Virus record (IMG/VR): IMGVR_UViG_3300020045_006384
Location: 36,001-100,000 of that record
From: a virus
Length of the DNA: 64,000 nucleotides
Strand: one strand, 5' to 3'
In this document: positions 1 to 64,000 of the stretch, piece by piece
Numbering within the stretch: position 1 is the stretch's first letter
Layout of the letters: each line of letters opens with the position of its first letter
The notes under the pieces: model-generated
What the model was told of the DNA's origin: nothing
Databases searched by the model: none
Seen by the model: the letters and a program-made list of their open reading frames with translations, nothing else
Translations under genes and position numbers: made by a program

Positions 1-51
1 CATAGGAGCGCTGTAAGAGAGGTTTTTTAACTATTAAAATAAATTTAATTT

Positions 52-225
52 ATGAATGAATTAAACACTGTAACTTATCACTTTGCTGATGGTACAAAAC
101 AAGTAAGTGCTATTAATAATCAAGTACTTGTAAATGAAAAAGGTCGTGCAAGATCTGAAGAACAGATTAACGAAGTATTTAAAGATACTATGCATGATTT
201 AGGTGCAATATCTTTTGAATTGTAA
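52..225 (+). CDS. small hypothetical protein (57 aa; not in ORF track)
   Basis: ATG at 52 after an AT-rich leader, open to TAA at 223-225, abutting the next gene. Confidence 0.6.
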   Translation: MNELNTVTYHFADGTKQVSAINNQVLVNEKGRARSEEQINEVFKDTMHDLGAISFEL

Positions 226-230
226 AAATT

Positions 231-683
231 ATGGAACAAAATGTTTCATTCGACAAAAGTAACTATCAGTTTATTGTCGAAAATACTATATTAGAAGTTA
301 ATAAAGTATTAAACAATTGGAAAATAAATAATAAAAAAGATGACTATGATGATAGATTATCTTTATTTAGAACATATTTTTCAAAATTTTTTAAACAAAA
401 ATATGGATGGATAATGTATAATGAATACATTAGAAAAAACTATCCAGTATGTACTGTTTATGATCATAAATTAATTAATATTGATTTAAATTTAGATCCT
501 CACCAACTTCTTAGAAGTAAAATATCTAAAGATTTAGATGATTATATTAAAAATTACGATTTTATAAAATTTAATGACTTAAATCCATTAAAAGATATAA
601 CATTGCAATTTAAAGATTTTACAAATGTTAAAAATCTTAATAATGTAGTAGATTACAAAAAAATAGAACAAATAAAATTTTAA
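231..683 (+). CDS. hypothetical protein
   Basis: 150-aa ORF in the tightly packed + strand gene run. Confidence 0.7.
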   Translation: MEQNVSFDKSNYQFIVENTILEVNKVLNNWKINNKKDDYDDRLSLFRTYFSKFFKQKYGWIMYNEYIRKNYPVCTVYDHKLINIDLNLDPHQLLRSKISKDLDDYIKNYDFIKFNDLNPLKDITLQFKDFTNVKNLNNVVDYKKIEQIKF

Positions 684-694
684 AAAAAACTAAA

Positions 695-1150
695 ATGAGC
701 ACACAAGAACAAAACACAGAACAAGGTAAAGAAGCTAAAAAAGTATTAGAAGGATTTAACCAAACTGTAAAAAAATTAACAGCTATTGTTAAAGGAGAAG
801 ACAATTTAAAACCTGTTAAAAAAGTAGCATTATCAGGAACAGATGGTGATGAAACTTATGATTTAGTAAAAGAACTTTTTGCTGAAGAAAGTGCTGCAAC
901 TAAACAAGAAGTTAAAGAAGGTTTAAAAAATCTTTTAAAAGGTTATGTTACTCTTAATAATTCATTATCTGAAGAAAGAAAAAAACTTGATGCTTTAGAA
1001 GTTGCTAAGAAAAAAGAATTCAATCAAACTGCTGCAAAATTATTTGCTAAAATTGAAGGTGTTGATTCTTTAACTAAAGAATACTTTGGTGCATTTCAAG
1101 AAGCTGGTAAAGTTATTGTTGAAACTCCAGAAGAAGAAACTGAAGAATAG
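695..1150 (+). CDS. hypothetical coiled-coil protein
   Basis: 151-aa E/K-rich helical ORF with codon usage suggesting high expression. Confidence 0.75.
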   Translation: MSTQEQNTEQGKEAKKVLEGFNQTVKKLTAIVKGEDNLKPVKKVALSGTDGDETYDLVKELFAEESAATKQEVKEGLKNLLKGYVTLNNSLSEERKKLDALEVAKKKEFNQTAAKLFAKIEGVDSLTKEYFGAFQEAGKVIVETPEEETEE

Positions 1151-1320
1151 TGAAAACTTTCTTTGATATATTATTATATAGTTTATTAGTATTTGCAATA
1201 GTTTTATTACTTGGTCAAATATTACAAATTATATATATAATATTTACACCGTCTTCTAACTTATCAACAGAAGATTGTAAACGAAAAAATTATTGGGAAA
1301 AATTGTTTAAAAAAGATTAA
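1150..1320 (+). CDS. small membrane protein (56 aa; not in ORF track)
   Basis: GTG start overlapping the upstream TAG; MKTFFDILLYSLLVFAIVLLLGQILQIIYIIF is a TM-like stretch; TAA at 1318-1320. Confidence 0.55.
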   Translation: MKTFFDILLYSLLVFAIVLLLGQILQIIYIIFTPSSNLSTEDCKRKNYWEKLFKKD

Positions 1321-1366
1321 TTATATTATTCATTAGTTAAAGTATGAATCACTTTAAACTAAATAT

Positions 1367-3376
1367 ATGGATAAACAAAATTTTGTTTATGACCTAGAAA
1401 CATATCCTAATATGTTTCTAGGCGTATTCAAATCATTAAAAACAAAAGAATATAAGTATTTTGAAATAAGTGATAGAAAAAATGATATTAATGAACTAAG
1501 ATTATTTCTAAAAAATAATGTAAATGGTCTTATAGGTTTTAATAATATTAATTTTGATTATCCTGTATTACATAATACTATATTAAGCAACAATAAAAAT
1601 TGGACTTCTTATGAAATTTATGAAGAAGTTAAAAAAATTATTTCTAATAAATATTCTAGTATTTGGGAAAATCTAGTTAAAATACCACAATTAGATTTAT
1701 ATAAAATTTGGCATTATGATAATAAAAACAAATCTACATCATTAAAATGGTTAGAATTTGCAATGAGATTACCTAATGTTGAAGATTTACCATATGAAGT
1801 AGGTACTATACTTACTTCAGAACAAATGGATGATATAATTTCTTATTGTAATAATGATATTGATGCTACTGAAAAATTTTATAATAAATCTATAAAACAT
1901 ATTCAAATTAGACAATTCTATACAGAACATGAAGATATTAATCTTATAAATGATTCTGAAATTGGAATGTCTAAAAAGATATTTGGTAAGTACTTATCTA
2001 AAGAAATGAAAATTCCTTTTAAAGATTTAAAAACTTTAAGAACCTACAGAAAAAAAATTCATATTAATGATATTATATTTGATTATATTAAATTTAATGA
2101 TCAAATTAATAATGATACTTTAAAAAAATTTAAAGATTCTGTATGGGAATATAACTTAGATGAAGAAAAAGCTTTAAGTAGTATTAGTTTTTCTGTTCCT
2201 TATAAAAATGTTGTAAGAGAATATGCTGAAGGTGGTTTACATAGTTTTGGTAAAGCTGGTATATATGAATCTGATGATGAATATGTATTAGTTGATGTAG
2301 ATTTTGCTTCATATTATCCTCATATTTCTTTTAGAAATAAATTACATCCACAACACATTCCAGAACCAATTTTTAATAAAATATATGAAGGTTTTTATAC
2401 TGATAGAAAAAAATATAGTAAAAAAGATCCTCGTAATTATGTGTTAAAAATTATTCTTAATGGTAGTTATGGTTTATCTAAAGATAAGCATGCTTACTTG
2501 TATGACCCTAAATGGCAATTAGCAATTTGTATTAATGGTCAATTAATGTTAACTTTATTAACTGAAAGAATATTTGAAAAATGTAAAATAGAACCTAAAA
2601 TTATTTTTGAAAATACTGATGGTGCTATGTACAAAATTTATCGTTCTGATATGGAATTACTTAATCAAGCTTGTAAAGAAATTGAAGAAGTTGTTAATAT
2701 ACCTTTAGAAACACAAATATGTGAAAAAATAATTATTAGAGATGTTAACAATTATATAAATGTTGTTGATAAAAATAATATTAAATTTAAAGGTGTATTT
2801 GAAATTGATCGTGACTATCATAAAAATCATTCTAAAAGAATAGTTTCAATTGCTTTAGCAGAATATTTCATTAATGGATTAGATGTTGATAAATATATTA
2901 AAACATATTTAAAATCTAATTCAGTTGCAATAGTTAAAGAATGGAATTATAATGCTGAAGAACCTGATTTTTACGAACACAATGGCATCTATGATTTCTG
3001 CTTAGGAGCTAAAATGAAAGGTTCTAATAGATTAATTAGTAAAGAGTGGATAGATAACACATCTGTGCATAAAAAGTTGCCTAAAATGACACGTTATTAC
3101 GTATCTAATAAAGGTGTAGAACTTATTAAAACATTAGCACCATTAGAAAAAAACTTTTTAACTGAAACTGATAAATATAAACTTAAAGTTGATGCAAATC
3201 AAATGAATATATTTGATGTAGTTGAAGATATAAAAGTTGATCCAACAGATAGAGAAGAAAATCTAGAATCTGGATATAAATGTACAGTTTTTAATAAATA
3301 TATTGACGATAATTATGATTTAAATTATGATTATTATATTAATGAATGTAATAAAATTATTAACTTAATAAAATAA
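1367..3376 (+). CDS. polB: DNA polymerase, family B, with 3'-5' exonuclease domain
   Basis: Exo motifs YDLET, GFNNINFDYP, YCNNDI; polymerase motifs DFASYYP, KIILNGSYG, NTDG. Confidence 0.93.
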   Translation: MDKQNFVYDLETYPNMFLGVFKSLKTKEYKYFEISDRKNDINELRLFLKNNVNGLIGFNNINFDYPVLHNTILSNNKNWTSYEIYEEVKKIISNKYSSIWENLVKIPQLDLYKIWHYDNKNKSTSLKWLEFAMRLPNVEDLPYEVGTILTSEQMDDIISYCNNDIDATEKFYNKSIKHIQIRQFYTEHEDINLINDSEIGMSKKIFGKYLSKEMKIPFKDLKTLRTYRKKIHINDIIFDYIKFNDQINNDTLKKFKDSVWEYNLDEEKALSSISFSVPYKNVVREYAEGGLHSFGKAGIYESDDEYVLVDVDFASYYPHISFRNKLHPQHIPEPIFNKIYEGFYTDRKKYSKKDPRNYVLKIILNGSYGLSKDKHAYLYDPKWQLAICINGQLMLTLLTERIFEKCKIEPKIIFENTDGAMYKIYRSDMELLNQACKEIEEVVNIPLETQICEKIIIRDVNNYINVVDKNNIKFKGVFEIDRDYHKNHSKRIVSIALAEYFINGLDVDKYIKTYLKSNSVAIVKEWNYNAEEPDFYEHNGIYDFCLGAKMKGSNRLISKEWIDNTSVHKKLPKMTRYYVSNKGVELIKTLAPLEKNFLTETDKYKLKVDANQMNIFDVVEDIKVDPTDREENLESGYKCTVFNKYIDDNYDLNYDYYINECNKIINLIK

Positions 3377-3377
3377 A

Positions 3378-3617
3378 ATGTCAAAACCATATTCTGAATT
3401 AGCAATGGCTGTAGATCTAATTAAAAATGAATATAATGTAGATAATCCTATTATCATATCAGAATTGATATATAATGATTTAGGAATATGTACAAGTATT
3501 CATGCAATTAGTGATTATTTAGAAATTAAAGAACAAGAACTTAAAAAAAATAAAAATTATGAATCCAATGTTAAAAGTGGATTTCTACAAACCACATCAT
3601 CAGGACATGTATCCTGA
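3378..3617 (+). CDS. hypothetical protein
   Basis: 79-aa ORF starting right after the polB stop; its 3' end overlaps the next gene. Confidence 0.55.
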   Translation: MSKPYSELAMAVDLIKNEYNVDNPIIISELIYNDLGICTSIHAISDYLEIKEQELKKNKNYESNVKSGFLQTTSSGHVS

Positions 3618-5238
3618 GAATATGACTAAATTATATTCAAATGGTACTTGTAGAAAAAGTAGATTATCTGGAATTGACAACGTTGTTGTATTTGGTATGC
3701 AACATTTTATATTAGAATATCTTATTAAAGATTTTAATGAAAATTTCTTTGGAAATCAATATAGACTGAATTATGACGGAACTGTTCTTAATTTTAGTAA
3801 AGGTCATCCTTTTGTAAAAATACAATCTGATTTTAAATCTAAAATTATTAATGAATATAAACGTCATATTCCAATTAATACAAAACGCATTGAAGCTTTA
3901 TGGGATTTAGGTTATTTACCTATTAAAATTAAATCTTTAGATGAAGGTACTTTATGTCCAATTGGTGTACCAATGTTTACAATAACTAATACACATCCAG
4001 ATTTTGCTTGGTTGGTTAATTATTTAGAAACTTTAATTAGCACATGTTTATGGCAACCTTATACATCTGCAACAATTGCTTATGAATTTAAAAAAATACT
4101 TAACAAATATGCTATTGAAACTACAGGTTCAACTGAAGGAGTTCAATGGCAAGGACATGATTTTAGTATGCGTGGAATGTCTTCTGTGGAGTCTGCTATT
4201 TTATCAGGTATGGGACATCTTACGAGTTTTACTGGTACTGATGTTATCCCTGCTATTTATCAGTTGGAAACTTCTTATAGAGCAGAGGGACTTATTGGAG
4301 CAAGCGTTCCTGCTACTGAACATTCTGTTATGTGTATGGGTCAAAAAGAAGCTGAAATAGATACGTTTAAAAGATTACTAAAATCATATCCAACTGGTAT
4401 ATTATCTGTTGTATCTGATACTTGGGATTTATGGAAAGTTTGTACTGAATATTTACCTCAACTAAAAGAAGAAATTCTTGCAAGAAATGGTAAATTAGTT
4501 ATTAGACCTGATTCAGGTGATCCTGTTGATATTATTTGTGGAGAATTAGATATTCAAACTCCTAAACCTAATGAAATTACAATAGAATTTGTAAATAAAT
4601 TTAGAAATAATCATATTAAAGAAATTGAAAAAAATGGATATTGTGATACAGCTTTTGGATGGAGAATAACTAAAGATAGTTATTTAAAAAAACCAAAAGA
4701 TGCTGGAGTAATTGAACTTCTTTGGGATGTATTTGGTGGTACTGTAAATGAACAAGGTTATAAAGTGTTAGATTCTCATATTGGAGCAATCTATGGTGAT
4801 TCAATTACTATGGAAAAAGCTACTCAAATTTGTGAAAGACTTAAAGCTAAAGGATTTGCAAGTACTAATGTAGTATTTGGTATTGGTTCTTTTACTTATC
4901 AGTATAATACTAGAGATACATTTGGTTTTGCTATGAAAGCTACTTATGGTGAGATTACTCATAAAAACATAGGTAGAGGATTACATGATAAAACTACTGT
5001 AGAAGCTAGAGAAATCTTTAAAGATCCTATAACTGATGACGGTACTAAACGTTCTAAAAAAGGTTTATTATCTGTTGGTTCAGCAGGTGGAGATGCAGGT
5101 TCTGAAATTGTTTGTGAAGATCAACAAACTTGGAAACAAGAATCTGAAGGTTTACTTACAACTGTATTTAAAAATGGTAAACTTGTAAAAGAAACTACTT
5201 TAGAACAAATTCGTGAACGTATAAATTCTACATTATGA
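3559..5238 (+). CDS. nicotinamide phosphoribosyltransferase-family protein (probable NARP1 Namat)
   Basis: Motifs DFYKPHH, HDFSMRG, SVPATEHSVM, SVVSDTWD, VIRPDSGDP, IYGDSIT, FGIGSFTYQ. Confidence 0.92.
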   Translation: MNPMLKVDFYKPHHQDMYPENMTKLYSNGTCRKSRLSGIDNVVVFGMQHFILEYLIKDFNENFFGNQYRLNYDGTVLNFSKGHPFVKIQSDFKSKIINEYKRHIPINTKRIEALWDLGYLPIKIKSLDEGTLCPIGVPMFTITNTHPDFAWLVNYLETLISTCLWQPYTSATIAYEFKKILNKYAIETTGSTEGVQWQGHDFSMRGMSSVESAILSGMGHLTSFTGTDVIPAIYQLETSYRAEGLIGASVPATEHSVMCMGQKEAEIDTFKRLLKSYPTGILSVVSDTWDLWKVCTEYLPQLKEEILARNGKLVIRPDSGDPVDIICGELDIQTPKPNEITIEFVNKFRNNHIKEIEKNGYCDTAFGWRITKDSYLKKPKDAGVIELLWDVFGGTVNEQGYKVLDSHIGAIYGDSITMEKATQICERLKAKGFASTNVVFGIGSFTYQYNTRDTFGFAMKATYGEITHKNIGRGLHDKTTVEAREIFKDPITDDGTKRSKKGLLSVGSAGGDAGSEIVCEDQQTWKQESEGLLTTVFKNGKLVKETTLEQIRERINSTL

Positions 5239-6170
5239 AAATATTAAATTTAGTAGATTTAGAAAAATCTGAAATTAAATATGAAATTTCTAGATTTCCA
5301 GATGGTCAACAACAAGTTAAAATATTAGGTGAAACTTCAGTCAGTTATAAACCTGTAATTTCACATGGTACATTTTTAAAAGGTGTACAAATTAAAGCAC
5401 GTTTAAATAATTTTAAAGATCTAGAATTAATTATTTGTGCAACTAAATCATTACGTGAATTAGGAGTTAAACAAATTCATCTTTATACACCATTCTTTTT
5501 AGGAAGTAGAAGTGATAGAAAATTTGAAGAAGGTTCTAATAATTATCTTAAAGATATTATTTGTCCTATTATTAATTCATTAAATTTTGAATCTATAACA
5601 GTTTTAGACCCACATTCTAATGTATTAGAAGCTTGTTTAAATAATTTTAAAAAAGTTGACAATTTAAAATTAGTAGATTTTTTTATAAAAGATTATACTA
5701 AATTATCAAGATTTAGTGATTATTTTAATAAAGAAGATTTAAACAAATTTATTATCATTTCTCCAGATGCAGGTGCAAATAAAAAAATCTTTAAAATAGC
5801 TGAACAAATTAGTTATAAAGGAGATATTATTACTTGTACTAAATCTAGAGATGAAAATGGTAAATTAAGTCATATTAAAGTACCTTATGATGAATCATTA
5901 GGAACTACAAATAAAGATTTAATTATTATAGATGATATTTGTGATGGTGGAGCAACATTTATTAATATTGTTAAAGCCATTCAAGAATCTGAAATGTTCT
6001 ATGGTAAAATATATCTTATTGTAACTCACGGAATCTTTTCTAAAGGTTTTAATGAATTATCTAAATATTTTGATGGTGTTTATTGTACTAATAGTTATCA
6101 ATCTATAATAGTTGATTTAGATAAAGATAAATGGATATCAAATAATGTAAAACAATTAAATGTATTCTAA
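5235..6170 (+). CDS. ribose-phosphate pyrophosphokinase-family protein (probable NARP1 Adps)
   Basis: Motifs FPDGQ, SRSDRKF, LDPHS, SPDAGA, PRT motif IIDDICDGGATF, VTHGIFS; overlaps the NAMPT-like gene by 4 nt. Confidence 0.92.
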   Translation: MKILNLVDLEKSEIKYEISRFPDGQQQVKILGETSVSYKPVISHGTFLKGVQIKARLNNFKDLELIICATKSLRELGVKQIHLYTPFFLGSRSDRKFEEGSNNYLKDIICPIINSLNFESITVLDPHSNVLEACLNNFKKVDNLKLVDFFIKDYTKLSRFSDYFNKEDLNKFIIISPDAGANKKIFKIAEQISYKGDIITCTKSRDENGKLSHIKVPYDESLGTTNKDLIIIDDICDGGATFINIVKAIQESEMFYGKIYLIVTHGIFSKGFNELSKYFDGVYCTNSYQSIIVDLDKDKWISNNVKQLNVF

Positions 6171-6583
6171 TGGATGAATATTTAATAGAAAACTCCTCAT
6201 ATAAAAGATTGTATGAGGAGTATAAAAAATATGGTAGTTTAGTTGTTGGATTTGATTTTGATAATACTGTTTATGATTATCACAAAACTGGTAAATCATA
6301 TGAAATGGTTAGACAATTACTTCGAGATTTAGTATCAATTGGTTGTAAAACAATTTGTTGGACAGCTCAAAAAGATATTGATTTTGTTGCTAATTTCTTA
6401 GATAAAAATGATATACCATATAATGGTATTAATTCAAATGGTATTAAATTAGATTGGGAATCCCGTAAACCATTTTTTAGTGCTTTACTAGATGATAGAG
6501 CTGGTTTATTACAAGTGTATAAAGATTTAAATTATTTAGTAAAAATAATAAAAAATGAAAATAAAACAAACGTGGTTGTATAA
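6170..6583 (+). CDS. HAD-superfamily hydrolase
   Basis: Motif I GFDFDNT, motif II WTA, K..LLDDRA. Confidence 0.8.
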   Translation: MDEYLIENSSYKRLYEEYKKYGSLVVGFDFDNTVYDYHKTGKSYEMVRQLLRDLVSIGCKTICWTAQKDIDFVANFLDKNDIPYNGINSNGIKLDWESRKPFFSALLDDRAGLLQVYKDLNYLVKIIKNENKTNVVV

Positions 6584-7277
6584 AAAATTACAAAAATTTC
6601 AAAACCAACCAATAATAGCTATTGATGATTTAAATCACTGCGGTACAATATTAGTATTATTAAATATGATATTAGTACCTATTATTGCAATGGGTGTAAC
6701 AATACTTGTAATTTTATTAGGTACAGTATCATTACCTTTTTATATTATAAAAGATTTATATGATTGGTATATTCGTGCAAATTATGAAAAAATTGCACTT
6801 AAAAAATTTTTAAAAGAACAAAAAGAAAAAGAAACCATATTAAATAATGTTGAATTAGCATTAAATAAATACGGTGATTCTTTATTAAAAAAACATGGAA
6901 CATATCATCTATTAGTGCATAATAATGATATTGCATTATATGGATTTTTATTAAAATTTTTTAAAGAATATAATGATGTGTATAAAACATATAATAAAAG
7001 TAATAAAATTGTATGTAATACAGGTAAAAGACGTAGTTTAGGTGATTTATATTTGATATGTAAAAATTATTTTCCTAATTGTACTACTTATCAAGTATTT
7101 AAAGAATTAATTAAATTATCTAACAATAATAAAATTAGTTATTCTAGATGTTCTACTATTAATAAATATGTATTCTATGAAAATATATATAATCATAATG
7201 ATAGTAGTTCAAATTCTCATGTTGAATATTTTGATTCTAAAATTATGTTTTATGAATTATTAAAAAATTTAAAATAA
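6555..7277 (+). CDS. membrane-anchored hypothetical protein (C-terminal domain paralogous to 9745-10161)
   Basis: N-terminal hydrophobic segment; C..RRSLGDLY..C..INK motif. Confidence 0.7.
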   Translation: MKIKQTWLYKKLQKFQNQPIIAIDDLNHCGTILVLLNMILVPIIAMGVTILVILLGTVSLPFYIIKDLYDWYIRANYEKIALKKFLKEQKEKETILNNVELALNKYGDSLLKKHGTYHLLVHNNDIALYGFLLKFFKEYNDVYKTYNKSNKIVCNTGKRRSLGDLYLICKNYFPNCTTYQVFKELIKLSNNNKISYSRCSTINKYVFYENIYNHNDSSSNSHVEYFDSKIMFYELLKNLK

Positions 7278-7462
7278 TGATTGAAGAAGAATGTCCAAAA
7301 TGTTTAGGTCAAATTAAAACAATGGAAGCAAATGAATCTGTTGGTTTTAAATATAAAACTTGTACATTATGTAGAGGTAAAGGTACTGTTCCAAAAGAAT
7401 TAGCTGATGATTATATATTTTCATTAAATGAAAATAATTTTGAAACTAATGATGATTGGTAA
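7277..7462 (+). CDS. small zinc-finger protein (DnaJ-like CxxCxG repeats)
   Basis: CPKCLG and CTLCRGKG. Confidence 0.7.
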   Translation: MIEEECPKCLGQIKTMEANESVGFKYKTCTLCRGKGTVPKELADDYIFSLNENNFETNDDW

Positions 7463-7947
7463 TGAGTTTAGTTAGATATTATTCAGATCCACATTTTCAT
7501 CATCATAATATGGCTGTTAAACGTGGTTTTAATAATGCTGATGAAATGAATGAACATATTATATTAGAATGGAATAAAATTGTATCTAAAAAAGATGTAA
7601 CTTGGTTACTAGGTGATATAACTATGGAAAAAAATAATTATGAAATACTTAATAGACTTAATGGAATTAAAAAAGTTATATTAGGAAATCATGATGAACC
7701 TCAACATGTACCATATTTATTACAATATGTTAATAAAGTTTGTGCTGTACAATATGTTAAAAACAAAGAATTTGGTAATTTAATATTTACACATATTCCA
7801 ATACATCCACAAGAACTTGAGTATAGATTTAATATTAATATTCATGGTCATGTGCATGAAAATACTTTACCAGACAAACGTTATATTAATGTATCTGCAG
7901 AAGTAATAGATTATAAACCAAAATTATTAAGTGAATTAATTAAATAA
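7456..7947 (+). CDS. calcineurin-like metallophosphoesterase
   Basis: SDPHF, LGD, GNHD, THIP, HGHVH motifs. Confidence 0.9.
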   Translation: MVMSLVRYYSDPHFHHHNMAVKRGFNNADEMNEHIILEWNKIVSKKDVTWLLGDITMEKNNYEILNRLNGIKKVILGNHDEPQHVPYLLQYVNKVCAVQYVKNKEFGNLIFTHIPIHPQELEYRFNINIHGHVHENTLPDKRYINVSAEVIDYKPKLLSELIK

Positions 7948-7950
7948 AAA

Positions 7951-8346
7951 ATGGAAAAAAGAAATATTTTAATAGCAGTGTATGGTACACTTCGTAAAGA
8001 AAATGGTAATCATAGATTAATTGAAAACGCAGATTATAAAGGTACTTATACAACAGAGCCAATTTATAATTTGTATTCATTAGGTGGCTTCCCTGGACTT
8101 AAAGAAGGTGGTAAAACAGCTGTTGTATTAGAAGTATACGCTGTTAATAAAGAAGAAGCTCGTAGAGTAGATGGTTTAGAAGGATACTATCCTGGAGAAA
8201 CTCCTACATTCTATGATAAAATTCAAATTGAAACTCCTTGGGGTAAAGCAGATGTTTATACTTATGTTCGTCAACCTCATGAATCAAGTTTGATTGAATC
8301 TGGTGATTGGATGAATCGTACTAAAAAAATTGTAGAAGAAGTATAA
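7951..8346 (+). CDS. gamma-glutamylcyclotransferase (AIG2-like)
   Basis: VYGTLR, FPGL, EVY, DGLEGY, SGDW. Confidence 0.9.
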   Translation: MEKRNILIAVYGTLRKENGNHRLIENADYKGTYTTEPIYNLYSLGGFPGLKEGGKTAVVLEVYAVNKEEARRVDGLEGYYPGETPTFYDKIQIETPWGKADVYTYVRQPHESSLIESGDWMNRTKKIVEEV

Positions 8347-8348
8347 TT

Positions 8349-8555
8349 ATGGAAAAAATATTTTTAGAATTTTTAAATATATATTTCTGGGTTTTTATAT
8401 CTGTAATGGCATCTAAAATGATTGGAATTAATACTACTATGAAAGAGTTTAAAGAAAATAAAAAAAATGCTCTTAAAAATGGAACATATAATTTTAGTTC
8501 GAGTGGTGCAATTATTATGATTAGTTTATTTGTTTTATCAATTATATTAACGTAA
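8349..8555 (+). CDS. small two-TM membrane protein
   Basis: Two hydrophobic stretches in 68 aa. Confidence 0.6.
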   Translation: MEKIFLEFLNIYFWVFISVMASKMIGINTTMKEFKENKKNALKNGTYNFSSSGAIIMISLFVLSIILT

Positions 8556-8556
8556 T

Positions 8557-9141
8557 ATGAAAAATCAAGCTTTTATATTAGATTTTAATTTATTAAAAGA
8601 ACATGATATATCTGCTGAAGAATTTTTAGCTTTAATTTATCTAAATAATAATGGTGGTACAACTAAAGAAATGCTAATTGATTTAGAAGAAAAACAACTT
8701 ATTAAATTAGAAAATTTAGATTTTATAATTAGAGAAAAAGGTAAATTATTATTAGAACTTACTTCAGTAGAAAGTATTGGTTCAATAAAGAATAAAACTA
8801 AAATTAAAAAGTCATCGAGAGCTATACAATTAGAACTCGATGATTTTATTAAAGAATTTAGACAATTATGGAAAGGTTTAAAACCTGGAAGTATGGGTTC
8901 AGAAAAAGCTTGTAGTGATAAAATGTATAAATGGATGCAAGATAATCCTTCTTATAATAAAGAAGATATATTAAAAGCAGCTAAATTATATATTAGATCT
9001 TTAGATAATTTAAATTATTTACAACAAGCTGATTATTTTATTTATAAAAAAGATGCACATGGAGAATCTAGTAGATTATCTGCATTTATAGATGAAATTG
9101 ATAATAAACCAGTTGATGACTGGACTACAAAATTAAACTAA
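8557..9141 (+). CDS. hypothetical protein, possible winged-helix replication protein
   Basis: N-terminal wHTH-like pattern; located in the replication module. Confidence 0.55.
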   Translation: MKNQAFILDFNLLKEHDISAEEFLALIYLNNNGGTTKEMLIDLEEKQLIKLENLDFIIREKGKLLLELTSVESIGSIKNKTKIKKSSRAIQLELDDFIKEFRQLWKGLKPGSMGSEKACSDKMYKWMQDNPSYNKEDILKAAKLYIRSLDNLNYLQQADYFIYKKDAHGESSRLSAFIDEIDNKPVDDWTTKLN

Positions 9142-9145
9142 AAAA

Positions 9146-9748
9146 ATGAATACATTTGAAGTAAAAGATATAATAGAAGGTAAAAAATCATTAGGTGATT
9201 GTTGTAAAATTAATATGGAACGATATTCTACAATATATTATTACAGTAATGCAACTAATTGTAAATTATGTACATTTGAATATTTAGGTCAAATTTTTAG
9301 AACTTCTAATGAAGGAGTAATTAAAAATTTTCATAAAATATTAATGAGAACAGGTAATAAAATGTTTTTTACGCATGTTACTGATGAAAATACTGTAAAA
9401 AATATTAGTAAACATTATAAATTAATATATTGTCAACAAGTGCCATTAGGTTATGGTTCAGGAATGCAATATCATTGTGCTTTTTTAATTAATCCAAAAG
9501 ATCCTGTTTATGGTAAAAGAGTAGATGATAAAAATAAATATGATGATATTACAAAATCATTTAGTTCTATATATAATCAAAATGTTGATTTATTAAAACA
9601 AAACGTTCAAAAAGTAATTGTAGAAGATACTAATGTAATTGAACAATTTATTATAAAAGCTTCAAATGAAGAAATTAATAAATTACGTTCATACAAACAA
9701 CCTAAAAGAAAAAAAGATTTAATTACAAAAATAAATAATAAAGTATGA
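9146..9748 (+). CDS. hypothetical protein
   Basis: 200-aa ORF in the gene run. Confidence 0.7.
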   Translation: MNTFEVKDIIEGKKSLGDCCKINMERYSTIYYYSNATNCKLCTFEYLGQIFRTSNEGVIKNFHKILMRTGNKMFFTHVTDENTVKNISKHYKLIYCQQVPLGYGSGMQYHCAFLINPKDPVYGKRVDDKNKYDDITKSFSSIYNQNVDLLKQNVQKVIVEDTNVIEQFIIKASNEEINKLRSYKQPKRKKDLITKINNKV

Positions 9749-10161
9749 ATTTGATTTATGTAAAAGAAACTGATATTCCTGTATATAAAACACGTAAACC
9801 TTTTATAAGATCTATTTTAAAAGCAAAAGGTGTTATTACATACAGTAATAAAGAATGTACAATTGTTCAATGTGATAGAAAATCAGCTTATAGAAGTATA
9901 AGTGAATTACATTTAATGGTTAAAGCAAGATATAAATTTACATCACTACAAGCTATTCTAAAAATATTAAAAGAAATTGTAGATGAAGATAAATGTATAT
10001 CTATTGTTTGGTGTACACAAATTAATAAAGTAGTAGTTAAATATATGGAAGGAGTTCCAGGTAAATATATCACTACATATAGTAGAGATAGATACTACAG
10101 ATCAAAAGGTGTTGACGGATATAGTCTAGAAGACTATGAAAAAATTATGAATACTATTTAA
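9745..10161 (+). CDS. hypothetical protein (paralog of the 6555-7277 C-terminal domain)
   Basis: QC..RSISEL..WCTQINK motif. Confidence 0.7.
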   Translation: MNLIYVKETDIPVYKTRKPFIRSILKAKGVITYSNKECTIVQCDRKSAYRSISELHLMVKARYKFTSLQAILKILKEIVDEDKCISIVWCTQINKVVVKYMEGVPGKYITTYSRDRYYRSKGVDGYSLEDYEKIMNTI

Positions 10162-10169
10162 TATAAAGT

Positions 10170-10856
10170 ATGAATATAACAAAAAAAGAAATTAAAAAAG
10201 AACCTTACATTTTAGATAATAATAGATTAACTATTGGTGAACAACATTATTTTACAAATGATATTGTTTATGGATTTATTTTTGATAAATATTTTGAAGG
10301 AAGAATTGTTTTACAACCTATGAGTATAACAATATTCCAAAACGAAATTAATACAGGTAATACTGTTAATAATAATTTAGGATTTAAATATGCGTATTCG
10401 TTTAGTGTATTTGGTGGTCAAATATCAAATAGTTTATTAATTTATAATTATAAAAAAGATAATAATAACGAATATATTAAACTTTTAAATGAAAAATATC
10501 CTTTACCAAATTTACATATTAATAAATATGGTGGATTAATAAATTTAAAACATAATACTGTTTTATTTAAAACTAAAGAAATTGAAAAATGTTGTGGTGC
10601 AGTATTATTATATGATTTTCCAAGAAAATATAGAGATACTGAGTCAAACTATTCTGAATTTACAAAAGAAGATATTGATGAACTTGATGATTATATGACA
10701 AAATATTTGAATACAAACAAAATATGTTATTTATTAGAAAGTACTGAAATGGATTCTATTGAGTTTTTAACAAAAAATCTTAAATTCAAAGTAGTAGATG
10801 ATTTTAAAAATAAAAACACAGGTAATAATTTAAGTATATTATCTAGAAACAACTAA
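10170..10856 (+). CDS. hypothetical protein (CCG...NxNTGN family)
   Basis: 228-aa ORF containing KCCGA and FKNKNTGN. Confidence 0.7.
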   Translation: MNITKKEIKKEPYILDNNRLTIGEQHYFTNDIVYGFIFDKYFEGRIVLQPMSITIFQNEINTGNTVNNNLGFKYAYSFSVFGGQISNSLLIYNYKKDNNNEYIKLLNEKYPLPNLHINKYGGLINLKHNTVLFKTKEIEKCCGAVLLYDFPRKYRDTESNYSEFTKEDIDELDDYMTKYLNTNKICYLLESTEMDSIEFLTKNLKFKVVDDFKNKNTGNNLSILSRNN

Positions 10857-10889
10857 TACTTTATATTAATATTAAATAAAAATTTAATA

Positions 10890-12008
10890 TTGAGTGAAGA
10901 AAAACAAAGTTTATTTAACAGAACTTTTAAAACAATTGTTAATAAAAGACAACGATTATTAGATGGTAAAATAAATTGTATACCTACAGGCTTTCCTAGG
11001 TTTGAAAATGAATTTCCAGGATTAGAACAAGGTAAAAGTTTATTATTTACAGCTAATAGTAAAGTTGGTAAAACTCAAATTGCAGATTGGTTAGTATTAT
11101 ATAATACAATACAACAAGTAATAGATTATAATTTAGATGTAAGATTAAAAATATTTTATTTTACTCTTGAAATGACATCTGAACAAAAAATGCTATCAGC
11201 TTTTTCAAATATACTTTATGTAAAAGAAGGTTTAAGAGTAGCACCTAAAGATCTAAGATCTACAAAAGCTGATAAAATATTATCACAAGATATCTTAGAT
11301 GTGATACAAAAATACGAGCCTTATTTTAAAAAGATTGAAGAAGTAGTTGAATTTATTGATGATATAAGAAATCCTTATGGAATTTATAAAGTTGTTAGAG
11401 ATTATGCTTTATCAAATGGTAAAATTATTTACAGAGAGATTAAAAACAATACTGAAACTATAAAAGTAGAAGACCATTATGAACCAAATGATCCTGAAGA
11501 ATACGTTATAATTATTGTAGATCATATTAGTTTATTAACTCCTGAAAAAAACCAAGATAATGGTTTACCAATGACACTGCATGAAACAATAGGTAAGTTA
11601 AGTTCTGATTATTTTGTAAAACTTAGAAATAGATTTAAGTATATACCTGTTGCCATACAACAACAAATGAGTTCACAAGAAAGTTTAGAAAATAAAAAAT
11701 ATAATAAACTTAAACCTTCATTAGATGGTTTAGCAGATAATAAAACAACTCAAAGAGATTTTGATTATATTATAGGTCTGTTTAGTCCTTTTAGACATGA
11801 AATTCCTGATTATTTAGGATATGATATTCAAATATTTAAAGACAATATTAGATTTTTAGAAATTCTTGGTGGACGTGAAGGTGGTGGCGGTACTATATGC
11901 CCATTATATTTTGATGGTGCAGTAAATTATTTCAAAGAATTACCTAAGCCAGAAGATAAACAAGGTATGAACCAAGTTTATGAATTTATTAAAACAATAA
12001 GAACTTAA
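10890..12008 (+). CDS. dnaB: DnaB-like (SF4) replicative helicase
   Basis: IPTGF, Walker A ANSKVGKT, FTLEM, Walker B IIVDHI, QQ motif; TTG start. Confidence 0.88.
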   Translation: MSEEKQSLFNRTFKTIVNKRQRLLDGKINCIPTGFPRFENEFPGLEQGKSLLFTANSKVGKTQIADWLVLYNTIQQVIDYNLDVRLKIFYFTLEMTSEQKMLSAFSNILYVKEGLRVAPKDLRSTKADKILSQDILDVIQKYEPYFKKIEEVVEFIDDIRNPYGIYKVVRDYALSNGKIIYREIKNNTETIKVEDHYEPNDPEEYVIIIVDHISLLTPEKNQDNGLPMTLHETIGKLSSDYFVKLRNRFKYIPVAIQQQMSSQESLENKKYNKLKPSLDGLADNKTTQRDFDYIIGLFSPFRHEIPDYLGYDIQIFKDNIRFLEILGGREGGGGTICPLYFDGAVNYFKELPKPEDKQGMNQVYEFIKTIRT

Positions 12009-12041
12009 AAAAGTGGTAGGTGGTCGGATGAAAAAGATAAA

Positions 12042-12812
12042 ATGAGTATAGCACTACCAAAAGAAGTAAGTGGACCTTCTAAAAAAAACCCAAGTAAATT
12101 AATTATATTTAGTTCACCTAAGTCTGGTAAAACAGAAGCTTTAAGTAGATTAGAAAATAATTTAATTTTAGATCTTGAAAATGGATCTGGATTTGTGTCA
12201 GGATTAAAAATAAATGTTTTAGAAGAAGCCACCAAACAAGGAATAAAACCTATTATGGCATTAAAACAAATTATTGACACTATTACAGAAGCAAATAGAG
12301 AAAAAAAAGGATATGTATATAAATATATATCAATAGATACAGTTTCTGCCCTAGAAGATTTCTATGCGCCTGATTTAGCTTTAAAACTATACAGAAATAC
12401 ACCAATTGGTCGTAATTTTCAAGGAGATACAGTTTTAGAATTACCACAGGGTGCTGGATACTACTGGTTAAGACTTGCAATGAATATGATTTTAGATGAA
12501 TTAGAGGCACTTTGTGAAACTTTGATTATATCAGGTCATACTAAAGATAAACTAGCTGAATTCAACGGAAAAGAAGTTAACCAACGTGGTTTAGATTTAG
12601 TAGGAAAAATGCCTGCTATATTATGTTCTAAAAGCGATGCTATCTGTTACTTATATCGTAAAGATAATCAAACAATCGCTAATTTTAAAACAGCTGAAAC
12701 ATTGTCTGTAGGTGCAAGACCAGAACATCTAAAAAATCAAGAAATTGTATTATTAGAAATGAATGAAAAAGGAGAATTTATATCCTATTGGGATAAAATT
12801 TTCGTAGATTAA
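12042..12812 (+). CDS. P-loop ATPase (AAA_24/Sak4-like)
   Basis: SSPKSGKT, LDLENG, IDTVS, ISGH. Confidence 0.82.
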   Translation: MSIALPKEVSGPSKKNPSKLIIFSSPKSGKTEALSRLENNLILDLENGSGFVSGLKINVLEEATKQGIKPIMALKQIIDTITEANREKKGYVYKYISIDTVSALEDFYAPDLALKLYRNTPIGRNFQGDTVLELPQGAGYYWLRLAMNMILDELEALCETLIISGHTKDKLAEFNGKEVNQRGLDLVGKMPAILCSKSDAICYLYRKDNQTIANFKTAETLSVGARPEHLKNQEIVLLEMNEKGEFISYWDKIFVD

Positions 12813-12884
12813 TAAAAATAGTTAGAGTTCTATTCAAAAACTCATTTTTATAAGCCAAAATAATAATTTAAAATATATATAAGT

Positions 12885-13484
12885 ATGTTCGATTTAAACG
12901 GAGAAGATTTTAAAACTCAATCAAATTTGATTTTTAACAACGGTGAAGCAGGAAAAGTTGAAAATGTTTCAATTAGTGTAGAAAAGAAAACACCAGAAAT
13001 GCAAGAAATGGCACCAGATTATAAAGTAATTTTTACTGATGAAGCTGGTGGTCAAGTTAATATGGGTATTTATTACCCAAAACCAAATGAAATGTTTGAT
13101 GAAGCTAAAAATGCATCATTAGCTAAATTAAATGTTGGTAGAGTATTATCAATTGCTAAATCAGTATTAGGAAATGATTATGTTTTTCCAGCAGTAAATA
13201 CACCACAAGAAGCAATTGATGTGTTAATGAAATTAACAGCTCAAAACTGTGAAGGTAAAAAAGTTAATATTTTCGTAACTTATGGTTCAGTTAGTAAACC
13301 AAAATCTTATCTAGGTGTATACAGAAACTTTGATTTCATCGAAGCTTTTGGAACAACACCATCAAGACTAAGAGTTGTTAGAAAAGGTAATCAATATGAT
13401 GACCAAATGGAAAGAATTACAGAAGATGCTCCAATTACAGCAGATTCTTCAGAAACTCCAGTTACTAAACAATCTTGGATCTAA
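12885..13484 (+). CDS. hypothetical protein, putative ssDNA-binding protein
   Basis: Follows the Sak4-like ATPase; beta-rich with an acidic tail ending in an aromatic residue. Confidence 0.5.
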   Translation: MFDLNGEDFKTQSNLIFNNGEAGKVENVSISVEKKTPEMQEMAPDYKVIFTDEAGGQVNMGIYYPKPNEMFDEAKNASLAKLNVGRVLSIAKSVLGNDYVFPAVNTPQEAIDVLMKLTAQNCEGKKVNIFVTYGSVSKPKSYLGVYRNFDFIEAFGTTPSRLRVVRKGNQYDDQMERITEDAPITADSSETPVTKQSWI

Positions 13485-13494
13485 TATTAATAAT

Positions 13495-13522
13495 AAGAGG
13501 GTGTAAAAACCCTCTTTATTTT
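13495..13522 (+). terminator. intrinsic terminator-like hairpin
   Basis: AAGAGGGT-GTAAAA-ACCCTCTT followed by TATTTT. Confidence 0.65.
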
Positions 13523-13591
13523 GGGAGTAATTCTTTGGAGAAACCAGCTCTGTAAAAGCTCACATAGTAGGTTCGATGCCTGCTACTCCCA
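13523..13591 (+). tRNA. atypical tRNA-Tyr(GTA)-like gene
   Basis: Acceptor GGGAGTA/TACTCCC plus A discriminator; anticodon arm AGCT-CTGTAAA-AGCT; T arm GTAGG-TTCGATG-CCTGC; very small D arm and no long variable arm. Confidence 0.72.
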
Positions 13592-13615
13592 CTAATAAAT
13601 TAAATAACTAAAAAT

Positions 13616-13750
13616 ATGTCAGAAGATGAAATAGAAATAAATAAAGCAATACAAGAAGAATTAAAATCATATCCAGTTATTGATTTTATAGAAACAATAT
13701 CTGTAGATTCATTTGAAATGTCAGGTAAAATACATTTTATACAATATTAA
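13616..13750 (+). CDS. small acidic hypothetical protein (44 aa; not in ORF track)
   Basis: ATG at 13616 to TAA at 13748-13750, 2 nt before the primase start. Confidence 0.5.
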   Translation: MSEDEIEINKAIQEELKSYPVIDFIETISVDSFEMSGKIHFIQY

Positions 13751-13752
13751 CT

Positions 13753-14793
13753 ATGAATGTAATAATTAATTTAAATTTAAAACCTATAACAAAAGAATTA
13801 TTACTTACTAAAATTACTGATTTAGAAATATACAGAATGTATATGAATGAAGATGTAAGTACAAAAGGTAATATATCTTCACCATTAAGAGAAGATAAAA
13901 AAAATTCATTTGGATTCTTTAAAGGAGAATCTGGAGAAATTTGTTTTAATGATTTTGTTTTAGGTCATGGAGAATGTGTTAAATTTGTGATGCTTAAATT
14001 TGGTATAACTTGGTTTGAAGCATTAAGTAAAATTGCTTTAGATGCAGGATTAGAAAATGAATTTATAATAAAAAATACATTTAAAACAAATGTTAATGCA
14101 TCAAATTATTTAACAACAAGAGAAGAAATTTTAAAACAGTTAAATGCTAAAGCATTAGCTAAAACATCTAGAGATTGGACATTAAAAGATTTAGCATATT
14201 GGGGTCAATTTGGTATAACTTATTTAATATTAAATAAATATAGAGTTAGACCTGTTGCGTATATACATGCTGGAATAGAAAGAAAAATTATTCAAGCAGA
14301 TACATTAGCTTATTCTTATACTGAAATAAAAGATGGTAAAGAAACTTTTAAAATATATCAACCTAATAATGGTAATTATAAATGGTTGAATACTCACGAT
14401 GATTCAGTGTGGCAAGGTTGGGAACAAATGCCTGCAACAGGTAAGCAATTAATAATTACAAAATCTTTAAAAGATGTAATGTCAATTGTAAATATTACAG
14501 GAATTCCTGCAGTAAGTTTACAAACTGAATCTGCATTACCTAAAGAAAATATAATTGACGAATTAAAATCAAGATTTGAAAAAGTATATTTACTTTATGA
14601 TAATGATTTTGATAAAGAAATTAATTGGGGTAGACAATTTAGTAATAATTTAACAAGTAAGTTTAATTTATGGCAATTAGAAATACCTGATAAATATAAA
14701 TCTAAAGACTTTAGTGATTTAGTAAAAAATCATGGTCAAAAAATAGCAAAAGAATGCTTAATAGAATTAATCAACAACGCCGTGCCTTTTTAA
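13753..14793 (+). CDS. dnaG: DNA primase (TOPRIM), crAss-type
   Basis: SPLREDKKNSF N-terminal domain, IITKSLKDVM, LYDND, KDFSD. Confidence 0.88.
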   Translation: MNVIINLNLKPITKELLLTKITDLEIYRMYMNEDVSTKGNISSPLREDKKNSFGFFKGESGEICFNDFVLGHGECVKFVMLKFGITWFEALSKIALDAGLENEFIIKNTFKTNVNASNYLTTREEILKQLNAKALAKTSRDWTLKDLAYWGQFGITYLILNKYRVRPVAYIHAGIERKIIQADTLAYSYTEIKDGKETFKIYQPNNGNYKWLNTHDDSVWQGWEQMPATGKQLIITKSLKDVMSIVNITGIPAVSLQTESALPKENIIDELKSRFEKVYLLYDNDFDKEINWGRQFSNNLTSKFNLWQLEIPDKYKSKDFSDLVKNHGQKIAKECLIELINNAVPF

Positions 14794-14798
14794 AAAGA

Positions 14799-15218
14799 AT
14801 GAAAGAAGAAGAAAAAAAAAGATATTTGGTTGCATTATATGGTAGCTTACGCAAAGGTGGAGTTTCACATCATATAGTAGCAAATCAAATTTTTTTAGGT
14901 AGCTTTGATACAGAACCAATTTATGATATGTATGTATTTGGATTATATCCTGTACTTATAAGAGATGGTAATACTTCTATTAGAATGGAAGTATATGATG
15001 TATCAGAAGAAATTTATAAAAAATTAGAAACAATTCGTCAACATAATGATGAAACTCAAGAAACTGAATTATTTGAAAAAAGTTTAATTTATACTCCATA
15101 TGGACTTGCGACTACATTTTTTAGTTCATTAAAAGTATCAAATAAAGTAAAAGTTTCAAGTGGTGATTGGTTAGATTATCGCAAACAAATATATAAAGAA
15201 ATAAAACATAATAAATAA
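14799..15218 (+). CDS. second gamma-glutamylcyclotransferase-like protein (degenerate)
   Basis: LYGSLR, YP, MEVYDV, TPYG, SGDW; start moved from 14754 to ATG 14799 to avoid the primase overlap. Confidence 0.8.
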   Translation: MKEEEKKRYLVALYGSLRKGGVSHHIVANQIFLGSFDTEPIYDMYVFGLYPVLIRDGNTSIRMEVYDVSEEIYKKLETIRQHNDETQETELFEKSLIYTPYGLATTFFSSLKVSNKVKVSSGDWLDYRKQIYKEIKHNK

Positions 15219-15219
15219 C

Positions 15220-16113
15220 ATGGGAACTGTAGTAAAAAAAGCAAATACAATTAAAAAAATAGGAGAAAAACTTGTTGGTAAATTTAAACCAATGATTAGA
15301 AGTAGACATCCATCTCATAATCCTTTTAGAACACAATTAAGATCTTTACCTTTTAGAAGTGTAATTAGATTTGGTTCTTTAACTGAACTAGATGATGCTG
15401 CAACAACATTAGGTACAAGAGTTGAATTAAATTCTGCTGAAGCAATTAAAAACAGTTCATCTAAATTATTAATGAAACAATGTTTTGAAAAATTAAATGT
15501 TCAAACAGCAAGTTGGGTTGCAAAAACTAGTTCAAATGCTCAAGCAGTTGATAATTGGTTAAAAACTGTAGAATATCCTATTGTTGCAAAGTCACATCAT
15601 GGTAGTAGAGGTAAAGGTAATACATTACTTAAATCTCGTGCTGATTATGATAATTTTATTAAAGGTAAAACACTTTCTCATTATATATTTGAAAAGTATT
15701 GTAATTATAACAAAGAATATAGATTACATGTTACAAAAGATGGTTGTTTTTACACTTGTAGAAAAATGTTAAAACAAGAATTTAAAGATCATCCAAATTC
15801 ATGGCAACGTCATGATGACAATTGTGTATGGATTCTTGAAGAAAATCCTAATTTTGATAAACCTGTAAACTGGGATACAAAAGGTGGTATTGTTGAAAAT
15901 TGTGTAAATGCATTAAAATCATGTGGTTTAGATTTTGGAGCATGTGATTTAAGAGTACAAAACAACACTGATGGAGATGGTAAAAAAAGAAAATCTTGTG
16001 AATTCATTGTTGTAGAAATTAATTCTGCTCCAAGTATGGGTACAGTTACATTAGAAAAATATAAAGAAAAATTGCCAGAACTTTTAATTGAAAAATACAA
16101 TGCTAGAAAATAA
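15220..16113 (+). CDS. ATP-grasp amide/peptide ligase
   Basis: YPIVAK, GSRGKG, FEKY, EYRLHV, GLDFGACD, EINSAP. Confidence 0.9.
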   Translation: MGTVVKKANTIKKIGEKLVGKFKPMIRSRHPSHNPFRTQLRSLPFRSVIRFGSLTELDDAATTLGTRVELNSAEAIKNSSSKLLMKQCFEKLNVQTASWVAKTSSNAQAVDNWLKTVEYPIVAKSHHGSRGKGNTLLKSRADYDNFIKGKTLSHYIFEKYCNYNKEYRLHVTKDGCFYTCRKMLKQEFKDHPNSWQRHDDNCVWILEENPNFDKPVNWDTKGGIVENCVNALKSCGLDFGACDLRVQNNTDGDGKKRKSCEFIVVEINSAPSMGTVTLEKYKEKLPELLIEKYNARK

Positions 16114-16483
16114 AAAATCAATACCTGCTCGTACTTTAAGTGTTTTATCAAATGATGGTAATATTCAAAAATTAAAAATTGGTCAAGAAAAATTAGTACT
16201 TGATATAAAAATAAGTCCTTCACCAACAAGTAACTGTCAATTAAGTTCTATTAATAATATTAATGATGTTATTGATATTTTAACAATTGAAGAATTAACA
16301 TATTATATAAAAAATATAATTTTACCAGGAAATTATATTAAATTAATTATTATTAGAAATAAATCAAGACTTAATAAATTTAAAAAAAGTTTTGAATTAG
16401 TTAAAAATAGAAGAATTCACATAGAACAAGAAACTAAAATTAAAGGTATTTATCAATATATAATTTTATTAAAAACAAAATAA
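16088..16483 (+). CDS. hypothetical protein
   Basis: ORF within the ligase cluster; true start probably ATG 16100. Confidence 0.65.
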   Translation: MKNTMLENKKSIPARTLSVLSNDGNIQKLKIGQEKLVLDIKISPSPTSNCQLSSINNINDVIDILTIEELTYYIKNIILPGNYIKLIIIRNKSRLNKFKKSFELVKNRRIHIEQETKIKGIYQYIILLKTK

Positions 16484-16484
16484 A

Positions 16485-16895
16485 ATGGAAGAAAAAAAAA
16501 ATGGAATTTATCTTGTAACTTTTAAAGAAACAAATACACAAAAACATAATATTCAATATGAATGTTTATATGAAAACTATTCATATGGTAAACAAATTCA
16601 AAAAAATATAAAACATTTTATTAATTTATTTCCTACTGATAGTGGTATTTATTTATTTGGTTATTTTGCAGCAATGTTAACTTCTTTTAAAATTAATAGT
16701 AAAGAAATAGTTCTTTCTAAAATTAATAAAGTTATATTAATTGATATTAAAAAACAATATGAAAGTCTTGTAGTAGAAATGTTTAAAAATGATAAAGATG
16801 TAATTAAATTTAATAAAAATTATATGTCTTCAAATGGTTCTTCAATGACATTAATGGTATTGGATTTAACAAAAATATACAAAAAAGAAAAATAA
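16485..16895 (+). CDS. hypothetical protein
   Basis: 136-aa ORF within the ligase cluster. Confidence 0.65.
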   Translation: MEEKKNGIYLVTFKETNTQKHNIQYECLYENYSYGKQIQKNIKHFINLFPTDSGIYLFGYFAAMLTSFKINSKEIVLSKINKVILIDIKKQYESLVVEMFKNDKDVIKFNKNYMSSNGSSMTLMVLDLTKIYKKEK

Positions 16896-16905
16896 AAAAA
16901 ATAAA

Positions 16906-17622
16906 ATGAAAAAAACGATAGGTATATATGCTGATTCATATAATGGTAAAGTTGGTCAAACATTTCCATACATGCAATTTTTTAGTCAATTTGGTTTTGT
17001 TAGATTAATTTCTACTACAGATAACTTAGATAAAATTGTTGATGAAGTTGATATGTTAGTATTACCAGGTGGTGCAGATGTTGATGTTTCAACATATAAT
17101 GGTGTACCAGGAGTAATGGATACTCGTGCTAATCAACATTATGAATATTTAGATAAAATATTACTTCCTCAATTTATTAAAGCAAACAAACCAATCTTTG
17201 GTATTTGTAGAGGTATGCAACGTTTAAATACTTGGTTTGGTGGAACATTAAATCAACATATACTTGGTCATCACCAAGGTGACAAAAGAGAAGAAACTAA
17301 ACAAGAAATTCAATTTGAAGATAATAATAATAGATGGTTTGTTAATACAATGCATCATCAATCTGTTAATATTTTAGGAGAAGGATTAGAAGTTATTTGT
17401 TATTCTCAAAGATATGACAATTGTTATTCTGAAGAAAATAATGTTAGAGGTTGGAATTATTATAATAAAGCTGGTGGTGTTATTAATACTGAACCAGAAT
17501 CTATTATTATTGAAGGTTTTAAACATTCTACATTAAAAATAGCAGGATTACAATATCATCCTGAAGAAATGAATTGTGCTTATGCAAAACTTATTATTAA
17601 TGAACTTTTAAGTGAAGATTAG
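16906..17622 (+). CDS. class I glutamine amidotransferase / peptidase C26
   Basis: PGGADV, GICRGMQ, MHHQ, QYHPE (Cys-His-Glu triad). Confidence 0.92.
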   Translation: MKKTIGIYADSYNGKVGQTFPYMQFFSQFGFVRLISTTDNLDKIVDEVDMLVLPGGADVDVSTYNGVPGVMDTRANQHYEYLDKILLPQFIKANKPIFGICRGMQRLNTWFGGTLNQHILGHHQGDKREETKQEIQFEDNNNRWFVNTMHHQSVNILGEGLEVICYSQRYDNCYSEENNVRGWNYYNKAGGVINTEPESIIIEGFKHSTLKIAGLQYHPEEMNCAYAKLIINELLSED

Positions 17623-18301
17623 AATGATTAAAAATAAAATTACAGTATATGTAAATGGTAAAATAAATAATGATAATTATATTTCTTTTTTATCTGATTA
17701 TTATGATGTAACAGTTGTAAAATCTTCAAATTATACAGGTAAAGAAAAAATTGATTTAGTATTATTTATTGGAGGAGAGGATATTACTCCTCAATATTAT
17801 AATGAAAATATTGGTTCAAAAACTAAAACTAATATAGAACGTGATAAATATGAAAAAGAATATTTATTTAATCGTTTTAGAAATGTACCTAAATTAGGAA
17901 TTTGTAGAGGTGCTCAAGCACTTACAGTATGGTCAGGTGGTAAATTAATTCAAGACGTAGAAGGTCATGCAACAGGTAGTTTACATGAAATTGAAATGTC
18001 AACACCATATACTGATTCAATTTATAAAATAACTTCTACACATCATCAAATGATGTATCCATTTGAAATGAGCGAAGATAATTTTATTATTCTTGGTTAT
18101 TCTAAATATTTTTTAAGTAATAAATATTTAAATGGTAATGATACAAATATTGATTTACCAAAAGATTTTGTAGAACCAGAAATTGTTTTTTATCCTAAAA
18201 CAAATTCATTATGTATTCAAGGTCATCCAGAAAGTGCAAATTGTCCTCAACACACTAAAGAAATGATACATATATTAATTAATTATTATTTAAAAGTATA
18301 A
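17612..18301 (+). CDS. second class I glutamine amidotransferase / peptidase C26
   Basis: GGEDI, GICRGAQ, THHQMM, QGHPE; true start may be ATG 17624. Confidence 0.92.
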   Translation: MKIRMIKNKITVYVNGKINNDNYISFLSDYYDVTVVKSSNYTGKEKIDLVLFIGGEDITPQYYNENIGSKTKTNIERDKYEKEYLFNRFRNVPKLGICRGAQALTVWSGGKLIQDVEGHATGSLHEIEMSTPYTDSIYKITSTHHQMMYPFEMSEDNFIILGYSKYFLSNKYLNGNDTNIDLPKDFVEPEIVFYPKTNSLCIQGHPESANCPQHTKEMIHILINYYLKV

Positions 18302-19122
18302 TGGAAAAAACAGAAAACAAATATAACATAACATTAGGTGCAGATCCAGAAATTTTTATATGTGATGAAAATGAAATAGTATCAGCTGAAGGTTTAACAG
18401 AAGGTGGAAGTAAATATGCGCCTAGACCTATTACAGAAGAAGGTCATGCTATTCAAGAAGATGGTATAATGTTTGAATATAATATTCCACCTTGTTCAAC
18501 AGAAGAAGAATGGATAGAAAATCATCAAGTTTGTCAAGATTATTTATTAGTTTTAGCAGAAGCAAATGGTTATAAATTTAGTACAAAAGTTAGTGATGAA
18601 GTTAATGAAAAGTATTTACAAACTTTACAAGCTTCAACATTTGGTTGTGAACCTGATTATAATGTATATTTAGGTGATAACAACCCAACACCAGATTCTA
18701 ATACAAATTTAAGATGTGCTGGAGGACATGTAGCAATTGGTTATCCAAATGCTAATGAAGAACAAACTGAAAAGATAGTAAAAGTATTTGATATGTTTGT
18801 AGTATTACCAGCTCTTTTTAAAGACAATGATACGCGTCGAAGAGAGTTATATGGTAAAGCAGGAAGTTTTAGATTTAAAGACTTTGGAGTTGAATGTAGA
18901 GCATTATCTAATTTTTGGATTCATACTCCAGAAACAATGAGTTGGGTTTTTAATCAAACATTAAAAGCTGTAAACTTTGTTTTAGATAATGAATGTGATG
19001 AATTAATTAATAAATATTCTGAACAAGTTAGAACTGCAATTGATACTAATAATTTAGAATCTGCAAAAGAATTATTAACAGTACTTAATATTACTGAAAA
19101 AAAAGAAAAAATAACAATATAA
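18301..19122 (+). CDS. phiEco32-like COOH-NH2 ligase (type 2)
   Basis: LGADPE, QEDG..EYNI, FGCEPDYN, RCAGGHV, RRELYGKAG, GVECRALSNFW. Confidence 0.9.
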   Translation: MEKTENKYNITLGADPEIFICDENEIVSAEGLTEGGSKYAPRPITEEGHAIQEDGIMFEYNIPPCSTEEEWIENHQVCQDYLLVLAEANGYKFSTKVSDEVNEKYLQTLQASTFGCEPDYNVYLGDNNPTPDSNTNLRCAGGHVAIGYPNANEEQTEKIVKVFDMFVVLPALFKDNDTRRRELYGKAGSFRFKDFGVECRALSNFWIHTPETMSWVFNQTLKAVNFVLDNECDELINKYSEQVRTAIDTNNLESAKELLTVLNITEKKEKITI

Positions 19123-19129
19123 AAAACAA

Positions 19130-21196
19130 ATGATAAATATAATATTAATACTTTTATTATTCCAAATTCTTGGTTTAATAATATTTAAACCAAAACATAA
19201 TACATTAGGTTGTGGTATTTTTGCATGGGCTGGAAGTAGTCCAAAATCTTTTAACAAAGCAAAATTTGACATTTTAGGACTTTATAATAATTCCAGAGGT
19301 GGTGATTCATGCGGTGTTACAACAGATGGTGAAATTTATTATGGATTAGCAACCAATAAAAATTATTATGATTTTTTAATAGAAAAAGAATATTTGAAAC
19401 CAAAAGAAGTACCTGTTGTATTTGGTCATACTAGAAGACTTAGTGTTGGAGTAGCTAATGAATATAATGCACATCCTTTTGGGTTTGGTGAATTAAATGA
19501 AGGTTATTCTTTTATAGGTTGTCATAATGGTACATTAACAAATCATAGTGATTTAGCAAAAGATTATGATGTAACAGTTGATTTATGGGAATTAAATGAA
19601 CATGGTGCTAAAGGAAAATGGATCCGTAGTAAAAATGATTCAGAAATCTTATTAGAATGTATTTATAATTCTAAAGATATTAAAGTTTTAGATTCATATA
19701 TTGGTGGTGCAGCTTTAATCTTTCAAGATTTAAGTGAACCTGATACAATTTATGCATTTCATGGTGCTTCAAGAAAAGAAACTGGAGATACTAATCCTGA
19801 TAAATTTGAAGAAAGACCTTTATATTATTATAAAGAAAGTAAAAATTCTCTTTATATATCTTCTTTAGAAGAACCTTTAATAGCAATTGGTGGAAAACAA
19901 GATAAAAATATTTTTGAATTTAAACATAATATTGTTTATAAAATTAAAAATGGTGATATTGATTCTGCAATTACTTATAAAGTAAACAGAAACGAAGCTG
20001 CTCAAAAAAAATCATACTCAACAGGACATAATAAAAATTTTACTATGGCTCCTATGACGAGGAAGATACATTCGGCCACGGCCAATTGTACCTTGGACAT
20101 GGTTATGACTAAAAAAAGGAGCCCTAAACAATCAAAATTAAACTATAAAGTATTAGATAATTCTATTATTACAAATATTTATGATGAAACAGATGATAAA
20201 TATTTTAAATCAGGAATTAATTTTAGAAACTTACGTTACAGAAGAAATGGTCATTTAATTGAAGGTGTATATACTTTTATATTTGGTTATGGTTTACTTT
20301 ATATATCAGATGATCCAGTTAAAGCTATGGCATCAAGCTATGAATTTTTAGATAGATTTTTTGATATGGAAAAAGGTAGATTTTTAAATGGTACAGAAAT
20401 TCCAGATTTTAAATCAGGTAACGTAGTTAAACCTTTTACATTTAAAAAACAAATAGACCCGCCTTTATTATATTTTTATAAAGGTATAATGCTAGAAACT
20501 TTAATGGATTATGAAGCTGTTACTAATAAATTTAAAGATAAATTTACTTTTTTAGATTTATCAGAAATGGCAAAACATCCAATTATAGATATTAGTAAAA
20601 AAAGAAAACCTGATCATAATCAAGAAATTACATATAATAGATTACCATGTACTAAAAAACATTCGTTTCTTCAAAGTGGTAAAATTTATAATATTGAAAA
20701 AGGAAACTTAATTAATATTGAAATATGTGAAGATTCAATTGATTTATTAGAAAATACAACACCACCAATTCTTTTAGGAGAAAGTTCAACAATTAAATTA
20801 AATAGTAATGAGATTACTGATAAATCAGAAATACCATTTAAAATTTATCAAAATAATGAATTAAAAAAATTAGGTGATATATTTGAAGTTAATCAAATTA
20901 AAACTGAACATTTTATTGATGCTAACGATATATTTTCTGATGTTGAAATTATTAACAAAAATTCTGAAATTAATGAAGATCCTGAAATTGAAGAAGAAAT
21001 TGAATATAATTCTGAAATAAAAGATACTCTTGAATCTGAAATGATGAATGTTTATATAACAGTTCAAACTGCAAATAATAATTTAGCAAAACATTCTGCT
21101 AATTCTGATGTAGTAACAGATGTTATGGAAGTTAATAATGATTATTTAATGAATTTAGATTCTTTAATTATTGATAAAATAGGAAATAATAAATAA
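19130..21196 (+). CDS. class II (Ntn) glutamine amidotransferase with hydrophobic leader and long C-terminal extension
   Basis: CGIF at residue 28, RGGDSCG, GHTR, NAHPF, HNGTL, DSE, ERPL. Confidence 0.9.
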   Translation: MINIILILLLFQILGLIIFKPKHNTLGCGIFAWAGSSPKSFNKAKFDILGLYNNSRGGDSCGVTTDGEIYYGLATNKNYYDFLIEKEYLKPKEVPVVFGHTRRLSVGVANEYNAHPFGFGELNEGYSFIGCHNGTLTNHSDLAKDYDVTVDLWELNEHGAKGKWIRSKNDSEILLECIYNSKDIKVLDSYIGGAALIFQDLSEPDTIYAFHGASRKETGDTNPDKFEERPLYYYKESKNSLYISSLEEPLIAIGGKQDKNIFEFKHNIVYKIKNGDIDSAITYKVNRNEAAQKKSYSTGHNKNFTMAPMTRKIHSATANCTLDMVMTKKRSPKQSKLNYKVLDNSIITNIYDETDDKYFKSGINFRNLRYRRNGHLIEGVYTFIFGYGLLYISDDPVKAMASSYEFLDRFFDMEKGRFLNGTEIPDFKSGNVVKPFTFKKQIDPPLLYFYKGIMLETLMDYEAVTNKFKDKFTFLDLSEMAKHPIIDISKKRKPDHNQEITYNRLPCTKKHSFLQSGKIYNIEKGNLINIEICEDSIDLLENTTPPILLGESSTIKLNSNEITDKSEIPFKIYQNNELKKLGDIFEVNQIKTEHFIDANDIFSDVEIINKNSEINEDPEIEEEIEYNSEIKDTLESEMMNVYITVQTANNNLAKHSANSDVVTDVMEVNNDYLMNLDSLIIDKIGNNK
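20035..20123 (+). other. candidate programmed -1 ribosomal frameshift signal
   Basis: In-phase A_AAT_TTT heptamer (20035-20041), 5-nt spacer, GGCTCCT/AGGAGCC stem (20047-53/20117-23) enclosing a further hairpin; -1 frame open for 23 codons to TAA 20110-20112. Confidence 0.62.
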
Positions 21197-21197
21197 A

Positions 21198-23156
21198 ATG
21201 GAAGATAAAATTGTAAAAAATATTGAAGGAATTGAAGTTCCTGAAAGTACATGCCGATTAATAGATGGACAATATTATTCAATTGGTGATATATATAAAG
21301 AAAATTCTGGACAAATATATTTAATAAACAAAAGATATATTAGACCTGAAAATTTAGTATTTAATCACACAGTTGGTAAATATACACTTCCAAATGCAAA
21401 TTTAATTGAAGGAATAGTTAGATTTGAAGAAAACACGTTTATATATGGATTATTTGAAAGTAATCCATTATATAATATAAGATTGATTGATAGAAGTAAT
21501 AAATATCATTTATGTTTAAATAAACTTATAATTCCTTTAGATTATAGAGAAGAAAAAGCTACTGGTATATTTTATCATATTTCTATTAAAAAAGTAAAAT
21601 TATTTAATTTAATTAAAGATGTTACTAAAGAATATAAAGAATCTTTTCCTTATGATTCTAGAGGAATTACTAGTAAATTTTCTAAACAATTCCATGCTAA
21701 TTATAAACCTAATATTACTAAAAGTGTAAAAACTTATGCTCCTTTGCTAAAAGATTATACTTTTGGTTTAGAATTTGAAACAGTAAAAGGTATTTTAAGT
21801 GATGATATGTTAAAAGTATTACCTTTAATACCTTTAAGAGATGGTTCTATTAGTGGTTTAGAATATGTCACAATACCTTTATCTGGAGAAATAGGTTTAC
21901 AAGCTTTAATTGATTCTGCTTATCATTTAGAAAGTAAAACAGAATATAATACATCTTGTGCATTACATTATCATGTTGGTAATATACCTAGAACACCTGA
22001 ATTTTTATTAGCTTTTTGGAAAGTAGCTTCATTTTTTCAAGAAGAAATGTTTTCAATGTTTCCTTTATACAAAAAATATAATTTTGGTGTAAAAAGAAAA
22101 AACTATTCAAAACCATTTCCTATTAATAAAATTAATAGTTTATTAGATGCTTCAATTGATGTTAAAAACAAAGATCAAGTTAATAAAAACTTTAATGTAA
22201 TATTTAATTATTTATCAGAAGGTGTGCCATTTAGTGCATTTTCTAATAATTTAGATAATGTTAAAGAACATCCAAGAGATCCTAGTGGTAATCAAAAATG
22301 GAATATTAATACTAGATATTATGCTAATAATTTAATACCTATTATTTTTGGTAATAAACAAACTATTGAATTTAGAATTCATACTCCAACTTATGATATT
22401 GATAAAATTATTAATTTTTTATTAATTAATATTTATATTTTAGATTACACAGTAAATAATACTGAATTAATTTTAAAAAATTTTTCTAATGTTACCAGAT
22501 TAGATAATCTTAGAAATTTTATTGATGAATATCTAAAAAATGAAAAAAGATTAAAAAAAACTGAAAAAAATAATTTATTAAATTATCATATTTCTTATAT
22601 CAATACTAGAATAAGAAGATTGGAAGAATTAAATTCTCAAGGTAAAATTCAAGGTGATGAAGATTTAATATATTGTAATAAAAGTATTAGATGGAATCAT
22701 ATTGATACTAAAGAAAATACTAAAAGTCTTTCTAATTTTAATGATTATAACGATAGTTATAAACCAAATAGAAATGGTAATGGTAGAGAACCAATGCGTT
22801 ATACACCTAAATCTTTTCAATCTGCAGTAGCAAGAGATATTTCAAAATTAGTAATAGATGAAAATTTTTCTAGTCCTAATAATACATCTAGTGTTAAAAA
22901 ATCACTTCATAAACCATTAACTGTAAATAAATCACCAAATACATTTAGTGTAGATGATTCTTTAGAAAGATTTTATTTTTCAGAAAGAAAAATTGAATTA
23001 GATAGAGCTGTAGAAAGATTAAAACAAGAAACACATGAATCACAAGTTAGTTTTAATATTAAATATGGTAATTTTGGAATGGAAACGAAAACAGAAGATC
23101 CATCAATGTTTTTTGATACAGAAATTAATTTAAAATTAAAAGATGACCAGTTATAA
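21198..23156 (+). CDS. putative amidoligase (Amidoligase_2-like)
   Basis: FGLEFE, RDGSI..LEYVT, CALHYHVG, RY, TIEFRIH. Confidence 0.88.
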   Translation: MEDKIVKNIEGIEVPESTCRLIDGQYYSIGDIYKENSGQIYLINKRYIRPENLVFNHTVGKYTLPNANLIEGIVRFEENTFIYGLFESNPLYNIRLIDRSNKYHLCLNKLIIPLDYREEKATGIFYHISIKKVKLFNLIKDVTKEYKESFPYDSRGITSKFSKQFHANYKPNITKSVKTYAPLLKDYTFGLEFETVKGILSDDMLKVLPLIPLRDGSISGLEYVTIPLSGEIGLQALIDSAYHLESKTEYNTSCALHYHVGNIPRTPEFLLAFWKVASFFQEEMFSMFPLYKKYNFGVKRKNYSKPFPINKINSLLDASIDVKNKDQVNKNFNVIFNYLSEGVPFSAFSNNLDNVKEHPRDPSGNQKWNINTRYYANNLIPIIFGNKQTIEFRIHTPTYDIDKIINFLLINIYILDYTVNNTELILKNFSNVTRLDNLRNFIDEYLKNEKRLKKTEKNNLLNYHISYINTRIRRLEELNSQGKIQGDEDLIYCNKSIRWNHIDTKENTKSLSNFNDYNDSYKPNRNGNGREPMRYTPKSFQSAVARDISKLVIDENFSSPNNTSSVKKSLHKPLTVNKSPNTFSVDDSLERFYFSERKIELDRAVERLKQETHESQVSFNIKYGNFGMETKTEDPSMFFDTEINLKLKDDQL

Positions 23157-23811
23157 ACTAGAAATTGATTATTCTTTATTAATGGGTCAATGGTCAAGTT
23201 TACTACCAATTCTACAAACTGAAAGTATGTATAATTTAATGTTATCATTACATGAAAATTATAAAACTAAGAAAGATTATTATCCTGCAAAAAAAGATAT
23301 TTTCAAAGCATTTAAAGATGTTAGATTAAATGATATTAGTGTAGTAATAATTAATTGTCTTCCTAGTTTTAATCATAGAAGTAATGGACTAGCTTTTGCT
23401 AATAAAGATAATTATCATGATGATTTTGATCCTACACTAGTTAATTTATTTAACGGTATAGAAAATCATATATGTGGAGGTCTTAAAATTAACCATGATT
23501 ATACTTTATCACATTGGACATCTCAAGGTGTATTTTTATTAAATACAGCTTTAACAGGTACTAGTAAAAAACCAGATGTAACAGAATGGTCAGAATTTAT
23601 TGATTATTTTATTTCATATTTAAATGATATGTTAGTTCATTCAGGTGTAGTTTTTGTTTTTATAGGTGATAATGGTACACATTATATTAATAAAATTAAT
23701 CAAAGAAAACATAATGTTTTACAATTTCAAACTCTTAATGTCGACGCGTTAGAAGATATTAACCAAGAAATTACAGAACAAAATGGTAGAGAATTTAGAA
23801 TTCAATGGTAA
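23143..23811 (+). CDS. uracil-DNA glycosylase family-1-like protein, active site degenerate
   Basis: YP..DIFKAF, VVII, GLAF, L.HW..QGVFLLNTALT retained; GQDPY replaced by NCLPS and HPSP absent. Confidence 0.78.
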   Translation: MTSYKLEIDYSLLMGQWSSLLPILQTESMYNLMLSLHENYKTKKDYYPAKKDIFKAFKDVRLNDISVVIINCLPSFNHRSNGLAFANKDNYHDDFDPTLVNLFNGIENHICGGLKINHDYTLSHWTSQGVFLLNTALTGTSKKPDVTEWSEFIDYFISYLNDMLVHSGVVFVFIGDNGTHYINKINQRKHNVLQFQTLNVDALEDINQEITEQNGREFRIQW

Positions 23812-24238
23812 TGAATATTTATTTATAAATGGGAATGTCCCAAGTCTAAAAAATTCAAAGGTTAAAACTTCAAAAGGTATATTTAGTTCAAAAGCAGTTA
23901 ACAAATACATACGAGCATTAGGTATTCAATCCTATTCTGCTAGTAAAAAAATAGTTAAGTGTTATGTAACTAGAGAAAACGAATTTGAAAAAACTAGAGA
24001 ATTTTTTGAAAAACATTTAACAATAAAACCTTATAAAATTGGTTTTCATTTTGTACGTGGCAGTAAGCATAGATATGATTTCAATAATGCTAATCAACTT
24101 ATTGCAGATTTACTTACTGCCCACGACATTATTGAAGATGATGATACTACAATATTTTTACCATTTCCAATGGAAATTAATGGTGAATATAGTAGTTATT
24201 CTAAAGAAAAACCAGGAGTTTATATAAGAGTTTTATAA
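23783..24238 (+). CDS. rusA: RusA-like Holliday junction resolvase
   Basis: VPSLKNS, YDFNN, ADLL, IEDDD. Confidence 0.72.
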   Translation: MVENLEFNGNEYLFINGNVPSLKNSKVKTSKGIFSSKAVNKYIRALGIQSYSASKKIVKCYVTRENEFEKTREFFEKHLTIKPYKIGFHFVRGSKHRYDFNNANQLIADLLTAHDIIEDDDTTIFLPFPMEINGEYSSYSKEKPGVYIRVL

Positions 24239-24248
24239 AAAAATAAAA

Positions 24249-24524
24249 ATGAAAGAAAACATTCTTATAATCGAACAATTAGCAGCTTTGCTTTTTGCTG
24301 ATAAAAATTACAATCAATTCATAAATTACATAGAAACAAATCAAATAAACGCAGCAAGATTACTTGTAGACACTGAAATAGAAAATAATTATTCTAATGA
24401 AGGTCAAGATTTTCACTTTGAAAATACAATAGCTGATAAATTGCAAGATTTATTAATGGATTTGATTATATATGAAATTGATGGAGAAGAAGAAAGTAAG
24501 CAAATTAAATCAAGTACTGGATAA
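24249..24524 (+). CDS. hypothetical protein
   Basis: 91-aa acidic ORF. Confidence 0.6.
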   Translation: MKENILIIEQLAALLFADKNYNQFINYIETNQINAARLLVDTEIENNYSNEGQDFHFENTIADKLQDLLMDLIIYEIDGEEESKQIKSSTG

Positions 24525-25500
24525 TGATATTAAATTAAAAGATTTATCTTATAGTAAAGTTTCTGATTTTGATAGAAATGGTGCAGTTGCTTTAGTTAGA
24601 ACTAAAACAAATGATACTCAAGCCTTAAAAATTGGATCTTTAGTAGATAATTTAATATTTGAAGATAAAGATTATTTTAATAAACATTATTACGTATTTG
24701 ATGGAGAAAAACCAACAGCTACTCTAGGTTTGTTATGTGATATTATTATAAAAAATTATACAAGTATTCCTAATAAAGAACAAGTTTTACAAATTATTTC
24801 CCATAATAATTTATGGAAAAGACAAAAACCTGATACTTTATTAGCTAATTTTAATATTCCTGAATTTTGGGATTATTTAAAATGTATATTTGAAACATTT
24901 GATAAAATAATTGTAACAACTAAAGAGTTAGAAGATGCTAAAGAATTAGCAGAAATATTAAAAACACATAATTATTCTAAAGATATTATTACTAATGAAG
25001 AATTTGAAAATAAAAATCAATTTTATTTTGAATTTAAACATTTAGGTTTTAATTTTAGAGGAGTAATTGATAAAATTTTAATTGATCACAAAAATAAAAA
25101 AGTAAGATTTATAGATTTAAAAACAGGTACAGATAATGCTTCTGAGTTTGAAAATAGTTTTATTAAATGGAGATATTATTTCCAAGGAGCTATTTATACA
25201 TTAGCATTTAAAGCTATTTGTGAAATGTTAGATTTAAAAGGTTATACTTTACAAGATTTTGAATTTTTATACATATCTAAAAAAGAAAAAATACCTATGT
25301 TATTTAAAATGTCTAAGAACTGGTTGAATGCCAGTATTAAAGGTTTTAATATAGGTAAATATAGATATAAAGGTTTAAATGAACTATGTGAAGAAATTAA
25401 ATGGTGTTTTGATAATAATGAATATAATATACCTAAACAAATTGTTGATAACAATGGTGAAGTATATTTAAAAGATAATTTTATAGAAATAAATGAGTAA
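24472..25500 (+). CDS. PD-(D/E)XK exonuclease (RecE/Cas4-like)
   Basis: LSYS, GSLVD, RGVIDK, IDLKT, Q.AIY. Confidence 0.85.
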   Translation: MKLMEKKKVSKLNQVLDNDIKLKDLSYSKVSDFDRNGAVALVRTKTNDTQALKIGSLVDNLIFEDKDYFNKHYYVFDGEKPTATLGLLCDIIIKNYTSIPNKEQVLQIISHNNLWKRQKPDTLLANFNIPEFWDYLKCIFETFDKIIVTTKELEDAKELAEILKTHNYSKDIITNEEFENKNQFYFEFKHLGFNFRGVIDKILIDHKNKKVRFIDLKTGTDNASEFENSFIKWRYYFQGAIYTLAFKAICEMLDLKGYTLQDFEFLYISKKEKIPMLFKMSKNWLNASIKGFNIGKYRYKGLNELCEEIKWCFDNNEYNIPKQIVDNNGEVYLKDNFIEINE

Positions 25501-26059
25501 TGTAAGATATAACTCAAGTAAAACTTATTTACTACCACTTATATCTGAAGTTATTGGAATAGAAACTAAATTCATAAATTATTTAGATAATACATATATG
25601 TTTGATGAAAACAATGAATTTCACGAATGTATATTTATTAAACATGAATTTAGTTTTAAAAATCCAGAATTTACAGCATATGAACATAGATTAATTGATA
25701 ATCAATATTTTGTTAAATTAATAGATATTGGTTCAGATGTAGTTTATGTTTTTAAATTTCCAGAAGAATATTTACCAGAATATTATGCTTTACAAAATAG
25801 CAAATATTCAGAATTTGGTGAAGATGCTAAGAAATTAATATTAAAATTCTGGACACAAATGTATGGAAAAATTCCTGCTGGAATAAATCTGATTTTAAAA
25901 ATCAAACAAATCCTTTATAAGGATGAAAAATTAAAAAAACAACTCGAAGAAAAGCTAAAAATAAAATTAGATTTACATTCAGAACTCGGAGAAAAAGTTG
26001 AAGTTAGTAACGAAACTTTAAAGTTAAAAGAGAGTGCAACAAGCACAAATGTTGAATAG
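25493..26059 (+). CDS. hypothetical protein
   Basis: 188-aa ORF in the gene run. Confidence 0.7.
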   Translation: MSNVRYNSSKTYLLPLISEVIGIETKFINYLDNTYMFDENNEFHECIFIKHEFSFKNPEFTAYEHRLIDNQYFVKLIDIGSDVVYVFKFPEEYLPEYYALQNSKYSEFGEDAKKLILKFWTQMYGKIPAGINLILKIKQILYKDEKLKKQLEEKLKIKLDLHSELGEKVEVSNETLKLKESATSTNVE

Positions 26060-26071
26060 TAAAAATAATAA

Positions 26072-27058
26072 ATGAATTTAAGTTTAGATAAAAAAATTTT
26101 AAGCGATATTACAGTATATTCTAAATATGCTAAACATCTTCCAGAATTGGAAAGAAGAGAGAGTTGGGAAGAATTAGTTGAAAGAAATATGCAAATGCAT
26201 ATAAAAAAACATCCAGATATTAAAACACATATTGAAAATGTTTATAAAAATTTTGTTTTAACTAAAAAAATTTTACCATCAATGCGTAGTTTGCAATTTG
26301 GTGGTAGAGCAATTGAAATGAATAATAGTAGAATTTATAATTGTGCATTTTTACCAATTGATGATATTCGTAGTTTTAGTGAAACTATGTTTTTATTATT
26401 AGGTGGTACTGGTGTAGGTTATAGTATTCAAAATCATCATATTGATAAATTACCTGAAATTAGAAAACCTAATTATCAACGTAAAAAAAAATATGTAGTT
26501 CAAGATTCTATTATAGGTTGGGCAGATGCTGTAAAAGTTTTATTTAAATCTTATATATCTGGTGGTAATCATATTGAATTTGATTTATCAGATATTAGAC
26601 AAAAAGGTGCATTATTAATAACTGCAGGAGGTAAAGCTCCAGGACCAGAACCACTTAGAATTGCTTTAGTTAAAATTGAAGCAATATTAAGAGAAAAAGA
26701 AGATGGTTCAAAATTGACTGATATTGAATGTCATGATATAATGTGTCATATTGCAGATGCAGTTTTAGCTGGTGGAATTAGAAGAGCCGCAATGATTAGT
26801 TTATTTGATTTAGATAGTGATGCTATGCTAAACTGTAAGTCTGGTAATTGGTGGGAAAATAATCCACAACGTGGTAGATCAAACAATTCAGTTGTTTTAT
26901 TACGTCATAAAATTGATAAAAAAACTTTTGATAAAGTTTGGGAAAGAATTGAAGCTTCTGGATCAGGTGAACCAGGTATTTATCTTACAAATGATAGAGA
27001 TTGGGGAACTAACCCCTGCTGCGAAATAGCGTTGCGTCCGTACCAGTTTTGTAACCTT
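26072..27058 (+). CDS. nrdJ: class II (B12-dependent) ribonucleotide reductase, exon 1
   Basis: KYAK, RESWEE, PSMR, NCAF, GTGVG, RRAAMISL, GEPG, TNPCCEI, FCNL; interrupted directly after CNL. Confidence 0.92.
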
Positions 27059-27349
27059 TAAGATTCTAGGAGGTTGTAAAAGACAGAGAATTGCTGGGAT
27101 ATCTAAGTAATATAAAATAGAACAAGGGTGTGGGTTTGATTCCCACCTGGCGTCTTTGGCGTCGGTATCATGTAGAAATTCACCTATTTTATATTATATG
27201 ACAATCAGCAGCCGAGCCCTACAAGGGAAGGTTCAGAGACTATCCGTAAGGAGTACACTCAAGTGAGTGGAAGCACTGTCCACTATTTATAGTGATGATA
27301 TAGTCCGAACTGCATAGAAATATGCAGATGGGTAAAATAAATAACATTT

Positions 27350-27385
27350 TATTAGGAAATGTCATATTAATTTTGTATCTTTGTA
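27350..27385 (+). promoter_or_regulatory. Bacteroidota-type promoter driving the intron HNH gene
   Basis: TATCTTTG (TAnnTTTG) at 27376-27383 with upstream ATTAGGAAATGT, shared with other promoters in the window. Confidence 0.7.
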
Positions 27386-27406
27386 TTATTACAAAATTCA
27401 AAATAT

Positions 27407-27868
27407 ATGTCAGAATTAATTAAAAATAGAGAAGGTAATTTAATATCAAAAACACATAGAGAATGTTCTAATTCAAAATGTAATATAATATTTGAAATAA
27501 CTTCAAAAACTGTAACTTTATGTCCAAAATGTAACTCAGAAAGAGTTAAAAGTTCAAATCCTATAAAAAAGATGCTTGCTAGAGCTAAATCTAGAAGTAA
27601 AACTAAAAATCATGAATTCAATATTGAATTTGAAGATATTATAGTACCAGAATACTGTCCTATTTTAAATATTAAATTAGAATATAATAGTGGAAGAGCT
27701 GGTGGTGAAAGTAATTCACCTTCTTTAGATAGAATTGATAATACAAAAGGATATATTAAAGGAAATGTTATTGTAATTAGTCAATTAGCAAATTGTATGA
27801 AAAGTAGTTCTTCACCTGAAGAATTAAAACAATTTGCAAATTGGATTAATAAAGAATTCCCTGATTAA
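27407..27868 (+). CDS. intron-encoded HNH-type homing endonuclease
   Basis: Zn-binding Cys pairs, CPIL, SLDRIDNTKGYIKGNV..N..K. Confidence 0.88.
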   Translation: MSELIKNREGNLISKTHRECSNSKCNIIFEITSKTVTLCPKCNSERVKSSNPIKKMLARAKSRSKTKNHEFNIEFEDIIVPEYCPILNIKLEYNSGRAGGESNSPSLDRIDNTKGYIKGNVIVISQLANCMKSSSSPEELKQFANWINKEFPD

Positions 27869-27895
27869 GTTTAACGAGCTTAATTGAACAAAATG

Positions 27896-28774
27896 GTAGA
27901 AATAAACATGAGTAATGTTGAATCTCAGCAAGATTTAAATGAAAGATCAAGAACTGCTTCTTTTATAGCAACTTTACAAGCTTCATATACAGATTTTCAT
28001 TATTTAAGAGATATTTGGAAGAAAAATACTGAAAAAGATGCATTAATTGGTGTATCTATGACAGGAATTGCTTCTAAAAGTAACTTAGAATTAAATTATG
28101 TTGAAGCTGCTGAAATTGTTAAAGAACAAAATATTGAATTAGCTAAAATTTTAGGTATTAATCCTGCTGCAAGAACAACTGCTGTAAAACCTGCAGGTAC
28201 TACTAGTTTAGTATTAGGTACATCATCAGGAATTCATGCTTGGCATAATGATTATTATTTAAGAAGAATGCGAGTTAATAAAAATGAAGCATTATATCAA
28301 TATTTGGCTATATATCATCCAGAATTAATTGAAGATGAATACTTTAGTCCAAATACTACTGCTGTTATTACAGTTCCTCAAAAAGCACCTGAAGGAGCTA
28401 TAACAAGACACGAATCAACAATTGATGCTTTAGAAAGGGTTAAACTTATATCTAAAGATTGGGTTAAAACTGGACATATTAAAGGCGAAAATACTCATAA
28501 TGTATCATGTACTGTATCAGTAAGATCTGATGAATGGAAAATTGTTGGAGAATGGATGTGGGTTAATAAAGATTATTATAATGGATTATCTGTTTTACCA
28601 TATGATGGTGGAACATATAAACAAACTCCATTTGAAGATTGTACAAAAGAAACTTATGATAAATTAATGGAAACACTAAAAGATATTGATTTAACAAAAG
28701 TTATTGAAGTAAATGATACTACTAATCTTAAAGACCAAGCTGCTTGTAGTGGTCCAGGTGGATGTGAGATATAA
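27896..28774 (+). CDS. nrdJ: class II ribonucleotide reductase, exon 2
   Basis: VEIN, IGVSMTG, TAVKPAGT, SSGIH, HNVSCT, C-terminal CSGPGGCEI. Confidence 0.92.
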   Translation, partial: VEINMSNVESQQDLNERSRTASFIATLQASYTDFHYLRDIWKKNTEKDALIGVSMTGIASKSNLELNYVEAAEIVKEQNIELAKILGINPAARTTAVKPAGTTSLVLGTSSGIHAWHNDYYLRRMRVNKNEALYQYLAIYHPELIEDEYFSPNTTAVITVPQKAPEGAITRHESTIDALERVKLISKDWVKTGHIKGENTHNVSCTVSVRSDEWKIVGEWMWVNKDYYNGLSVLPYDGGTYKQTPFEDCTKETYDKLMETLKDIDLTKVIEVNDTTNLKDQAACSGPGGCEI

Positions 28775-28803
28775 TAAAATTTTATATAAAATAATTGTGA
28801 AAT

Positions 28804-28839
28804 GATTAGGATTTGTGAAATAAATTGTTTATATTTGTA
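28804..28839 (+). promoter_or_regulatory. Bacteroidota-type promoter upstream of the free-standing HNH gene
   Basis: ATTAGGATTTGT...TATATTTG (28830-28837). Confidence 0.7.
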
Positions 28840-28853
28840 TAAAATATAAATAT

Positions 28854-29405
28854 ATGAAAAAATTAAATCCAATTGGAGAAATTTATGGTAAACTAAAAGT
28901 TATATCAGAACATTCTAAAACAAGAAATGGTCATTATAGATATACTTGTCTTTGTGAGTGTGGTAACACAACAAATGTTTTACTCACTCACTTAAGACAA
29001 ACTAATACAAAATCTTGTGGGTGTGATAAACCTTTAGGAAACACACATAATATGTGGGAAGGAATTGGTGAAATATCAGGAAATTTTTGGTACAATCATA
29101 TAGTACGTAGTGCTAAAGGAAATAAAGGTAGAAAAGAAATAGAATTATCTATTACAAAAGATTATATTTGGGATTTATTTTTAAAACAAGATAGAAAATG
29201 TAATTTATCAGGTTTAGAATTAAATTTTCCAATAAAAAATAAAGATCGAAACTATACTGCTTCTTTAGATAGAATAGATTCTTCATTAGGATATATTGAA
29301 GGAAACGTACAATGGTTACATAAAGATGTAAATATGATGAAAAGAATTTACAATAATGAATATTTTATTAATATATGTAAATTAATAGCAAATAATAATG
29401 TATAA
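28854..29405 (+). CDS. free-standing HNH homing endonuclease
   Basis: YGKL.V..C.CECG..KSCGC N-terminal domain; C.LSG, SLDRID..GYIEGNVQW.HK..N.MK. Confidence 0.88.
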   Translation: MKKLNPIGEIYGKLKVISEHSKTRNGHYRYTCLCECGNTTNVLLTHLRQTNTKSCGCDKPLGNTHNMWEGIGEISGNFWYNHIVRSAKGNKGRKEIELSITKDYIWDLFLKQDRKCNLSGLELNFPIKNKDRNYTASLDRIDSSLGYIEGNVQWLHKDVNMMKRIYNNEYFINICKLIANNNV

Positions 29406-29461
29406 ATATTTAGGAACTCAATGTTGGATATATACATTGTATATTCAAGAAAATAAATAAA

Positions 29462-29881
29462 ATGATATTAATATCTAATAAAAAAGATTACTATAATCAT
29501 ATTAATAGAGAAAGTAAAAAAAATAATTCTTTCTTTTATATTGCTACATATGGATTTAAACTTGAAAAAGATATAGAAGAAATTCTAAATAATCTTAAAA
29601 AAACTAAATGTAAAGATGTAAAAATATTAATAGGATTGAGTAATCCAAGTATTAAACAAATAAATTTTTTAAAAAATAAACTTTCAAATTATAATGTAAA
29701 ACTTTTTAACAACAGTCATTTAAAAATGATTGTAAATGATACTTCTGGTATTATTGGTGGTAGAAATTTAACACAAAGTGATTGGAAAGATACAGGTGTT
29801 AAATTTTTAAATAAACAAAGTATTTTAAAATTAAAATCTGAATTTTTAAAAAATTATAATTCTAGACAAGGATTATTATAA
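29462..29881 (+). CDS. phospholipase D-superfamily (single HKD) nuclease-like protein
   Basis: HLKMIVND...GGRNLT matches HxKxxxxD...GSxN. Confidence 0.78.
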   Translation: MILISNKKDYYNHINRESKKNNSFFYIATYGFKLEKDIEEILNNLKKTKCKDVKILIGLSNPSIKQINFLKNKLSNYNVKLFNNSHLKMIVNDTSGIIGGRNLTQSDWKDTGVKFLNKQSILKLKSEFLKNYNSRQGLL

Positions 29882-29893
29882 ATAATTAATAAA

Positions 29894-29964
29894 TAAGGTA
29901 GGAGCATCTGCTGCGTATCCTTTAAAAAGTCAGTAAAAGCATGCAGATAACTGAACTTGCCTTA
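29894..29964 (+). ncRNA. unassigned structured RNA with pseudoknot
   Basis: TAAGGTAGG/CTTGCCTTA closing stem, ATCTGCTGC/GCATGCAGAT inner stem, TCAGT/ACTGA pseudoknot; GC-rich island in an AT-rich spacer. Confidence 0.55.
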
Positions 29965-29983
29965 AATTTATTACTAAACATAA

Positions 29984-31255
29984 ATGGAATTAAACGAAAA
30001 GAAAAATAGAATACAAGATGCTGCAATAGAAAAATGGATCTATTTAGGTAAATGTGGTACAGTTGAAGCTATTACAGGTATTGGTAAGATGTTTATATTT
30101 TTAAAGGCATTATGTACCATGCCAAGACATCAACAAGACACTGTCCATTTATTTTTAGCTGAAACTACACAACGAGATAGAGATTTACAAGAACAAATTA
30201 AAATTTTTAATAAAATTTATAATGTTGATGTGTTAGCAATGTATAATTTAGAATTTCATTGTTATCAAGAAGTTTATAAATGGAAAGGTTACAAACTTGG
30301 TTTAGTTGGTTGTGATGAAATTCATGAACAATTAACTCCAGAATATATTAAGTTTCATCTTTATAATAAATATGATGCTATAATTGGATTAACAGCATTA
30401 TTAAAAAGTGATCAATTTTACACAATTAAAAAGGATTTACCGCTTAGAAATTTCTTTGGTAAGGATATGATTAATAAATATGAAATGATTGCTAAAATAG
30501 CTCCTATTTGCTATAGATACACAGTTAATCAAGGACAACTAGATGATACTTCTCGTAAATTAAATATTTATGTTATACAAAATAAATTAGACAGTGTTAA
30601 TAAAAATGTATTAGGTGGTGCAAAACATTCTCCATTTTTACAAACTGAAGCTAGTGCTTATTCATATGCAACTAAATTATTTAATGAAGCTGTAAATTTA
30701 GAACCTAAACCTGAAGAAGATTGGATTAGATTTGAAGAAAAAAAACAATTAAAAATAATTCAAGCTTCTAATAAAAGAAGTAATATACTTTATAATTTAC
30801 TAAGTAAAGTTTGTATTATAAAAGTTTTATTAGCTAATATTAAAACTAAAAGTATTGTTTTTGGAACAAGTTTAGAATCTTTAAAAAAAATTACACCAAA
30901 TGTAATATCATCTTTAAATTCAGATAGTGTAAATGATGTAATTTTAAATAATTTTGCTAAAGATATAATTACAGTAATTGGTTCTTTTAAAAAATTAATT
31001 CAAGGTGCAAATTTACCAGATTTAGATAATTGTTTTATAATCTCTTATTACAGCTCACAAGTGAAACTTATTCAAATGATGGGTAGATTAAGACAAAACA
31101 AAAATAAAGTTGGTAATGTATTTATAATTGTTACTCAAGGAACTCAAGAAGTTGTATGGTTTAATAAAATGATTAAAGATGTAATTGATTACAATATAAT
31201 TTATTGTGATGGAGTTCAAGATTGTTTAACAAAATATAGAGAAAACACCAAATAA
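29984..31255 (+). CDS. superfamily 2 helicase
   Basis: Q motif, TGIGK, CDEIH, GLTA, QGANLP, QMMGR.R. Confidence 0.88.
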   Translation: MELNEKKNRIQDAAIEKWIYLGKCGTVEAITGIGKMFIFLKALCTMPRHQQDTVHLFLAETTQRDRDLQEQIKIFNKIYNVDVLAMYNLEFHCYQEVYKWKGYKLGLVGCDEIHEQLTPEYIKFHLYNKYDAIIGLTALLKSDQFYTIKKDLPLRNFFGKDMINKYEMIAKIAPICYRYTVNQGQLDDTSRKLNIYVIQNKLDSVNKNVLGGAKHSPFLQTEASAYSYATKLFNEAVNLEPKPEEDWIRFEEKKQLKIIQASNKRSNILYNLLSKVCIIKVLLANIKTKSIVFGTSLESLKKITPNVISSLNSDSVNDVILNNFAKDIITVIGSFKKLIQGANLPDLDNCFIISYYSSQVKLIQMMGRLRQNKNKVGNVFIIVTQGTQEVVWFNKMIKDVIDYNIIYCDGVQDCLTKYRENTK

Positions 31256-31264
31256 AAATTATTA

Positions 31265-31561
31265 ATGGAACAAAATGAAAAAGATATTGTTTATGATCAT
31301 TTACTTAATGTTAATGACAGAGAATACACAATTTCTAAAACAATAGAAGAGTTATTAGAATTAGCTTTAATTTTAAAACAAAGACAAAACAAACCTGATT
31401 TAGTATCAGATTTAAAAATTATAGAAGAAATAGGAGATGTTAAAATAAGATTAAAAGTTCTTGTTGAAATATTTTCTAAAGATTTAATTAAAGAACGTAT
31501 TAATTTCAAATTAAAGAAATTTTACAGATACATAACAACAAAAAAATACAAAAATATATAA
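31265..31561 (+). CDS. MazG-like NTP pyrophosphohydrolase
   Basis: IEELLEL...EEIGDV. Confidence 0.75.
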   Translation: MEQNEKDIVYDHLLNVNDREYTISKTIEELLELALILKQRQNKPDLVSDLKIIEEIGDVKIRLKVLVEIFSKDLIKERINFKLKKFYRYITTKKYKNI

Positions 31562-31562
31562 T

Positions 31563-32309
31563 ATGAGATTAAAATGTTTAAAAACTGGTAACAATAAATC
31601 AATTTCTGCAAATACAGATTATGATGTAGTAGAAGAATCAGAAACTAGATATACTTTAATAAATGATAATGGTGTTCAAAAAAATTATGCTAAAAATTTA
31701 TTTAGAGTAATTCCTGAAAGAACTGCTAGACCAGTTCCACCACCAGCGCCAGTAATTCCAGTAGTTGATGAATTAAACATTACTACTGCAGTTGTAAAAG
31801 GAGAAGTTACTTTTGGTTTTACAATTAGTTGTCCATTTATTGGAAGAAATGTGTTTAATTATGATTCAACACAAATTGTAAATTTTGCTAGAATTTCTGC
31901 AAGTTGTGGAGTATATTCTTTTTCAGGATTAAATAGTATTATTAATCATTTACAAACAATGAGAAATAATTTTAATGGATATTTGAGAAATCATAATACT
32001 GTATTTACTTTAAATCCTGAAATTAATCTTGATGAAACTTTTAAAGATATTTATGTATCTATAGTTCAAGATATTATTGCAAGTTTTCAAGGTAACCAAG
32101 GTAGTAGATGTGCTGCATTTATTATGTCAACTACTACAAATACTATTGAACAGTTACCTGATTTTCATGATGTATTAAATGAATTGTCTAGTTCAGTTAT
32201 TACTGCAATGAATCCTAATAGTAATAATAGAATTACCACTTGGACATTTGTTGTAAATGAAGATGATGCAACTGTTGTTAATAATAATGCTGTTGCAGTA
32301 GAAGCTTAA
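31563..32309 (+). CDS. hypothetical protein (small N-terminal beta domain, Pro linker, SCG...NPNS domain)
   Basis: 248-aa ORF with PVPPPAP linker. Confidence 0.75.
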   Translation: MRLKCLKTGNNKSISANTDYDVVEESETRYTLINDNGVQKNYAKNLFRVIPERTARPVPPPAPVIPVVDELNITTAVVKGEVTFGFTISCPFIGRNVFNYDSTQIVNFARISASCGVYSFSGLNSIINHLQTMRNNFNGYLRNHNTVFTLNPEINLDETFKDIYVSIVQDIIASFQGNQGSRCAAFIMSTTTNTIEQLPDFHDVLNELSSSVITAMNPNSNNRITTWTFVVNEDDATVVNNNAVAVEA

Positions 32310-32323
32310 CAAATAAAAACAAA

Positions 32324-32352
32324 AAAGCCACTATCAATTAGGTAGTGGCTTT
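32324..32352 (+). terminator. intrinsic terminator
   Basis: AAAGCCACTATC-AATTA-GGTAGTGGCTTT. Confidence 0.75.
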
Positions 32353-32363
32353 AATTTTAAAAT

Positions 32364-32687
32364 ATGAATGCAGAGAGATATAATGAAGGAAAAATAAAAT
32401 GGAGTTTAGTTAGTTGGAAAGCATTAGAACCAATGGTTAAAGTATTAATGTTTGGTGCTAATAAGTATTCAGCTAATAATTGGAAAAAAGGACTAAAATA
32501 CAGTGAAATAACTGAAAGTTTACAAAGACATTTAAATGCTTTTGTAGAAGGTGAAAATGATGATCCTGAAAGTAAGTTATCACATATTGGTCATATATTG
32601 TGTAATGCAATGTTCTTATCTTATATGTATCTTTTTAGAAAAGATATGGATGATAGATATGTTGATAAAAATATAAAGAATGAATAA
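32364..32687 (+). CDS. dATP/dGTP diphosphohydrolase-domain protein (DUF5664-like)
   Basis: GK..WSL, FGANKY...NW.KG, RHL, DPES.LSH..H..CN. Confidence 0.82.
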   Translation: MNAERYNEGKIKWSLVSWKALEPMVKVLMFGANKYSANNWKKGLKYSEITESLQRHLNAFVEGENDDPESKLSHIGHILCNAMFLSYMYLFRKDMDDRYVDKNIKNE

Positions 32688-33435
32688 CAACAAAGTAGAA
32701 TTATTAGGATTTTATGGAAGTGATGAAGTTGTAGCACAATCTGCTTGGACTAGTACATCAAGAGATATTACAGATGCTAAAAGAGAAAGAATTCCTAATT
32801 TATTAGAAATGCTTTGGTCTAATAAACATGAAACACCATTTGAGAAGGTTTCAGTGCATTTTTTAGTTGATACTGAAATAGCTAGTCATATTCATTTATT
32901 AAAGCATAGAATGGCTAATATTAATGGTGAATCAGCTAGATATAAAGAATTAAAAGAAGATAAATTTTATTTACCTGAAGATTGGAAACAAATATCTTTT
33001 AGTAAAGAAAGTATTGATGAGTTAAGTCGTTCTAATACTTTTACAGAAATGTTATATTTAGATGCTACAAATTGGAATGAGATGTTACATTGTTATTCAA
33101 ATTTAGGAAATCAATTATATCATTTATCTTTAAATGATTTAACACCTATTTTAGGTCGTAAAAGAGCTAAAGAATCTGCTAGATTTTTTAAAACATATAA
33201 TTCACAAATTCAAGCTGATGTAACTTTTAATATGAGAAGTTTTGCTAATTTTATTAAATTAAGAAATAGTGAACATGCTCAATTAGAAATTAGAGAAATT
33301 GCACAACAAATGTGGAATTTAGTTCAAACTGAAACTGAAAATAAATTTGATAATATACTTAAAGTTATTGATGATAGAATTAAGTTTGAAGAAAAATGTG
33401 AAAAATACAAAGAGTTAATAATGAAAATGGAATAA
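32680..33435 (+). CDS. thyX: FAD-dependent thymidylate synthase
   Basis: HETPFE, LLKHR..ESARY, N.RSF..F..LR...HAQ.EIR. Confidence 0.9.
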   Translation: MNNNKVELLGFYGSDEVVAQSAWTSTSRDITDAKRERIPNLLEMLWSNKHETPFEKVSVHFLVDTEIASHIHLLKHRMANINGESARYKELKEDKFYLPEDWKQISFSKESIDELSRSNTFTEMLYLDATNWNEMLHCYSNLGNQLYHLSLNDLTPILGRKRAKESARFFKTYNSQIQADVTFNMRSFANFIKLRNSEHAQLEIREIAQQMWNLVQTETENKFDNILKVIDDRIKFEEKCEKYKELIMKME

Positions 33436-33846
33436 ATGAGCAAGAATTTAACAAATATTCAATTAAATATTATTTCTGAAAGAATAATGTCAGAATTGAA
33501 AAAAAATAAAATAACTGGACAAGTACATAAAAATACTTGTGATAAAGTAGCAGAAGATATTAATTATAAAGAATTAATTAAAAAAGCTAAAAGATATGAA
33601 GAAATCCAAAATGAAATGGGTGAATTAAGTAAAGAAGCTGGATTATTAAATGTTGAAATTAAACATCCTTTTAATGGTACGTATTTTAAAACAGATACAG
33701 AAGGTCTTTTAAAAGCTTATAATACAAAAGTAGAAATTGAATTAAATAAATTAATTCCTACAAAAGCTCAAATTGAAAGTGATATTGTTTTAGCTTCAAT
33801 GGGTGGCTCAAAAGATTTAATTAATGAAATTTTAAGTAAATATTAA
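33436..33846 (+). CDS. hypothetical protein
   Basis: 136-aa helical ORF. Confidence 0.7.
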   Translation: MSKNLTNIQLNIISERIMSELKKNKITGQVHKNTCDKVAEDINYKELIKKAKRYEEIQNEMGELSKEAGLLNVEIKHPFNGTYFKTDTEGLLKAYNTKVEIELNKLIPTKAQIESDIVLASMGGSKDLINEILSKY

Positions 33847-33848
33847 TT

Positions 33849-34127
33849 ATGCTGTATCAAATATTAATAATGTTAGGATTAACTATCCTACAAAACGCAA
33901 GTTTTACTTTAGTTAGTAGAGCAAGAAATAGTAGCAGTTTGTTATATCATACTGTTGCTTCAGTATTATCAAATGGTATATGGTTACTTGTTATTAGACA
34001 TGTAGTTACCAATTTTGATAATTGGATATTAATGGTTACTTATGTAATAGGTGCTGTTATTGGAAGTATTAGTATGCATTATATTGCTATGAAATACTTT
34101 GAAAAACCTAAAATTAATAAAAAATAA
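33849..34127 (+). CDS. small multi-TM membrane protein
   Basis: Three hydrophobic segments in 92 aa. Confidence 0.72.
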   Translation: MLYQILIMLGLTILQNASFTLVSRARNSSSLLYHTVASVLSNGIWLLVIRHVVTNFDNWILMVTYVIGAVIGSISMHYIAMKYFEKPKINKK

Positions 34128-34592
34128 ATGATTAAAATATTAAAACCTTTAAAACCTAATAAACAACCTAAAAATAAATATAAGTTTGTTATTGAACTTA
34201 TGGGTGGTGATGGTGATGCATATTTTCATCCTGAAGTATTAGTTGATAAAGATAATCCTTATTTAGATAGATTTTTAAAATTTTTAGATAATTGTAAAAA
34301 AAAATATCCCCATGGAAAAGGTGGTGATGATAATTATAATGATGTTGAAGATTATTGGTTATTTGTAGAATGTGATGAATATCCTGAAGAAATTGAAGAA
34401 AATGGAGTATGGAGAGAAACTACACAAGAAGATTGGGATAGTTTTGATTCTGAACTTAATAATTGTGGTATACAATTTGAATGGGAAAATAGTTATGAAT
34501 ATTTTGGAGAATCTTCTTATAGAAATGTAACAGTTTCTTATTTTGATGAAAATGGAATCGAATATGAATGTAAAATAATTGAAAATGAATAA
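34128..34592 (+). CDS. acidic hypothetical protein
   Basis: 154-aa ORF. Confidence 0.7.
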   Translation: MIKILKPLKPNKQPKNKYKFVIELMGGDGDAYFHPEVLVDKDNPYLDRFLKFLDNCKKKYPHGKGGDDNYNDVEDYWLFVECDEYPEEIEENGVWRETTQEDWDSFDSELNNCGIQFEWENSYEYFGESSYRNVTVSYFDENGIEYECKIIENE

Positions 34593-34812
34593 TACTATAA
34601 ATACACCAAAAAGCTCTGTAATTAAGAGTTTAACATATGATGAAGGTAGAAAAGATTTAACTGTAGATTTTAAATCAGGTAAATTATATATTTACACACC
34701 TGTTTCACAACAATTTTTTAATAAATTAAATAACGCTGAAAGTAAAGGTGCTTTCTTTAATTTACATATTAAAAAAAATGAAGCATTAACTTGTTTAAAA
34801 GTAATTAAATAA
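34579..34812 (+). CDS. KTSC-domain protein
   Basis: SSVIKSLTYD..L.V.F.SG..Y.Y..V......L..AESKG.FFN..IK. Confidence 0.88.
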   Translation: MKMNNTINTPKSSVIKSLTYDEGRKDLTVDFKSGKLYIYTPVSQQFFNKLNNAESKGAFFNLHIKKNEALTCLKVIK

Positions 34813-34865
34813 TAAATTAAAAGATGGATATCCTTTAATTGTTTATATAACACTAATATAAACGC

Positions 34866-34909
34866 AAAAAGCCACATACGACCATTACGGTTATATGTGG
34901 CTTTTTTTT
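34866..34909. terminator. bidirectional intrinsic terminator at the convergence of the two genome arms
   Basis: AAAAAGCCACATA...TATGTGGCTTTTTTTT with A and T tracts on both sides. Confidence 0.88.
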
Positions 34910-34915
34910 GACTTT

Positions 34916-37900
34916 TTATTTATTCAATAGGTTGTAGAGATTTTTATATTCTTTATCTAATTGAGCGTAGAAAGGAGTTATTTTTTTAACATGTTTTACT
35001 AATACATTGTTATGTTTTGAATCTTCACTAAAATAATCAAAGAAAGTTTCATTTCTTTGAGGATTAAAATTAATAGGTGTTACAATATCATTTACTACAT
35101 TTGCACAGTTTTGAATAAATCTGTTAGCTGCAACTGGATTAGCAATCATTCTTTGTAACTCCATTGGGTTTCTAAATTGTGAAAGTTCTGATTCAAGTCT
35201 TCTAAAAGCATACATTGCAAAAAATAATTCATTATCATCATCTCCTGCAGCGGCACCAATCATCATACCTAATAAAGGAAGTATAACCATAGTTAAACAA
35301 ATCTCTAATGTAGTATTTTTTAGATTAGCTTTTTCATAATCAGATAAACTATTATAATTATCTATCATATAAGCTAATTGCAGCCCTTTTAAAGAAGGAA
35401 TTACACCTTGGCTTATAAAACGTATGAATGTAGTATAAATACCTTCTGTAAACTCTTGTTCTGCATTATTAAATGATATATCATCTTCAGTTAAATCTTC
35501 TTTAGCTGTTAATGATGTTTCAATTCCTTTATATCTATGTTTTAAAGAAGATAAAAAGAAGTTTTTAAACATCATTAGTGTTTTACCCCACCAAGTTTTA
35601 GCAATTTCAGCTTTCATTAATGGGTCATATACACCAAATATATCATGAGCTTTCTTTTTAATTACATAATTGATATGTTGTTTACCACCTTCATGATATT
35701 TAGAATCAATATTCTTTTTAGTATAAACAACTTTATCACTCATAACAAGTTTACCATCAGAATTTAATGATAACATATCAAATAATGAAGCTGCATTTAA
35801 TTCTTCAACTACAATTCCTTCTTTATTAATATATTTTCTTTCAGAATTCATAACTTTAATACCTCTTAAGATAGATTCAGTTAATACAGCATTCATCATA
35901 TGCTCACCCATTTCATTTAATCCATTCATTGAATGAGTTGAAATGATTTTTTTAGCATAACTATTGCGTATAAATTCTTGAGTAGCACTATCAAATCCAC
36001 CAAATATATCAAACATATCTAACATTTGGTTATGAAATGATTGTTTAACAGGTTGATTTAAATCAGCTAATATATTCATTATATTTTTACTATAATGAGC
36101 TTCAGCTTTTAATAAATCTGTTTTATTAAATGTATATCCACCAGCAGAAGTTAAAAACATTTGAGTAACACCATTTAATACATTGACAACTCCTGAACCT
36201 AAGTTAGCAGTCATTGCAATATTTGCAGCAAATCCATTTACCATAGATGCTAATTTACTTGCTTCTAATTTTGAACCAAATACTTTACCACCACTATAAG
36301 ATAAAACATCATATAAATGAGTTTCTAAAAGACCTTCAATTTTTTTAAGTTCTTGAGAAAACTCACCACTAAATGTAGTTCCTGGAGCATGTGTTGCATA
36401 TTTATTTTGTAACCATTTACCAGTTTGAATAGAGCGTTTTTTATATTCTTTAGATGAAGCTATATCTACAAATAATTTAAGTTTTATTTCATTAGATTTC
36501 TTTTCTTTATAATTAATTGCATTTAAAGCTTCTTTTCTATATACAGTAAATAAATCTAAAGATTGATCTTTTGAATCAAGTTTACCTCTAAATCCAATTT
36601 TAACAGTTCTTTTCTCTTTGTTCTTACTATCTACAGCTTCACCATAATTTACATCATCAACTTTAACCTCTGTTAAATCAGTCCATTTATCTTTTAGTTG
36701 ACCTTTAACATCACCTTCAAGTGTTCTTTCTAAATTAGATTTAGTAACAGAAGGAATTTTGTAAAATTTAGCACCATATACAGATTTAACTAAACTAACA
36801 TGATTATTATAAACAGTTACATTATTATTATCTGTTTCAGATTTAAAATAATCTAATAATTCTTTTTCAACACCTGTAACTTCAGCATTCTTGTATTTAG
36901 GATGTGGAACAGTTTTTTCATTAATAGAAATAGTATTAACACTAAACCAAGCTTTTCTTTTAGATTTTAAAGTTTTATATTCTGCATCTTTATTTAATGC
37001 TTTTAAAGCTTCTTTTTTAGTATCAAATTGTGAACTATATTTTTCTTTTAATTCAGTTATTTTATCTAATATAGGATATAATTCATTTTGAACAGAATCT
37101 AAAAATTTAGTAGAGTATTCTCCTTTTAAATAATATTGATCATTTTGACTTAATTCAATAATATTTCCATACATTTCAGATTGCTTATTTTGTCCTTTTT
37201 CTTTAGAATATTTTTTAAATATTTTATTTAGTTGGAATTGCTTATCATGATAAGCATTTATAATATTATCTCTCATTTTACCAATAGTATTTGATATAAG
37301 ATTGATTAATGGAGAATTTATATTTAAAATATCTGTAGTATTTCTATCAAATGTTGAAATATCAAAGTAAGGATCATATACAATTTTACGAGCACTTTCT
37401 CTTAAAGCATTTTGATAATCAGATTTATATTTTGTTTCAATCATTCTACCAAAATATTCTTCTTTAGTTTCAGATTTAATATTTAATTTAGCATGTTCTG
37501 AAAATAATTTATCTTTCCATTCCGTAACAACTTTAGTGTTATTTTCAGGTTTAGAAAATTCTGTAACAGCAAATGCTTTTTTAATATTTATAAATGAATC
37601 TGTTAAACTTTGATGACCATCTTTTAAATTATGTAATACTTTTTTAATTTCTTCAATTTGAACTTTATCTTTTCTTTCTAATGTTTTATCATTTTGACTT
37701 CTAGTAATTAAAGAATTAATTTCATCTAATAAATCATATGCTGATAAGTATTCTTCATAACTATCAACAAGTTTTAACATTTCAAAAGTATCTAAATCTT
37801 TTGTAGATAAATTATCTAAAGTATTATATAAATCATCATTAATATCTAAATTATTATCTTTAACTAATTCTTTAATAAAAGGATCATTTTTATATAATTC

Positions 37901-39718
37901 ATATATATCTTCAGCAATTATATATTTACCAGTAATACTTGCAGGTCTAAATAAATCAAATTGTTCTTTATGATAAATTATATCATTATGAGTTATTACT
38001 CCAATACGCAATGCTTTATTTAAGCTATTATTAAGCTTACTTACAGCACTAGAAAATGATTTAGCATATGAAATAATAGATTTCCATTTATTATTTCTTT
38101 CAGCTAAAACAATTTCATCTAATAAAGCTTCGAATGATTTAATAAAGTTTTTATGTTCTTCTTTATTTTTAACATTAGCTGCAGCTTTAGTTCTTTTAAT
38201 TAATTGAGTAATTCTATCTTTAGCTTGATTAACTGTATGTTGTAATTGTTTTTCAATAGTATCTAATTCAATATTTTCAGGTTGTATATTTTTTTCAAAT
38301 ATTAATAGTTTTTGGTTTGATACTCCTTTATAATCACGTCTGTCTACTTCAATAAAATCAATAACTTGTTCAATTAATAAATTAGCTTCTTTAGATTTAG
38401 ATATTCCAAATAAACGTCGTACAGCTTCTATAAATTGTTTCCAATATGAAGTTTCATTCATTCTATCTAATTCTCTTAATTCATCTCTAAATGCAGAATT
38501 AGAATATATTTCAGCTACAAATTCTTTTTCATTTTTAAATCCATAACTAGAAAGTTTATCATCATAATTACCATTTTTATTTATTTGTTTTTGAGATTGA
38601 AATGTCCAATATTTATAATATTTACGAAATATTAAATCTTCAAATTCTTTTTCTTCAAAAGTTTGAGGATTCATTAATGCTTGTAAAGATTGTCCGTGTG
38701 CAATTTCATGAATAAACCCTTCAATAACATAATCAATAGGATATTTATTTATAATATCTCTACTCATTTCAATTATATTATCTGTATTTCTAATATGCAT
38801 TAAAGCATCTTTACTAAATACTTCTTTACCTACTAATCTAACTTGAGTACCTGTTCTACCAATTAATCTTCTAGATTTCTGTAATAAATCTTTTCCTTGT
38901 GAAGATAAATTTTTATAATTATTAAGAATGTTTTCAAGAATTTCATCTACAGTAAACTTACCTTGTTTATTATTAAATAAAATTTTATTATTTTCATTAG
39001 CATACTTTAAATTATTATTTAATTCATCATTAGCATCAATATCTTTATCAATTAAACCTTGTGTAAGACCGGTTTCATCTACAAATTCAGATAAATCTTT
39101 TTTAGTTTCAAACACCTTATTATTTAAAATATTATCTGGTAAATTTTCTACAGCTACAGGAATTAAATTTTCACCTAATTCTTTTGCATAATTAGATCTA
39201 TTTCTACCATCTTGATCTGTCATTTTTCCATTTTCATCAAAAAATATAAAAGGTATATCTAATTTTTCATTATTATCAATAATATTTTTAATACTTAATC
39301 TTGAATTTTCATTAAGATTATCATTAATATTATTTTTTATATTGTTTTTATATTTTTCTATAATAGAATTATCAGCTTTAGATTTTATTAATTGATTTAT
39401 AATATTATTATTTAAACCATAATTTACTAATTTTAAATAATTATCTGGAGATATATAAATTATTTTTTTATTTCCTTCAATATTTATTTTAGTTTTTTCT
39501 TTAGTTTTATGATTAAAACTATAAATATTATTAGGATTAAAAATACCATTATAAATAATTTTATTAGATAAAATTAATTCTTCTTTAGTAGGAAACCTAT
39601 CAAAATTATTATTTTTTTCTTGCCATACACCTATCTTAGCTGCTGCTACAGCAGGGAGAATATTTAATTCTCCCGCTAGTTTAGCAACATCTGGATGATT
39701 TTTATTTATGCAACTCAT
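34916..39718 (-). CDS. giant virion (cargo/ejection) protein with ParB-like and zincin domains
   Basis: 1600 aa next to the vRNAP gene; DGRNR...IPV (ParB/Srx-like); HEIAH...EFVAE (zincin). Confidence 0.8.
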   Translation of the reverse strand: MSCINKNHPDVAKLAGELNILPAVAAAKIGVWQEKNNNFDRFPTKEELILSNKIIYNGIFNPNNIYSFNHKTKEKTKINIEGNKKIIYISPDNYLKLVNYGLNNNIINQLIKSKADNSIIEKYKNNIKNNINDNLNENSRLSIKNIIDNNEKLDIPFIFFDENGKMTDQDGRNRSNYAKELGENLIPVAVENLPDNILNNKVFETKKDLSEFVDETGLTQGLIDKDIDANDELNNNLKYANENNKILFNNKQGKFTVDEILENILNNYKNLSSQGKDLLQKSRRLIGRTGTQVRLVGKEVFSKDALMHIRNTDNIIEMSRDIINKYPIDYVIEGFIHEIAHGQSLQALMNPQTFEEKEFEDLIFRKYYKYWTFQSQKQINKNGNYDDKLSSYGFKNEKEFVAEIYSNSAFRDELRELDRMNETSYWKQFIEAVRRLFGISKSKEANLLIEQVIDFIEVDRRDYKGVSNQKLLIFEKNIQPENIELDTIEKQLQHTVNQAKDRITQLIKRTKAAANVKNKEEHKNFIKSFEALLDEIVLAERNNKWKSIISYAKSFSSAVSKLNNSLNKALRIGVITHNDIIYHKEQFDLFRPASITGKYIIAEDIYELYKNDPFIKELVKDNNLDINDDLYNTLDNLSTKDLDTFEMLKLVDSYEEYLSAYDLLDEINSLITRSQNDKTLERKDKVQIEEIKKVLHNLKDGHQSLTDSFINIKKAFAVTEFSKPENNTKVVTEWKDKLFSEHAKLNIKSETKEEYFGRMIETKYKSDYQNALRESARKIVYDPYFDISTFDRNTTDILNINSPLINLISNTIGKMRDNIINAYHDKQFQLNKIFKKYSKEKGQNKQSEMYGNIIELSQNDQYYLKGEYSTKFLDSVQNELYPILDKITELKEKYSSQFDTKKEALKALNKDAEYKTLKSKRKAWFSVNTISINEKTVPHPKYKNAEVTGVEKELLDYFKSETDNNNVTVYNNHVSLVKSVYGAKFYKIPSVTKSNLERTLEGDVKGQLKDKWTDLTEVKVDDVNYGEAVDSKNKEKRTVKIGFRGKLDSKDQSLDLFTVYRKEALNAINYKEKKSNEIKLKLFVDIASSKEYKKRSIQTGKWLQNKYATHAPGTTFSGEFSQELKKIEGLLETHLYDVLSYSGGKVFGSKLEASKLASMVNGFAANIAMTANLGSGVVNVLNGVTQMFLTSAGGYTFNKTDLLKAEAHYSKNIMNILADLNQPVKQSFHNQMLDMFDIFGGFDSATQEFIRNSYAKKIISTHSMNGLNEMGEHMMNAVLTESILRGIKVMNSERKYINKEGIVVEELNAASLFDMLSLNSDGKLVMSDKVVYTKKNIDSKYHEGGKQHINYVIKKKAHDIFGVYDPLMKAEIAKTWWGKTLMMFKNFFLSSLKHRYKGIETSLTAKEDLTEDDISFNNAEQEFTEGIYTTFIRFISQGVIPSLKGLQLAYMIDNYNSLSDYEKANLKNTTLEICLTMVILPLLGMMIGAAAGDDDNELFFAMYAFRRLESELSQFRNPMELQRMIANPVAANRFIQNCANVVNDIVTPINFNPQRNETFFDYFSEDSKHNNVLVKHVKKITPFYAQLDKEYKNLYNLLNK

Positions 39719-39721
39719 ATG

Positions 39722-40087
39722 TTATTTTTTTAAAAATCTTAATTTATATAATGTAGATGTAAGTAATTCTATAATATCATCACTTATTTGTTGTAAATAA
39801 CCATCTTCCAAAGTCAATCTATACTCTTCTATAGATTTAACACACTCTTTTAAATATGGTATAATTTCAATACCTTCTTTTAAAGTTATTTTATAACCTG
39901 TTATTATTTCATATTTACCTTGATAAGATTCAATAAATCTATCTCTTAAACCAACAATATCTTCATATAAACTATTTAAAGCTATATGATCTGAATATTT
40001 ATCTGTTTGTAAATGAGCTATGTGACTATTTATTTCTATATCAAATAGTAAACTTGCAAATTCTTGTACTTTCATTATTATAAACAA
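39722..40087 (-). CDS. ferritin/Dps-like four-helix protein
   Basis: H..HL.T..Y..H.AL..LY, D.FIE.YQG.Y, YKL.FL. Confidence 0.78.
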   Translation of the reverse strand: MFIIMKVQEFASLLFDIEINSHIAHLQTDKYSDHIALNSLYEDIVGLRDRFIESYQGKYEIITGYKITLKEGIEIIPYLKECVKSIEEYRLTLEDGYLQQISDDIIELLTSTLYKLRFLKK

Positions 40088-43000
40088 TATTTAATTACGT
40101 GTTCTCTTTCTTCTGGTGTCATTAAATCCCAGTCTTCTTTTGTTCTACCCGAACTTTCCCATTTAGTTTTATTTTTAGTAAAACCTTCTTCATCTACTAC
40201 AATATTTAATTCACTTTCAGTAATCTCACCATAACTTAAAGAATCTAAATCAAATTCTTCTTCTGAATTTATTTCAACTTCTTCAACTACATTAGATGCT
40301 TCAGTTATTTGTTCAACTTTAATATTATTAGTTTCAATTTCATTATCAATACTTTGCATATTTCTATCAAATACTACTAATTTTTGAAGTTTTATAATAT
40401 CATCATTAATTAATTCTGTATAATCATTAAAGTTATATAAAGTTTTGTTATTTAACTTTTTATCTAATTCTTGAATTCTAACATAAACACCTTTTTGTTC
40501 TATATCATAACCTATTAATTTATAATATCTAGGTTTAATTTTAACAGTTGGGTCAGCATCTGGTGAAGCTACAGTATGTAATTCTACATAATAATTTCCT
40601 TTTTTGTCATATAAATTAACAAAACCATTATTTATATTTACACCATCAGCTACAATATTATCTTTGAATACTTTTCTTACTAATTTTTTATCAGTTAAAT
40701 TATTTAAATAAAATTTATCTAAAAAATCATATTGATTTTGATTATTAATTTCATTAACTCTATTATTTATATCTTTTTGAATAAAATATTCAGCTGGAAT
40801 ATAAGTAAAAAATTGAGTGGTATTCATTTGAAACCCAGAAGTAATAAAAGAATATTTAATTAAATCTTCAGCTAATGATGGATTATCTATCATTAAATCT
40901 TTCCATGAATTAGTAAATAATGTTTCATATGCTGTAGATTTCTTTCTATTATTTAATTCAATACTAGATTGATATTTTTTAGATTTAGAAATTTTAATAT
41001 TTAATTCATCTAATAAAAAGTACTTACCTTTATTTTCTTCATTGAAATCATGTAATCTTTTAGGTAAATTAGTAAGTATATCATCATTTTCTTCAATAGA
41101 TATATCAAATACTTTGTTCAATAAATATGTATTATAATCTTTAGATAACTTTGTTACTAATTCAGAGTTAACTAAATTAGTACCATATAAATCATTAGAA
41201 ACTTCATTAAATATAGATTGTATTTGAGATGTACCTGTAGGAAATAACAAAGCATTGTTTTCTACTACGTTTTTAACCCATTTTAAGCTATTATAATAAG
41301 CTTCTAATGTTGTACCTTCAAACTTAGTATTAAAGCCTTTTATAGCTCCTATTACTTCATTATTAACTTTAGTCATTATTTGTTCTTTTTGATTAAATAA
41401 TGCAAATAAATCATTATGACTCTTACCCATACCATCAGTATCTAATTTAGATACAACAACATTTTCTCTTACATTTTTACTATACTCTTGTAATTCTTTA
41501 AAAGCATTAAGTAAATTAATTTGAAAATTAATATCTGGTGTTTTAGTAGTATTTTGATTTCTAAAATATTCTAAATTTAATTTATATTTATCCCATTGAT
41601 TAGTTTTTCTATCAAATATATTTAATTTATTAGGATTAAAAGCTATATCATGTTGTTGTTTCATATTATCAATAACTCTTGTTAATTCTTCAACAGGAAT
41701 TTTTAATTTTTTTAATAAAACTTCAGATACATTTTTAAAACTTTTATCTATACTTTCAATAGAACTATTATATTCTTGCAATGTAATAATTTTATTATCT
41801 AATTGATAAGCTAATCTTTCTTTTTTATAATCTATATTTAATTGACTAAAGTAATCTTTATATATATTACCAAGACTAATTGTATAACCTTCTACTTTAT
41901 CAAGTGCATTAATTACAATTTCTTTTTTAAATTTTTCAATTGTATCACCACTATCTTGAACATCTGTTAAACCCTCTTTAGATTTTTGAAAATCTACATA
42001 TTGTTTAATAATTGGATTTGCTAAAAAGTTAACTACATATAGTGGATGTGCTCCTAATCTAAGTAACATATTACCAACATTAGTTGTTGACATAATCCAG
42101 TTACCTTTTGAAATATAAGGATCTTTTGCAATATCCACAAATGCATTCAAAATAGCTGTTAATGAATCACCAATTTTTACTTTACGTAGTTCATCTTTAA
42201 ATTCATTAATTCGTTCTGTAGAACTATTAGGTTTAAGCATTTGAGCTACATAATAATCTAATTCTTCTTCAGACAATTCTTCTGAAAATTCTTCATCAAA
42301 TTTAGATTCATTTAATTCATTGCGATGACCCCATAATATATTTTTAACTCCTAATAAAGATAGATTACCTTCTCTACTAATATCAACCATTGCATTAGCC
42401 TCTTGACCAACTCCAGCTTTACCACCTAAAAAAGAGTATCTTAATTTAAGATCTACTTCTGGATCAAAATGATTCATAAATATAGTAGATGTACCTGGAA
42501 ATAAAGCATTAAGTTCGTTCTGTATAAAATCAATATCAATTGGTTTCATTACAGATTTATATACTTCAGGATGTGTTAATACAGATTTATATAATTCAAT
42601 TAATCTATTTTGTAATCCTTTTTTAGTAATATTGTTTTCATCATAATCATTATATTCTAATCTATCAGTTTCAGAATTTTTACTATAAGATGGAAACATT
42701 ACATACATTTTATCAACGTCAAAATCTGAACCTGTTTTAGTAGTAATACCTGTATAAGCTACAACAGTATCTCCAGATGCTTCTGGAAGTATTCCTACAA
42801 TTCTTAATGCATCATTAGATGCAAGACCTTGATTAGGAATTCTATAACCAATTATAGTTTCTTGTATTTTTTTATTAATAATAGGTTCACCACCATCATA
42901 GCTAACAAATAATTCTTCATTAGAATATTTTCTCCAATTAGGAACATATTTTGATAAAAATGATCCTGACAATAATATTCCACCTGGTTTAACAGTTGGT

Positions 43001-46000
43001 CTATTTGTATCTGGATTTACATAAATATAAGGTTCATTAGTAGTACTATCTGCTAATGGTGACCATCTAACTCCTTGTGATTCAGCTTCAATTTTATTTA
43101 AACCAAAGTTACTCATTTGAATAAATGAACCACCATTAGTTTTAATTTTAATAAGTCTGCTATTCATCACTGAAGCAAATATATTAAATAATTTACCTGC
43201 TGATTGTGGAATACCTACAATAGTTGTTTCTGCATTTAAAGCAGCTACTACATTCTCAGAACCACCTCTTTTAACTAATTCAGCAACTAATGATTTATAA
43301 AAACCTGATATATTACCAATCTTAAAATTATCATCAATTTTAAATTCTTTTTTAAGTGAATTTAAACCTTCATTAGTTAAACCTGTGACAGCTTTTACTA
43401 TTTCAGTAATAATTTGTTGACCATTATATAGATTACCATCTAATTCAAATCCTTTAAGAGTTTTATTATGTAATAAACCTGCAAATATATTTTTCTGAAT
43501 TTGTGAACCAACATCTAAATCTTTAAATGTTTTAGTTGGTAAATCTTGTTGAAGTTTCCAACCTCTATTAAATAAAGTTTGACTATTTAATTCAAATTCA
43601 TCTTTAATATTTCCATTATCATCATGTATTCTAGTTGGTTCAATAGATCCTACTTTTACACCATCAAATGTAATGACTTCATCAATTTTATCAGAATTCA
43701 TTTTATTGAATAATTTCTCTAAATCAGAATTTTTAACTAATGCTTGTGATAAAACAGCTTGTGAATATTTTAAATAAACCGGTTTACCAGAAGCATCTCT
43801 ATAAAAATATACACCTTTTAATGGTTGAGCAGCTAATTTAAGTTCTTTTTGAGTATAAATTAAATTTTTACCACTAGTATCCATCATTTTATGATATACA
43901 GATTCATGACTGTCTGCACCTGTAGTCCATTTACCTAAAGCTTTAATTAAAAATTTCCATCTTGCAGGAGTAATCCAAGCTTGTGCATCAGCACTATTTA
44001 TAGATTCATATGGTTTAGCTTCATTTTTACCTAAAGATTCAACTAATAAATCATAAAATGGTGATTTACGATTAACACTTTCAATTGTAGCAATTTTAAA
44101 TGTTTCATTATCTTTATTTATTCTTAATTGTAATCCATCAGTATATGTTGCAGGTACACGTTTTTTATAATCTACCATATTTTTATAGTAAGCAACGTCA
44201 CCACTAAACATTTTAGAAAATTCAATATTGTTAATTAATCCATTAACCATAAAATCTGAAGTAATAGCATAAGCCTTTTGTAATTCAGATATGTTTTTAT
44301 ATTGAGTATCTAATGTATTTTTATCTATTTTATTAGGAACAATAAATCCCTTAGCATTTCTAATAAAAATATCAGAACTTTGTAAATAATTTAAAGTTTC
44401 AGTAAATCTTTTATGAAAGTTTTCTTGAAGATATGAATCAAATAATTGATCTAATTCAGAATCTAATCCTCTTTCTAATAAACTATAATTAAATTCACTA
44501 TCTGTATATAAACGATCAGTTAATTGTTTTTCTAATTCAGTTTGATTTTTAGAATTAGGTGATAAATTTTCAAAATATTGAGATTTAAAAGCATTACCTG
44601 ATTTATCATAAACATTATCTGTACCATATTTATAATGATAATGAGGTGTTAATTTATCATTACTTATTCCATTATTAGCATTATCAACTTCATTACTTGC
44701 TTCTAACATTCTATGATATTCAGATGCAAAATAATTAAAGAATATATCTTTAGTTTGTTTCTTTAATTGTAATTGACCATCTACTATTCCATTATAAGAA
44801 GATACAGGTAAATTAAATTTAATCTGTAAATCTGTAGTTTTATCAGCAGGTGTAGTTGTTCTTGAAAATTCTCCAATAATTACTTTATTAATATAATCTG
44901 TAAGATAATCTTTATATGATAAATCAGTGGTTTTTTTAAAATCAGTTTCAGTACTCATTTGGTTCATAATACCTAAATCAATTTTATCAAGTAATTTACG
45001 AGATGCTTCGATTTGTTCTGCATTTGAATTATATCCTAGTTTATTACCAGTAACATCAGTAGAGGCTGTTAAAACTCCCATATAATAAGAACCTAATTGA
45101 TATTGACCTGATTTATATAAATCTAATAATATTTGAGGATTTCTTTTCCATTGATTAATAGTACTAGATAAATAAGATGGATAAGAATAAATCCACTTTT
45201 GTTTACCACCTGTTAATATAGTTGCATCAGAACCTTCAGTTAACATAAATGCTTCAGCAGCTGCTAATTTATTAAATGTTTGAGATAATGTTAAAAAGCT
45301 ACTATAATCTTTAGTTTCTTTTTCATATTTAGAACTAAGTCCTTTAACTACATATTCTGTTTGAATAGCTAATGTAAGTAAATTATTAGTCATATCTTGT
45401 AAAGAAATATCTTTACCATAATTATCTAAATATATTTGTAAACCTTCTTGAGTAGTTTCAATACCTAATGCTTTTAAAAATAAATTTATATCTTCAACTA
45501 ATTTAGTAAATTTAGGTTGTAATTCAGATTCAACACCAGTTTTAATAGATTTATTAAATTCTTGAATATTATCAATATTAGATTTAATAACTTTACCTGC
45601 ATTACTTATTCTTTTTACAGAATCATCTTTTAATTTATTAGTTTTAGATAAAAATATATTTTGAAAATTTTCATCCCATTGTTCTTTAACTTTTGTAGTT
45701 TTAGAACCTGTATCTGAAATTTGTAAATTTTTATGTGTAACTACATTATTTCTATCAGTAATATACTGACTAACAATATGATTATTTTTAATTAAATTAA
45801 AAGCTTGACTAAATTCACTTTTTTGATTTTCAGTAATGTCAGGACTATTTAAATAATCATGTAATTCTTTAAGAAAGGGTTTTTTTGATAATATGCGATT
45901 TAAAGCACTTTTATGTAATTCAAATATATCTTCACCAGGAAGTGGAATTTCTTCGCATAAAACACCCTGTAATGCAGCATAAACCATATCTCTGTTAAGA

Positions 46001-46758
46001 AAAGTAGGTTCATTCCAAATAGGATCTAAGTTTTCATTATCTTTAAGTAAACTTAATCTTAGTTTCACATTTGTACTTACACTTTTTTTAGTATTTCTTT
46101 CAGCAGAATGTTGATTAAATACTGGATCTTTACCTTCTTCTTCAACTATCCATTCACCATTTTCTTCATCTTCTTTAATTTCAAGATTCATTTCTTTAAA
46201 GAAACCTTCTACATTTGAAACTAATTCATCTAAATTATTTAAAGACTCTTCTAATGACATTGCTGAAAAGTATTCACCTTCTTCTTCTAAAGAATTAATT
46301 TTATCTTGAATTTCTTTAAGAATAAAATCTTTTAATTTAGGTAATGGTGAAGCTTTATCAAAATTAATATTATTAAAATCTAATTTAGATTTACTAAAAT
46401 AAGCTAATGCTAATCTAGATTTAATTTTATTAATTTGGTCATAATTCCAAATAGAACGAAGTCCTCTGTTAACTAAAGGAAAATATATTGTTTCATTATC
46501 TTTATTTAGATAATAATGTTTTTTAGCTGTTTCATTATAAAACAGTTTTGGTTCACCATTTTCATCTGTTCTATCAGATATAATATTATTATTATAATCT
46601 TCAATAAAATTACCAAAATCTTTTTTAAAAAGCTCACTTTTAAAATGACTAAACATTTCATCAGCGAGCTGTTCATTTTGATTTGCTAAATTATTATAGA
46701 TTGTATCAAATAATATTGATTCGGATTTACCTGTAATTGATACTCTTGTACATGCCAT
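40078..46758 (-). CDS. virion-packaged single-subunit RNA polymerase (phi14:2 gp66-like)
   Basis: 2226 aa; YRIPNQ and catalytic GSDFDVDK; KRVPA, DAQAW; typical crAss size and location. Confidence 0.92.
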   Translation of the reverse strand: MACTRVSITGKSESILFDTIYNNLANQNEQLADEMFSHFKSELFKKDFGNFIEDYNNNIISDRTDENGEPKLFYNETAKKHYYLNKDNETIYFPLVNRGLRSIWNYDQINKIKSRLALAYFSKSKLDFNNINFDKASPLPKLKDFILKEIQDKINSLEEEGEYFSAMSLEESLNNLDELVSNVEGFFKEMNLEIKEDEENGEWIVEEEGKDPVFNQHSAERNTKKSVSTNVKLRLSLLKDNENLDPIWNEPTFLNRDMVYAALQGVLCEEIPLPGEDIFELHKSALNRILSKKPFLKELHDYLNSPDITENQKSEFSQAFNLIKNNHIVSQYITDRNNVVTHKNLQISDTGSKTTKVKEQWDENFQNIFLSKTNKLKDDSVKRISNAGKVIKSNIDNIQEFNKSIKTGVESELQPKFTKLVEDINLFLKALGIETTQEGLQIYLDNYGKDISLQDMTNNLLTLAIQTEYVVKGLSSKYEKETKDYSSFLTLSQTFNKLAAAEAFMLTEGSDATILTGGKQKWIYSYPSYLSSTINQWKRNPQILLDLYKSGQYQLGSYYMGVLTASTDVTGNKLGYNSNAEQIEASRKLLDKIDLGIMNQMSTETDFKKTTDLSYKDYLTDYINKVIIGEFSRTTTPADKTTDLQIKFNLPVSSYNGIVDGQLQLKKQTKDIFFNYFASEYHRMLEASNEVDNANNGISNDKLTPHYHYKYGTDNVYDKSGNAFKSQYFENLSPNSKNQTELEKQLTDRLYTDSEFNYSLLERGLDSELDQLFDSYLQENFHKRFTETLNYLQSSDIFIRNAKGFIVPNKIDKNTLDTQYKNISELQKAYAITSDFMVNGLINNIEFSKMFSGDVAYYKNMVDYKKRVPATYTDGLQLRINKDNETFKIATIESVNRKSPFYDLLVESLGKNEAKPYESINSADAQAWITPARWKFLIKALGKWTTGADSHESVYHKMMDTSGKNLIYTQKELKLAAQPLKGVYFYRDASGKPVYLKYSQAVLSQALVKNSDLEKLFNKMNSDKIDEVITFDGVKVGSIEPTRIHDDNGNIKDEFELNSQTLFNRGWKLQQDLPTKTFKDLDVGSQIQKNIFAGLLHNKTLKGFELDGNLYNGQQIITEIVKAVTGLTNEGLNSLKKEFKIDDNFKIGNISGFYKSLVAELVKRGGSENVVAALNAETTIVGIPQSAGKLFNIFASVMNSRLIKIKTNGGSFIQMSNFGLNKIEAESQGVRWSPLADSTTNEPYIYVNPDTNRPTVKPGGILLSGSFLSKYVPNWRKYSNEELFVSYDGGEPIINKKIQETIIGYRIPNQGLASNDALRIVGILPEASGDTVVAYTGITTKTGSDFDVDKMYVMFPSYSKNSETDRLEYNDYDENNITKKGLQNRLIELYKSVLTHPEVYKSVMKPIDIDFIQNELNALFPGTSTIFMNHFDPEVDLKLRYSFLGGKAGVGQEANAMVDISREGNLSLLGVKNILWGHRNELNESKFDEEFSEELSEEELDYYVAQMLKPNSSTERINEFKDELRKVKIGDSLTAILNAFVDIAKDPYISKGNWIMSTTNVGNMLLRLGAHPLYVVNFLANPIIKQYVDFQKSKEGLTDVQDSGDTIEKFKKEIVINALDKVEGYTISLGNIYKDYFSQLNIDYKKERLAYQLDNKIITLQEYNSSIESIDKSFKNVSEVLLKKLKIPVEELTRVIDNMKQQHDIAFNPNKLNIFDRKTNQWDKYKLNLEYFRNQNTTKTPDINFQINLLNAFKELQEYSKNVRENVVVSKLDTDGMGKSHNDLFALFNQKEQIMTKVNNEVIGAIKGFNTKFEGTTLEAYYNSLKWVKNVVENNALLFPTGTSQIQSIFNEVSNDLYGTNLVNSELVTKLSKDYNTYLLNKVFDISIEENDDILTNLPKRLHDFNEENKGKYFLLDELNIKISKSKKYQSSIELNNRKKSTAYETLFTNSWKDLMIDNPSLAEDLIKYSFITSGFQMNTTQFFTYIPAEYFIQKDINNRVNEINNQNQYDFLDKFYLNNLTDKKLVRKVFKDNIVADGVNINNGFVNLYDKKGNYYVELHTVASPDADPTVKIKPRYYKLIGYDIEQKGVYVRIQELDKKLNNKTLYNFNDYTELINDDIIKLQKLVVFDRNMQSIDNEIETNNIKVEQITEASNVVEEVEINSEEEFDLDSLSYGEITESELNIVVDEEGFTKNKTKWESSGRTKEDWDLMTPEEREHVIKYCL

Positions 46759-46771
46759 ATTTTATAATTTA

Positions 46772-46806
46772 TACAAATATACGAAATTAATTTGATATAA
46801 CCAAAT
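46772..46806 (-). promoter_or_regulatory. Bacteroidota-type promoter upstream of the vRNAP gene
   Basis: Minus strand ATTTGGTTATATCAAATTAATTTCGTATATTTGTA; TAnnTTTG at 46774-46781. Confidence 0.72.
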
Positions 46807-49800
46807 TATAATCCACATATTTTTTTAATTTCTTGTTGTAAAGTTTCGTTGTCTTTAAGTTCTTTAAATAATTCATTAAAACTAGAAGTCATATCTTTAG
46901 GATTAACTTTGTCCATCATTCCTAATTGCTTAGCTATTACAGCAACTATTTTAGCTTTAGTTTTAGCATCTGCATCTTTAAATATATCACTTAAGTTATT
47001 AGATTTAATAGTTTTAACTTCAATATTAGGTGTTGAAATTTCTGTTTTATTAATAAAATTTGAAATTTGACTTATATCAGTTATTAATACTTTTCTAGAA
47101 TTTGAACCATCAAACTCACCTATTATACCTGCAATTTCTAATTGTTCTAATATTGTAGCAGCTCGATTATAACCCAATCTTAATCTTCTTTGAATTAAAT
47201 TTGCTGATGCTTGTTTTTCAGTTATAAAAATTTTAACAACTTCTTCAAAATTTTCATCAATATTTTCAATTTCTACAAATGGAAGTATTTTTAAATCTGA
47301 AGTATCATTTAAATTTTCTGTTATAGTATTAGATTTAGGTTTAGGTGCTATATTTGTACTTGTTGTAACTATATCATCACCAAACATTCCTTCTAACGAA
47401 CCTAATAAATCTTCTGTAGTATCTAGTTTAACTTCTTTAGTTTCTTCAGCTACAACTTGTTTTTTAGCTTTTTTATTTACAACAGTTTGATCTAAATATA
47501 TATTAGAATAACCTTGAAATGTTGGTTCATTAACTACAGCATTAGTTGTTAATACAGCATAATCTGAATTAATACCTAATAAATATTTAATATAATCATC
47601 ATTATTAAATGTAGCAGAATTATCTTTAGTAATTAAAACATTATGTCTTTTATATTTAAGATATTCTACAATTGCTTGTTTTTGATTATTATCTAAATTA
47701 TTTAAACTATCAGTAGTATAAGTATAACTTTCTAATTGACCACTCCATTCTGGAATTTGTGAATTAACTTTATGTAATAATTCTCCTAATACTAATTTAC
47801 CGTCATTACCTAAAATTAATTTAGTTTTAGCGTTTGTATTTTGAGAAAATACTACAAAGTTAATTACTTTTTCTAAAGTAACATCAATACTATCATTATT
47901 GTTTTTAACAAAATTAAATTCAGTTAATAAACTTGGTAAGTTATCTGTAATATATTTTTCTAGTTCATCTATATTAAACTCTTGTTGTTTATTTAATATA
48001 TTAGAACGTAATATAATTAAATCTAATACAGATTCAGCTTTTTCATCACTTAATCTACTAGTATTTAACTTTAAATAAAATATTTCACCATTAATCATTG
48101 GTATTTTAAGAAACACTTCACCTTTATTACTACTTGATAAAACTTTAGTATTATCAGTTACATTATTAGAAGTATACTTAACTTCTCCTTTATTAGTAAC
48201 ATATACTGTATTCTTTTTAAAATACTTAATTTTATCTTCTTCAGACATACCTTTAAATACATCTAACTCTAATATATTAGAATTTTGTTCACCTAATTTA
48301 AGAGCTCCTGTGAATTGTTTATTAACTTTACCTACAATACCATCAAAAGAACCTTTGTTTTCAATTAAAGCATTTATAATACTTCTACGAAGTGGTAATG
48401 TTTCTATTTCTACAATCTTTGGTGATTGACTTGACATAGAATCAATAAATGATGTTGCTGAATTACCTTTATTAGATAAAGTAACACTAATTGGTAAATA
48501 CTTAGCAGCATATTCAATCTCATCTTTAGTTAAAGTTTCACCATTTTTAATTCTTTTAAAAATTTCATTTGCAGTAAAAGATTCATTTTTAGGATTAATA
48601 TTACCTACATCAAAAGTTACTCTATCTTTAGTTTTATCTCTAGGTTCTTTTTCATAAGTTACAAAACTTTCTAAATTAGGAAATAATGCTTGACCAGTAG
48701 TAAGATTTGTGCTTATAATTCTAGCAGCACCTTGATTCTTAGCAACATTTGTTGGATTAGTAGCTTCATTTACTGATTGAATACCATTTGCACTTTTATC
48801 TAAAATATTATCAGACTTATCAACTTCTGGATTATCAGAAGTTTGTACTGTTTCTAAACCTTGAACTGTTGATTCTATTACAGATTCTTTAGTTTCAGGT
48901 GTTGTATCAGTTGTTATAATTGAGTCTTTTTCAAACTTTTCTTTATCTTTATCTAAAGCTTCAACTTCATTAATTTGTTTTTGTAAAGCTTGAGCTTCTT
49001 TAATTTTTCTAAATTGTTCTTGAACTTCTTCACTAATAATATGATTATCTTTTTGACTTTTAGGTAATTTAGAAAAGTAATTTTTTAAATCTTCTTCATC
49101 TTCAAATGATTTAATTGTATCTAAAACTTCTTGAGCTTCTAAAACTTTTTCTTCAGATACTTCTTTAGTTTCAGTTTCTTCTGCTTCTATATAATCATTA
49201 AAACTTTTATTAATTAATTTACCTTGCCAAATTTCAGAAATAGATTTTTTATTATCTTTTATATCAGATTCTATTTCTCTAATTTTATCATTAGTTTGTT
49301 TTAATAATTCATTAGTTGTTTCAGCTTTAATTAATAATTCATCTTCAGTTTGTAAATTATTTTCTAAACCAATTTCTTCTAAAATATTATTTCTTTTAGC
49401 TTCTTCTGTTTTTAATGATTTTTCAAGTTGTCTAAGAACATGTTTAGTATTTAAATAACTTGTATTTAATTTATTTAAAAAATTAGTTCTTTGTTCAGGA
49501 GTTGCTTTTTCATTTTCAAGTTGAATTACATCTTTACTAAAATCTGTAAATTTTTCATTTTGTTCTTGAAGATATCTTGCAGTTTCTAAAGTTTCTTTAA
49601 CAAAAGTTTTTGTTTTGTTTTTTTCATCAGAAACACTATCTCTTTCAATTAATTCATTAAATTTGCTATCAGCATTAAGTTTTTGTTCTAAAGCAGTTAA
49701 ACCAGCTTCACCATTAAATATTGCAGGTGTAATTAAATTAAAAATAGCATCTTGTTTTATTTTTTCAACTATATCTATATTACCTGATTCAATTGCTAAA

Positions 49801-51320
49801 TCTAATAGTTCAGATTGTTGTTCTGTATAATTTAAAGCTTTAACAACTTCTCTTACTTTTCTATTATCTAATTTTCTTTTAGATGTAAATTGACCTTTAG
49901 AATTTCTTTCATAAATATATTTACCATTTTCATCAGTTTGATAAATATCATTATCAAAAGTTGTATTAAAATTAGTAATTTGTTTATCAATATTATCTAA
50001 AATTAGATTAGTATTTCTTCTATTTCTAACATCTGATTTTCTACCTTGGTATGACATCATTGGTCCGCCAATTGCTCCACCTAAAAATATTGCTTTTTGA
50101 CCTTCTGTAGTACTTACAGTATTAACATATTCTTTAGTAAAGTCACCAATAGAAGCATCATTTAAAAAACTTTTACCAAGTTCACCACGCATTGCTTTAT
50201 CAACGTACATATTTTCAACAGTAGTTTGAGAACCTTCTTCCCAAAAACCTTCTGTTGCAAATGCACCACCAACTCTACCAAGACTAACACCTACTCTTTC
50301 TGCAATAGCTTTTATACCTTTCTCTGTTGTTTTTTCAAATGTTTGAGAAGCTTTACCCCAAAGAGCTTTGTGCATTATAGCATTTGGTCCAAGTAATATT
50401 CCAACATTTGCTATAAAAGTATCTTTCATTGCAAGAGATCTTTGTTCAACAAATAATTGTTCAGCTTCTTCAGGAGTATAACCTTTATTAATATAAGTAT
50501 TTAAAAAGTCATCTTTTTTAGAATCTAAATCATCACCTACACCTTTTGCTTCAGCACCTGCTTCAAATATAGTATTTCCAAAAATAGCCATACCGCTATC
50601 AATATTTCTACCACTAACACCCATAAACTTTAAAGTGTTTACAGCATCTTCAGCTTTACCAACCATTGATGTATATTTAGCTAATTTAGAAGAATTAGCT
50701 AAGGTGTTAATTAATTTACCACCTAAACCTGCATATTGAAATATTGCTCCAGGAACAAACATTGCAGCAACGAAACCAATACCATCAGCGCCATCAGTTG
50801 CCCAAAATGAACTAGATGATATATTATCCCATAAGTTACCTTCTTTAACAGCTTTAGCAGTATAAACTGGTAATAAATCAGTATTTACTTTTTCATGTAC
50901 TTCATCTAATACTTTTATCCAACTATTATTAAAAGCAGTATCCATTCCTTTACCATCTTCTGCAAATGGTGCAGCCATAGAACCAACAATTACTCCAGGT
51001 AGTTTAGCTACTTCAGTTAATGCTTTAGAAGTAGCTCTACCAAGACCTTTTGTTAATTGTTCAGCACCAGATTGATTACTAGCTCTTATTTCATTATATG
51101 GATCTTCTGCATTTAAATCTACAAATTGATTAAGAAGTGGATTTATACCTTCTCTTAATTCATCTTGATTAGAACTATCAAAATTAATACGATGTACTTC
51201 TGTATCAAAAGCATTATTTGTAGCTAATTTTTTATTAGTAGGTGTATTAAAAGATTTATAGTTATTATCTAAAGACTTTAAAAACTTTTCATCATAACTA
51301 TTTAATTCTTCTTCTTCCAT
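46806..51320 (-). CDS. giant virion (cargo/ejection) protein with TM-like segments, coiled coils and an FtsK-gamma domain near the C-terminus
   Basis: 1504 aa; Gly/Ala-rich hydrophobic N-terminal part; ASANLIQRRLRLGYNRAATILEQLE.AGIIG...G...RKVL. Confidence 0.82.
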   Translation of the reverse strand: MEEEELNSYDEKFLKSLDNNYKSFNTPTNKKLATNNAFDTEVHRINFDSSNQDELREGINPLLNQFVDLNAEDPYNEIRASNQSGAEQLTKGLGRATSKALTEVAKLPGVIVGSMAAPFAEDGKGMDTAFNNSWIKVLDEVHEKVNTDLLPVYTAKAVKEGNLWDNISSSSFWATDGADGIGFVAAMFVPGAIFQYAGLGGKLINTLANSSKLAKYTSMVGKAEDAVNTLKFMGVSGRNIDSGMAIFGNTIFEAGAEAKGVGDDLDSKKDDFLNTYINKGYTPEEAEQLFVEQRSLAMKDTFIANVGILLGPNAIMHKALWGKASQTFEKTTEKGIKAIAERVGVSLGRVGGAFATEGFWEEGSQTTVENMYVDKAMRGELGKSFLNDASIGDFTKEYVNTVSTTEGQKAIFLGGAIGGPMMSYQGRKSDVRNRRNTNLILDNIDKQITNFNTTFDNDIYQTDENGKYIYERNSKGQFTSKRKLDNRKVREVVKALNYTEQQSELLDLAIESGNIDIVEKIKQDAIFNLITPAIFNGEAGLTALEQKLNADSKFNELIERDSVSDEKNKTKTFVKETLETARYLQEQNEKFTDFSKDVIQLENEKATPEQRTNFLNKLNTSYLNTKHVLRQLEKSLKTEEAKRNNILEEIGLENNLQTEDELLIKAETTNELLKQTNDKIREIESDIKDNKKSISEIWQGKLINKSFNDYIEAEETETKEVSEEKVLEAQEVLDTIKSFEDEEDLKNYFSKLPKSQKDNHIISEEVQEQFRKIKEAQALQKQINEVEALDKDKEKFEKDSIITTDTTPETKESVIESTVQGLETVQTSDNPEVDKSDNILDKSANGIQSVNEATNPTNVAKNQGAARIISTNLTTGQALFPNLESFVTYEKEPRDKTKDRVTFDVGNINPKNESFTANEIFKRIKNGETLTKDEIEYAAKYLPISVTLSNKGNSATSFIDSMSSQSPKIVEIETLPLRRSIINALIENKGSFDGIVGKVNKQFTGALKLGEQNSNILELDVFKGMSEEDKIKYFKKNTVYVTNKGEVKYTSNNVTDNTKVLSSSNKGEVFLKIPMINGEIFYLKLNTSRLSDEKAESVLDLIILRSNILNKQQEFNIDELEKYITDNLPSLLTEFNFVKNNNDSIDVTLEKVINFVVFSQNTNAKTKLILGNDGKLVLGELLHKVNSQIPEWSGQLESYTYTTDSLNNLDNNQKQAIVEYLKYKRHNVLITKDNSATFNNDDYIKYLLGINSDYAVLTTNAVVNEPTFQGYSNIYLDQTVVNKKAKKQVVAEETKEVKLDTTEDLLGSLEGMFGDDIVTTSTNIAPKPKSNTITENLNDTSDLKILPFVEIENIDENFEEVVKIFITEKQASANLIQRRLRLGYNRAATILEQLEIAGIIGEFDGSNSRKVLITDISQISNFINKTEISTPNIEVKTIKSNNLSDIFKDADAKTKAKIVAVIAKQLGMMDKVNPKDMTSSFNELFKELKDNETLQQEIKKICGL

Positions 51321-51323
51321 TTT

Positions 51324-53300
51324 TTAATTTTTATTAGTTCCGTATTGTTTAATTAATACAGAAGGGTTAACTCCTCTTTTAGCAGCTCTTAAATTTAAAG
51401 CTGTTTGTGCATCAGAATCACTAGTATATCTTTGTGCTAATTGATTATTTGTTAAATCACTATATGCATTACTAATTAATGAAGTTGATACTTCTGAACC
51501 TTGGAAATTACCAGTTACTTGATTTATACCACCTTTATCTTTCCAAAAATCTGCAATAGCACCACTTAAATTTTTATATCCAACTGCAGATTTTGTATCA
51601 AATGCATTTGAGAATTTTTTAAGTTTAAATGTAACAGTTACAGGTTTCTCAGCTCCACCATATTCATCACTCCAACTAGTTTCTCCAGCTATATCATATT
51701 CAGGAGCTTCTTTAGTTGTATTAAATGTCATTGTTATTTCAGGTGTTTTTGCATCACCATATGTTTTGATATTATTAATTTTAAATGATTTTGGATCACC
51801 ATGTTTTAATAAATCTTGAATATTTTGAGTATCTTTATCATTAAGATTTTTCTTAGTTCCACCAGTTGTATAAATACTTGTTAAATCTAATACATTACCT
51901 AAGTCAACACCTTTCATTACATTATAAACATTTTCATTATGTAAATTCCAAGCAGATTCTTCTTTAGGTGTAGAAGGTAAATAAGAATAATTGTGTCTTA
52001 ATGAAGAAGATTCTTTCCAAGCTTTATCTTTAACTTTTTGTCTTTCTACATTTACATGAGAAAATTCACCTTTTAATTTATCTATATTAGAATTAGCACC
52101 AGCAGCTAAATTTAATCTTGTAAAGTAATCAACATCATCTTCACCTTTTTTTCTTGGTAAATCTCTTTTTTTACCTTCAGCTTCTAACTGTGCAGAAACT
52201 TTCTTGTATTGTTGATCTAATTTTTGATATTCTTTATTTACTTTTAATTTAGCATCAGCATTTTGTCTTAGCTCAAGTAAATCTTCTAATCTAGCTTTAT
52301 CTGAAGGACTAGTACTTTTGCCTGAGTTTAATCTTTTAATTTCAGTTAGTGCATCTGTATACCCAGATTGATTAACTGCATCTGATGTTAAAGTACTATC
52401 ATTACTAATAATAATTCCTGAAGGATCTACATTTTTTTCTGGAGCAGAATATCCTTGAATTGAATAATCAGTTTCTCTAGTGTCATCTAATTTGTAAGAT
52501 TTCATCATACCTAAACCATTATTAATTTCATCAATAATTCTTTTAGGATCTTGTCTTTCAAATTTAGCAGACATTGTTCCTTCACCAGTAGGTTGAATCC
52601 ATCTACTATTTAAATATTCTTGAGCTTCTTTTAATTGAGGATAATTACTAGTTTCAACAACTCGTCCTTTACCATCCATTACAATAATACTACCATTTGG
52701 ACCTTCTCCAAAATTAAAACCATTATTTTTCATAACAGTTTGTGTGTTTTCTCCTAATAAAGATTTAACTGTTTTTAAATCTTCTTGTAAAACATGTCTT
52801 TTTGGTGCACCATATGAATCAATATTTTTAATATTTTTAACATCATCATATCCTGTATATTTAGGATGATGTTGTGTCTGCCAATTATATAATGCATCTT
52901 CTCTAGAAAATCCTTTATTTTTAGTAGCATCTTCTAAATAATCTTTAAATTCTTCAGCATATACTTTTTTAGCATTATTAATTTGACCTATTCTACCTGT
53001 TGGTGATACTAAATCTTGATATTCTTTATTAAACTTTAAAAATGAACTTCTAGCTTCTGGTGTAATACCATTTGCTGCTAAATTTTGTGATAAAGAACTT
53101 ACTTTACCTTCAATTTCATTTTTAAGACGAAGTGCTTCATCTTTATGTACATCTAAAGGATCTGTATTAACTCTAGCATTTATATAGGCTGTTTCTAATT
53201 CATCATGTTGTTTACGTTTCATCATAGGAACAAATGCAAGCTCCTGAAAACTTTGAGGTCTATAAGCAGAAACACTGCCATTATCAAAACGATTTGCCAT
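51324..53300 (-). CDS. putative virion/cargo protein
   Basis: 658-aa ORF in the structural operon. Confidence 0.7.
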   Translation of the reverse strand: MANRFDNGSVSAYRPQSFQELAFVPMMKRKQHDELETAYINARVNTDPLDVHKDEALRLKNEIEGKVSSLSQNLAANGITPEARSSFLKFNKEYQDLVSPTGRIGQINNAKKVYAEEFKDYLEDATKNKGFSREDALYNWQTQHHPKYTGYDDVKNIKNIDSYGAPKRHVLQEDLKTVKSLLGENTQTVMKNNGFNFGEGPNGSIIVMDGKGRVVETSNYPQLKEAQEYLNSRWIQPTGEGTMSAKFERQDPKRIIDEINNGLGMMKSYKLDDTRETDYSIQGYSAPEKNVDPSGIIISNDSTLTSDAVNQSGYTDALTEIKRLNSGKSTSPSDKARLEDLLELRQNADAKLKVNKEYQKLDQQYKKVSAQLEAEGKKRDLPRKKGEDDVDYFTRLNLAAGANSNIDKLKGEFSHVNVERQKVKDKAWKESSSLRHNYSYLPSTPKEESAWNLHNENVYNVMKGVDLGNVLDLTSIYTTGGTKKNLNDKDTQNIQDLLKHGDPKSFKINNIKTYGDAKTPEITMTFNTTKEAPEYDIAGETSWSDEYGGAEKPVTVTFKLKKFSNAFDTKSAVGYKNLSGAIADFWKDKGGINQVTGNFQGSEVSTSLISNAYSDLTNNQLAQRYTSDSDAQTALNLRAAKRGVNPSVLIKQYGTNKN

Positions 53301-54943
53301 TATTTTCTTCCTATTTTATTCATTTTTATAAATCCACCATATGCTTTTGGTTGCAGCTTTGATTGTGCAATTGCATCTTCATATGCTATTTTTTCTCCAG
53401 TTTTTTTATCAATCATATATTTACCATCCCAAGAATAACCAAGTGATTCAGCAATTTGATTTTTATTAACTTCTTCTCTACCAACTTCTCCAAGATCAGT
53501 TCCAATAGCAGCTAAATATTTAGATTTTTCATTTCTAACAGAGGCTTCATTTTGTTCCCAATTTTGTTGTTCTTGATGTTGTGTTTGTGCATTAAATTGA
53601 TCTAAATTACTATTGAAATTTTGTGCTCTATCATTAGTAGCTATATTTTGAGCTTTAGCATTAATATAAGCATTTGATAAAGCTTTATTTCTATTTAAAC
53701 CTGCACCAAGTATTGCATTTCTAACAGCACCTTCTGAACCACCACTTTGAGTAATTGAATTAACAGTGTTATCCATATCATTACCTGCAATATTTTGTAG
53801 TGTCTTTTCATCTACATATTCTGGATTATATCTACCAGACATTCTATCTAATCTTTTATTTTCAGCAGGTTTTAATTTAGATAGTTGATAAGCATTCATT
53901 GCAACTGGTGCATATTTTAAAAACTTACCACCATTTTTATCTAAATAATCACCCACTTTTGATAAATCTGCTTTAGGATAAGTTGTTGCTATTTTATTAG
54001 AATTTGGTGCTAATTCAGGATTAGAATATCCATTTCTTTCAGATAAATCATTTATTTCAACACCTGGATTTAAACCTTCTAAATTAGGTGCTTCAGTTGC
54101 ACCCGCATCAGGTTTTGGAAATTTTGTAAATGGATAATCAAATTTAGAATTACCAAGAACCCCTTCATATGGGTTAACTTTAGTAAAGTTAGGATATATT
54201 GGACCACCTAATGCAAAATCACTTGAAAAATTAGAAATATTTTTAATAGCTTCTTGTTGAGCCATTTCTTGTTCTTTCTTTTTATTTAATAATTTAGATA
54301 CTAATGGTGATACAGCTTTACCAACTGTACTACCAATCATACCACCTACTGGACCACCAATTGCAGTTCCAGCTAAACCTAAACCTGTTTCTACACCAGA
54401 ATTAATCATTTGTTCTTTATCACCACTTAATAATGAAGGTAACATTTTAGTACCTGCACTAAGATAAGGATTCATACCTTCTTCACCTTCAGGAACTTCA
54501 CCACCCATAAACATTGCTTCAGATTGTGCAAATTCTTCCATACCTTCTGGAATTTCACCATTCATCATATCTGGAACTTGTTGTGAATTAGCCATCATAG
54601 ACTGATTCATTTGAGCTTCTTGTGCTTTAATAGATTCTTGAGCTTTAGCTAATCTATCTAATAAAGTATTTTTAGTTTCAGTTGCATATTTATCTTGTCT
54701 ATCTTTAAATTTATCATTAATAGCTTTAGATGCATCAGCAATAGTTTTATTTTTAATATAGTTAGGTAAATTAAATTGCTTAACTAAATCTTCATTAATT
54801 GGAATTCTATTTGAATAAACAAAATTACCAGTCTTAGTTTCACCTTGTTCAACATTAGCATTTGGACCTACAGGAATACCACCAAGAGGATTTTGAGAAT
54901 GAAGTCCACCTTCATTAAATTCTGTTAATTGATTATTTGGCAT
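53300..54943 (-). CDS. putative virion/cargo protein
   Basis: GGLHSQNPLGGI..VEQGE N-terminus, Gly-zipper segment, Q/N/A-rich tail. Confidence 0.7.
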   Translation of the reverse strand: MPNNQLTEFNEGGLHSQNPLGGIPVGPNANVEQGETKTGNFVYSNRIPINEDLVKQFNLPNYIKNKTIADASKAINDKFKDRQDKYATETKNTLLDRLAKAQESIKAQEAQMNQSMMANSQQVPDMMNGEIPEGMEEFAQSEAMFMGGEVPEGEEGMNPYLSAGTKMLPSLLSGDKEQMINSGVETGLGLAGTAIGGPVGGMIGSTVGKAVSPLVSKLLNKKKEQEMAQQEAIKNISNFSSDFALGGPIYPNFTKVNPYEGVLGNSKFDYPFTKFPKPDAGATEAPNLEGLNPGVEINDLSERNGYSNPELAPNSNKIATTYPKADLSKVGDYLDKNGGKFLKYAPVAMNAYQLSKLKPAENKRLDRMSGRYNPEYVDEKTLQNIAGNDMDNTVNSITQSGGSEGAVRNAILGAGLNRNKALSNAYINAKAQNIATNDRAQNFNSNLDQFNAQTQHQEQQNWEQNEASVRNEKSKYLAAIGTDLGEVGREEVNKNQIAESLGYSWDGKYMIDKKTGEKIAYEDAIAQSKLQPKAYGGFIKMNKIGRK

Positions 54944-54965
54944 TTTATTATTATTTATTAGTTAT

Positions 54966-54998
54966 AAAAAAAGGAGAAGAAAATTAATCCTTCTCCTT
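54966..54998 (-). terminator. intrinsic terminator
   Basis: Minus strand AAGGAGAAG-loop-CTTCTCCTTTTTTT. Confidence 0.75.
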
Positions 54999-55024
54999 AG
55001 TTATTTATTATTAAATGAGTTATA

Positions 55025-55058
55025 TACAAATATACAAAATATTTATATATAAAACAAG
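55025..55058 (-). promoter_or_regulatory. Bacteroidota-type promoter
   Basis: Minus strand CTTGTTTTATATATAAATATTTTGTATATTTGTA; TAnnTTTG at 55027-55034. Confidence 0.62.
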
Positions 55059-55086
55059 TTTTTATTTATTTATTTTATATTATATT

Positions 55087-58000
55087 TTAATACGTCGTAT
55101 AATAAATGTTTAAATCGTGTAATATTAATTTTAAATTATCAGGATTATTAAACTGAACTTTAAGTTTCATATACGGAGATCTAATTCTATTTCTAGTTTG
55201 TCTAGGAATTAAAGCATTCCAATCTCTAAATTTACGTCTAAGATTATTATTTCTTCCAACAATTAATGGTATTAAACCACTATCTTGATAATCATTATAA
55301 GCTTGTATGTTAGTTAAAGTTCTATTTACTTGATCTACATTATTTAAAGTAACATCTGATTTAAAATTAATATTATTAAATACACAATCTTTATTAGGTT
55401 CAGGATTAACATTAAATATAATACTAGAAGGATATTTAACACCATAAAAAGTATTGTACTCTCCTGCGTATTGTAAATAAATACTATCATTTAAAGGATT
55501 TGTAGTTATTAAATAATGACCTTTTGAAATATATCTATTTGGAATATAATCATAAAAACTTGTAAAAGATTGTTTACTTTCATTATAACATATTGTAAAT
55601 GGTTCATCTTGATGAAAAGTCATAAACAATTCGTTATTTATATAATCATATCCAGAATTTACACCTGTACCAATTAATGGGTTATCTATTTTAAGCTCAT
55701 TTAAGACAGTATTATTTGTAAAATATATATGCATACCTTTTTCATCAGATAATCCTTTTAAACTACCAGTATAACTATTTAATGACTTATTTAAAGTATC
55801 ATAGTAATATAATGTAGAAGGTGAGCTAATTACTGACCATTTATTTAAAGTTCCAGATTCTGTAGAAATATAATTATAATCATCTAATACTTGACCAGTT
55901 CCTAACTGTAAAGATAAACCATCATCACCTTGAACTTGAACTCTAGGATTAATTGATAATCTTGCAAAACCTGTATCTTGTAAAGTATATAATTCATCTT
56001 TATGAGAATGTAAACAATTAATTGGTCCATATTGACCTTTTAATGTTAAAACATTATTTACTTCTATATCTGTCCAATTGTCAATTACTTCACCTGATGA
56101 TTTTAATTTACTACATATTACATTAGTATCAAATGAATTAATTCTTTTAAATTTATAATCTAAATCTCTACGTAATATTAAAGTAGGTTCTTGAGAATAA
56201 ACTTTATTATATCTTTGATACTCTTCATATCTAGGTTGAAATCTAGCATCCCATTCTTCTAAAGAAAAATCATTTCTATTTTTTAAATCAATAGTTGTTT
56301 CAACTTTAAATTCTACAATTTCTGTAAATTGAAAAGAACTTCTTGAATAAGTTTCAGTGTCTGTTTTTACTAATTTAGTAAATTTAAAGTTAGATATAAA
56401 AGTATCTCCTGCATGTTTACAATTATATATATTTTCATTAATGTCATTGTATTGACCAATTTCAATATAATTTGTTCTTTTTTTAGATTCATAAGAGTTA
56501 CCACCATATATATTACCAAGATATACTAATAGTTGAGGTATTCTAAATTCACATATTAAACCTGTACCAGTATCTATTATACCAGATGATGTATATAAAT
56601 CTTCAATTCCTTCTCTATCTTCAGTATCTAAAGTTCCATCTCCTAAAGCAAATGTAATATTTTTAGCTCCCCAAGTATTAACAGAATTTAATATCATATC
56701 TGCAGATAAGTTTTCTAAAGAATTATAAAAAACCATATCTCCATCATTATTATATGTTGTTCTACCTTGAGCTTTTTCAACTAATAAAGGTGTACCATAT
56801 ATATCTTTATATGTATTTAAAGTATCTGAATTTAAAAAATTACCAGTATATCTTCTATATGTTTGAACAAAATTCATTTCACCTTCTTGACCATGTCCAA
56901 AAAAACCATGAAATTGAATTTGATCTCTTTCACCAAAATTTAATTCAAAATTTCCAGTGTCATATGCTTTAATATCATGAGGTGATATAGTATTAAAAGC
57001 TTTACCTTCTGTTGTAACTTGTTTTGTTTCAACTTGTCTAACTTGAGCCCAATTAGCATTATAATCATTTTCAAATCCACCTATATTAACTATTGTGCAA
57101 TCACCTAAAGATTGTAAACTATTAAAAGTTACTTCTGGTGAAAACAATTGCATTAGTTTATTAAATTGATACGTACCTGCTGTCCATTGACCTGATTCTT
57201 CAGCTTTATAAACTTCATTACCTGCATCATCATTTACTGAACCTGGTAAAGTATTATTAGCAAATTCAGGATGTGCTTCATCAAATCTATCTACTCTAAA
57301 ATAACTTTTATTTCTCCACATTGGAAATAAATATTCATCAAATCTTCGCATCATTGATGGAATTTTTAAACCACCATTAACTCTATTGATATAATCTACT
57401 TCTAAAGGATCTTCTTCATTATCCCCAGTATCATCACCTATAACTTGAGATAACATACCATTAATAAGACCTTGACAAATAATTGTTCTGTCTAATAATG
57501 TTCTTTCTGCTCTTAATAATTTATAACCTACTGGTTTTAATGAATCATCATAATTACCATTTTCATCTAAAAAATTATTATTATCAGCTAACCAAGTATA
57601 AAATAAAGATTTTAATGTTATTTCAACAGATGCATAATAACCATTTAAATTAGATTCATCATTTACAACAATTGTTTTAAAATCAGCAATCCATTTAGGT
57701 AAACTATTTTGACCATATTTATTATAAAATTGAATACCTAATCTATAAATTTCATTATCTTTTAAAAATTTATTTTCAGTATCTTCAACTGTAAAATCAA
57801 AATCTCCAATTTGATTTCTTACAATTTTATATTTTAAATAAGCACCTTCTCCACCAATAATAGTATTATTAAATTGTTTATTATTAATATCATAATTAAT
57901 ATTAATAGTTGAATTATCAAATGGTACTGTATTAACACCTGATATAATATCTACATCAATAGTTATAGGTGCTTCTAATGAATCTAATACACCAGAATTA

Positions 58001-59181
58001 TCATATAATGAATTATATACATCAACAGTTGTTGAACTAGTTGGAAAAGAAAATGCTCTAGTATCTATACTATTAATTTCATTATAAGTATTAACATCAA
58101 AATTATTTTCTTTATAATTTGCAAAAAATAATCTATTTTCTTTAGTATTAATATGTTTAGGTATAATTATATCAGAACCTAAAAATAAAAATTCTTCTAA
58201 ACTTATTGTATTAATAATATTACCATCATCATAATATATAATTTCAGTAATATCATTTATACTTCTATCTAATATTAAAGATATTTCTGGTATTTCATTA
58301 AATGAAGTGTATTTTACAGCATATAATCTTATATTAGTATATGTAGGATCAATATTATCAATTTTTATAACTGGTAAAGAACCTACAACTTCATTAATTT
58401 CTCCACCACCATTATCAGAACCTTTATCTAAAGCAACTTGTTCACTCAAAGGACTAATTTTAGTTTGTGTTCCATTTATTCTATATAAATTATAAGCATA
58501 TTGTATTACACCAGCAGTATGAATACTACCTTGTAATACATCAATTATTTCAGGTTGATCTAAATTAAAAGTACCAACAAATTGAATATTATTAATACTT
58601 AAATCTATTAAATTTTCAGAATCTAAATTTTCAATAGAATTATAAATATTTAAAAATCTAGTTTGATGTATAGAATCTACCCAATATATTTTATCAATTA
58701 TTTCATTTTCATAGTTATTAACACATTGTATAGGATTATTTATACTAAAACCTAAGTTTCTTAAATATAATAACTCAATATCATAAGTAGTATCGTTTAC
58801 TTTCCATATACAATCAAAACCATTATTATCTGTTGTAAATAAAATAATATTATTTCTTATAGTACAATGTCCAATAATAAATTGTTCATCAGATTGTTCA
58901 TATAAAATTCCAGATATGAAATATATATCATTAATTTCATTTGTAGTATAATTTAAAGTGTTTAACCCATAAGTAATAACTTTTGTAGTATAGTTAATTA
59001 CAGGTGTAGGTATTGTAAGTATTAAAGAATTACCTTTTTCATTAGTTACAGAATTTGTACTTTGTGAATCAGTTGTAACAATTCTAATATTTTTACCTTC
59101 AAAATAAAAATTATTTGAGAATTTTGACTTAGTGATGTCTTGTTGCATCCCATTATAAGTCTGTGTTACGGATTTATTCAT
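55087..59181 (-). CDS. tail stabilization/muzzle protein
   Basis: 1364-aa beta-rich protein; GMQQD N-terminus, IYWVD, YRLGIQFY, RRKFRDW..RIR; crAss tail-module position. Confidence 0.72.
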   Translation of the reverse strand: MNKSVTQTYNGMQQDITKSKFSNNFYFEGKNIRIVTTDSQSTNSVTNEKGNSLILTIPTPVINYTTKVITYGLNTLNYTTNEINDIYFISGILYEQSDEQFIIGHCTIRNNIILFTTDNNGFDCIWKVNDTTYDIELLYLRNLGFSINNPIQCVNNYENEIIDKIYWVDSIHQTRFLNIYNSIENLDSENLIDLSINNIQFVGTFNLDQPEIIDVLQGSIHTAGVIQYAYNLYRINGTQTKISPLSEQVALDKGSDNGGGEINEVVGSLPVIKIDNIDPTYTNIRLYAVKYTSFNEIPEISLILDRSINDITEIIYYDDGNIINTISLEEFLFLGSDIIIPKHINTKENRLFFANYKENNFDVNTYNEINSIDTRAFSFPTSSTTVDVYNSLYDNSGVLDSLEAPITIDVDIISGVNTVPFDNSTININYDINNKQFNNTIIGGEGAYLKYKIVRNQIGDFDFTVEDTENKFLKDNEIYRLGIQFYNKYGQNSLPKWIADFKTIVVNDESNLNGYYASVEITLKSLFYTWLADNNNFLDENGNYDDSLKPVGYKLLRAERTLLDRTIICQGLINGMLSQVIGDDTGDNEEDPLEVDYINRVNGGLKIPSMMRRFDEYLFPMWRNKSYFRVDRFDEAHPEFANNTLPGSVNDDAGNEVYKAEESGQWTAGTYQFNKLMQLFSPEVTFNSLQSLGDCTIVNIGGFENDYNANWAQVRQVETKQVTTEGKAFNTISPHDIKAYDTGNFELNFGERDQIQFHGFFGHGQEGEMNFVQTYRRYTGNFLNSDTLNTYKDIYGTPLLVEKAQGRTTYNNDGDMVFYNSLENLSADMILNSVNTWGAKNITFALGDGTLDTEDREGIEDLYTSSGIIDTGTGLICEFRIPQLLVYLGNIYGGNSYESKKRTNYIEIGQYNDINENIYNCKHAGDTFISNFKFTKLVKTDTETYSRSSFQFTEIVEFKVETTIDLKNRNDFSLEEWDARFQPRYEEYQRYNKVYSQEPTLILRRDLDYKFKRINSFDTNVICSKLKSSGEVIDNWTDIEVNNVLTLKGQYGPINCLHSHKDELYTLQDTGFARLSINPRVQVQGDDGLSLQLGTGQVLDDYNYISTESGTLNKWSVISSPSTLYYYDTLNKSLNSYTGSLKGLSDEKGMHIYFTNNTVLNELKIDNPLIGTGVNSGYDYINNELFMTFHQDEPFTICYNESKQSFTSFYDYIPNRYISKGHYLITTNPLNDSIYLQYAGEYNTFYGVKYPSSIIFNVNPEPNKDCVFNNINFKSDVTLNNVDQVNRTLTNIQAYNDYQDSGLIPLIVGRNNNLRRKFRDWNALIPRQTRNRIRSPYMKLKVQFNNPDNLKLILHDLNIYYTTY

Positions 59182-59183
59182 TG

Positions 59184-59915
59184 TTAATTATATTTTTTTA
59201 TATATTCTTTTTCTCCTAATTTTTTAAAACCATCTTTATGAGAAGTGGTATTAATAATTAATTTGTTAATACTATTCATTAAACTTTCCATTTTATCTAC
59301 TGTAGGCATCATAATTCCTGTTTGAGCACTAGCCATATAGAAAAATCTTTTTTGTTGAATATATTCAAAAGCTTTATCTGTTATTTTACCCATTAACCAT
59401 AATGGTTCTAAATATCTACTTAAAATATAATATTCTAAAGCTAATTGAACTTTTTGATTATCTGGTATTAAAGGATAACCTTCTTCATCTGTAGCAATTC
59501 CTTTATAAGCAATATCTACACAACCTTCTGCTATAGAACTAAAAAATATACCTTTTTGAATTTTATAAGTAAACTCAGTATTTCTATAATTATGTTTTAT
59601 AGAATCACTTGTTGTAAATTCATCATCACTCATATGAAATGAATTAGTAGCTTCTCTCATTGTAGTACCACTTTCACTATTATCACCAAAATATTTTACA
59701 CCTTCTATATATAATAAATCACAAGGTATATCTGTTTTGTGTGATTGTAGAACTTTTCTTTCTACTTTAGATAAATATATAACTGGCGCACCAAGTAATT
59801 TAATACCTTCTAAAGCATACTCAGCAGCTTCTTCGTATGTTAATTGTTCAGCTAATGGATTTTTTAATAAAGACCATATTGTTGAATCTAACGATTTGTA
59901 ATTTGAATTTGTCAT
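59184..59915 (-). CDS. tail ring/tubular protein
   Basis: Y..IATDEEGYPLIPD motif; adjacent to the muzzle gene. Confidence 0.65.
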   Translation of the reverse strand: MTNSNYKSLDSTIWSLLKNPLAEQLTYEEAAEYALEGIKLLGAPVIYLSKVERKVLQSHKTDIPCDLLYIEGVKYFGDNSESGTTMREATNSFHMSDDEFTTSDSIKHNYRNTEFTYKIQKGIFFSSIAEGCVDIAYKGIATDEEGYPLIPDNQKVQLALEYYILSRYLEPLWLMGKITDKAFEYIQQKRFFYMASAQTGIMMPTVDKMESLMNSINKLIINTTSHKDGFKKLGEKEYIKKYN

Positions 59916-59918
59916 ATT

Positions 59919-60443
59919 TTAGTATAATAAGAATGCGTCATATTTATCTTGTTCTTCATCTTTAATTCTTTTAGCTAACAATCTTGCAAATGTTCTACTA
60001 GATTTAAATTTAAAATATTTTTTGTTTTTAAATGGATAAACATATTTTTTAAAATAAATTCTAAAAACATATTTTGAAGTATGATAATTACTATATCTAA
60101 CTAAAAGTTTCTTTTCTTTAGCCTCATCATCTTCATTCCATAATTTATTTGTAGCTACCCAATCTACAGGAGTTGTATTTAGTAATTTACCATCTACAAT
60201 CTTAGGTACTTTTTTAGTTTTTTTAACACATAATGAAGAACCTAAATTTGGTAAGTTATATTCAACATTATCATTTATAATTAATTTACATATTTTTTCA
60301 TTAAAATCTGCAATTATATCATAATATTTTTTATTAGTAATATCTATAGTTGGATATTCTTTTTTAAAATATTTAAAATAATCTTTCATTCCAAAATGTG
60401 TTTTAATCTTTCCTTCAGTACGTGGATTTTTATTGTTTGTCAT
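59919..60443 (-). CDS. IHF/HU-like basic protein of the crAss structural module
   Basis: Basic protein; LPNLGSSL, VDW..T..LW, FKFK.SR...R. Confidence 0.6.
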   Translation of the reverse strand: MTNNKNPRTEGKIKTHFGMKDYFKYFKKEYPTIDITNKKYYDIIADFNEKICKLIINDNVEYNLPNLGSSLCVKKTKKVPKIVDGKLLNTTPVDWVATNKLWNEDDEAKEKKLLVRYSNYHTSKYVFRIYFKKYVYPFKNKKYFKFKSSRTFARLLAKRIKDEEQDKYDAFLLY

Positions 60444-61119
60444 CTATACTATTGTTTTGAGTATCTTCTACAATTCTTAATTTTTTAATTTCCTCAGCTA
60501 CAATTTCATTTTTAATTAAATCAATATAATGAGGTTGTAATGGATAATTACTTGTCATAACATTAAAACAAGGAACTGCATCATTACAATCACAACAATT
60601 TGTATAATTTAATAATTCTAATGGATCTTCAAATATACCAGTTATAGTTAAACATTCTATTAATTTATGAGCATCATTTGTACTTAATATATAAATATAT
60701 CTATCATTATCTAAAAAAGCAAATACAGCTTTATTAAAAGGAGAATTTTTGCTATATATAGCACGTTGTTTACTTACAAAATTAAAAGGTATAGCAGTTC
60801 TTACAGTTGGTTTAACTGTTGTTAATGCTGACTTAATATGTAATTCTAATGGTTGAGGAATTTTCTTTTTAGTTCTTAATATTGTTTCACAATCAATATC
60901 TAAATTACATTCATTAACTGAAACTTCTTCTAATCCTAAACATAATGTTTGAGTAATAGATAAATCTGTAGTTTTTTGATAGTTATTTAAATCTTGACGT
61001 AAATATTTAGCTCTTTTAATACCATACAAATATGTAATATATTCATTTGATAATTCTGAGTCATCAGTATATTGTTTTAATGACTCTCTTACATCATATA
61101 TAATTTTTTCTAATATCAT
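60430..61119 (-). CDS. tail ring/tubular protein
   Basis: DDSE, RA.YL.Q, LRT...IP, GIFEDP, YPL. Confidence 0.62.
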   Translation of the reverse strand: MILEKIIYDVRESLKQYTDDSELSNEYITYLYGIKRAKYLRQDLNNYQKTTDLSITQTLCLGLEEVSVNECNLDIDCETILRTKKKIPQPLELHIKSALTTVKPTVRTAIPFNFVSKQRAIYSKNSPFNKAVFAFLDNDRYIYILSTNDAHKLIECLTITGIFEDPLELLNYTNCCDCNDAVPCFNVMTSNYPLQPHYIDLIKNEIVAEEIKKLRIVEDTQNNSIDDKQ

Positions 61120-61129
61120 TTTATTGTAT

Positions 61130-61163
61130 AAAAAAATCCTCTCAACAATGAGTCAAGAGGATT
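61130..61163 (-). terminator. intrinsic terminator
   Basis: Minus strand AATCCTCT...AGAGGATTTTTTT after the phosphoesterase gene. Confidence 0.7.
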
Positions 61164-61177
61164 CGTTAATATTTATT

Positions 61178-62167
61178 TTATAAATTCATCATTATATTTA
61201 TTGGAACTTCTCCTTGAAGAATTACACCACATGCTATTGCAGGTTTTGGACCTTCTTTACCATATGCCATTGCATAAGATTTATGATCTATACCACAACC
61301 TACCTGCATTCCAAATAATTTAAATTTAGCACCTACACACCAATCAATGTATGCTTGACTATGTAAATGTCCTTGTACTACAGATTGTAAATCTCTACGT
61401 ACTCTTGCTCTTGCTGTACCACCTTCGCCATGAATGTATAATACATCATCAATTTCAATAGACTCTGTAAAAGTCCATCCTGGAGTTCCTAATACTTCAG
61501 CATAATCTTTAATCCATAATTTAGATAAACCACTAGAATAAGCTTTACGCATTATTAATCTATCATGGTTACCTATAATAACAGTTGCTTTTGGAAAAGC
61601 TGTATACCAACCTTTAATACGTTGTATAGCCATTTTAAGTTCTTCTCCTGCACTATGTCCATCTGGATCAGTTTCATGATAAGAACTTGCATGATTGTCT
61701 ATAATATCACCTATAAATACAACTTCGTCACATTTATATTTATTATAAGTATTTATACAATGTTCTAAATAGCTATTTAAACAAAAAGGTTCGTGTAAAT
61801 CTCCAATTACTAAAACATTTTTACCAGATTTAAATTTTTTAATATTTTCTTTAAAAGAATCTACAGGAAATATACCTTTTTTAAATATTTCAATAGCTCT
61901 TTTTTCCCAATTAGTATTATCAAAAAAAGCATTTTTAAATATATCTTGTGATGTTTTTAATTCTTTATCTAATATAAAATCAATCGTTCTTTTATTAATT
62001 CCTGGTTGAGAATTTAATTCTCTTTTAACTTCTTTAATTGCAATTTTACAAAGTTCAATATTTTTTTCTGTTGTAGGAATATTTAATTTTGTAGCTAATC
62101 TATAACCACCTTCTTTTAAATAACCTTTTTTATTATGCAAAAATTCTTTAATTTCTAATAAATTCAT
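61178..62167 (-). CDS. calcineurin-like metallophosphoesterase with N-terminal extension
   Basis: GDLH, GDIID, GNHD, HG, GHLH. Confidence 0.9.
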   Translation of the reverse strand: MNLLEIKEFLHNKKGYLKEGGYRLATKLNIPTTEKNIELCKIAIKEVKRELNSQPGINKRTIDFILDKELKTSQDIFKNAFFDNTNWEKRAIEIFKKGIFPVDSFKENIKKFKSGKNVLVIGDLHEPFCLNSYLEHCINTYNKYKCDEVVFIGDIIDNHASSYHETDPDGHSAGEELKMAIQRIKGWYTAFPKATVIIGNHDRLIMRKAYSSGLSKLWIKDYAEVLGTPGWTFTESIEIDDVLYIHGEGGTARARVRRDLQSVVQGHLHSQAYIDWCVGAKFKLFGMQVGCGIDHKSYAMAYGKEGPKPAIACGVILQGEVPINIMMNL

Positions 62168-62190
62168 ATTTTATTTTTTAATAATTTATA

Positions 62191-62226
62191 TGCAAATATA
62201 CAAAAAATATTTGATATATCCTAATT
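62191..62226 (-). promoter_or_regulatory. Bacteroidota-type promoter
   Basis: Minus strand ATTAGGATATATCAAATATTTTTTGTATATTTGCA; TAnnTTTG at 62193-62200. Confidence 0.75.
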
Positions 62227-62253
62227 TTTTTGTAATTATTTTATATAAATATT

Positions 62254-62496
62254 TTAAACAACTTCTCTAGTTGTAAAAACACTCATTATTGCAACACCAA
62301 AATCTTCAATGGTTTCAAAAAATCCTTCGTTAACTTCTACATTTAAATAATGTGAACCTCTTGTTAATAAAGATTTACCTGTATATTTATTAATTACATC
62401 AAATCTTTCACTTAGAAAAGTGTAAGAATGATCATCTGTTTTATAAGGTAATCCATTAAGTAAAAAAAATTCATTATCTATTCTACTTATTTTCAT
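62254..62496 (-). CDS. hypothetical protein
   Basis: 80-aa ORF coupled to the upstream stop. Confidence 0.6.
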   Translation of the reverse strand: MKISRIDNEFFLLNGLPYKTDDHSYTFLSERFDVINKYTGKSLLTRGSHYLNVEVNEGFFETIEDFGVAIMSVFTTREVV

Positions 62497-63146
62497 TATA
62501 ATTTTATTAAATATGTTAATGATATTGATTGATCAAAACTATAACCACCTAAAATAACATTACCATTTCCAGTTTGAATACCTGCATTACCAGTAAAATT
62601 AAATTTATCTAATTCTTTAGTATTAGAAATTCCACCACCTACTAGAAAATTCCAAGTTTTTTTATTAAATTTAACAGGAACATCTAATTTTCTTTCTTTA
62701 AGTTCCCAATTATATTTTAAAGAATTTAATGTGCCTTGTACTTCAACATCACCTACAATTCTAATAGTATCATTTTCAAATGGAATTTGATACTTTCTAA
62801 CTTGTATTGAATTAATATATTCTTTTAGACGAGCCGTTTCAGATTCTAAATTAATATATTTATCTGCTAATTCTTTATTAAAAGGATTCTCTGTAACAAT
62901 TAAACTATCTTTATATATCAAACTATCTTTAGTTTGAATAAGTGGCTTAGGTTTAATTATAATAGGTGAAGTACCAGATGAAGCTGGTATTGTCACTGTA
63001 ACATTTTTAATTTCTTTTGGACTAGTCCATCTACCTATAAAAAAAGATAATAATAGAATTACTATTCCAATTATGATATATTTTATGTTGTTATTCATTT
63101 TATTTAAATATTTGTTTATATTGTTTAAGATACTTAATTCTATCAT
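62496..63146 (-). CDS. membrane-anchored lysis-module protein
   Basis: N-terminal TM segment and C-terminal amphipathic beta strands; true start probably MNNNIK at 63099. Confidence 0.6.
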   Translation of the reverse strand: MIELSILNNINKYLNKMNNNIKYIIIGIVILLLSFFIGRWTSPKEIKNVTVTIPASSGTSPIIIKPKPLIQTKDSLIYKDSLIVTENPFNKELADKYINLESETARLKEYINSIQVRKYQIPFENDTIRIVGDVEVQGTLNSLKYNWELKERKLDVPVKFNKKTWNFLVGGGISNTKELDKFNFTGNAGIQTGNGNVILGGYSFDQSISLTYLIKL

Positions 63147-63585
63147 TTAAACCATTATATCCACCATTAACTTTTTTAGTAATAGTTTTAATATCATCTA
63201 AATCTGCATACTGATTAAGTTTTCTAGAATTCCAATACCATAATGCACTAACCATAGCATTAACTTCTTCTGATAACAAATCAGGATTATTAATAAAATC
63301 AATACCAGTTGCTTTAGATAGTTTTAAATAATTATCTCTACCTGTTACTTGAATATATCCTCTACCTCTAAATTTATAACCATCCCCTTTTTGAGTGTTA
63401 CCTAAATCTAACCTACCTTCATATTTATTAAAATATGCTTTATTACCTAATTCTGTTAGATACAAAAAACCACCACTTTCATGTGCAAGTTGTGCAAAAA
63501 AATGAGCTAATCTTAATGGTGTTGTAATATTATTTTTAGCAAGTAATGTTTTATATTTATTACTTAATTCTAAAGCTTTACTCAT
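63100..63585 (-). CDS. glycoside hydrolase family 19 endolysin
   Basis: AQLAHESGG, DG.KFRGRG.IQ.TGR.NY, WYW, VNGGYNG...R. Confidence 0.92.
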   Translation of the reverse strand: MSKALELSNKYKTLLAKNNITTPLRLAHFFAQLAHESGGFLYLTELGNKAYFNKYEGRLDLGNTQKGDGYKFRGRGYIQVTGRDNYLKLSKATGIDFINNPDLLSEEVNAMVSALWYWNSRKLNQYADLDDIKTITKKVNGGYNGLNDRIKYLKQYKQIFK

Positions 63586-63587
63586 AA

Positions 63588-63776
63588 TTATTTAATTTTA
63601 TATTTATAATAAGGATCATTTAAAATTTTTTCTATTTCAATTAACCCTTGTTCTGTTTTATCTAAACTTTTTTTAATTTCTAAAGTTTCTTGTTCCAATG
63701 TTAATTTAGTTTCTTGATTATAACTTGTACATACTAAAAAGATACATGAAACAAATATTAATTCTAATTTTCTCAT
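63588..63776 (-). CDS. small lipoprotein-like protein (possible o-spanin)
   Basis: Basic N-terminus, hydrophobic core, Cys, then a short coiled coil; adjacent to the endolysin. Confidence 0.5.
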   Translation of the reverse strand: MRKLELIFVSCIFLVCTSYNQETKLTLEQETLEIKKSLDKTEQGLIEIEKILNDPYYKYKIK

Positions 63777-64000
63777 TGTCCTAATTTTTTACGTATTCTA
63801 TTTAAATCTTTTTCTAATTTATCAGCTTTTTCTTTTAATTCTTTATTATAATTATCTCTAAGATTATCTAATTCAGCTTTGTTTTCAATCTCTTTATTTT
63901 TTTCAGCTTCTCTAATTGCTTTTAAACAATCTTTACTATCTGAAAGATTTAATGCTTTTTGGATTGATAATTCTCTTTTTATTTCATTTTCTCTTTCTTC
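63773..64000 (-). CDS. partial coiled-coil protein (possible i-spanin); 5' end outside window
   Basis: Open frame EERENEIKRELS...RKKLGQ-TGA, overlapping the next start as ATGA. Confidence 0.6.
   Translation of the reverse strand, partial: EERENEIKRELSIQKALNLSDSKDCLKAIREAEKNKEIENKAELDNLRDNYNKELKEKADKLEKDLNRIRKKLGQ

Follow-up and report, generated by a model that had tools for sequence, protein, structure and literature searches.

We asked whether the amidotransferase fusion gene in a 64-kb stretch of phage DNA (the window, by which we mean the whole stretch that was analysed) gives rise to one protein or two. The initial annotation had pointed to a slippery heptamer in front of a GC-rich, self-complementary island just behind the amidotransferase domain, and had proposed that a programmed -1 frameshift at this site makes a short and a long form of the enzyme. 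Comparison with related phage genes suggests, with a probability that we put at roughly 0.7, that the linker of this gene carries a programmed -1 frameshift cassette of the truncating type found in dnaX and copA. Some ribosomes probably slip back by one base here, since relatives keep the heptamer together with a stem that has undergone compensating changes. A search of the literature found no description of recoding for this gene family.

The phage is crAss-like, and its host probably belongs to the Bacteroidota. The earlier label of a phiEco32-type cluster agrees with the matches in Pfam and PHROG, but not with the phage itself. The gene and its parts are the following.

19130-21196, plus strand: fusion gene (P0001), zero frame, 688 aa, from the ORF list and translation
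19211-19999, plus strand: Ntn (class II) glutamine amidotransferase domain, approximately residues 28-290, catalytic Cys28, from Pfam, PHROG, alignment and model
20009-20164, plus strand: interdomain linker, residues 294-345, predicted disordered, from AlphaFold pLDDT, alignments and codon-position GC
20159-20719, plus strand: C-terminal domain, residues 344-530, from alignment and AlphaFold model

The encoded protein begins with a 27-aa hydrophobic leader, which is followed by the amidotransferase domain, the disordered linker, the C-terminal domain and an acidic/helical tail. Its N-terminal part is a predicted class II (Ntn) glutamine amidotransferase: PF13522 (GATase_6) matches residues 95-242 with 32.3 bits against a Pfam cut-off of 27, a PHROG match also supports the assignment, and C28, R56-G62, H100 and N133-G134 are invariant across the alignment of homologues. 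C28 is preceded by the leader in P0001 and by the initiator Met in relatives. In the AlphaFold models, pLDDT is mostly 70-94 for the amidotransferase domain and ∼25 for linker residues 294-345, where the protein sequence is poorly conserved. The C-terminal domain was modelled with confidence (pLDDT 92.4, pTM 0.87), and Foldseek returned no match between it and solved structures at E ≤ 0.001; the best VIA Z was 2.2. Over 340 homologues share the fusion in full length (600-700 aa), and more distant homologues all measure 440-800 aa. When we searched for naturally split genes encoding the amidotransferase only, we recovered only short proteins that were apparently cut by contig ends or were ambiguous.

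The putative cassette lies within the linker and consists of the following elements.

20035-20041, plus strand: slippery heptamer A_AAT_TTT, in phase, P-site AAT Asn303 and A-site TTT Phe304, from the sequence
20042-20046, plus strand: spacer of 5 nt to the first pair, from the sequence
20047-20053, plus strand: 5′ arm of the closing stem, GGCTCCT, in zero-frame codons for M-A-P-M
20058-20095, plus strand: inner GC-rich hairpin CGAGG/TACA/GGC-CACG-GCC/TGTA/CCTTG, within the loop, from MFE and centroid structures
20117-20123, plus strand: 3′ arm of the closing stem, AGGAGCC, in zero-frame codons for K-R-S-P
20041-20112, plus strand: -1 frame after the slip, 23 codons (YYGSYDEEDTFGHGQLYLGHGYD) and then TAA at 20110-20112

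Every sequence statement of the initial annotation, on the heptamer, spacer, stems, -1 reading and GC island, held letter for letter. In the zero frame, the heptamer is read as AAA/AAT/TTT (K302, N303, F304). The two arms of the closing stem pair without mismatch and enclose the inner hairpin, and the structure has an MFE of -23.6 kcal/mol (z = -2.2 to -2.8 against dinucleotide shuffles). The -1 stop falls within the loop, upstream of the 3′ arm, giving a predicted short product of 304 + 23 = 327 aa that retains the amidotransferase domain common to both predicted isoforms and lacks the C-terminal domain. The window has the in-phase heptamer and the spacer expected of a canonical cassette, and the early -1 stop expected of a dnaX-type one. 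In dnaX-type cassettes, a Shine-Dalgarno-like stimulator lies ∼10 nt upstream of the heptamer; here, in this one sequence, AGGA is found at 20023-26, 8 nt upstream of the heptamer, and Shine-Dalgarno pairing is little used in the Bacteroidota, the hosts of crAss-like phages. Three other explanations of these elements were considered and rejected: an intrinsic terminator, as the 3′ arm has no U-tract behind it; transcriptional slippage, as the runs are merely 5 A and 4 T; and a second shift at the -1 stop back into frame 0, as GAC_TAA offers no re-pairing.

The island has a GC content of 0.46 over 85 nt, compared with 24.7% GC for the window, and only four such places occur in the 64 kb. The rise in the linker is mostly at synonymous sites, with a GC3 of 0.40 versus 0.06 in the remaining gene. 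At the other intragenic GC island, 50719-50803, GC3 is only 0.14 and amino-acid composition is the driver. By our own reading of codon positions against the predicted structure, most of the rare G/C-ending codons would pair in the inner hairpin. The island had no Rfam match at E ≤ 10, no Rfam family reached its gathering score anywhere in the window, and no tRNA genes were found in the 64 kb.

We then compared this site with related loci. Approximately 120 homologous clusters are known as protein, and the DNA comparison rests on loci with readable nucleotide sequence. DNA of the closest relative (P0002/P0122, 87-88% identical in protein) was not found in metagenome and viral contig collections, a genome contig collection added no loci, two further scans of other collections gave only a few, and a phage collection contained no near relative at the DNA level. 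A lake-water contig that is ∼91% identical spans the whole gene, with indels listed only at 20764-20819. An in-phase slippery heptamer occupies the codon aligned to F304 in eight loci, representing about six lineages that form one clade on the protein tree (FastTree). It is A_AAT_TTT in the window and in L003, L039, L007 and L012, and G_GGT_TTT in L005, L040 and L041. Eight of the nine loci of this clade keep the heptamer; the cassette is dispensable, because L006, nested within the clade, lacks it. Since the cassette has a single origin, the eight loci amount to about six related lineages and are not independent trials.

Across the clade, the heptamer varies as a whole, and its two versions differ in what they reveal. 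A_AAT_TTT in five loci is expected from the conserved x-N-F peptide and AT-rich codons, with a probability of 0.3-0.8. In the three G_GGT_TTT loci, the first G is supplied by rare codons (GCG, GCG and TCG), and the joint chance of this heptamer, given the amino acids and the codon usage of the gene, is 0.012, 0.052 and 0.040. At the level of sequence, the G_GGT_TTT loci point to conservation beyond the protein constraint, A_AAT_TTT alone being uninformative.

A stem of 7-11 bp that starts 4-7 nt past the heptamer is present in all eight loci, and the distance from the heptamer to a conserved helix G is 6 nt, or two codons, without exception. Ranked among the in-phase positions of their own genes, the stem scores fall in the top 0-5.5% (P = 0.033, 0.016, 0.020, 0.012, 0.011, 0.008, 0.000 and 0.055), although the apparent pairing is favoured because the 3′ arms were picked as best partners, a selection for which the per-gene null corrects only in part. 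In 20 loci that lack the heptamer, stem P at the corresponding site was 0.11-1.0, with L048 at 0.029 as the sole exception. The arms themselves vary widely: GGCTCCT/AGGAGCC in the window, and GGTCCTTC/GAAGGACC, GGTGGGAC/GTCCTGCC, TGGTGGGAG/CTCTCACCG, GTGGGAAGAAT/ATTTTTCCCAC and AAGGTGG/CCACCTT in others. Covariation was counted with a script on a codon-anchored alignment. Each of the helix columns 17-24 is paired in 6-8 of the eight sequences, and six of these eight core columns show standard pair types that differ on both sides, as expected of compensatory change. The folds of L003, L039 and L041 have z values of -4.3 to -4.8.

Conservation of the heptamer and covariation of the stem in homologues, both of which the initial annotation had named as signs of a genuine shift, were therefore found. 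Suppressed synonymous variation, the other such sign, was clear in one pair of loci and modest elsewhere. L003 and L039 share 96.8% of nucleotides over 31 codons from the heptamer, compared with 81% overall, and this is the best window in the gene. Their synonymous-codon identity is 0.96 at the site versus 0.74, and the stretch coincides with the region that is least conserved as protein across the family. In the other locus pairs, the excess of synonymous identity was only modest, and n is small. Clade members are 41-60% identical in protein, and their synonymous sites are near saturation.

The -1 frame was analysed in the same loci. It stops within the loop in all eight, giving tails of 23 residues in the window and 9-17 in relatives, which are aromatic/acidic and end in ..YD, ..WD or ..DY. 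Under a stricter null in which zero-frame residues were fixed and synonymous codons randomised, P for the D/E/Y/W/F content of the tails was 0.003-0.17 per locus; the open length of the -1 frame was unremarkable in most loci given the zero-frame residues (P = 0.08-1.0). Any 11 residues of the clade's zero-frame linkers contain at most three D, E, Y, W or F, compared with 5-9 for the -1 tails, and in ∼60% of the remaining family members the corresponding in-frame stretch reaches 5-10 (e.g. CGYEWD and GYGSGWEEYDDYP). Between L040 and L041, 7 of 13 zero-frame residues are kept, versus 3 of 11 in the -1 tail (compared by eye). In a sister clade, A_AAA_AAG is conserved immediately downstream of the in-frame motif.

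Were the cassette active, the stem 5-6 nt downstream would stall the ribosome while tRNA-Asn occupies AAT and tRNA-Phe occupies TTT, and a fraction of ribosomes would slip back by one base onto AAA_TTT. Slipped ribosomes would translate 23 codons of the -1 frame before terminating at TAA 20110-12 in the loop, releasing a 327-aa product made up of leader, amidotransferase domain and aromatic/acidic tail, while those that do not slip would yield the 688-aa protein with its extra C-terminal domain. The predicted junction peptide of the short form is ..NKNF-YYGSYDEEDTFGH, which begins ..NKNF-YYGSYDEED... From the sequences, we infer slippage at some efficiency and a functional tail, and this efficiency could be negligible. 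A comparable motif occurs in frame at the corresponding position of many relatives, and for this reason we favour a docking or acceptor role for the tail peptide. A more elaborate version, which we offer tentatively and consider quite doubtful, is that the frameshift exposes the acidic/aromatic peptide as a free C-terminus (..GYD, ..EYYDY, ..GYWD) that would act as a docking site or acceptor for the neighbouring ATP-grasp, COOH-NH2 ligase or amidoligase; an internal ancestral motif would so have become the end of a substrate or scaffold, and the A_AAA_AAG of the sister clade could be a second, independent route of release. The suggestion in the initial annotation that the isoform ratio sets subunit stoichiometry in an amide-ligase system is unsupported.

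Other explanations of these data have to be weighed. In the window, 284 in-phase X_XXY_YYZ heptamers, 17 of them A_AAT_TTT, lie in ORFs of 100 aa or more, and because 15 of the 284 are followed, at a suitable spacing, by a stem that scores as well or better, heptamer plus stem is weak evidence on a single genome; it is the comparative data from related loci that raise the candidate above chance. An AT-rich genome so full of heptamers might simply have placed one before a GC-rich self-complementary patch. We give this next to no credence, since eight related loci agree in site, phase, spacing and pairing despite different stem sequences, and the cassette is absent at the aligned site in 19 of the 20 other loci. 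Alternatively, the -1 frame could be an untranslated relic, in which an ancestral in-frame motif was moved out of frame by two indels, a tolerable zero-frame linker remained, and decaying ancestry now overlaps an unrelated RNA stem. Outgroup lineages do have the motif in frame, the heptamer clade is derived, and a disordered linker would tolerate such events. Yet, at the protein divergence and near-saturated synonymous sites given above, the sequences have changed without loss of the -1 composition, the heptamer phase or the stem. Moreover, D/E/G codons, which start with G, would be expected to disappear from an unselected frame at a GC3 of 0.06. A relic is therefore very unlikely.

A rival that carries more weight, though we still regard it as unlikely, is a structured, rare-codon linker mRNA that acts without recoding, by slowing ribosomes at the domain boundary for amidotransferase folding or self-processing or through mRNA stability or processing, the heptamer being a by-product of the conserved N-F or G-F dipeptide. 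The disordered linker sits exactly between two folded domains, GC3 of the linker is raised in most relatives, some without the heptamer among them, most G/C third positions of the window lie in predicted helices, and A_AAT_TTT is expected from the peptide at the probabilities noted above. However, this explanation does not account for the rare GCG and TCG codons that preserve the first G of G_GGT_TTT, for the confinement of strong stems at the fixed 6-nt distance to heptamer-bearing loci (with the one exception of L048), or for the resemblance of the aromatic/acidic -1 make-up to the in-frame motif of relatives.

Read as a frameshift cassette, the site can be compared with characterised systems. 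The canonical -1 frameshifts of phage lambda (G/GT) and T7 (10A/10B), reviewed in PMC5009743, extend a virion or assembly protein. The candidate would share with them a phage-encoded canonical -1 shift that fixes the ratio of two products per gene, but here the shift would truncate a metabolic or modification enzyme. In Escherichia coli dnaX (tau/gamma), frameshifting occurs at A_AAA_AAG with a downstream stem-loop (PMC5009743, PMC6771820). As in dnaX, the zero frame encodes the full-length product, and a -1 slip at a heptamer with a stem would lead to an early stop and an isoform without the C-terminal domains. In contrast to dnaX, with its A_AAA_AAG, one-residue -1 tail and clamp-loader subunit, the sites here are A_AAU_UUU or G_GGU_UUU, the tail is 9-23 residues of conserved make-up, and the protein is a phage amidotransferase. 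E. coli copA has a -1 frameshift in a copper ATPase gene that yields CopA(Z) (PMC5009743); there too a shift at a domain boundary in a multidomain protein lets the N-terminal domain be made as a small protein in its own right, although the gene family and slippery site differ and the short form here would retain the catalytic domain and gain a distinctive tail. H_HH.U_UU.Y motifs, including A_AAU_UUU, rank with the most efficient slippery sites in E. coli (PMC4066793), whereas the host here is probably a member of the Bacteroidota; G_GGU_UUU is outside the top efficiency class for E. coli (PMC4066793).

The only cultured-phage homologue found was the 'aminotransferase' g040 of Cellulophaga phage phi14:2 (YP_008242264; crAss-like, Steigviridae). 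It has the same fused architecture as P0001, with 29% identity over the full length, and both genes have COOH.NH2 ligase, amidoligase, UDG-like and RusA neighbours. Unlike P0001, it has no heptamer at the aligned codon; its linker, which is longer and rich in Thr, Ser and Asn, has an in-phase A_AAA_AAG at another position. From there the -1 frame is basic and stays open for 18 codons, and there is no significant stem downstream.

If the proposed frameshift is real, a non-structural enzyme gene of a crAss-like phage would be added to the few in which frameshifting shortens the product instead of lengthening it, of which dnaX and copA are the known examples, and the locus would show how a conserved peptide motif can pass, in the course of evolution, from the main reading frame to a recoded one. 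Phage amide-ligase/amidotransferase clusters have no established product or target, and a short isoform with a conserved tail would offer a concrete handle on them, both as a peptide for partner pull-down and as a testable mutant. In annotation, the gene should then list two products, and the linker pattern F-x-x-G-[GP] would flag relatives for the same cassette. This pattern is present in roughly 25 further protein clusters.

The initial annotation of the gene for the class II amidotransferase fusion proposed a programmed -1 frameshift just past the amidotransferase domain, in what is here called the linker, and its statements about the sequence were all correct on re-checking. The elements concerned are as follows.

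19130-21196, plus strand: gene for the amidotransferase fusion, 688 aa
20035-20041, plus strand: slippery heptamer A_AAT_TTT, in phase with the zero frame (the annotated 688-aa frame)
20047-20053 and 20117-20123, plus strand: complementary stem arms, GGCTCCT and AGGAGCC, enclosing an inner GC-rich hairpin
20110-20112, plus strand: TAA that closes the -1 frame after 23 codons

The island is one of four 85-nt stretches with a GC content of ≥0.46 in the 64 kb, and the GC excess of the linker lies at synonymous sites (GC3 of 0.40 versus 0.06 in the rest of the gene). It folds moderately better than shuffled sequences (z = -2.2 and -2.8). Among the 284 in-phase slippery heptamers in open reading frames (ORFs) of the window, 15 have an equal or better stem score at the right distance, so that the cassette of heptamer and stem, taken in this genome alone, is not beyond chance. 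The top stem score among these heptamers belongs to an A_AAT_TTT located four codons into ORF 1367-3376, with a perfect 13-bp hairpin downstream (CCTAGAAACATAT/ATATGTTTCTAGG; 1378-1425); its -1 frame closes after 2 codons, and a regulatory role of the hairpin at the gene start is more likely. The remaining stretches with ≥0.46 GC over 85 nt lie only at 26954-27298, which matched no Rfam family at gathering score, and at 50719-50803, inside a 1504-aa minus-strand ORF, where a Gly/Ala-rich hydrophobic segment is encoded with a GC3 of only 0.14.

We then compared the DNA of 27 distinct related genes. Eight loci carry a heptamer in phase where the alignment places F304, the A-site Phe codon of the window heptamer, as A_AAT_TTT in the window, L003, L039, L007 and L012 and as G_GGT_TTT in L005, L040 and L041. 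In the protein tree these loci form one clade whose single nested member without the cassette is L006; the cassette arose once. L006, which branches as sister to the group of the window, no longer has the heptamer, the stem or the GC-rich codons (L006:2356-2520) and is a natural comparator for cassette loss. For the A_AAT_TTT loci, the heptamer is expected from the x-N-F peptide and AT-rich codon usage with a probability of 0.3-0.8. In the G_GGT_TTT loci the first G comes from codons seldom used by these genes (GCG, GCG and TCG), and the joint chance given peptide and codon usage is 0.012, 0.052 and 0.040.

All eight heptamer loci have a stem of 7-11 bp that starts 4-7 nt after the heptamer, a conserved helix G 6 nt from the heptamer, and the -1 stop inside the loop. 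Measured against the in-phase positions of its own gene, each stem score falls in the top 0-5.5%, versus values of 0.11-1.0 at the aligned site in 20 loci without the heptamer, with L048 (0.029) as the lone exception. The arms vary in sequence between lineages while complementarity is kept, and in a codon-anchored alignment 6 of the 8 core helix columns show pair types changed on both sides. Between L003 and L039, which share 81% nucleotide identity overall, the 31 codons from the heptamer are the best conserved stretch along the gene (96.8%); as protein, the same linker region is the least conserved family-wide.

The -1 tails of the eight loci read YYGSYDEEDTFGHGQLYLGHGYD, SQRSFEYPDEYQYGYD(Q), LHGWDGYWD, YDWWEGYCCDY, FYGWEEYWGYD, FKRWFNEYYDY and FQRWSECFYD. 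They are aromatic and acidic, nearly without K, R or N, and end in YD, WD, DY or YDQ. In loci without the heptamer the -1 frame is closed within 0-7 codons, Cellulophaga phage phi14:2 excepted. When synonymous codons were redrawn with zero-frame residues fixed and local third-position composition kept, D/E/Y/W/F enrichment gave P = 0.003-0.17 per locus; Fisher's method, applied by hand to seven lineages, gave about 2e-5, although these lineages share ancestry and codon choice is also constrained by the stem. Zero-frame linkers of the heptamer clade have at most 3 D/E/Y/W/F in any 11 residues; at this position about 60% of the other family members have 5-10 of them in frame (e.g., CGYEWD, GYGSGWEEYDDYP, EYLDDDDWEDYRGY). 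From these sequences we infer that an ancestral in-frame motif may now lie in the -1 frame of the heptamer clade, where slippage would reach it.

In its sequence, the cassette fits the definition of a canonical -1 frameshift site, and we consider the gene a candidate for programmed -1 frameshifting with a probability of about 70%. A structured or pausing linker with no recoding is an alternative that we regard as unlikely. Open length of the -1 frame alone was mostly unremarkable under the synonymous redraw, and in the L040/L041 pair the zero frame is better conserved than the -1 tail, both of which limit the frameshift reading. A relic or a chance reading is improbable, even with the two combined.

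As with dnaX and copA, programmed slippage would yield a truncated isoform in addition to the full-length protein, whereas the frameshifts of lambda G/GT and T7 10A/10B extend the product. Sharma et al. (PMC4066793) place the class of A_AAU_UUU, H_HH.U_UU.Y, near the top for efficiency in E. coli; for G_GGU_UUU, a high rank is seen only in assays of eukaryotic systems (PMC4066793; PMC5009743). We found no paper on recoding in this amidotransferase gene family or its gene clusters. The long form adds a domain of unrecognised fold, and the short form would end in the conserved acidic/aromatic peptide, which, speculatively, could be a docking site for, or a substrate of, neighbouring ligases.

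The fused architecture is common to >340 homologues of 600-700 aa, and more distant homologues are long too. In an AlphaFold model, residues 294-345, within which the island lies, form a disordered linker (pLDDT about 25) that joins the amidotransferase domain to another folded domain. Modelled alone, this C-terminal domain (residues 344-530; 20159-20719) reached a pLDDT of 92 and a pTM of 0.87; it had no Pfam family and no Foldseek match in PDB at E ≤ 0.001 (best VIA Z 2.2). A 27-aa hydrophobic leader (19130-19210), modelled as a helix, precedes the catalytic Cys28; in the alignment several relatives have a similar one, and the remaining ones start at Met-Cys as called. The leader suggests that the Ntn enzyme may be processed or tethered to a membrane.

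The source is a 100-kb IMG/VR record with direct terminal repeats, and the window has 24.7% GC. Gene order at the site is two class I amidotransferases, a COOH.NH2 ligase, the class II fusion, an Amidoligase_2 protein, a UDG-like protein and RusA. The last five are kept in order in g039-g044 of phi14:2, a crAss-like phage (Crassvirales, Steigviridae), with a gamma-glutamyl cyclotransferase and an ATP-grasp ligase upstream. The UDG-superfamily protein adjoining the amidoligase (23143-23811) scores 21.3 bits, below the Pfam cut-off of 24.3, and its position is kept in phi14:2; together with the ligases, it is a hint at DNA bases, and not a protein, as the possible target of the cluster.

In a sister clade, the aromatic/acidic motif is in frame (CGYEW..EWEDLR) and is followed directly by an in-phase A_AAA_AAG (S-K-K) in 5 of 5 loci (L008:2424, L009:2424, L010:2424, L011:2412 and the matching site of L044), each with a strongly basic -1 frame of 13 codons. 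Short GC-rich stems lie 5-8 nt downstream, differing yet complementary (GGAC/GTCC, GGA/TCC, AGGGG/CCCCT, GGAG/CTCC) and not significant by stem score; the gene family may have a second frameshift site here. The linker of phi14:2 g040 (L001:6810) likewise has an in-phase A_AAA_AAG, then the GC-rich GAAACGGGCGAGG, with no significant downstream stem (P = 0.12) and an 18-codon basic -1 frame. Because this phage is cultured, its site is open to direct test.

Follow-up and report, generated by a model that had tools for sequence, protein, structure and literature searches.

An FtsK gamma winged-helix domain in a variable slot of a gp67-like protein of a crAss-like phage

The gp67-like gene and its neighbours

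We analysed a window of 64,000 nt from a marine crAss-like phage (positions 36,001 to 100,000 of the IMG/VR record IMGVR_UViG_3300020045_006384), in which one 1504-aa open reading frame (ORF) on the reverse strand includes an FtsK gamma domain. The genes and protein regions at this locus, in window coordinates, are listed below with the evidence for each.

34916..39718, minus strand: 1600-aa protein at the position of phi14:2 gp65 (gene order)
40078..46758, minus strand: virion RNA polymerase (vRNAP), orthologue of phi14:2 gp66, next gene downstream of the gp67-like gene (homology)
46806..51320, minus strand: gene of the gp67-like virion (cargo) protein, 1504 aa, which carries the gamma domain (ORF, homology to phi14:2 g067)
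46809..47018, minus strand: conserved C-terminal helical tail, residues 1435-1504, ending in ...KKICGL (orthologues, pLDDT 85-94)
47019..47078, minus strand: downstream linker, residues 1415-1434 (AlphaFold2 model)
47079..47261, minus strand: FtsK gamma winged-helix domain, residues 1354-1414 (PF09397, PDB matches, AlphaFold2, Foldseek)
47262..47372, minus strand: upstream linker, residues 1317-1353, disordered and variable (pLDDT 47-62)
47373..51320, minus strand: conserved body, residues 1-1316 (alignments, hydropathy scan)
51324..59181, minus strand: upstream virion genes, whole block (Pfam)
51324..53300, minus strand: 658-aa protein, upstream of the gp67-like gene
53300..54943, minus strand: cargo protein 1 (Pfam crAss_CARG1, 62.8 bits)
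55087..59181, minus strand: muzzle protein (Pfam crAss_MUZ, 676.6 bits; crAss_MUZ_C, 58.9 bits)

The genes run in the order muzzle protein, cargo protein 1, 658-aa protein, gp67-like protein (hereafter, the carrier) and vRNAP. The carrier was 28% identical to g067 of Cellulophaga phage phi14:2 over residues 79-1286 (E 2e-67), and the vRNAP was 29% identical to phi14:2 gp66 over about 1780 aligned columns (E 9e-159). The carrier is thus an orthologue of phi14:2 gp67 and belongs to the RNAP-associated cargo protein family of the Crassvirales. The 1600-aa protein yielded only a weak SprT-like/zincin Pfam match (E 0.087); its positional counterpart, phi14:2 gp65, is described as an RNAP-associated, zincin-type protease (Drobysheva et al., bioRxiv 10.1101/2020.03.07.982082). 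Within the carrier, the N-terminal region of the body is Gly-rich, with hydrophobic segments at residues 101-119, 181-199 and 302-320 in the hydropathy scan; after it come a helical middle part rich in K/E and a distal domain that is conserved.

Phage phi14:2 is the nearest cultured relative and follows an early/middle/late lytic expression programme that involves its virion RNAP. Its gp65, gp66 and gp67 are all present in virions, gp67 having been detected there by MS/MS and being encoded next to the vRNAP gene, and gp66 necessarily reaches the cell interior along with the DNA (bioRxiv 10.1101/2020.03.07.982082). The two gp67 proteins share homology of the body (to residue 1286) and a position upstream of the vRNAP. 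They differ at the C-terminus: phi14:2 gp67 possesses no gamma domain and ends in an unrelated 525-aa tail with only weak GNAT-like matches. Judging from this 28%-identical orthologue, the carrier is probably packaged in the virion, and it would itself be ejected. Virions of phicrAss001 also hold RNAP-associated cargo proteins in the capsid, estimated at about six copies each and with a proposed N-to-C order of ejection (Bayfield 2023, PMC10172136); this is a likeness of kind only.

Identity and origin of the gamma domain

Residues 1355-1413 of the carrier (59 residues) are the exact translation of window positions 47082-47258 on the reverse strand. The Pfam FtsK_gamma profile (PF09397) matched residues 1354-1414 over profile positions 3-63 of 63 (E=5.2e-22), scoring 77.8 bits against a curated gathering cut-off of 30.6 bits. 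The 59-mer searched alone scored 82.9 bits, and a profile scan of the whole genome returned FtsK_gamma at the identical place with 83.6 bits. Sequence matches to the solved gamma domains 2J5P, 2J5O, 2VE8/9 and 5DCF had E values of 5e-10 to 8e-9. In an AlphaFold2 model of the last 218 residues, the domain folded into three helices and a wing with pLDDT of 92-98. All top-10 Foldseek matches in the PDB were FtsK gamma structures (target TM-score 0.74-0.92, rmsd 0.8-1.6 A), with target TM-scores of 0.81-0.92 for 2J5P, 2VE8 and 2VE9. The stretch is confirmed as a complete FtsK gamma winged-helix domain, far beyond chance. An earlier note on this DNA had recognized the FtsK gamma signature from the sequence alone and proposed a profile search and structure prediction as checks; both returned the FtsK gamma domain.

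The same note had placed the domain near the C-terminus, between low-complexity linkers, and this description was borne out by the model, where the flanks of the domain had low pLDDT (45-62) and the helical C-terminal tail beyond them was modelled confidently. A helix continues from the gamma domain into the downstream linker (residues 1417-1428, model 131-142), and residues 1429-1438 (model 143-152), just before the tail, are disordered with pLDDT below 50. The domain shares both fold and sequence family with the gamma subdomain of FtsK/SpoIIIE over its full length, and it retains an intact GYNRAA recognition helix and wing. The placement differs, as the domain is internal in the phage protein and C-terminal in FtsK/SpoIIIE. 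No FtsK_SpoIIIE motor (PF01580) was matched anywhere in the 100-kb phage genome by profile search, and no alpha/beta motor (PF01580, PF17854) lies N-terminal to the gamma domain, which is the sole Pfam domain recognized in the 1504-aa protein. The carrier is not an FtsK, and the gamma domain is present without its motor, as the note had stated.

The origin of the domain was assessed by comparison with chromosomal FtsK proteins. Identity to the FtsK gamma domain was 47-59% in all 81 Flavobacteriaceae genomes sampled and 37-54% in Arcobacteraceae. Under even sampling, bit scores were 55-66 for Flavobacteriaceae versus 37-58 for Arcobacteraceae; an earlier indication that Arcobacteraceae were the nearest source proved to be an artefact of the pattern pre-filter in the first genome scan. 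On a FastTree phylogeny, the phage domain nested in the clade holding the Flavobacteriaceae FtsKs, with motor-less gamma-HNH and gamma-LRR proteins as its immediate neighbours. The impression that the nearest gamma domains sit mostly in small non-FtsK proteins was also discarded, since whole-protein scores were inflated by tandem gamma domains; counted per domain, many short matches were 54-86% identical to Flavobacteriaceae FtsK C-termini. GC3 was 3% in the gamma domain versus 5% in the whole gene. The phage domain derives from a gamma domain of FtsK in Flavobacteriaceae-type (Bacteroidota) bacteria, so the claim that it is host-derived stands at the level of lineage. Given the nesting and the fully phage-like codon usage, its capture from the host lineage is old.

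An optional cassette between body and tail

We found 107 orthologues of the carrier. The end of the body was detected in 92 proteins of the set and the C-terminal tail in 27 orthologues at E<=1e-3, with the terminal ICG[LFI] present in more distant orthologues as well. In these 27, the slot between body and tail measured 23-584 aa, corresponding to inserts of 0 to about 560 aa. A full gamma domain was present in just three of the 107: this phage (P0002), P0004 and P0005. The closest relative, the 91%-identical P0003, is without the insert, and the slot of P0006 holds a different, unrelated one. Most orthologues thus lack the domain, which answers the question posed in the earlier note. The domain was likewise absent from all 49 related IMG/VR phage records, 15 of which were at least 90% complete. 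Because it is missing from the 91%-identical relative and from nearly all orthologues, the gamma domain is dispensable in close relatives.

Other contents of the slot and of the orthologues varied. P0031, a distant orthologue, has a wing-less gamma-like stretch in the equivalent slot (28.2 bits, cut-off 30.6), and the orthologue P0083 possesses an ART-PolyVal domain (36.2 bits, cut-off 31.2). The slot inserts of P0006 and P0013 had no match in Pfam or the protein atlas. DNA encoding P0003-P0006 was not found in the metagenome or viral-contig scans, and the relatives recovered by the alignment-based scan were at most 61% identical. Two further leads were set aside. An 11-nt exact direct repeat flanking the slot was considered as a trace of deletion, but the gap in P0003 does not coincide with it. 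A gamma match in a 102-kb faecal phage record lies at the C-terminus of an 883-aa ORF, as in FtsK, and the record has no match to the body.

A FastTree phylogeny of the body gave the topology ((P0004,(P0002,P0003)),(P0005,P0006)), with clade support of 1.0. The gamma domain was present in the common ancestor of this small clade, was lost in one close relative and was replaced in another. The three gamma domains share 54-56 of 66 residues (82-85%), versus 77-83% identity for the body. The linkers of P0002, P0004 and P0005 differ in both length and sequence, the upstream linker of P0004 being 48 residues longer; these linkers diverged around a gamma domain that stayed at 82-85% identity. The domain is an optional cassette carried on disordered linkers in a hypervariable slot between the body and the C-terminal tail.

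Such a pattern raises the question of whether the domain is a passenger or a decaying remnant, a chance acquisition in a linker prone to recombination that has no selected function. Its loss in P0003, its replacement in P0006, the sub-threshold wing-less stretch of P0031 and the tolerance of the slot for inserts of up to about 560 aa all fit that account. Against it, the domain is full-length, scores 2.5 times the Pfam cut-off, has a fold predicted with very high confidence and is as conserved as the essential body, in contrast to the neighbouring linkers, which have diverged and differ in length. It is also fully ameliorated, which implies long residence. We therefore regard a functionless passenger as unlikely.

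Possible functions of the gamma domain

We compared the residues by which E. coli FtsK recognizes its targets. The KOPS-reading R1300, E1303 and E1306 align with T, E and E in this phage, and the R1300-equivalent position is not conserved among the three carriers of the domain (Thr here, Arg in P0004, Lys in P0005). The E. coli residues that touch XerD are Q1288, R1289, R1292, I1293, G1294 and N1296 (PMC5052618, Table 1). The equivalents here are Q, R, R, L, G and N, of which five are identical and one is a conservative change; all are generic to gamma domains. The minimal activating peptide RQFRIGYNR of E. coli corresponds to RRLRLGYNR here, and the R1292 equivalent is Ser in both other gamma-carrying phages. 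No recombinase of any kind, tyrosine type included, is encoded in the phage genome. Among the 1100-2260 words considered in the search for strand-skewed 6-8-mers, the best p-value was about 1e-4 and not significant after correction, the power of a 100-kb genome with 25% GC being low. No over-represented word emerged as a candidate phage-borne target either. The word TTAGGTC (13:0 strand skew) was set aside; it lies mostly within genes.

The earlier note had suggested three activities, and each fared less well than its structural claims. Gripping or orienting DNA through oriented motifs found no strand-skewed counterpart in the phage genome, leaving conservation of a generic contact surface. 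Competition for KOPS was weakened by the Thr at the key arginine position, and engagement of XerCD by the lack of an encoded recombinase; beyond the generic DNA-contact and XerD-contact surfaces, nothing spoke for either.

Taken as an explanation of the domain, the XerCD proposal holds that the delivered gamma domain contacts a host XerD-type recombinase and switches recombination at dif or dif-like sites on or off; if true, host chromosome resolution would be disturbed, or the action would fall on phage DNA. The match at the XerD-contact positions and in the activating peptide agrees with this, as does the origin of the domain in FtsK of the lineage that probably includes the host. However, the contact residues do not discriminate, because they also touch DNA and nearly every gamma domain has them, and one of them is replaced by Ser in the two other phages. 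The phage has no tyrosine recombinase, its nearest cultured relative runs a vRNAP-driven lytic programme, and the domain is dispensable. We consider this explanation very unlikely.

About as improbable is a decoy or chromosome binder that would occupy the host's oriented FtsK-loading motifs in competition with host FtsK and block segregation or division, or anchor the ejection complex on the nucleoid. The descent from a Flavobacteriaceae-type FtsK gamma is compatible with such a role, and the recognition helix GYNRAA..LEQLE retains the equivalents of E1303 and E1306. Yet the R1300 equivalent is Thr here and varies among the carriers, and in E. coli the single substitution R1300A is enough to impair KOPS recognition (PMC2680272). 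The few protein copies from each virion would be pitted against a great many sites on the chromosome, and competition would gain little because KOPS-blind E. coli grow normally (PMC2680272). Least probable of all is a protein-protein adaptor or anti-defence decoy, in which the winged helix would mimic the DNA-sensing head of host defence proteins built with this domain or recruit a host factor: TIR, Mrr_cat, HNH, Schlafen/AlbA_2 and AAA domains are partners among the best 60 gamma-bearing proteins (of 1.84 billion representatives) and the immediate tree neighbours are the motor-less gamma-HNH and gamma-LRR proteins, but this argument is purely associative, and shared DNA binding is the simpler account of a shared DNA-binding domain.

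The reading we prefer, and hold at about even confidence, is that the gamma domain gives an ejected protein of the polyvalent type an accessory dsDNA tether. Each virion would hold several copies of the carrier and release them before the genome, probably starting with the membrane-active N-terminal region. As the gamma domain is near the trailing C-terminal end, this order of exit would place it beside the co-ejected RNA polymerase and the end of the phage DNA that leads the way in. A lone gamma domain typically binds DNA weakly and trimers bind it cooperatively, so the copies together could clamp the duplex and hold the ejected polymerase module to the entering genome. Covalent linkage of gamma domains into trimers gives better binding than that of monomers (PMC3384302). 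The specificity would be relaxed or altered rather than that for host KOPS, because Thr replaces the KOPS-reading Arg. The module would improve this process without being essential to it. Tethering to dsDNA has been proposed as the role of rare dsDNA-binding domains in polyvalent proteins (PMC5512222).

A more specific version appears improbable to us. There, the domain would be a functional module that lends specificity to the machinery for ejection and transcription in crAss-like phages, with several copies at the trailing end of gp67, delivered shortly before the genome, recognizing a defined site, either the leading phage DNA end, where they would dock the vRNAP for first transcription, or the host chromosome/XerD, where they would stall chromosome resolution.

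The FtsK winged helix-turn-helix has been known since 2017 as an infrequent dsDNA-binding domain of giant delivered polyvalent proteins (Iyer, Burroughs, Anand, de Souza, Aravind 2017, PMC5512222), and the carrier is a probable example of that known theme. It resembles these proteins in its large size, its location in a virion gene block, the ART-PolyVal domain of one orthologue and, presumably, its delivery. It differs in having none of their hallmark domains recognized in its own sequence (ART-PolyVal, zincin MPTase, MuF, ArdC-N, methylase-helicase) and in belonging to the Crassvirales RNAP-associated cargo set, the 2017 survey making no mention of crAss. Small terminases of Bacillus phages (e.g., vB_BcM_Sam46, MN604698) also possess a motor-less FtsK gamma domain, 43-44% identical, which presumably recognizes phage DNA; there, it is N-terminal in a small packaging protein rather than part of a giant ejected one.

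The gamma cassette reveals no new kind of system; it is a dated example of how a part of host FtsK came to be among the proteins that phages deliver. Work on the giant proteins packaged with the crAss-like vRNAP is explicitly called for in a study on N4 ejection proteins from 2026 (PMC13434306). A separable, well-defined domain with predicted DNA binding offers an experimental handle on one of the three such proteins, and natural variants with and without it exist for comparison. The hypervariable slot of the gp67 family is, in turn, a place to seek lineage-specific payloads.

Domain identity and genomic setting

One virion protein in the RNA-polymerase module bears, close to its C-terminus, an optional cassette mounted like a bead on a string: a Flavobacteriaceae-type FtsK gamma domain. 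The 59 residues that the earlier note had quoted as such a domain in a giant virion protein are the exact translation of their positions, and translation, Pfam, AlphaFold2 and Foldseek confirmed this observation in all its details. The profile search it had proposed was positive: PF09397 (FtsK_gamma), the sole Pfam domain in the 1504-aa carrier, matched residues 1354–1414 (profile positions 3–63 of 63, E=5.2e-22) with 77.8 bits, the cut-off being 30.6. Eight PHROG families with a gamma module also matched the domain. By sequence, so did the FtsK gamma domains of known structure from E. coli and P. aeruginosa. The structure prediction it had likewise proposed, run with AlphaFold2 on the carrier's last 218 residues, gave a three-helix winged helix (pLDDT 92–98) with low-confidence stretches on both sides (pLDDT 45–62), then a confident helical tail. 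The best 10 Foldseek matches in the PDB were all FtsK gamma structures, with target TM-scores of 0.81–0.92 for 2J5P, 2VE8 and 2VE9.

Features of the carrier and its surroundings
46806–51320, minus strand: carrier ORF, 1504 aa
47082–47258, minus strand: gamma domain, the 59-residue stretch (residues 1355–1413)
46809–47018, minus strand: helical C-terminal tail (residues 1435–1504)
46974–47007 and 47304–47337: imperfect 34-nt direct repeat
50058–51095, minus strand: Gly-rich, partly hydrophobic N-terminal domain of the carrier (residues 76–421)
34916–39718, minus strand: 1600-aa protein at the gp65 position

Gene order, all on the minus strand
1: crassvirus muzzle protein (Pfam, 677 bits)
2: cargo protein 1
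3: 658-aa protein
4: 1504-aa carrier
5: 2226-aa protein
6: 121-aa ORF
7: 1600-aa protein

The IMG/VR record (100 kb, with terminal repeats) was judged complete, and the window is its last 64 kb. The genome is extreme in base composition, with 25.2% GC; GC3 of the carrier gene is 5.2% and falls to 0% in several 60-codon windows. The 2226-aa protein is orthologous to gp66, which serves Cellulophaga phage phi14:2 as virion RNA polymerase (E 9e-159), and the carrier is orthologous to phi14:2 gp67 (28% identity, residues 79 to 1286, E 2e-67). [quoted passage not shown] A weak SprT-like/zincin match in the 1600-aa protein (residues 272–341, E 0.087) spans the HEIAH motif named in the earlier note.

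The N-terminal 420 residues of the carrier are Gly-rich with three hydrophobic segments. Residues 76–421 match, at 25–27% identity, both 'structural proteins' of the unrelated 145-kb Cellulophaga phages phi4:1 and phi17:2, where the match is confined to this domain, and a human faecal contig; this distribution suggests that an ejection or membrane module is widely shared.

A variable slot and its optional cassette

Among 107 carrier orthologues from the database search, a full gamma domain was detected in three: the window's protein, P0004 (80% identical) and P0005 (77%). On the comparison that the earlier note had proposed, most orthologues lack the insert, including the 91%-identical P0003, whose slot is insert-free. 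When the closest relatives are aligned, conserved blocks flank the domain: on one side the body's end (...LLGSLEGMFGDD), on the other a C-terminal tail of ~70 residues ending ...KKICGL. More distant orthologues share this tail, with an ICG[LFI] end. Across the 27 orthologues in which both blocks were detectable, their spacing varied between 23 and 584 residues. The slot of P0006 holds a 114-residue insert unrelated to gamma, P0008 and P0010 hold yet other inserts, and the distant orthologue P0031 shows, at the corresponding position, a gamma-like stretch that lacks the wing and scores below threshold (28.2 bits). No gamma domain was found anywhere in 49 related IMG/VR records (15 of them ≥90% complete), nor was any Crassvirales record among the gamma matches in 50,697 phage records.

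The helical tail is kept in gp67-family proteins that differ greatly just upstream, and could serve as a signal for packaging or portal docking, or as a processing site. The gp67 of phi14:2 lacks a gamma domain, and its tail, of 525 residues and ending ...NTIC, is a different one. Its C-terminal 295 aa (P0259; L001, the phi14:2 genome, 16300–17187) gave weak GNAT matches, all below cut-off (Acetyltransf_7, E 0.019; Acetyltransf_1, E 0.057), near a ...AYRRKGIASSVY... stretch; the tail may represent an enzyme carried as payload at the same variable site. The copies of the 34-nt repeat (71% identity, spacing 330 nt) bracket the slot, share an exact 11-nt TATTAGATTTA and both encode K-S-N...; their position does not coincide with the P0003 gap.

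The body tree, in which P0002 is the window's protein, was ((P0004,(P0002,P0003)),(P0005,P0006)), with support of 1.0 for the whole clade and for P0002+P0003. Given this topology, the domain was most simply present in the clade ancestor, P0003 having later lost it and P0006 having exchanged it for another insert. The three gamma copies are 82–85% identical, the body 77–83%, and the linkers vary in sequence and length; conservation at least equal to that of the body between differing linkers argues for selection on the fold, yet also for dispensability.

Origin of the domain

With even sampling, chromosomal FtsK in all 81 Flavobacteriaceae genomes had a gamma domain 47–59% identical to the phage domain (55–66 bits), against 37–54% (37–58 bits) in 51 Arcobacteraceae genomes. 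An earlier predominance of Arcobacteraceae was an artefact of a pattern pre-filter, and this family was rejected as the nearest source. Among 1.84 billion representative proteins, the closest match beyond the phage family was ~58% identical per domain, and many of the best short matches were 54–86% identical to Flavobacteriaceae FtsK C-termini. In the domain tree, the three phage copies were monophyletic (support 1.0) inside a 35-member clade (0.89) containing all four included Flavobacteriaceae FtsKs (L134–L137) and no other genome-derived sequence; their immediate neighbours were motor-less gamma-HNH, gamma-LRR and tandem-gamma proteins. Since tree support is modest on a 60-residue domain, the donor may have been either an FtsK gene or a derivative that had already lost its motor. 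Motor-less proteins with one to three tandem gamma domains are fairly numerous (e.g., P0111, P0118), with HNH, TIR, Mrr_cat, LRR, DUF4236, AAA and other partners; most are unnamed metagenomic proteins.

The description of the domain as host-derived stands at the lineage level only, given that the nearest cultured relative has its host in the Flavobacteriaceae. The phage genome encodes no FtsK motor. GC3 in the domain (3% vs. 5% in the whole gene) and at least 41% sequence divergence from any cellular copy point to an old capture.

Possible roles in the virion

We give about even odds to the gamma domain being an accessory dsDNA tether. In phicrAss001, the RNAP-associated proteins are capsid-stored cargo, thought to be expelled ahead of DNA, partly unfolded, and N-to-C ejection has been proposed for cargo protein 1 (PMC10172136). 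If the carrier were likewise ejected N-terminus first, its gamma domain would be at the trailing end, adjoining the genome's leading end and the co-ejected polymerase. With several copies in a virion, binding could be cooperative, as it is for gamma trimers (PMC3384302).

Hijack of the recombinase XerD, a decoy for the oriented KOPS motifs, a passenger domain and a decoy-adaptor are possible alternatives, with specific evidence against each. XerD-contacting residues of FtsK (Q1288, R1289, R1292, I1293, G1294, N1296; PMC5052618), which also serve as DNA contacts, correspond to Q, R, R, L, G and N in the phage domain; the R1292 position is Ser in both sister phages (P0004, P0005), and the phage genome encodes no tyrosine recombinase. 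As to KOPS, a blind E. coli FtsK variant is mutated at R1300, E1303 and E1306 (PMC2680272), and alignment to E. coli FtsK places T, E and E there. P0004 retains Arg at the R1300 position within GYNRAGRI, its heptad as in Flavobacteriaceae-type gamma domains, and P0005 has Lys, so that, judged from these sequences, Thr is a derived change in the window's phage at a base-reading position. The strand-skewed octamers that the earlier note had thought worth seeking did not emerge: no 6–8-mer skew in the phage genome survived multiple-test correction.

The tether reading has parallels. Iyer et al. listed the FtsK wHTH among rare dsDNA-binding domains of polyvalent proteins and proposed for these the same dsDNA-tether role (PMC5512222); Bacillus phages likewise use a gamma domain, in the small terminase. 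The carrier family is tied to polyvalent proteins by an ART-PolyVal ADP-ribosyltransferase in the distant orthologue P0083 (residues 897–1007; Pfam, 36.2 bits, cut-off 31.2); further polyvalent traits are the weak GNAT-like matches in the phi14:2 tail and the zincin-like protease of gp65 orthologues (Drobysheva et al.). This kind of event is already known (PMC5512222), and a full-text literature search for crAss with FtsK returned no paper on a gamma domain in such a carrier. The main value of the finding is an experimental handle on the uncharacterised RNAP-associated cargo proteins of crassviruses.
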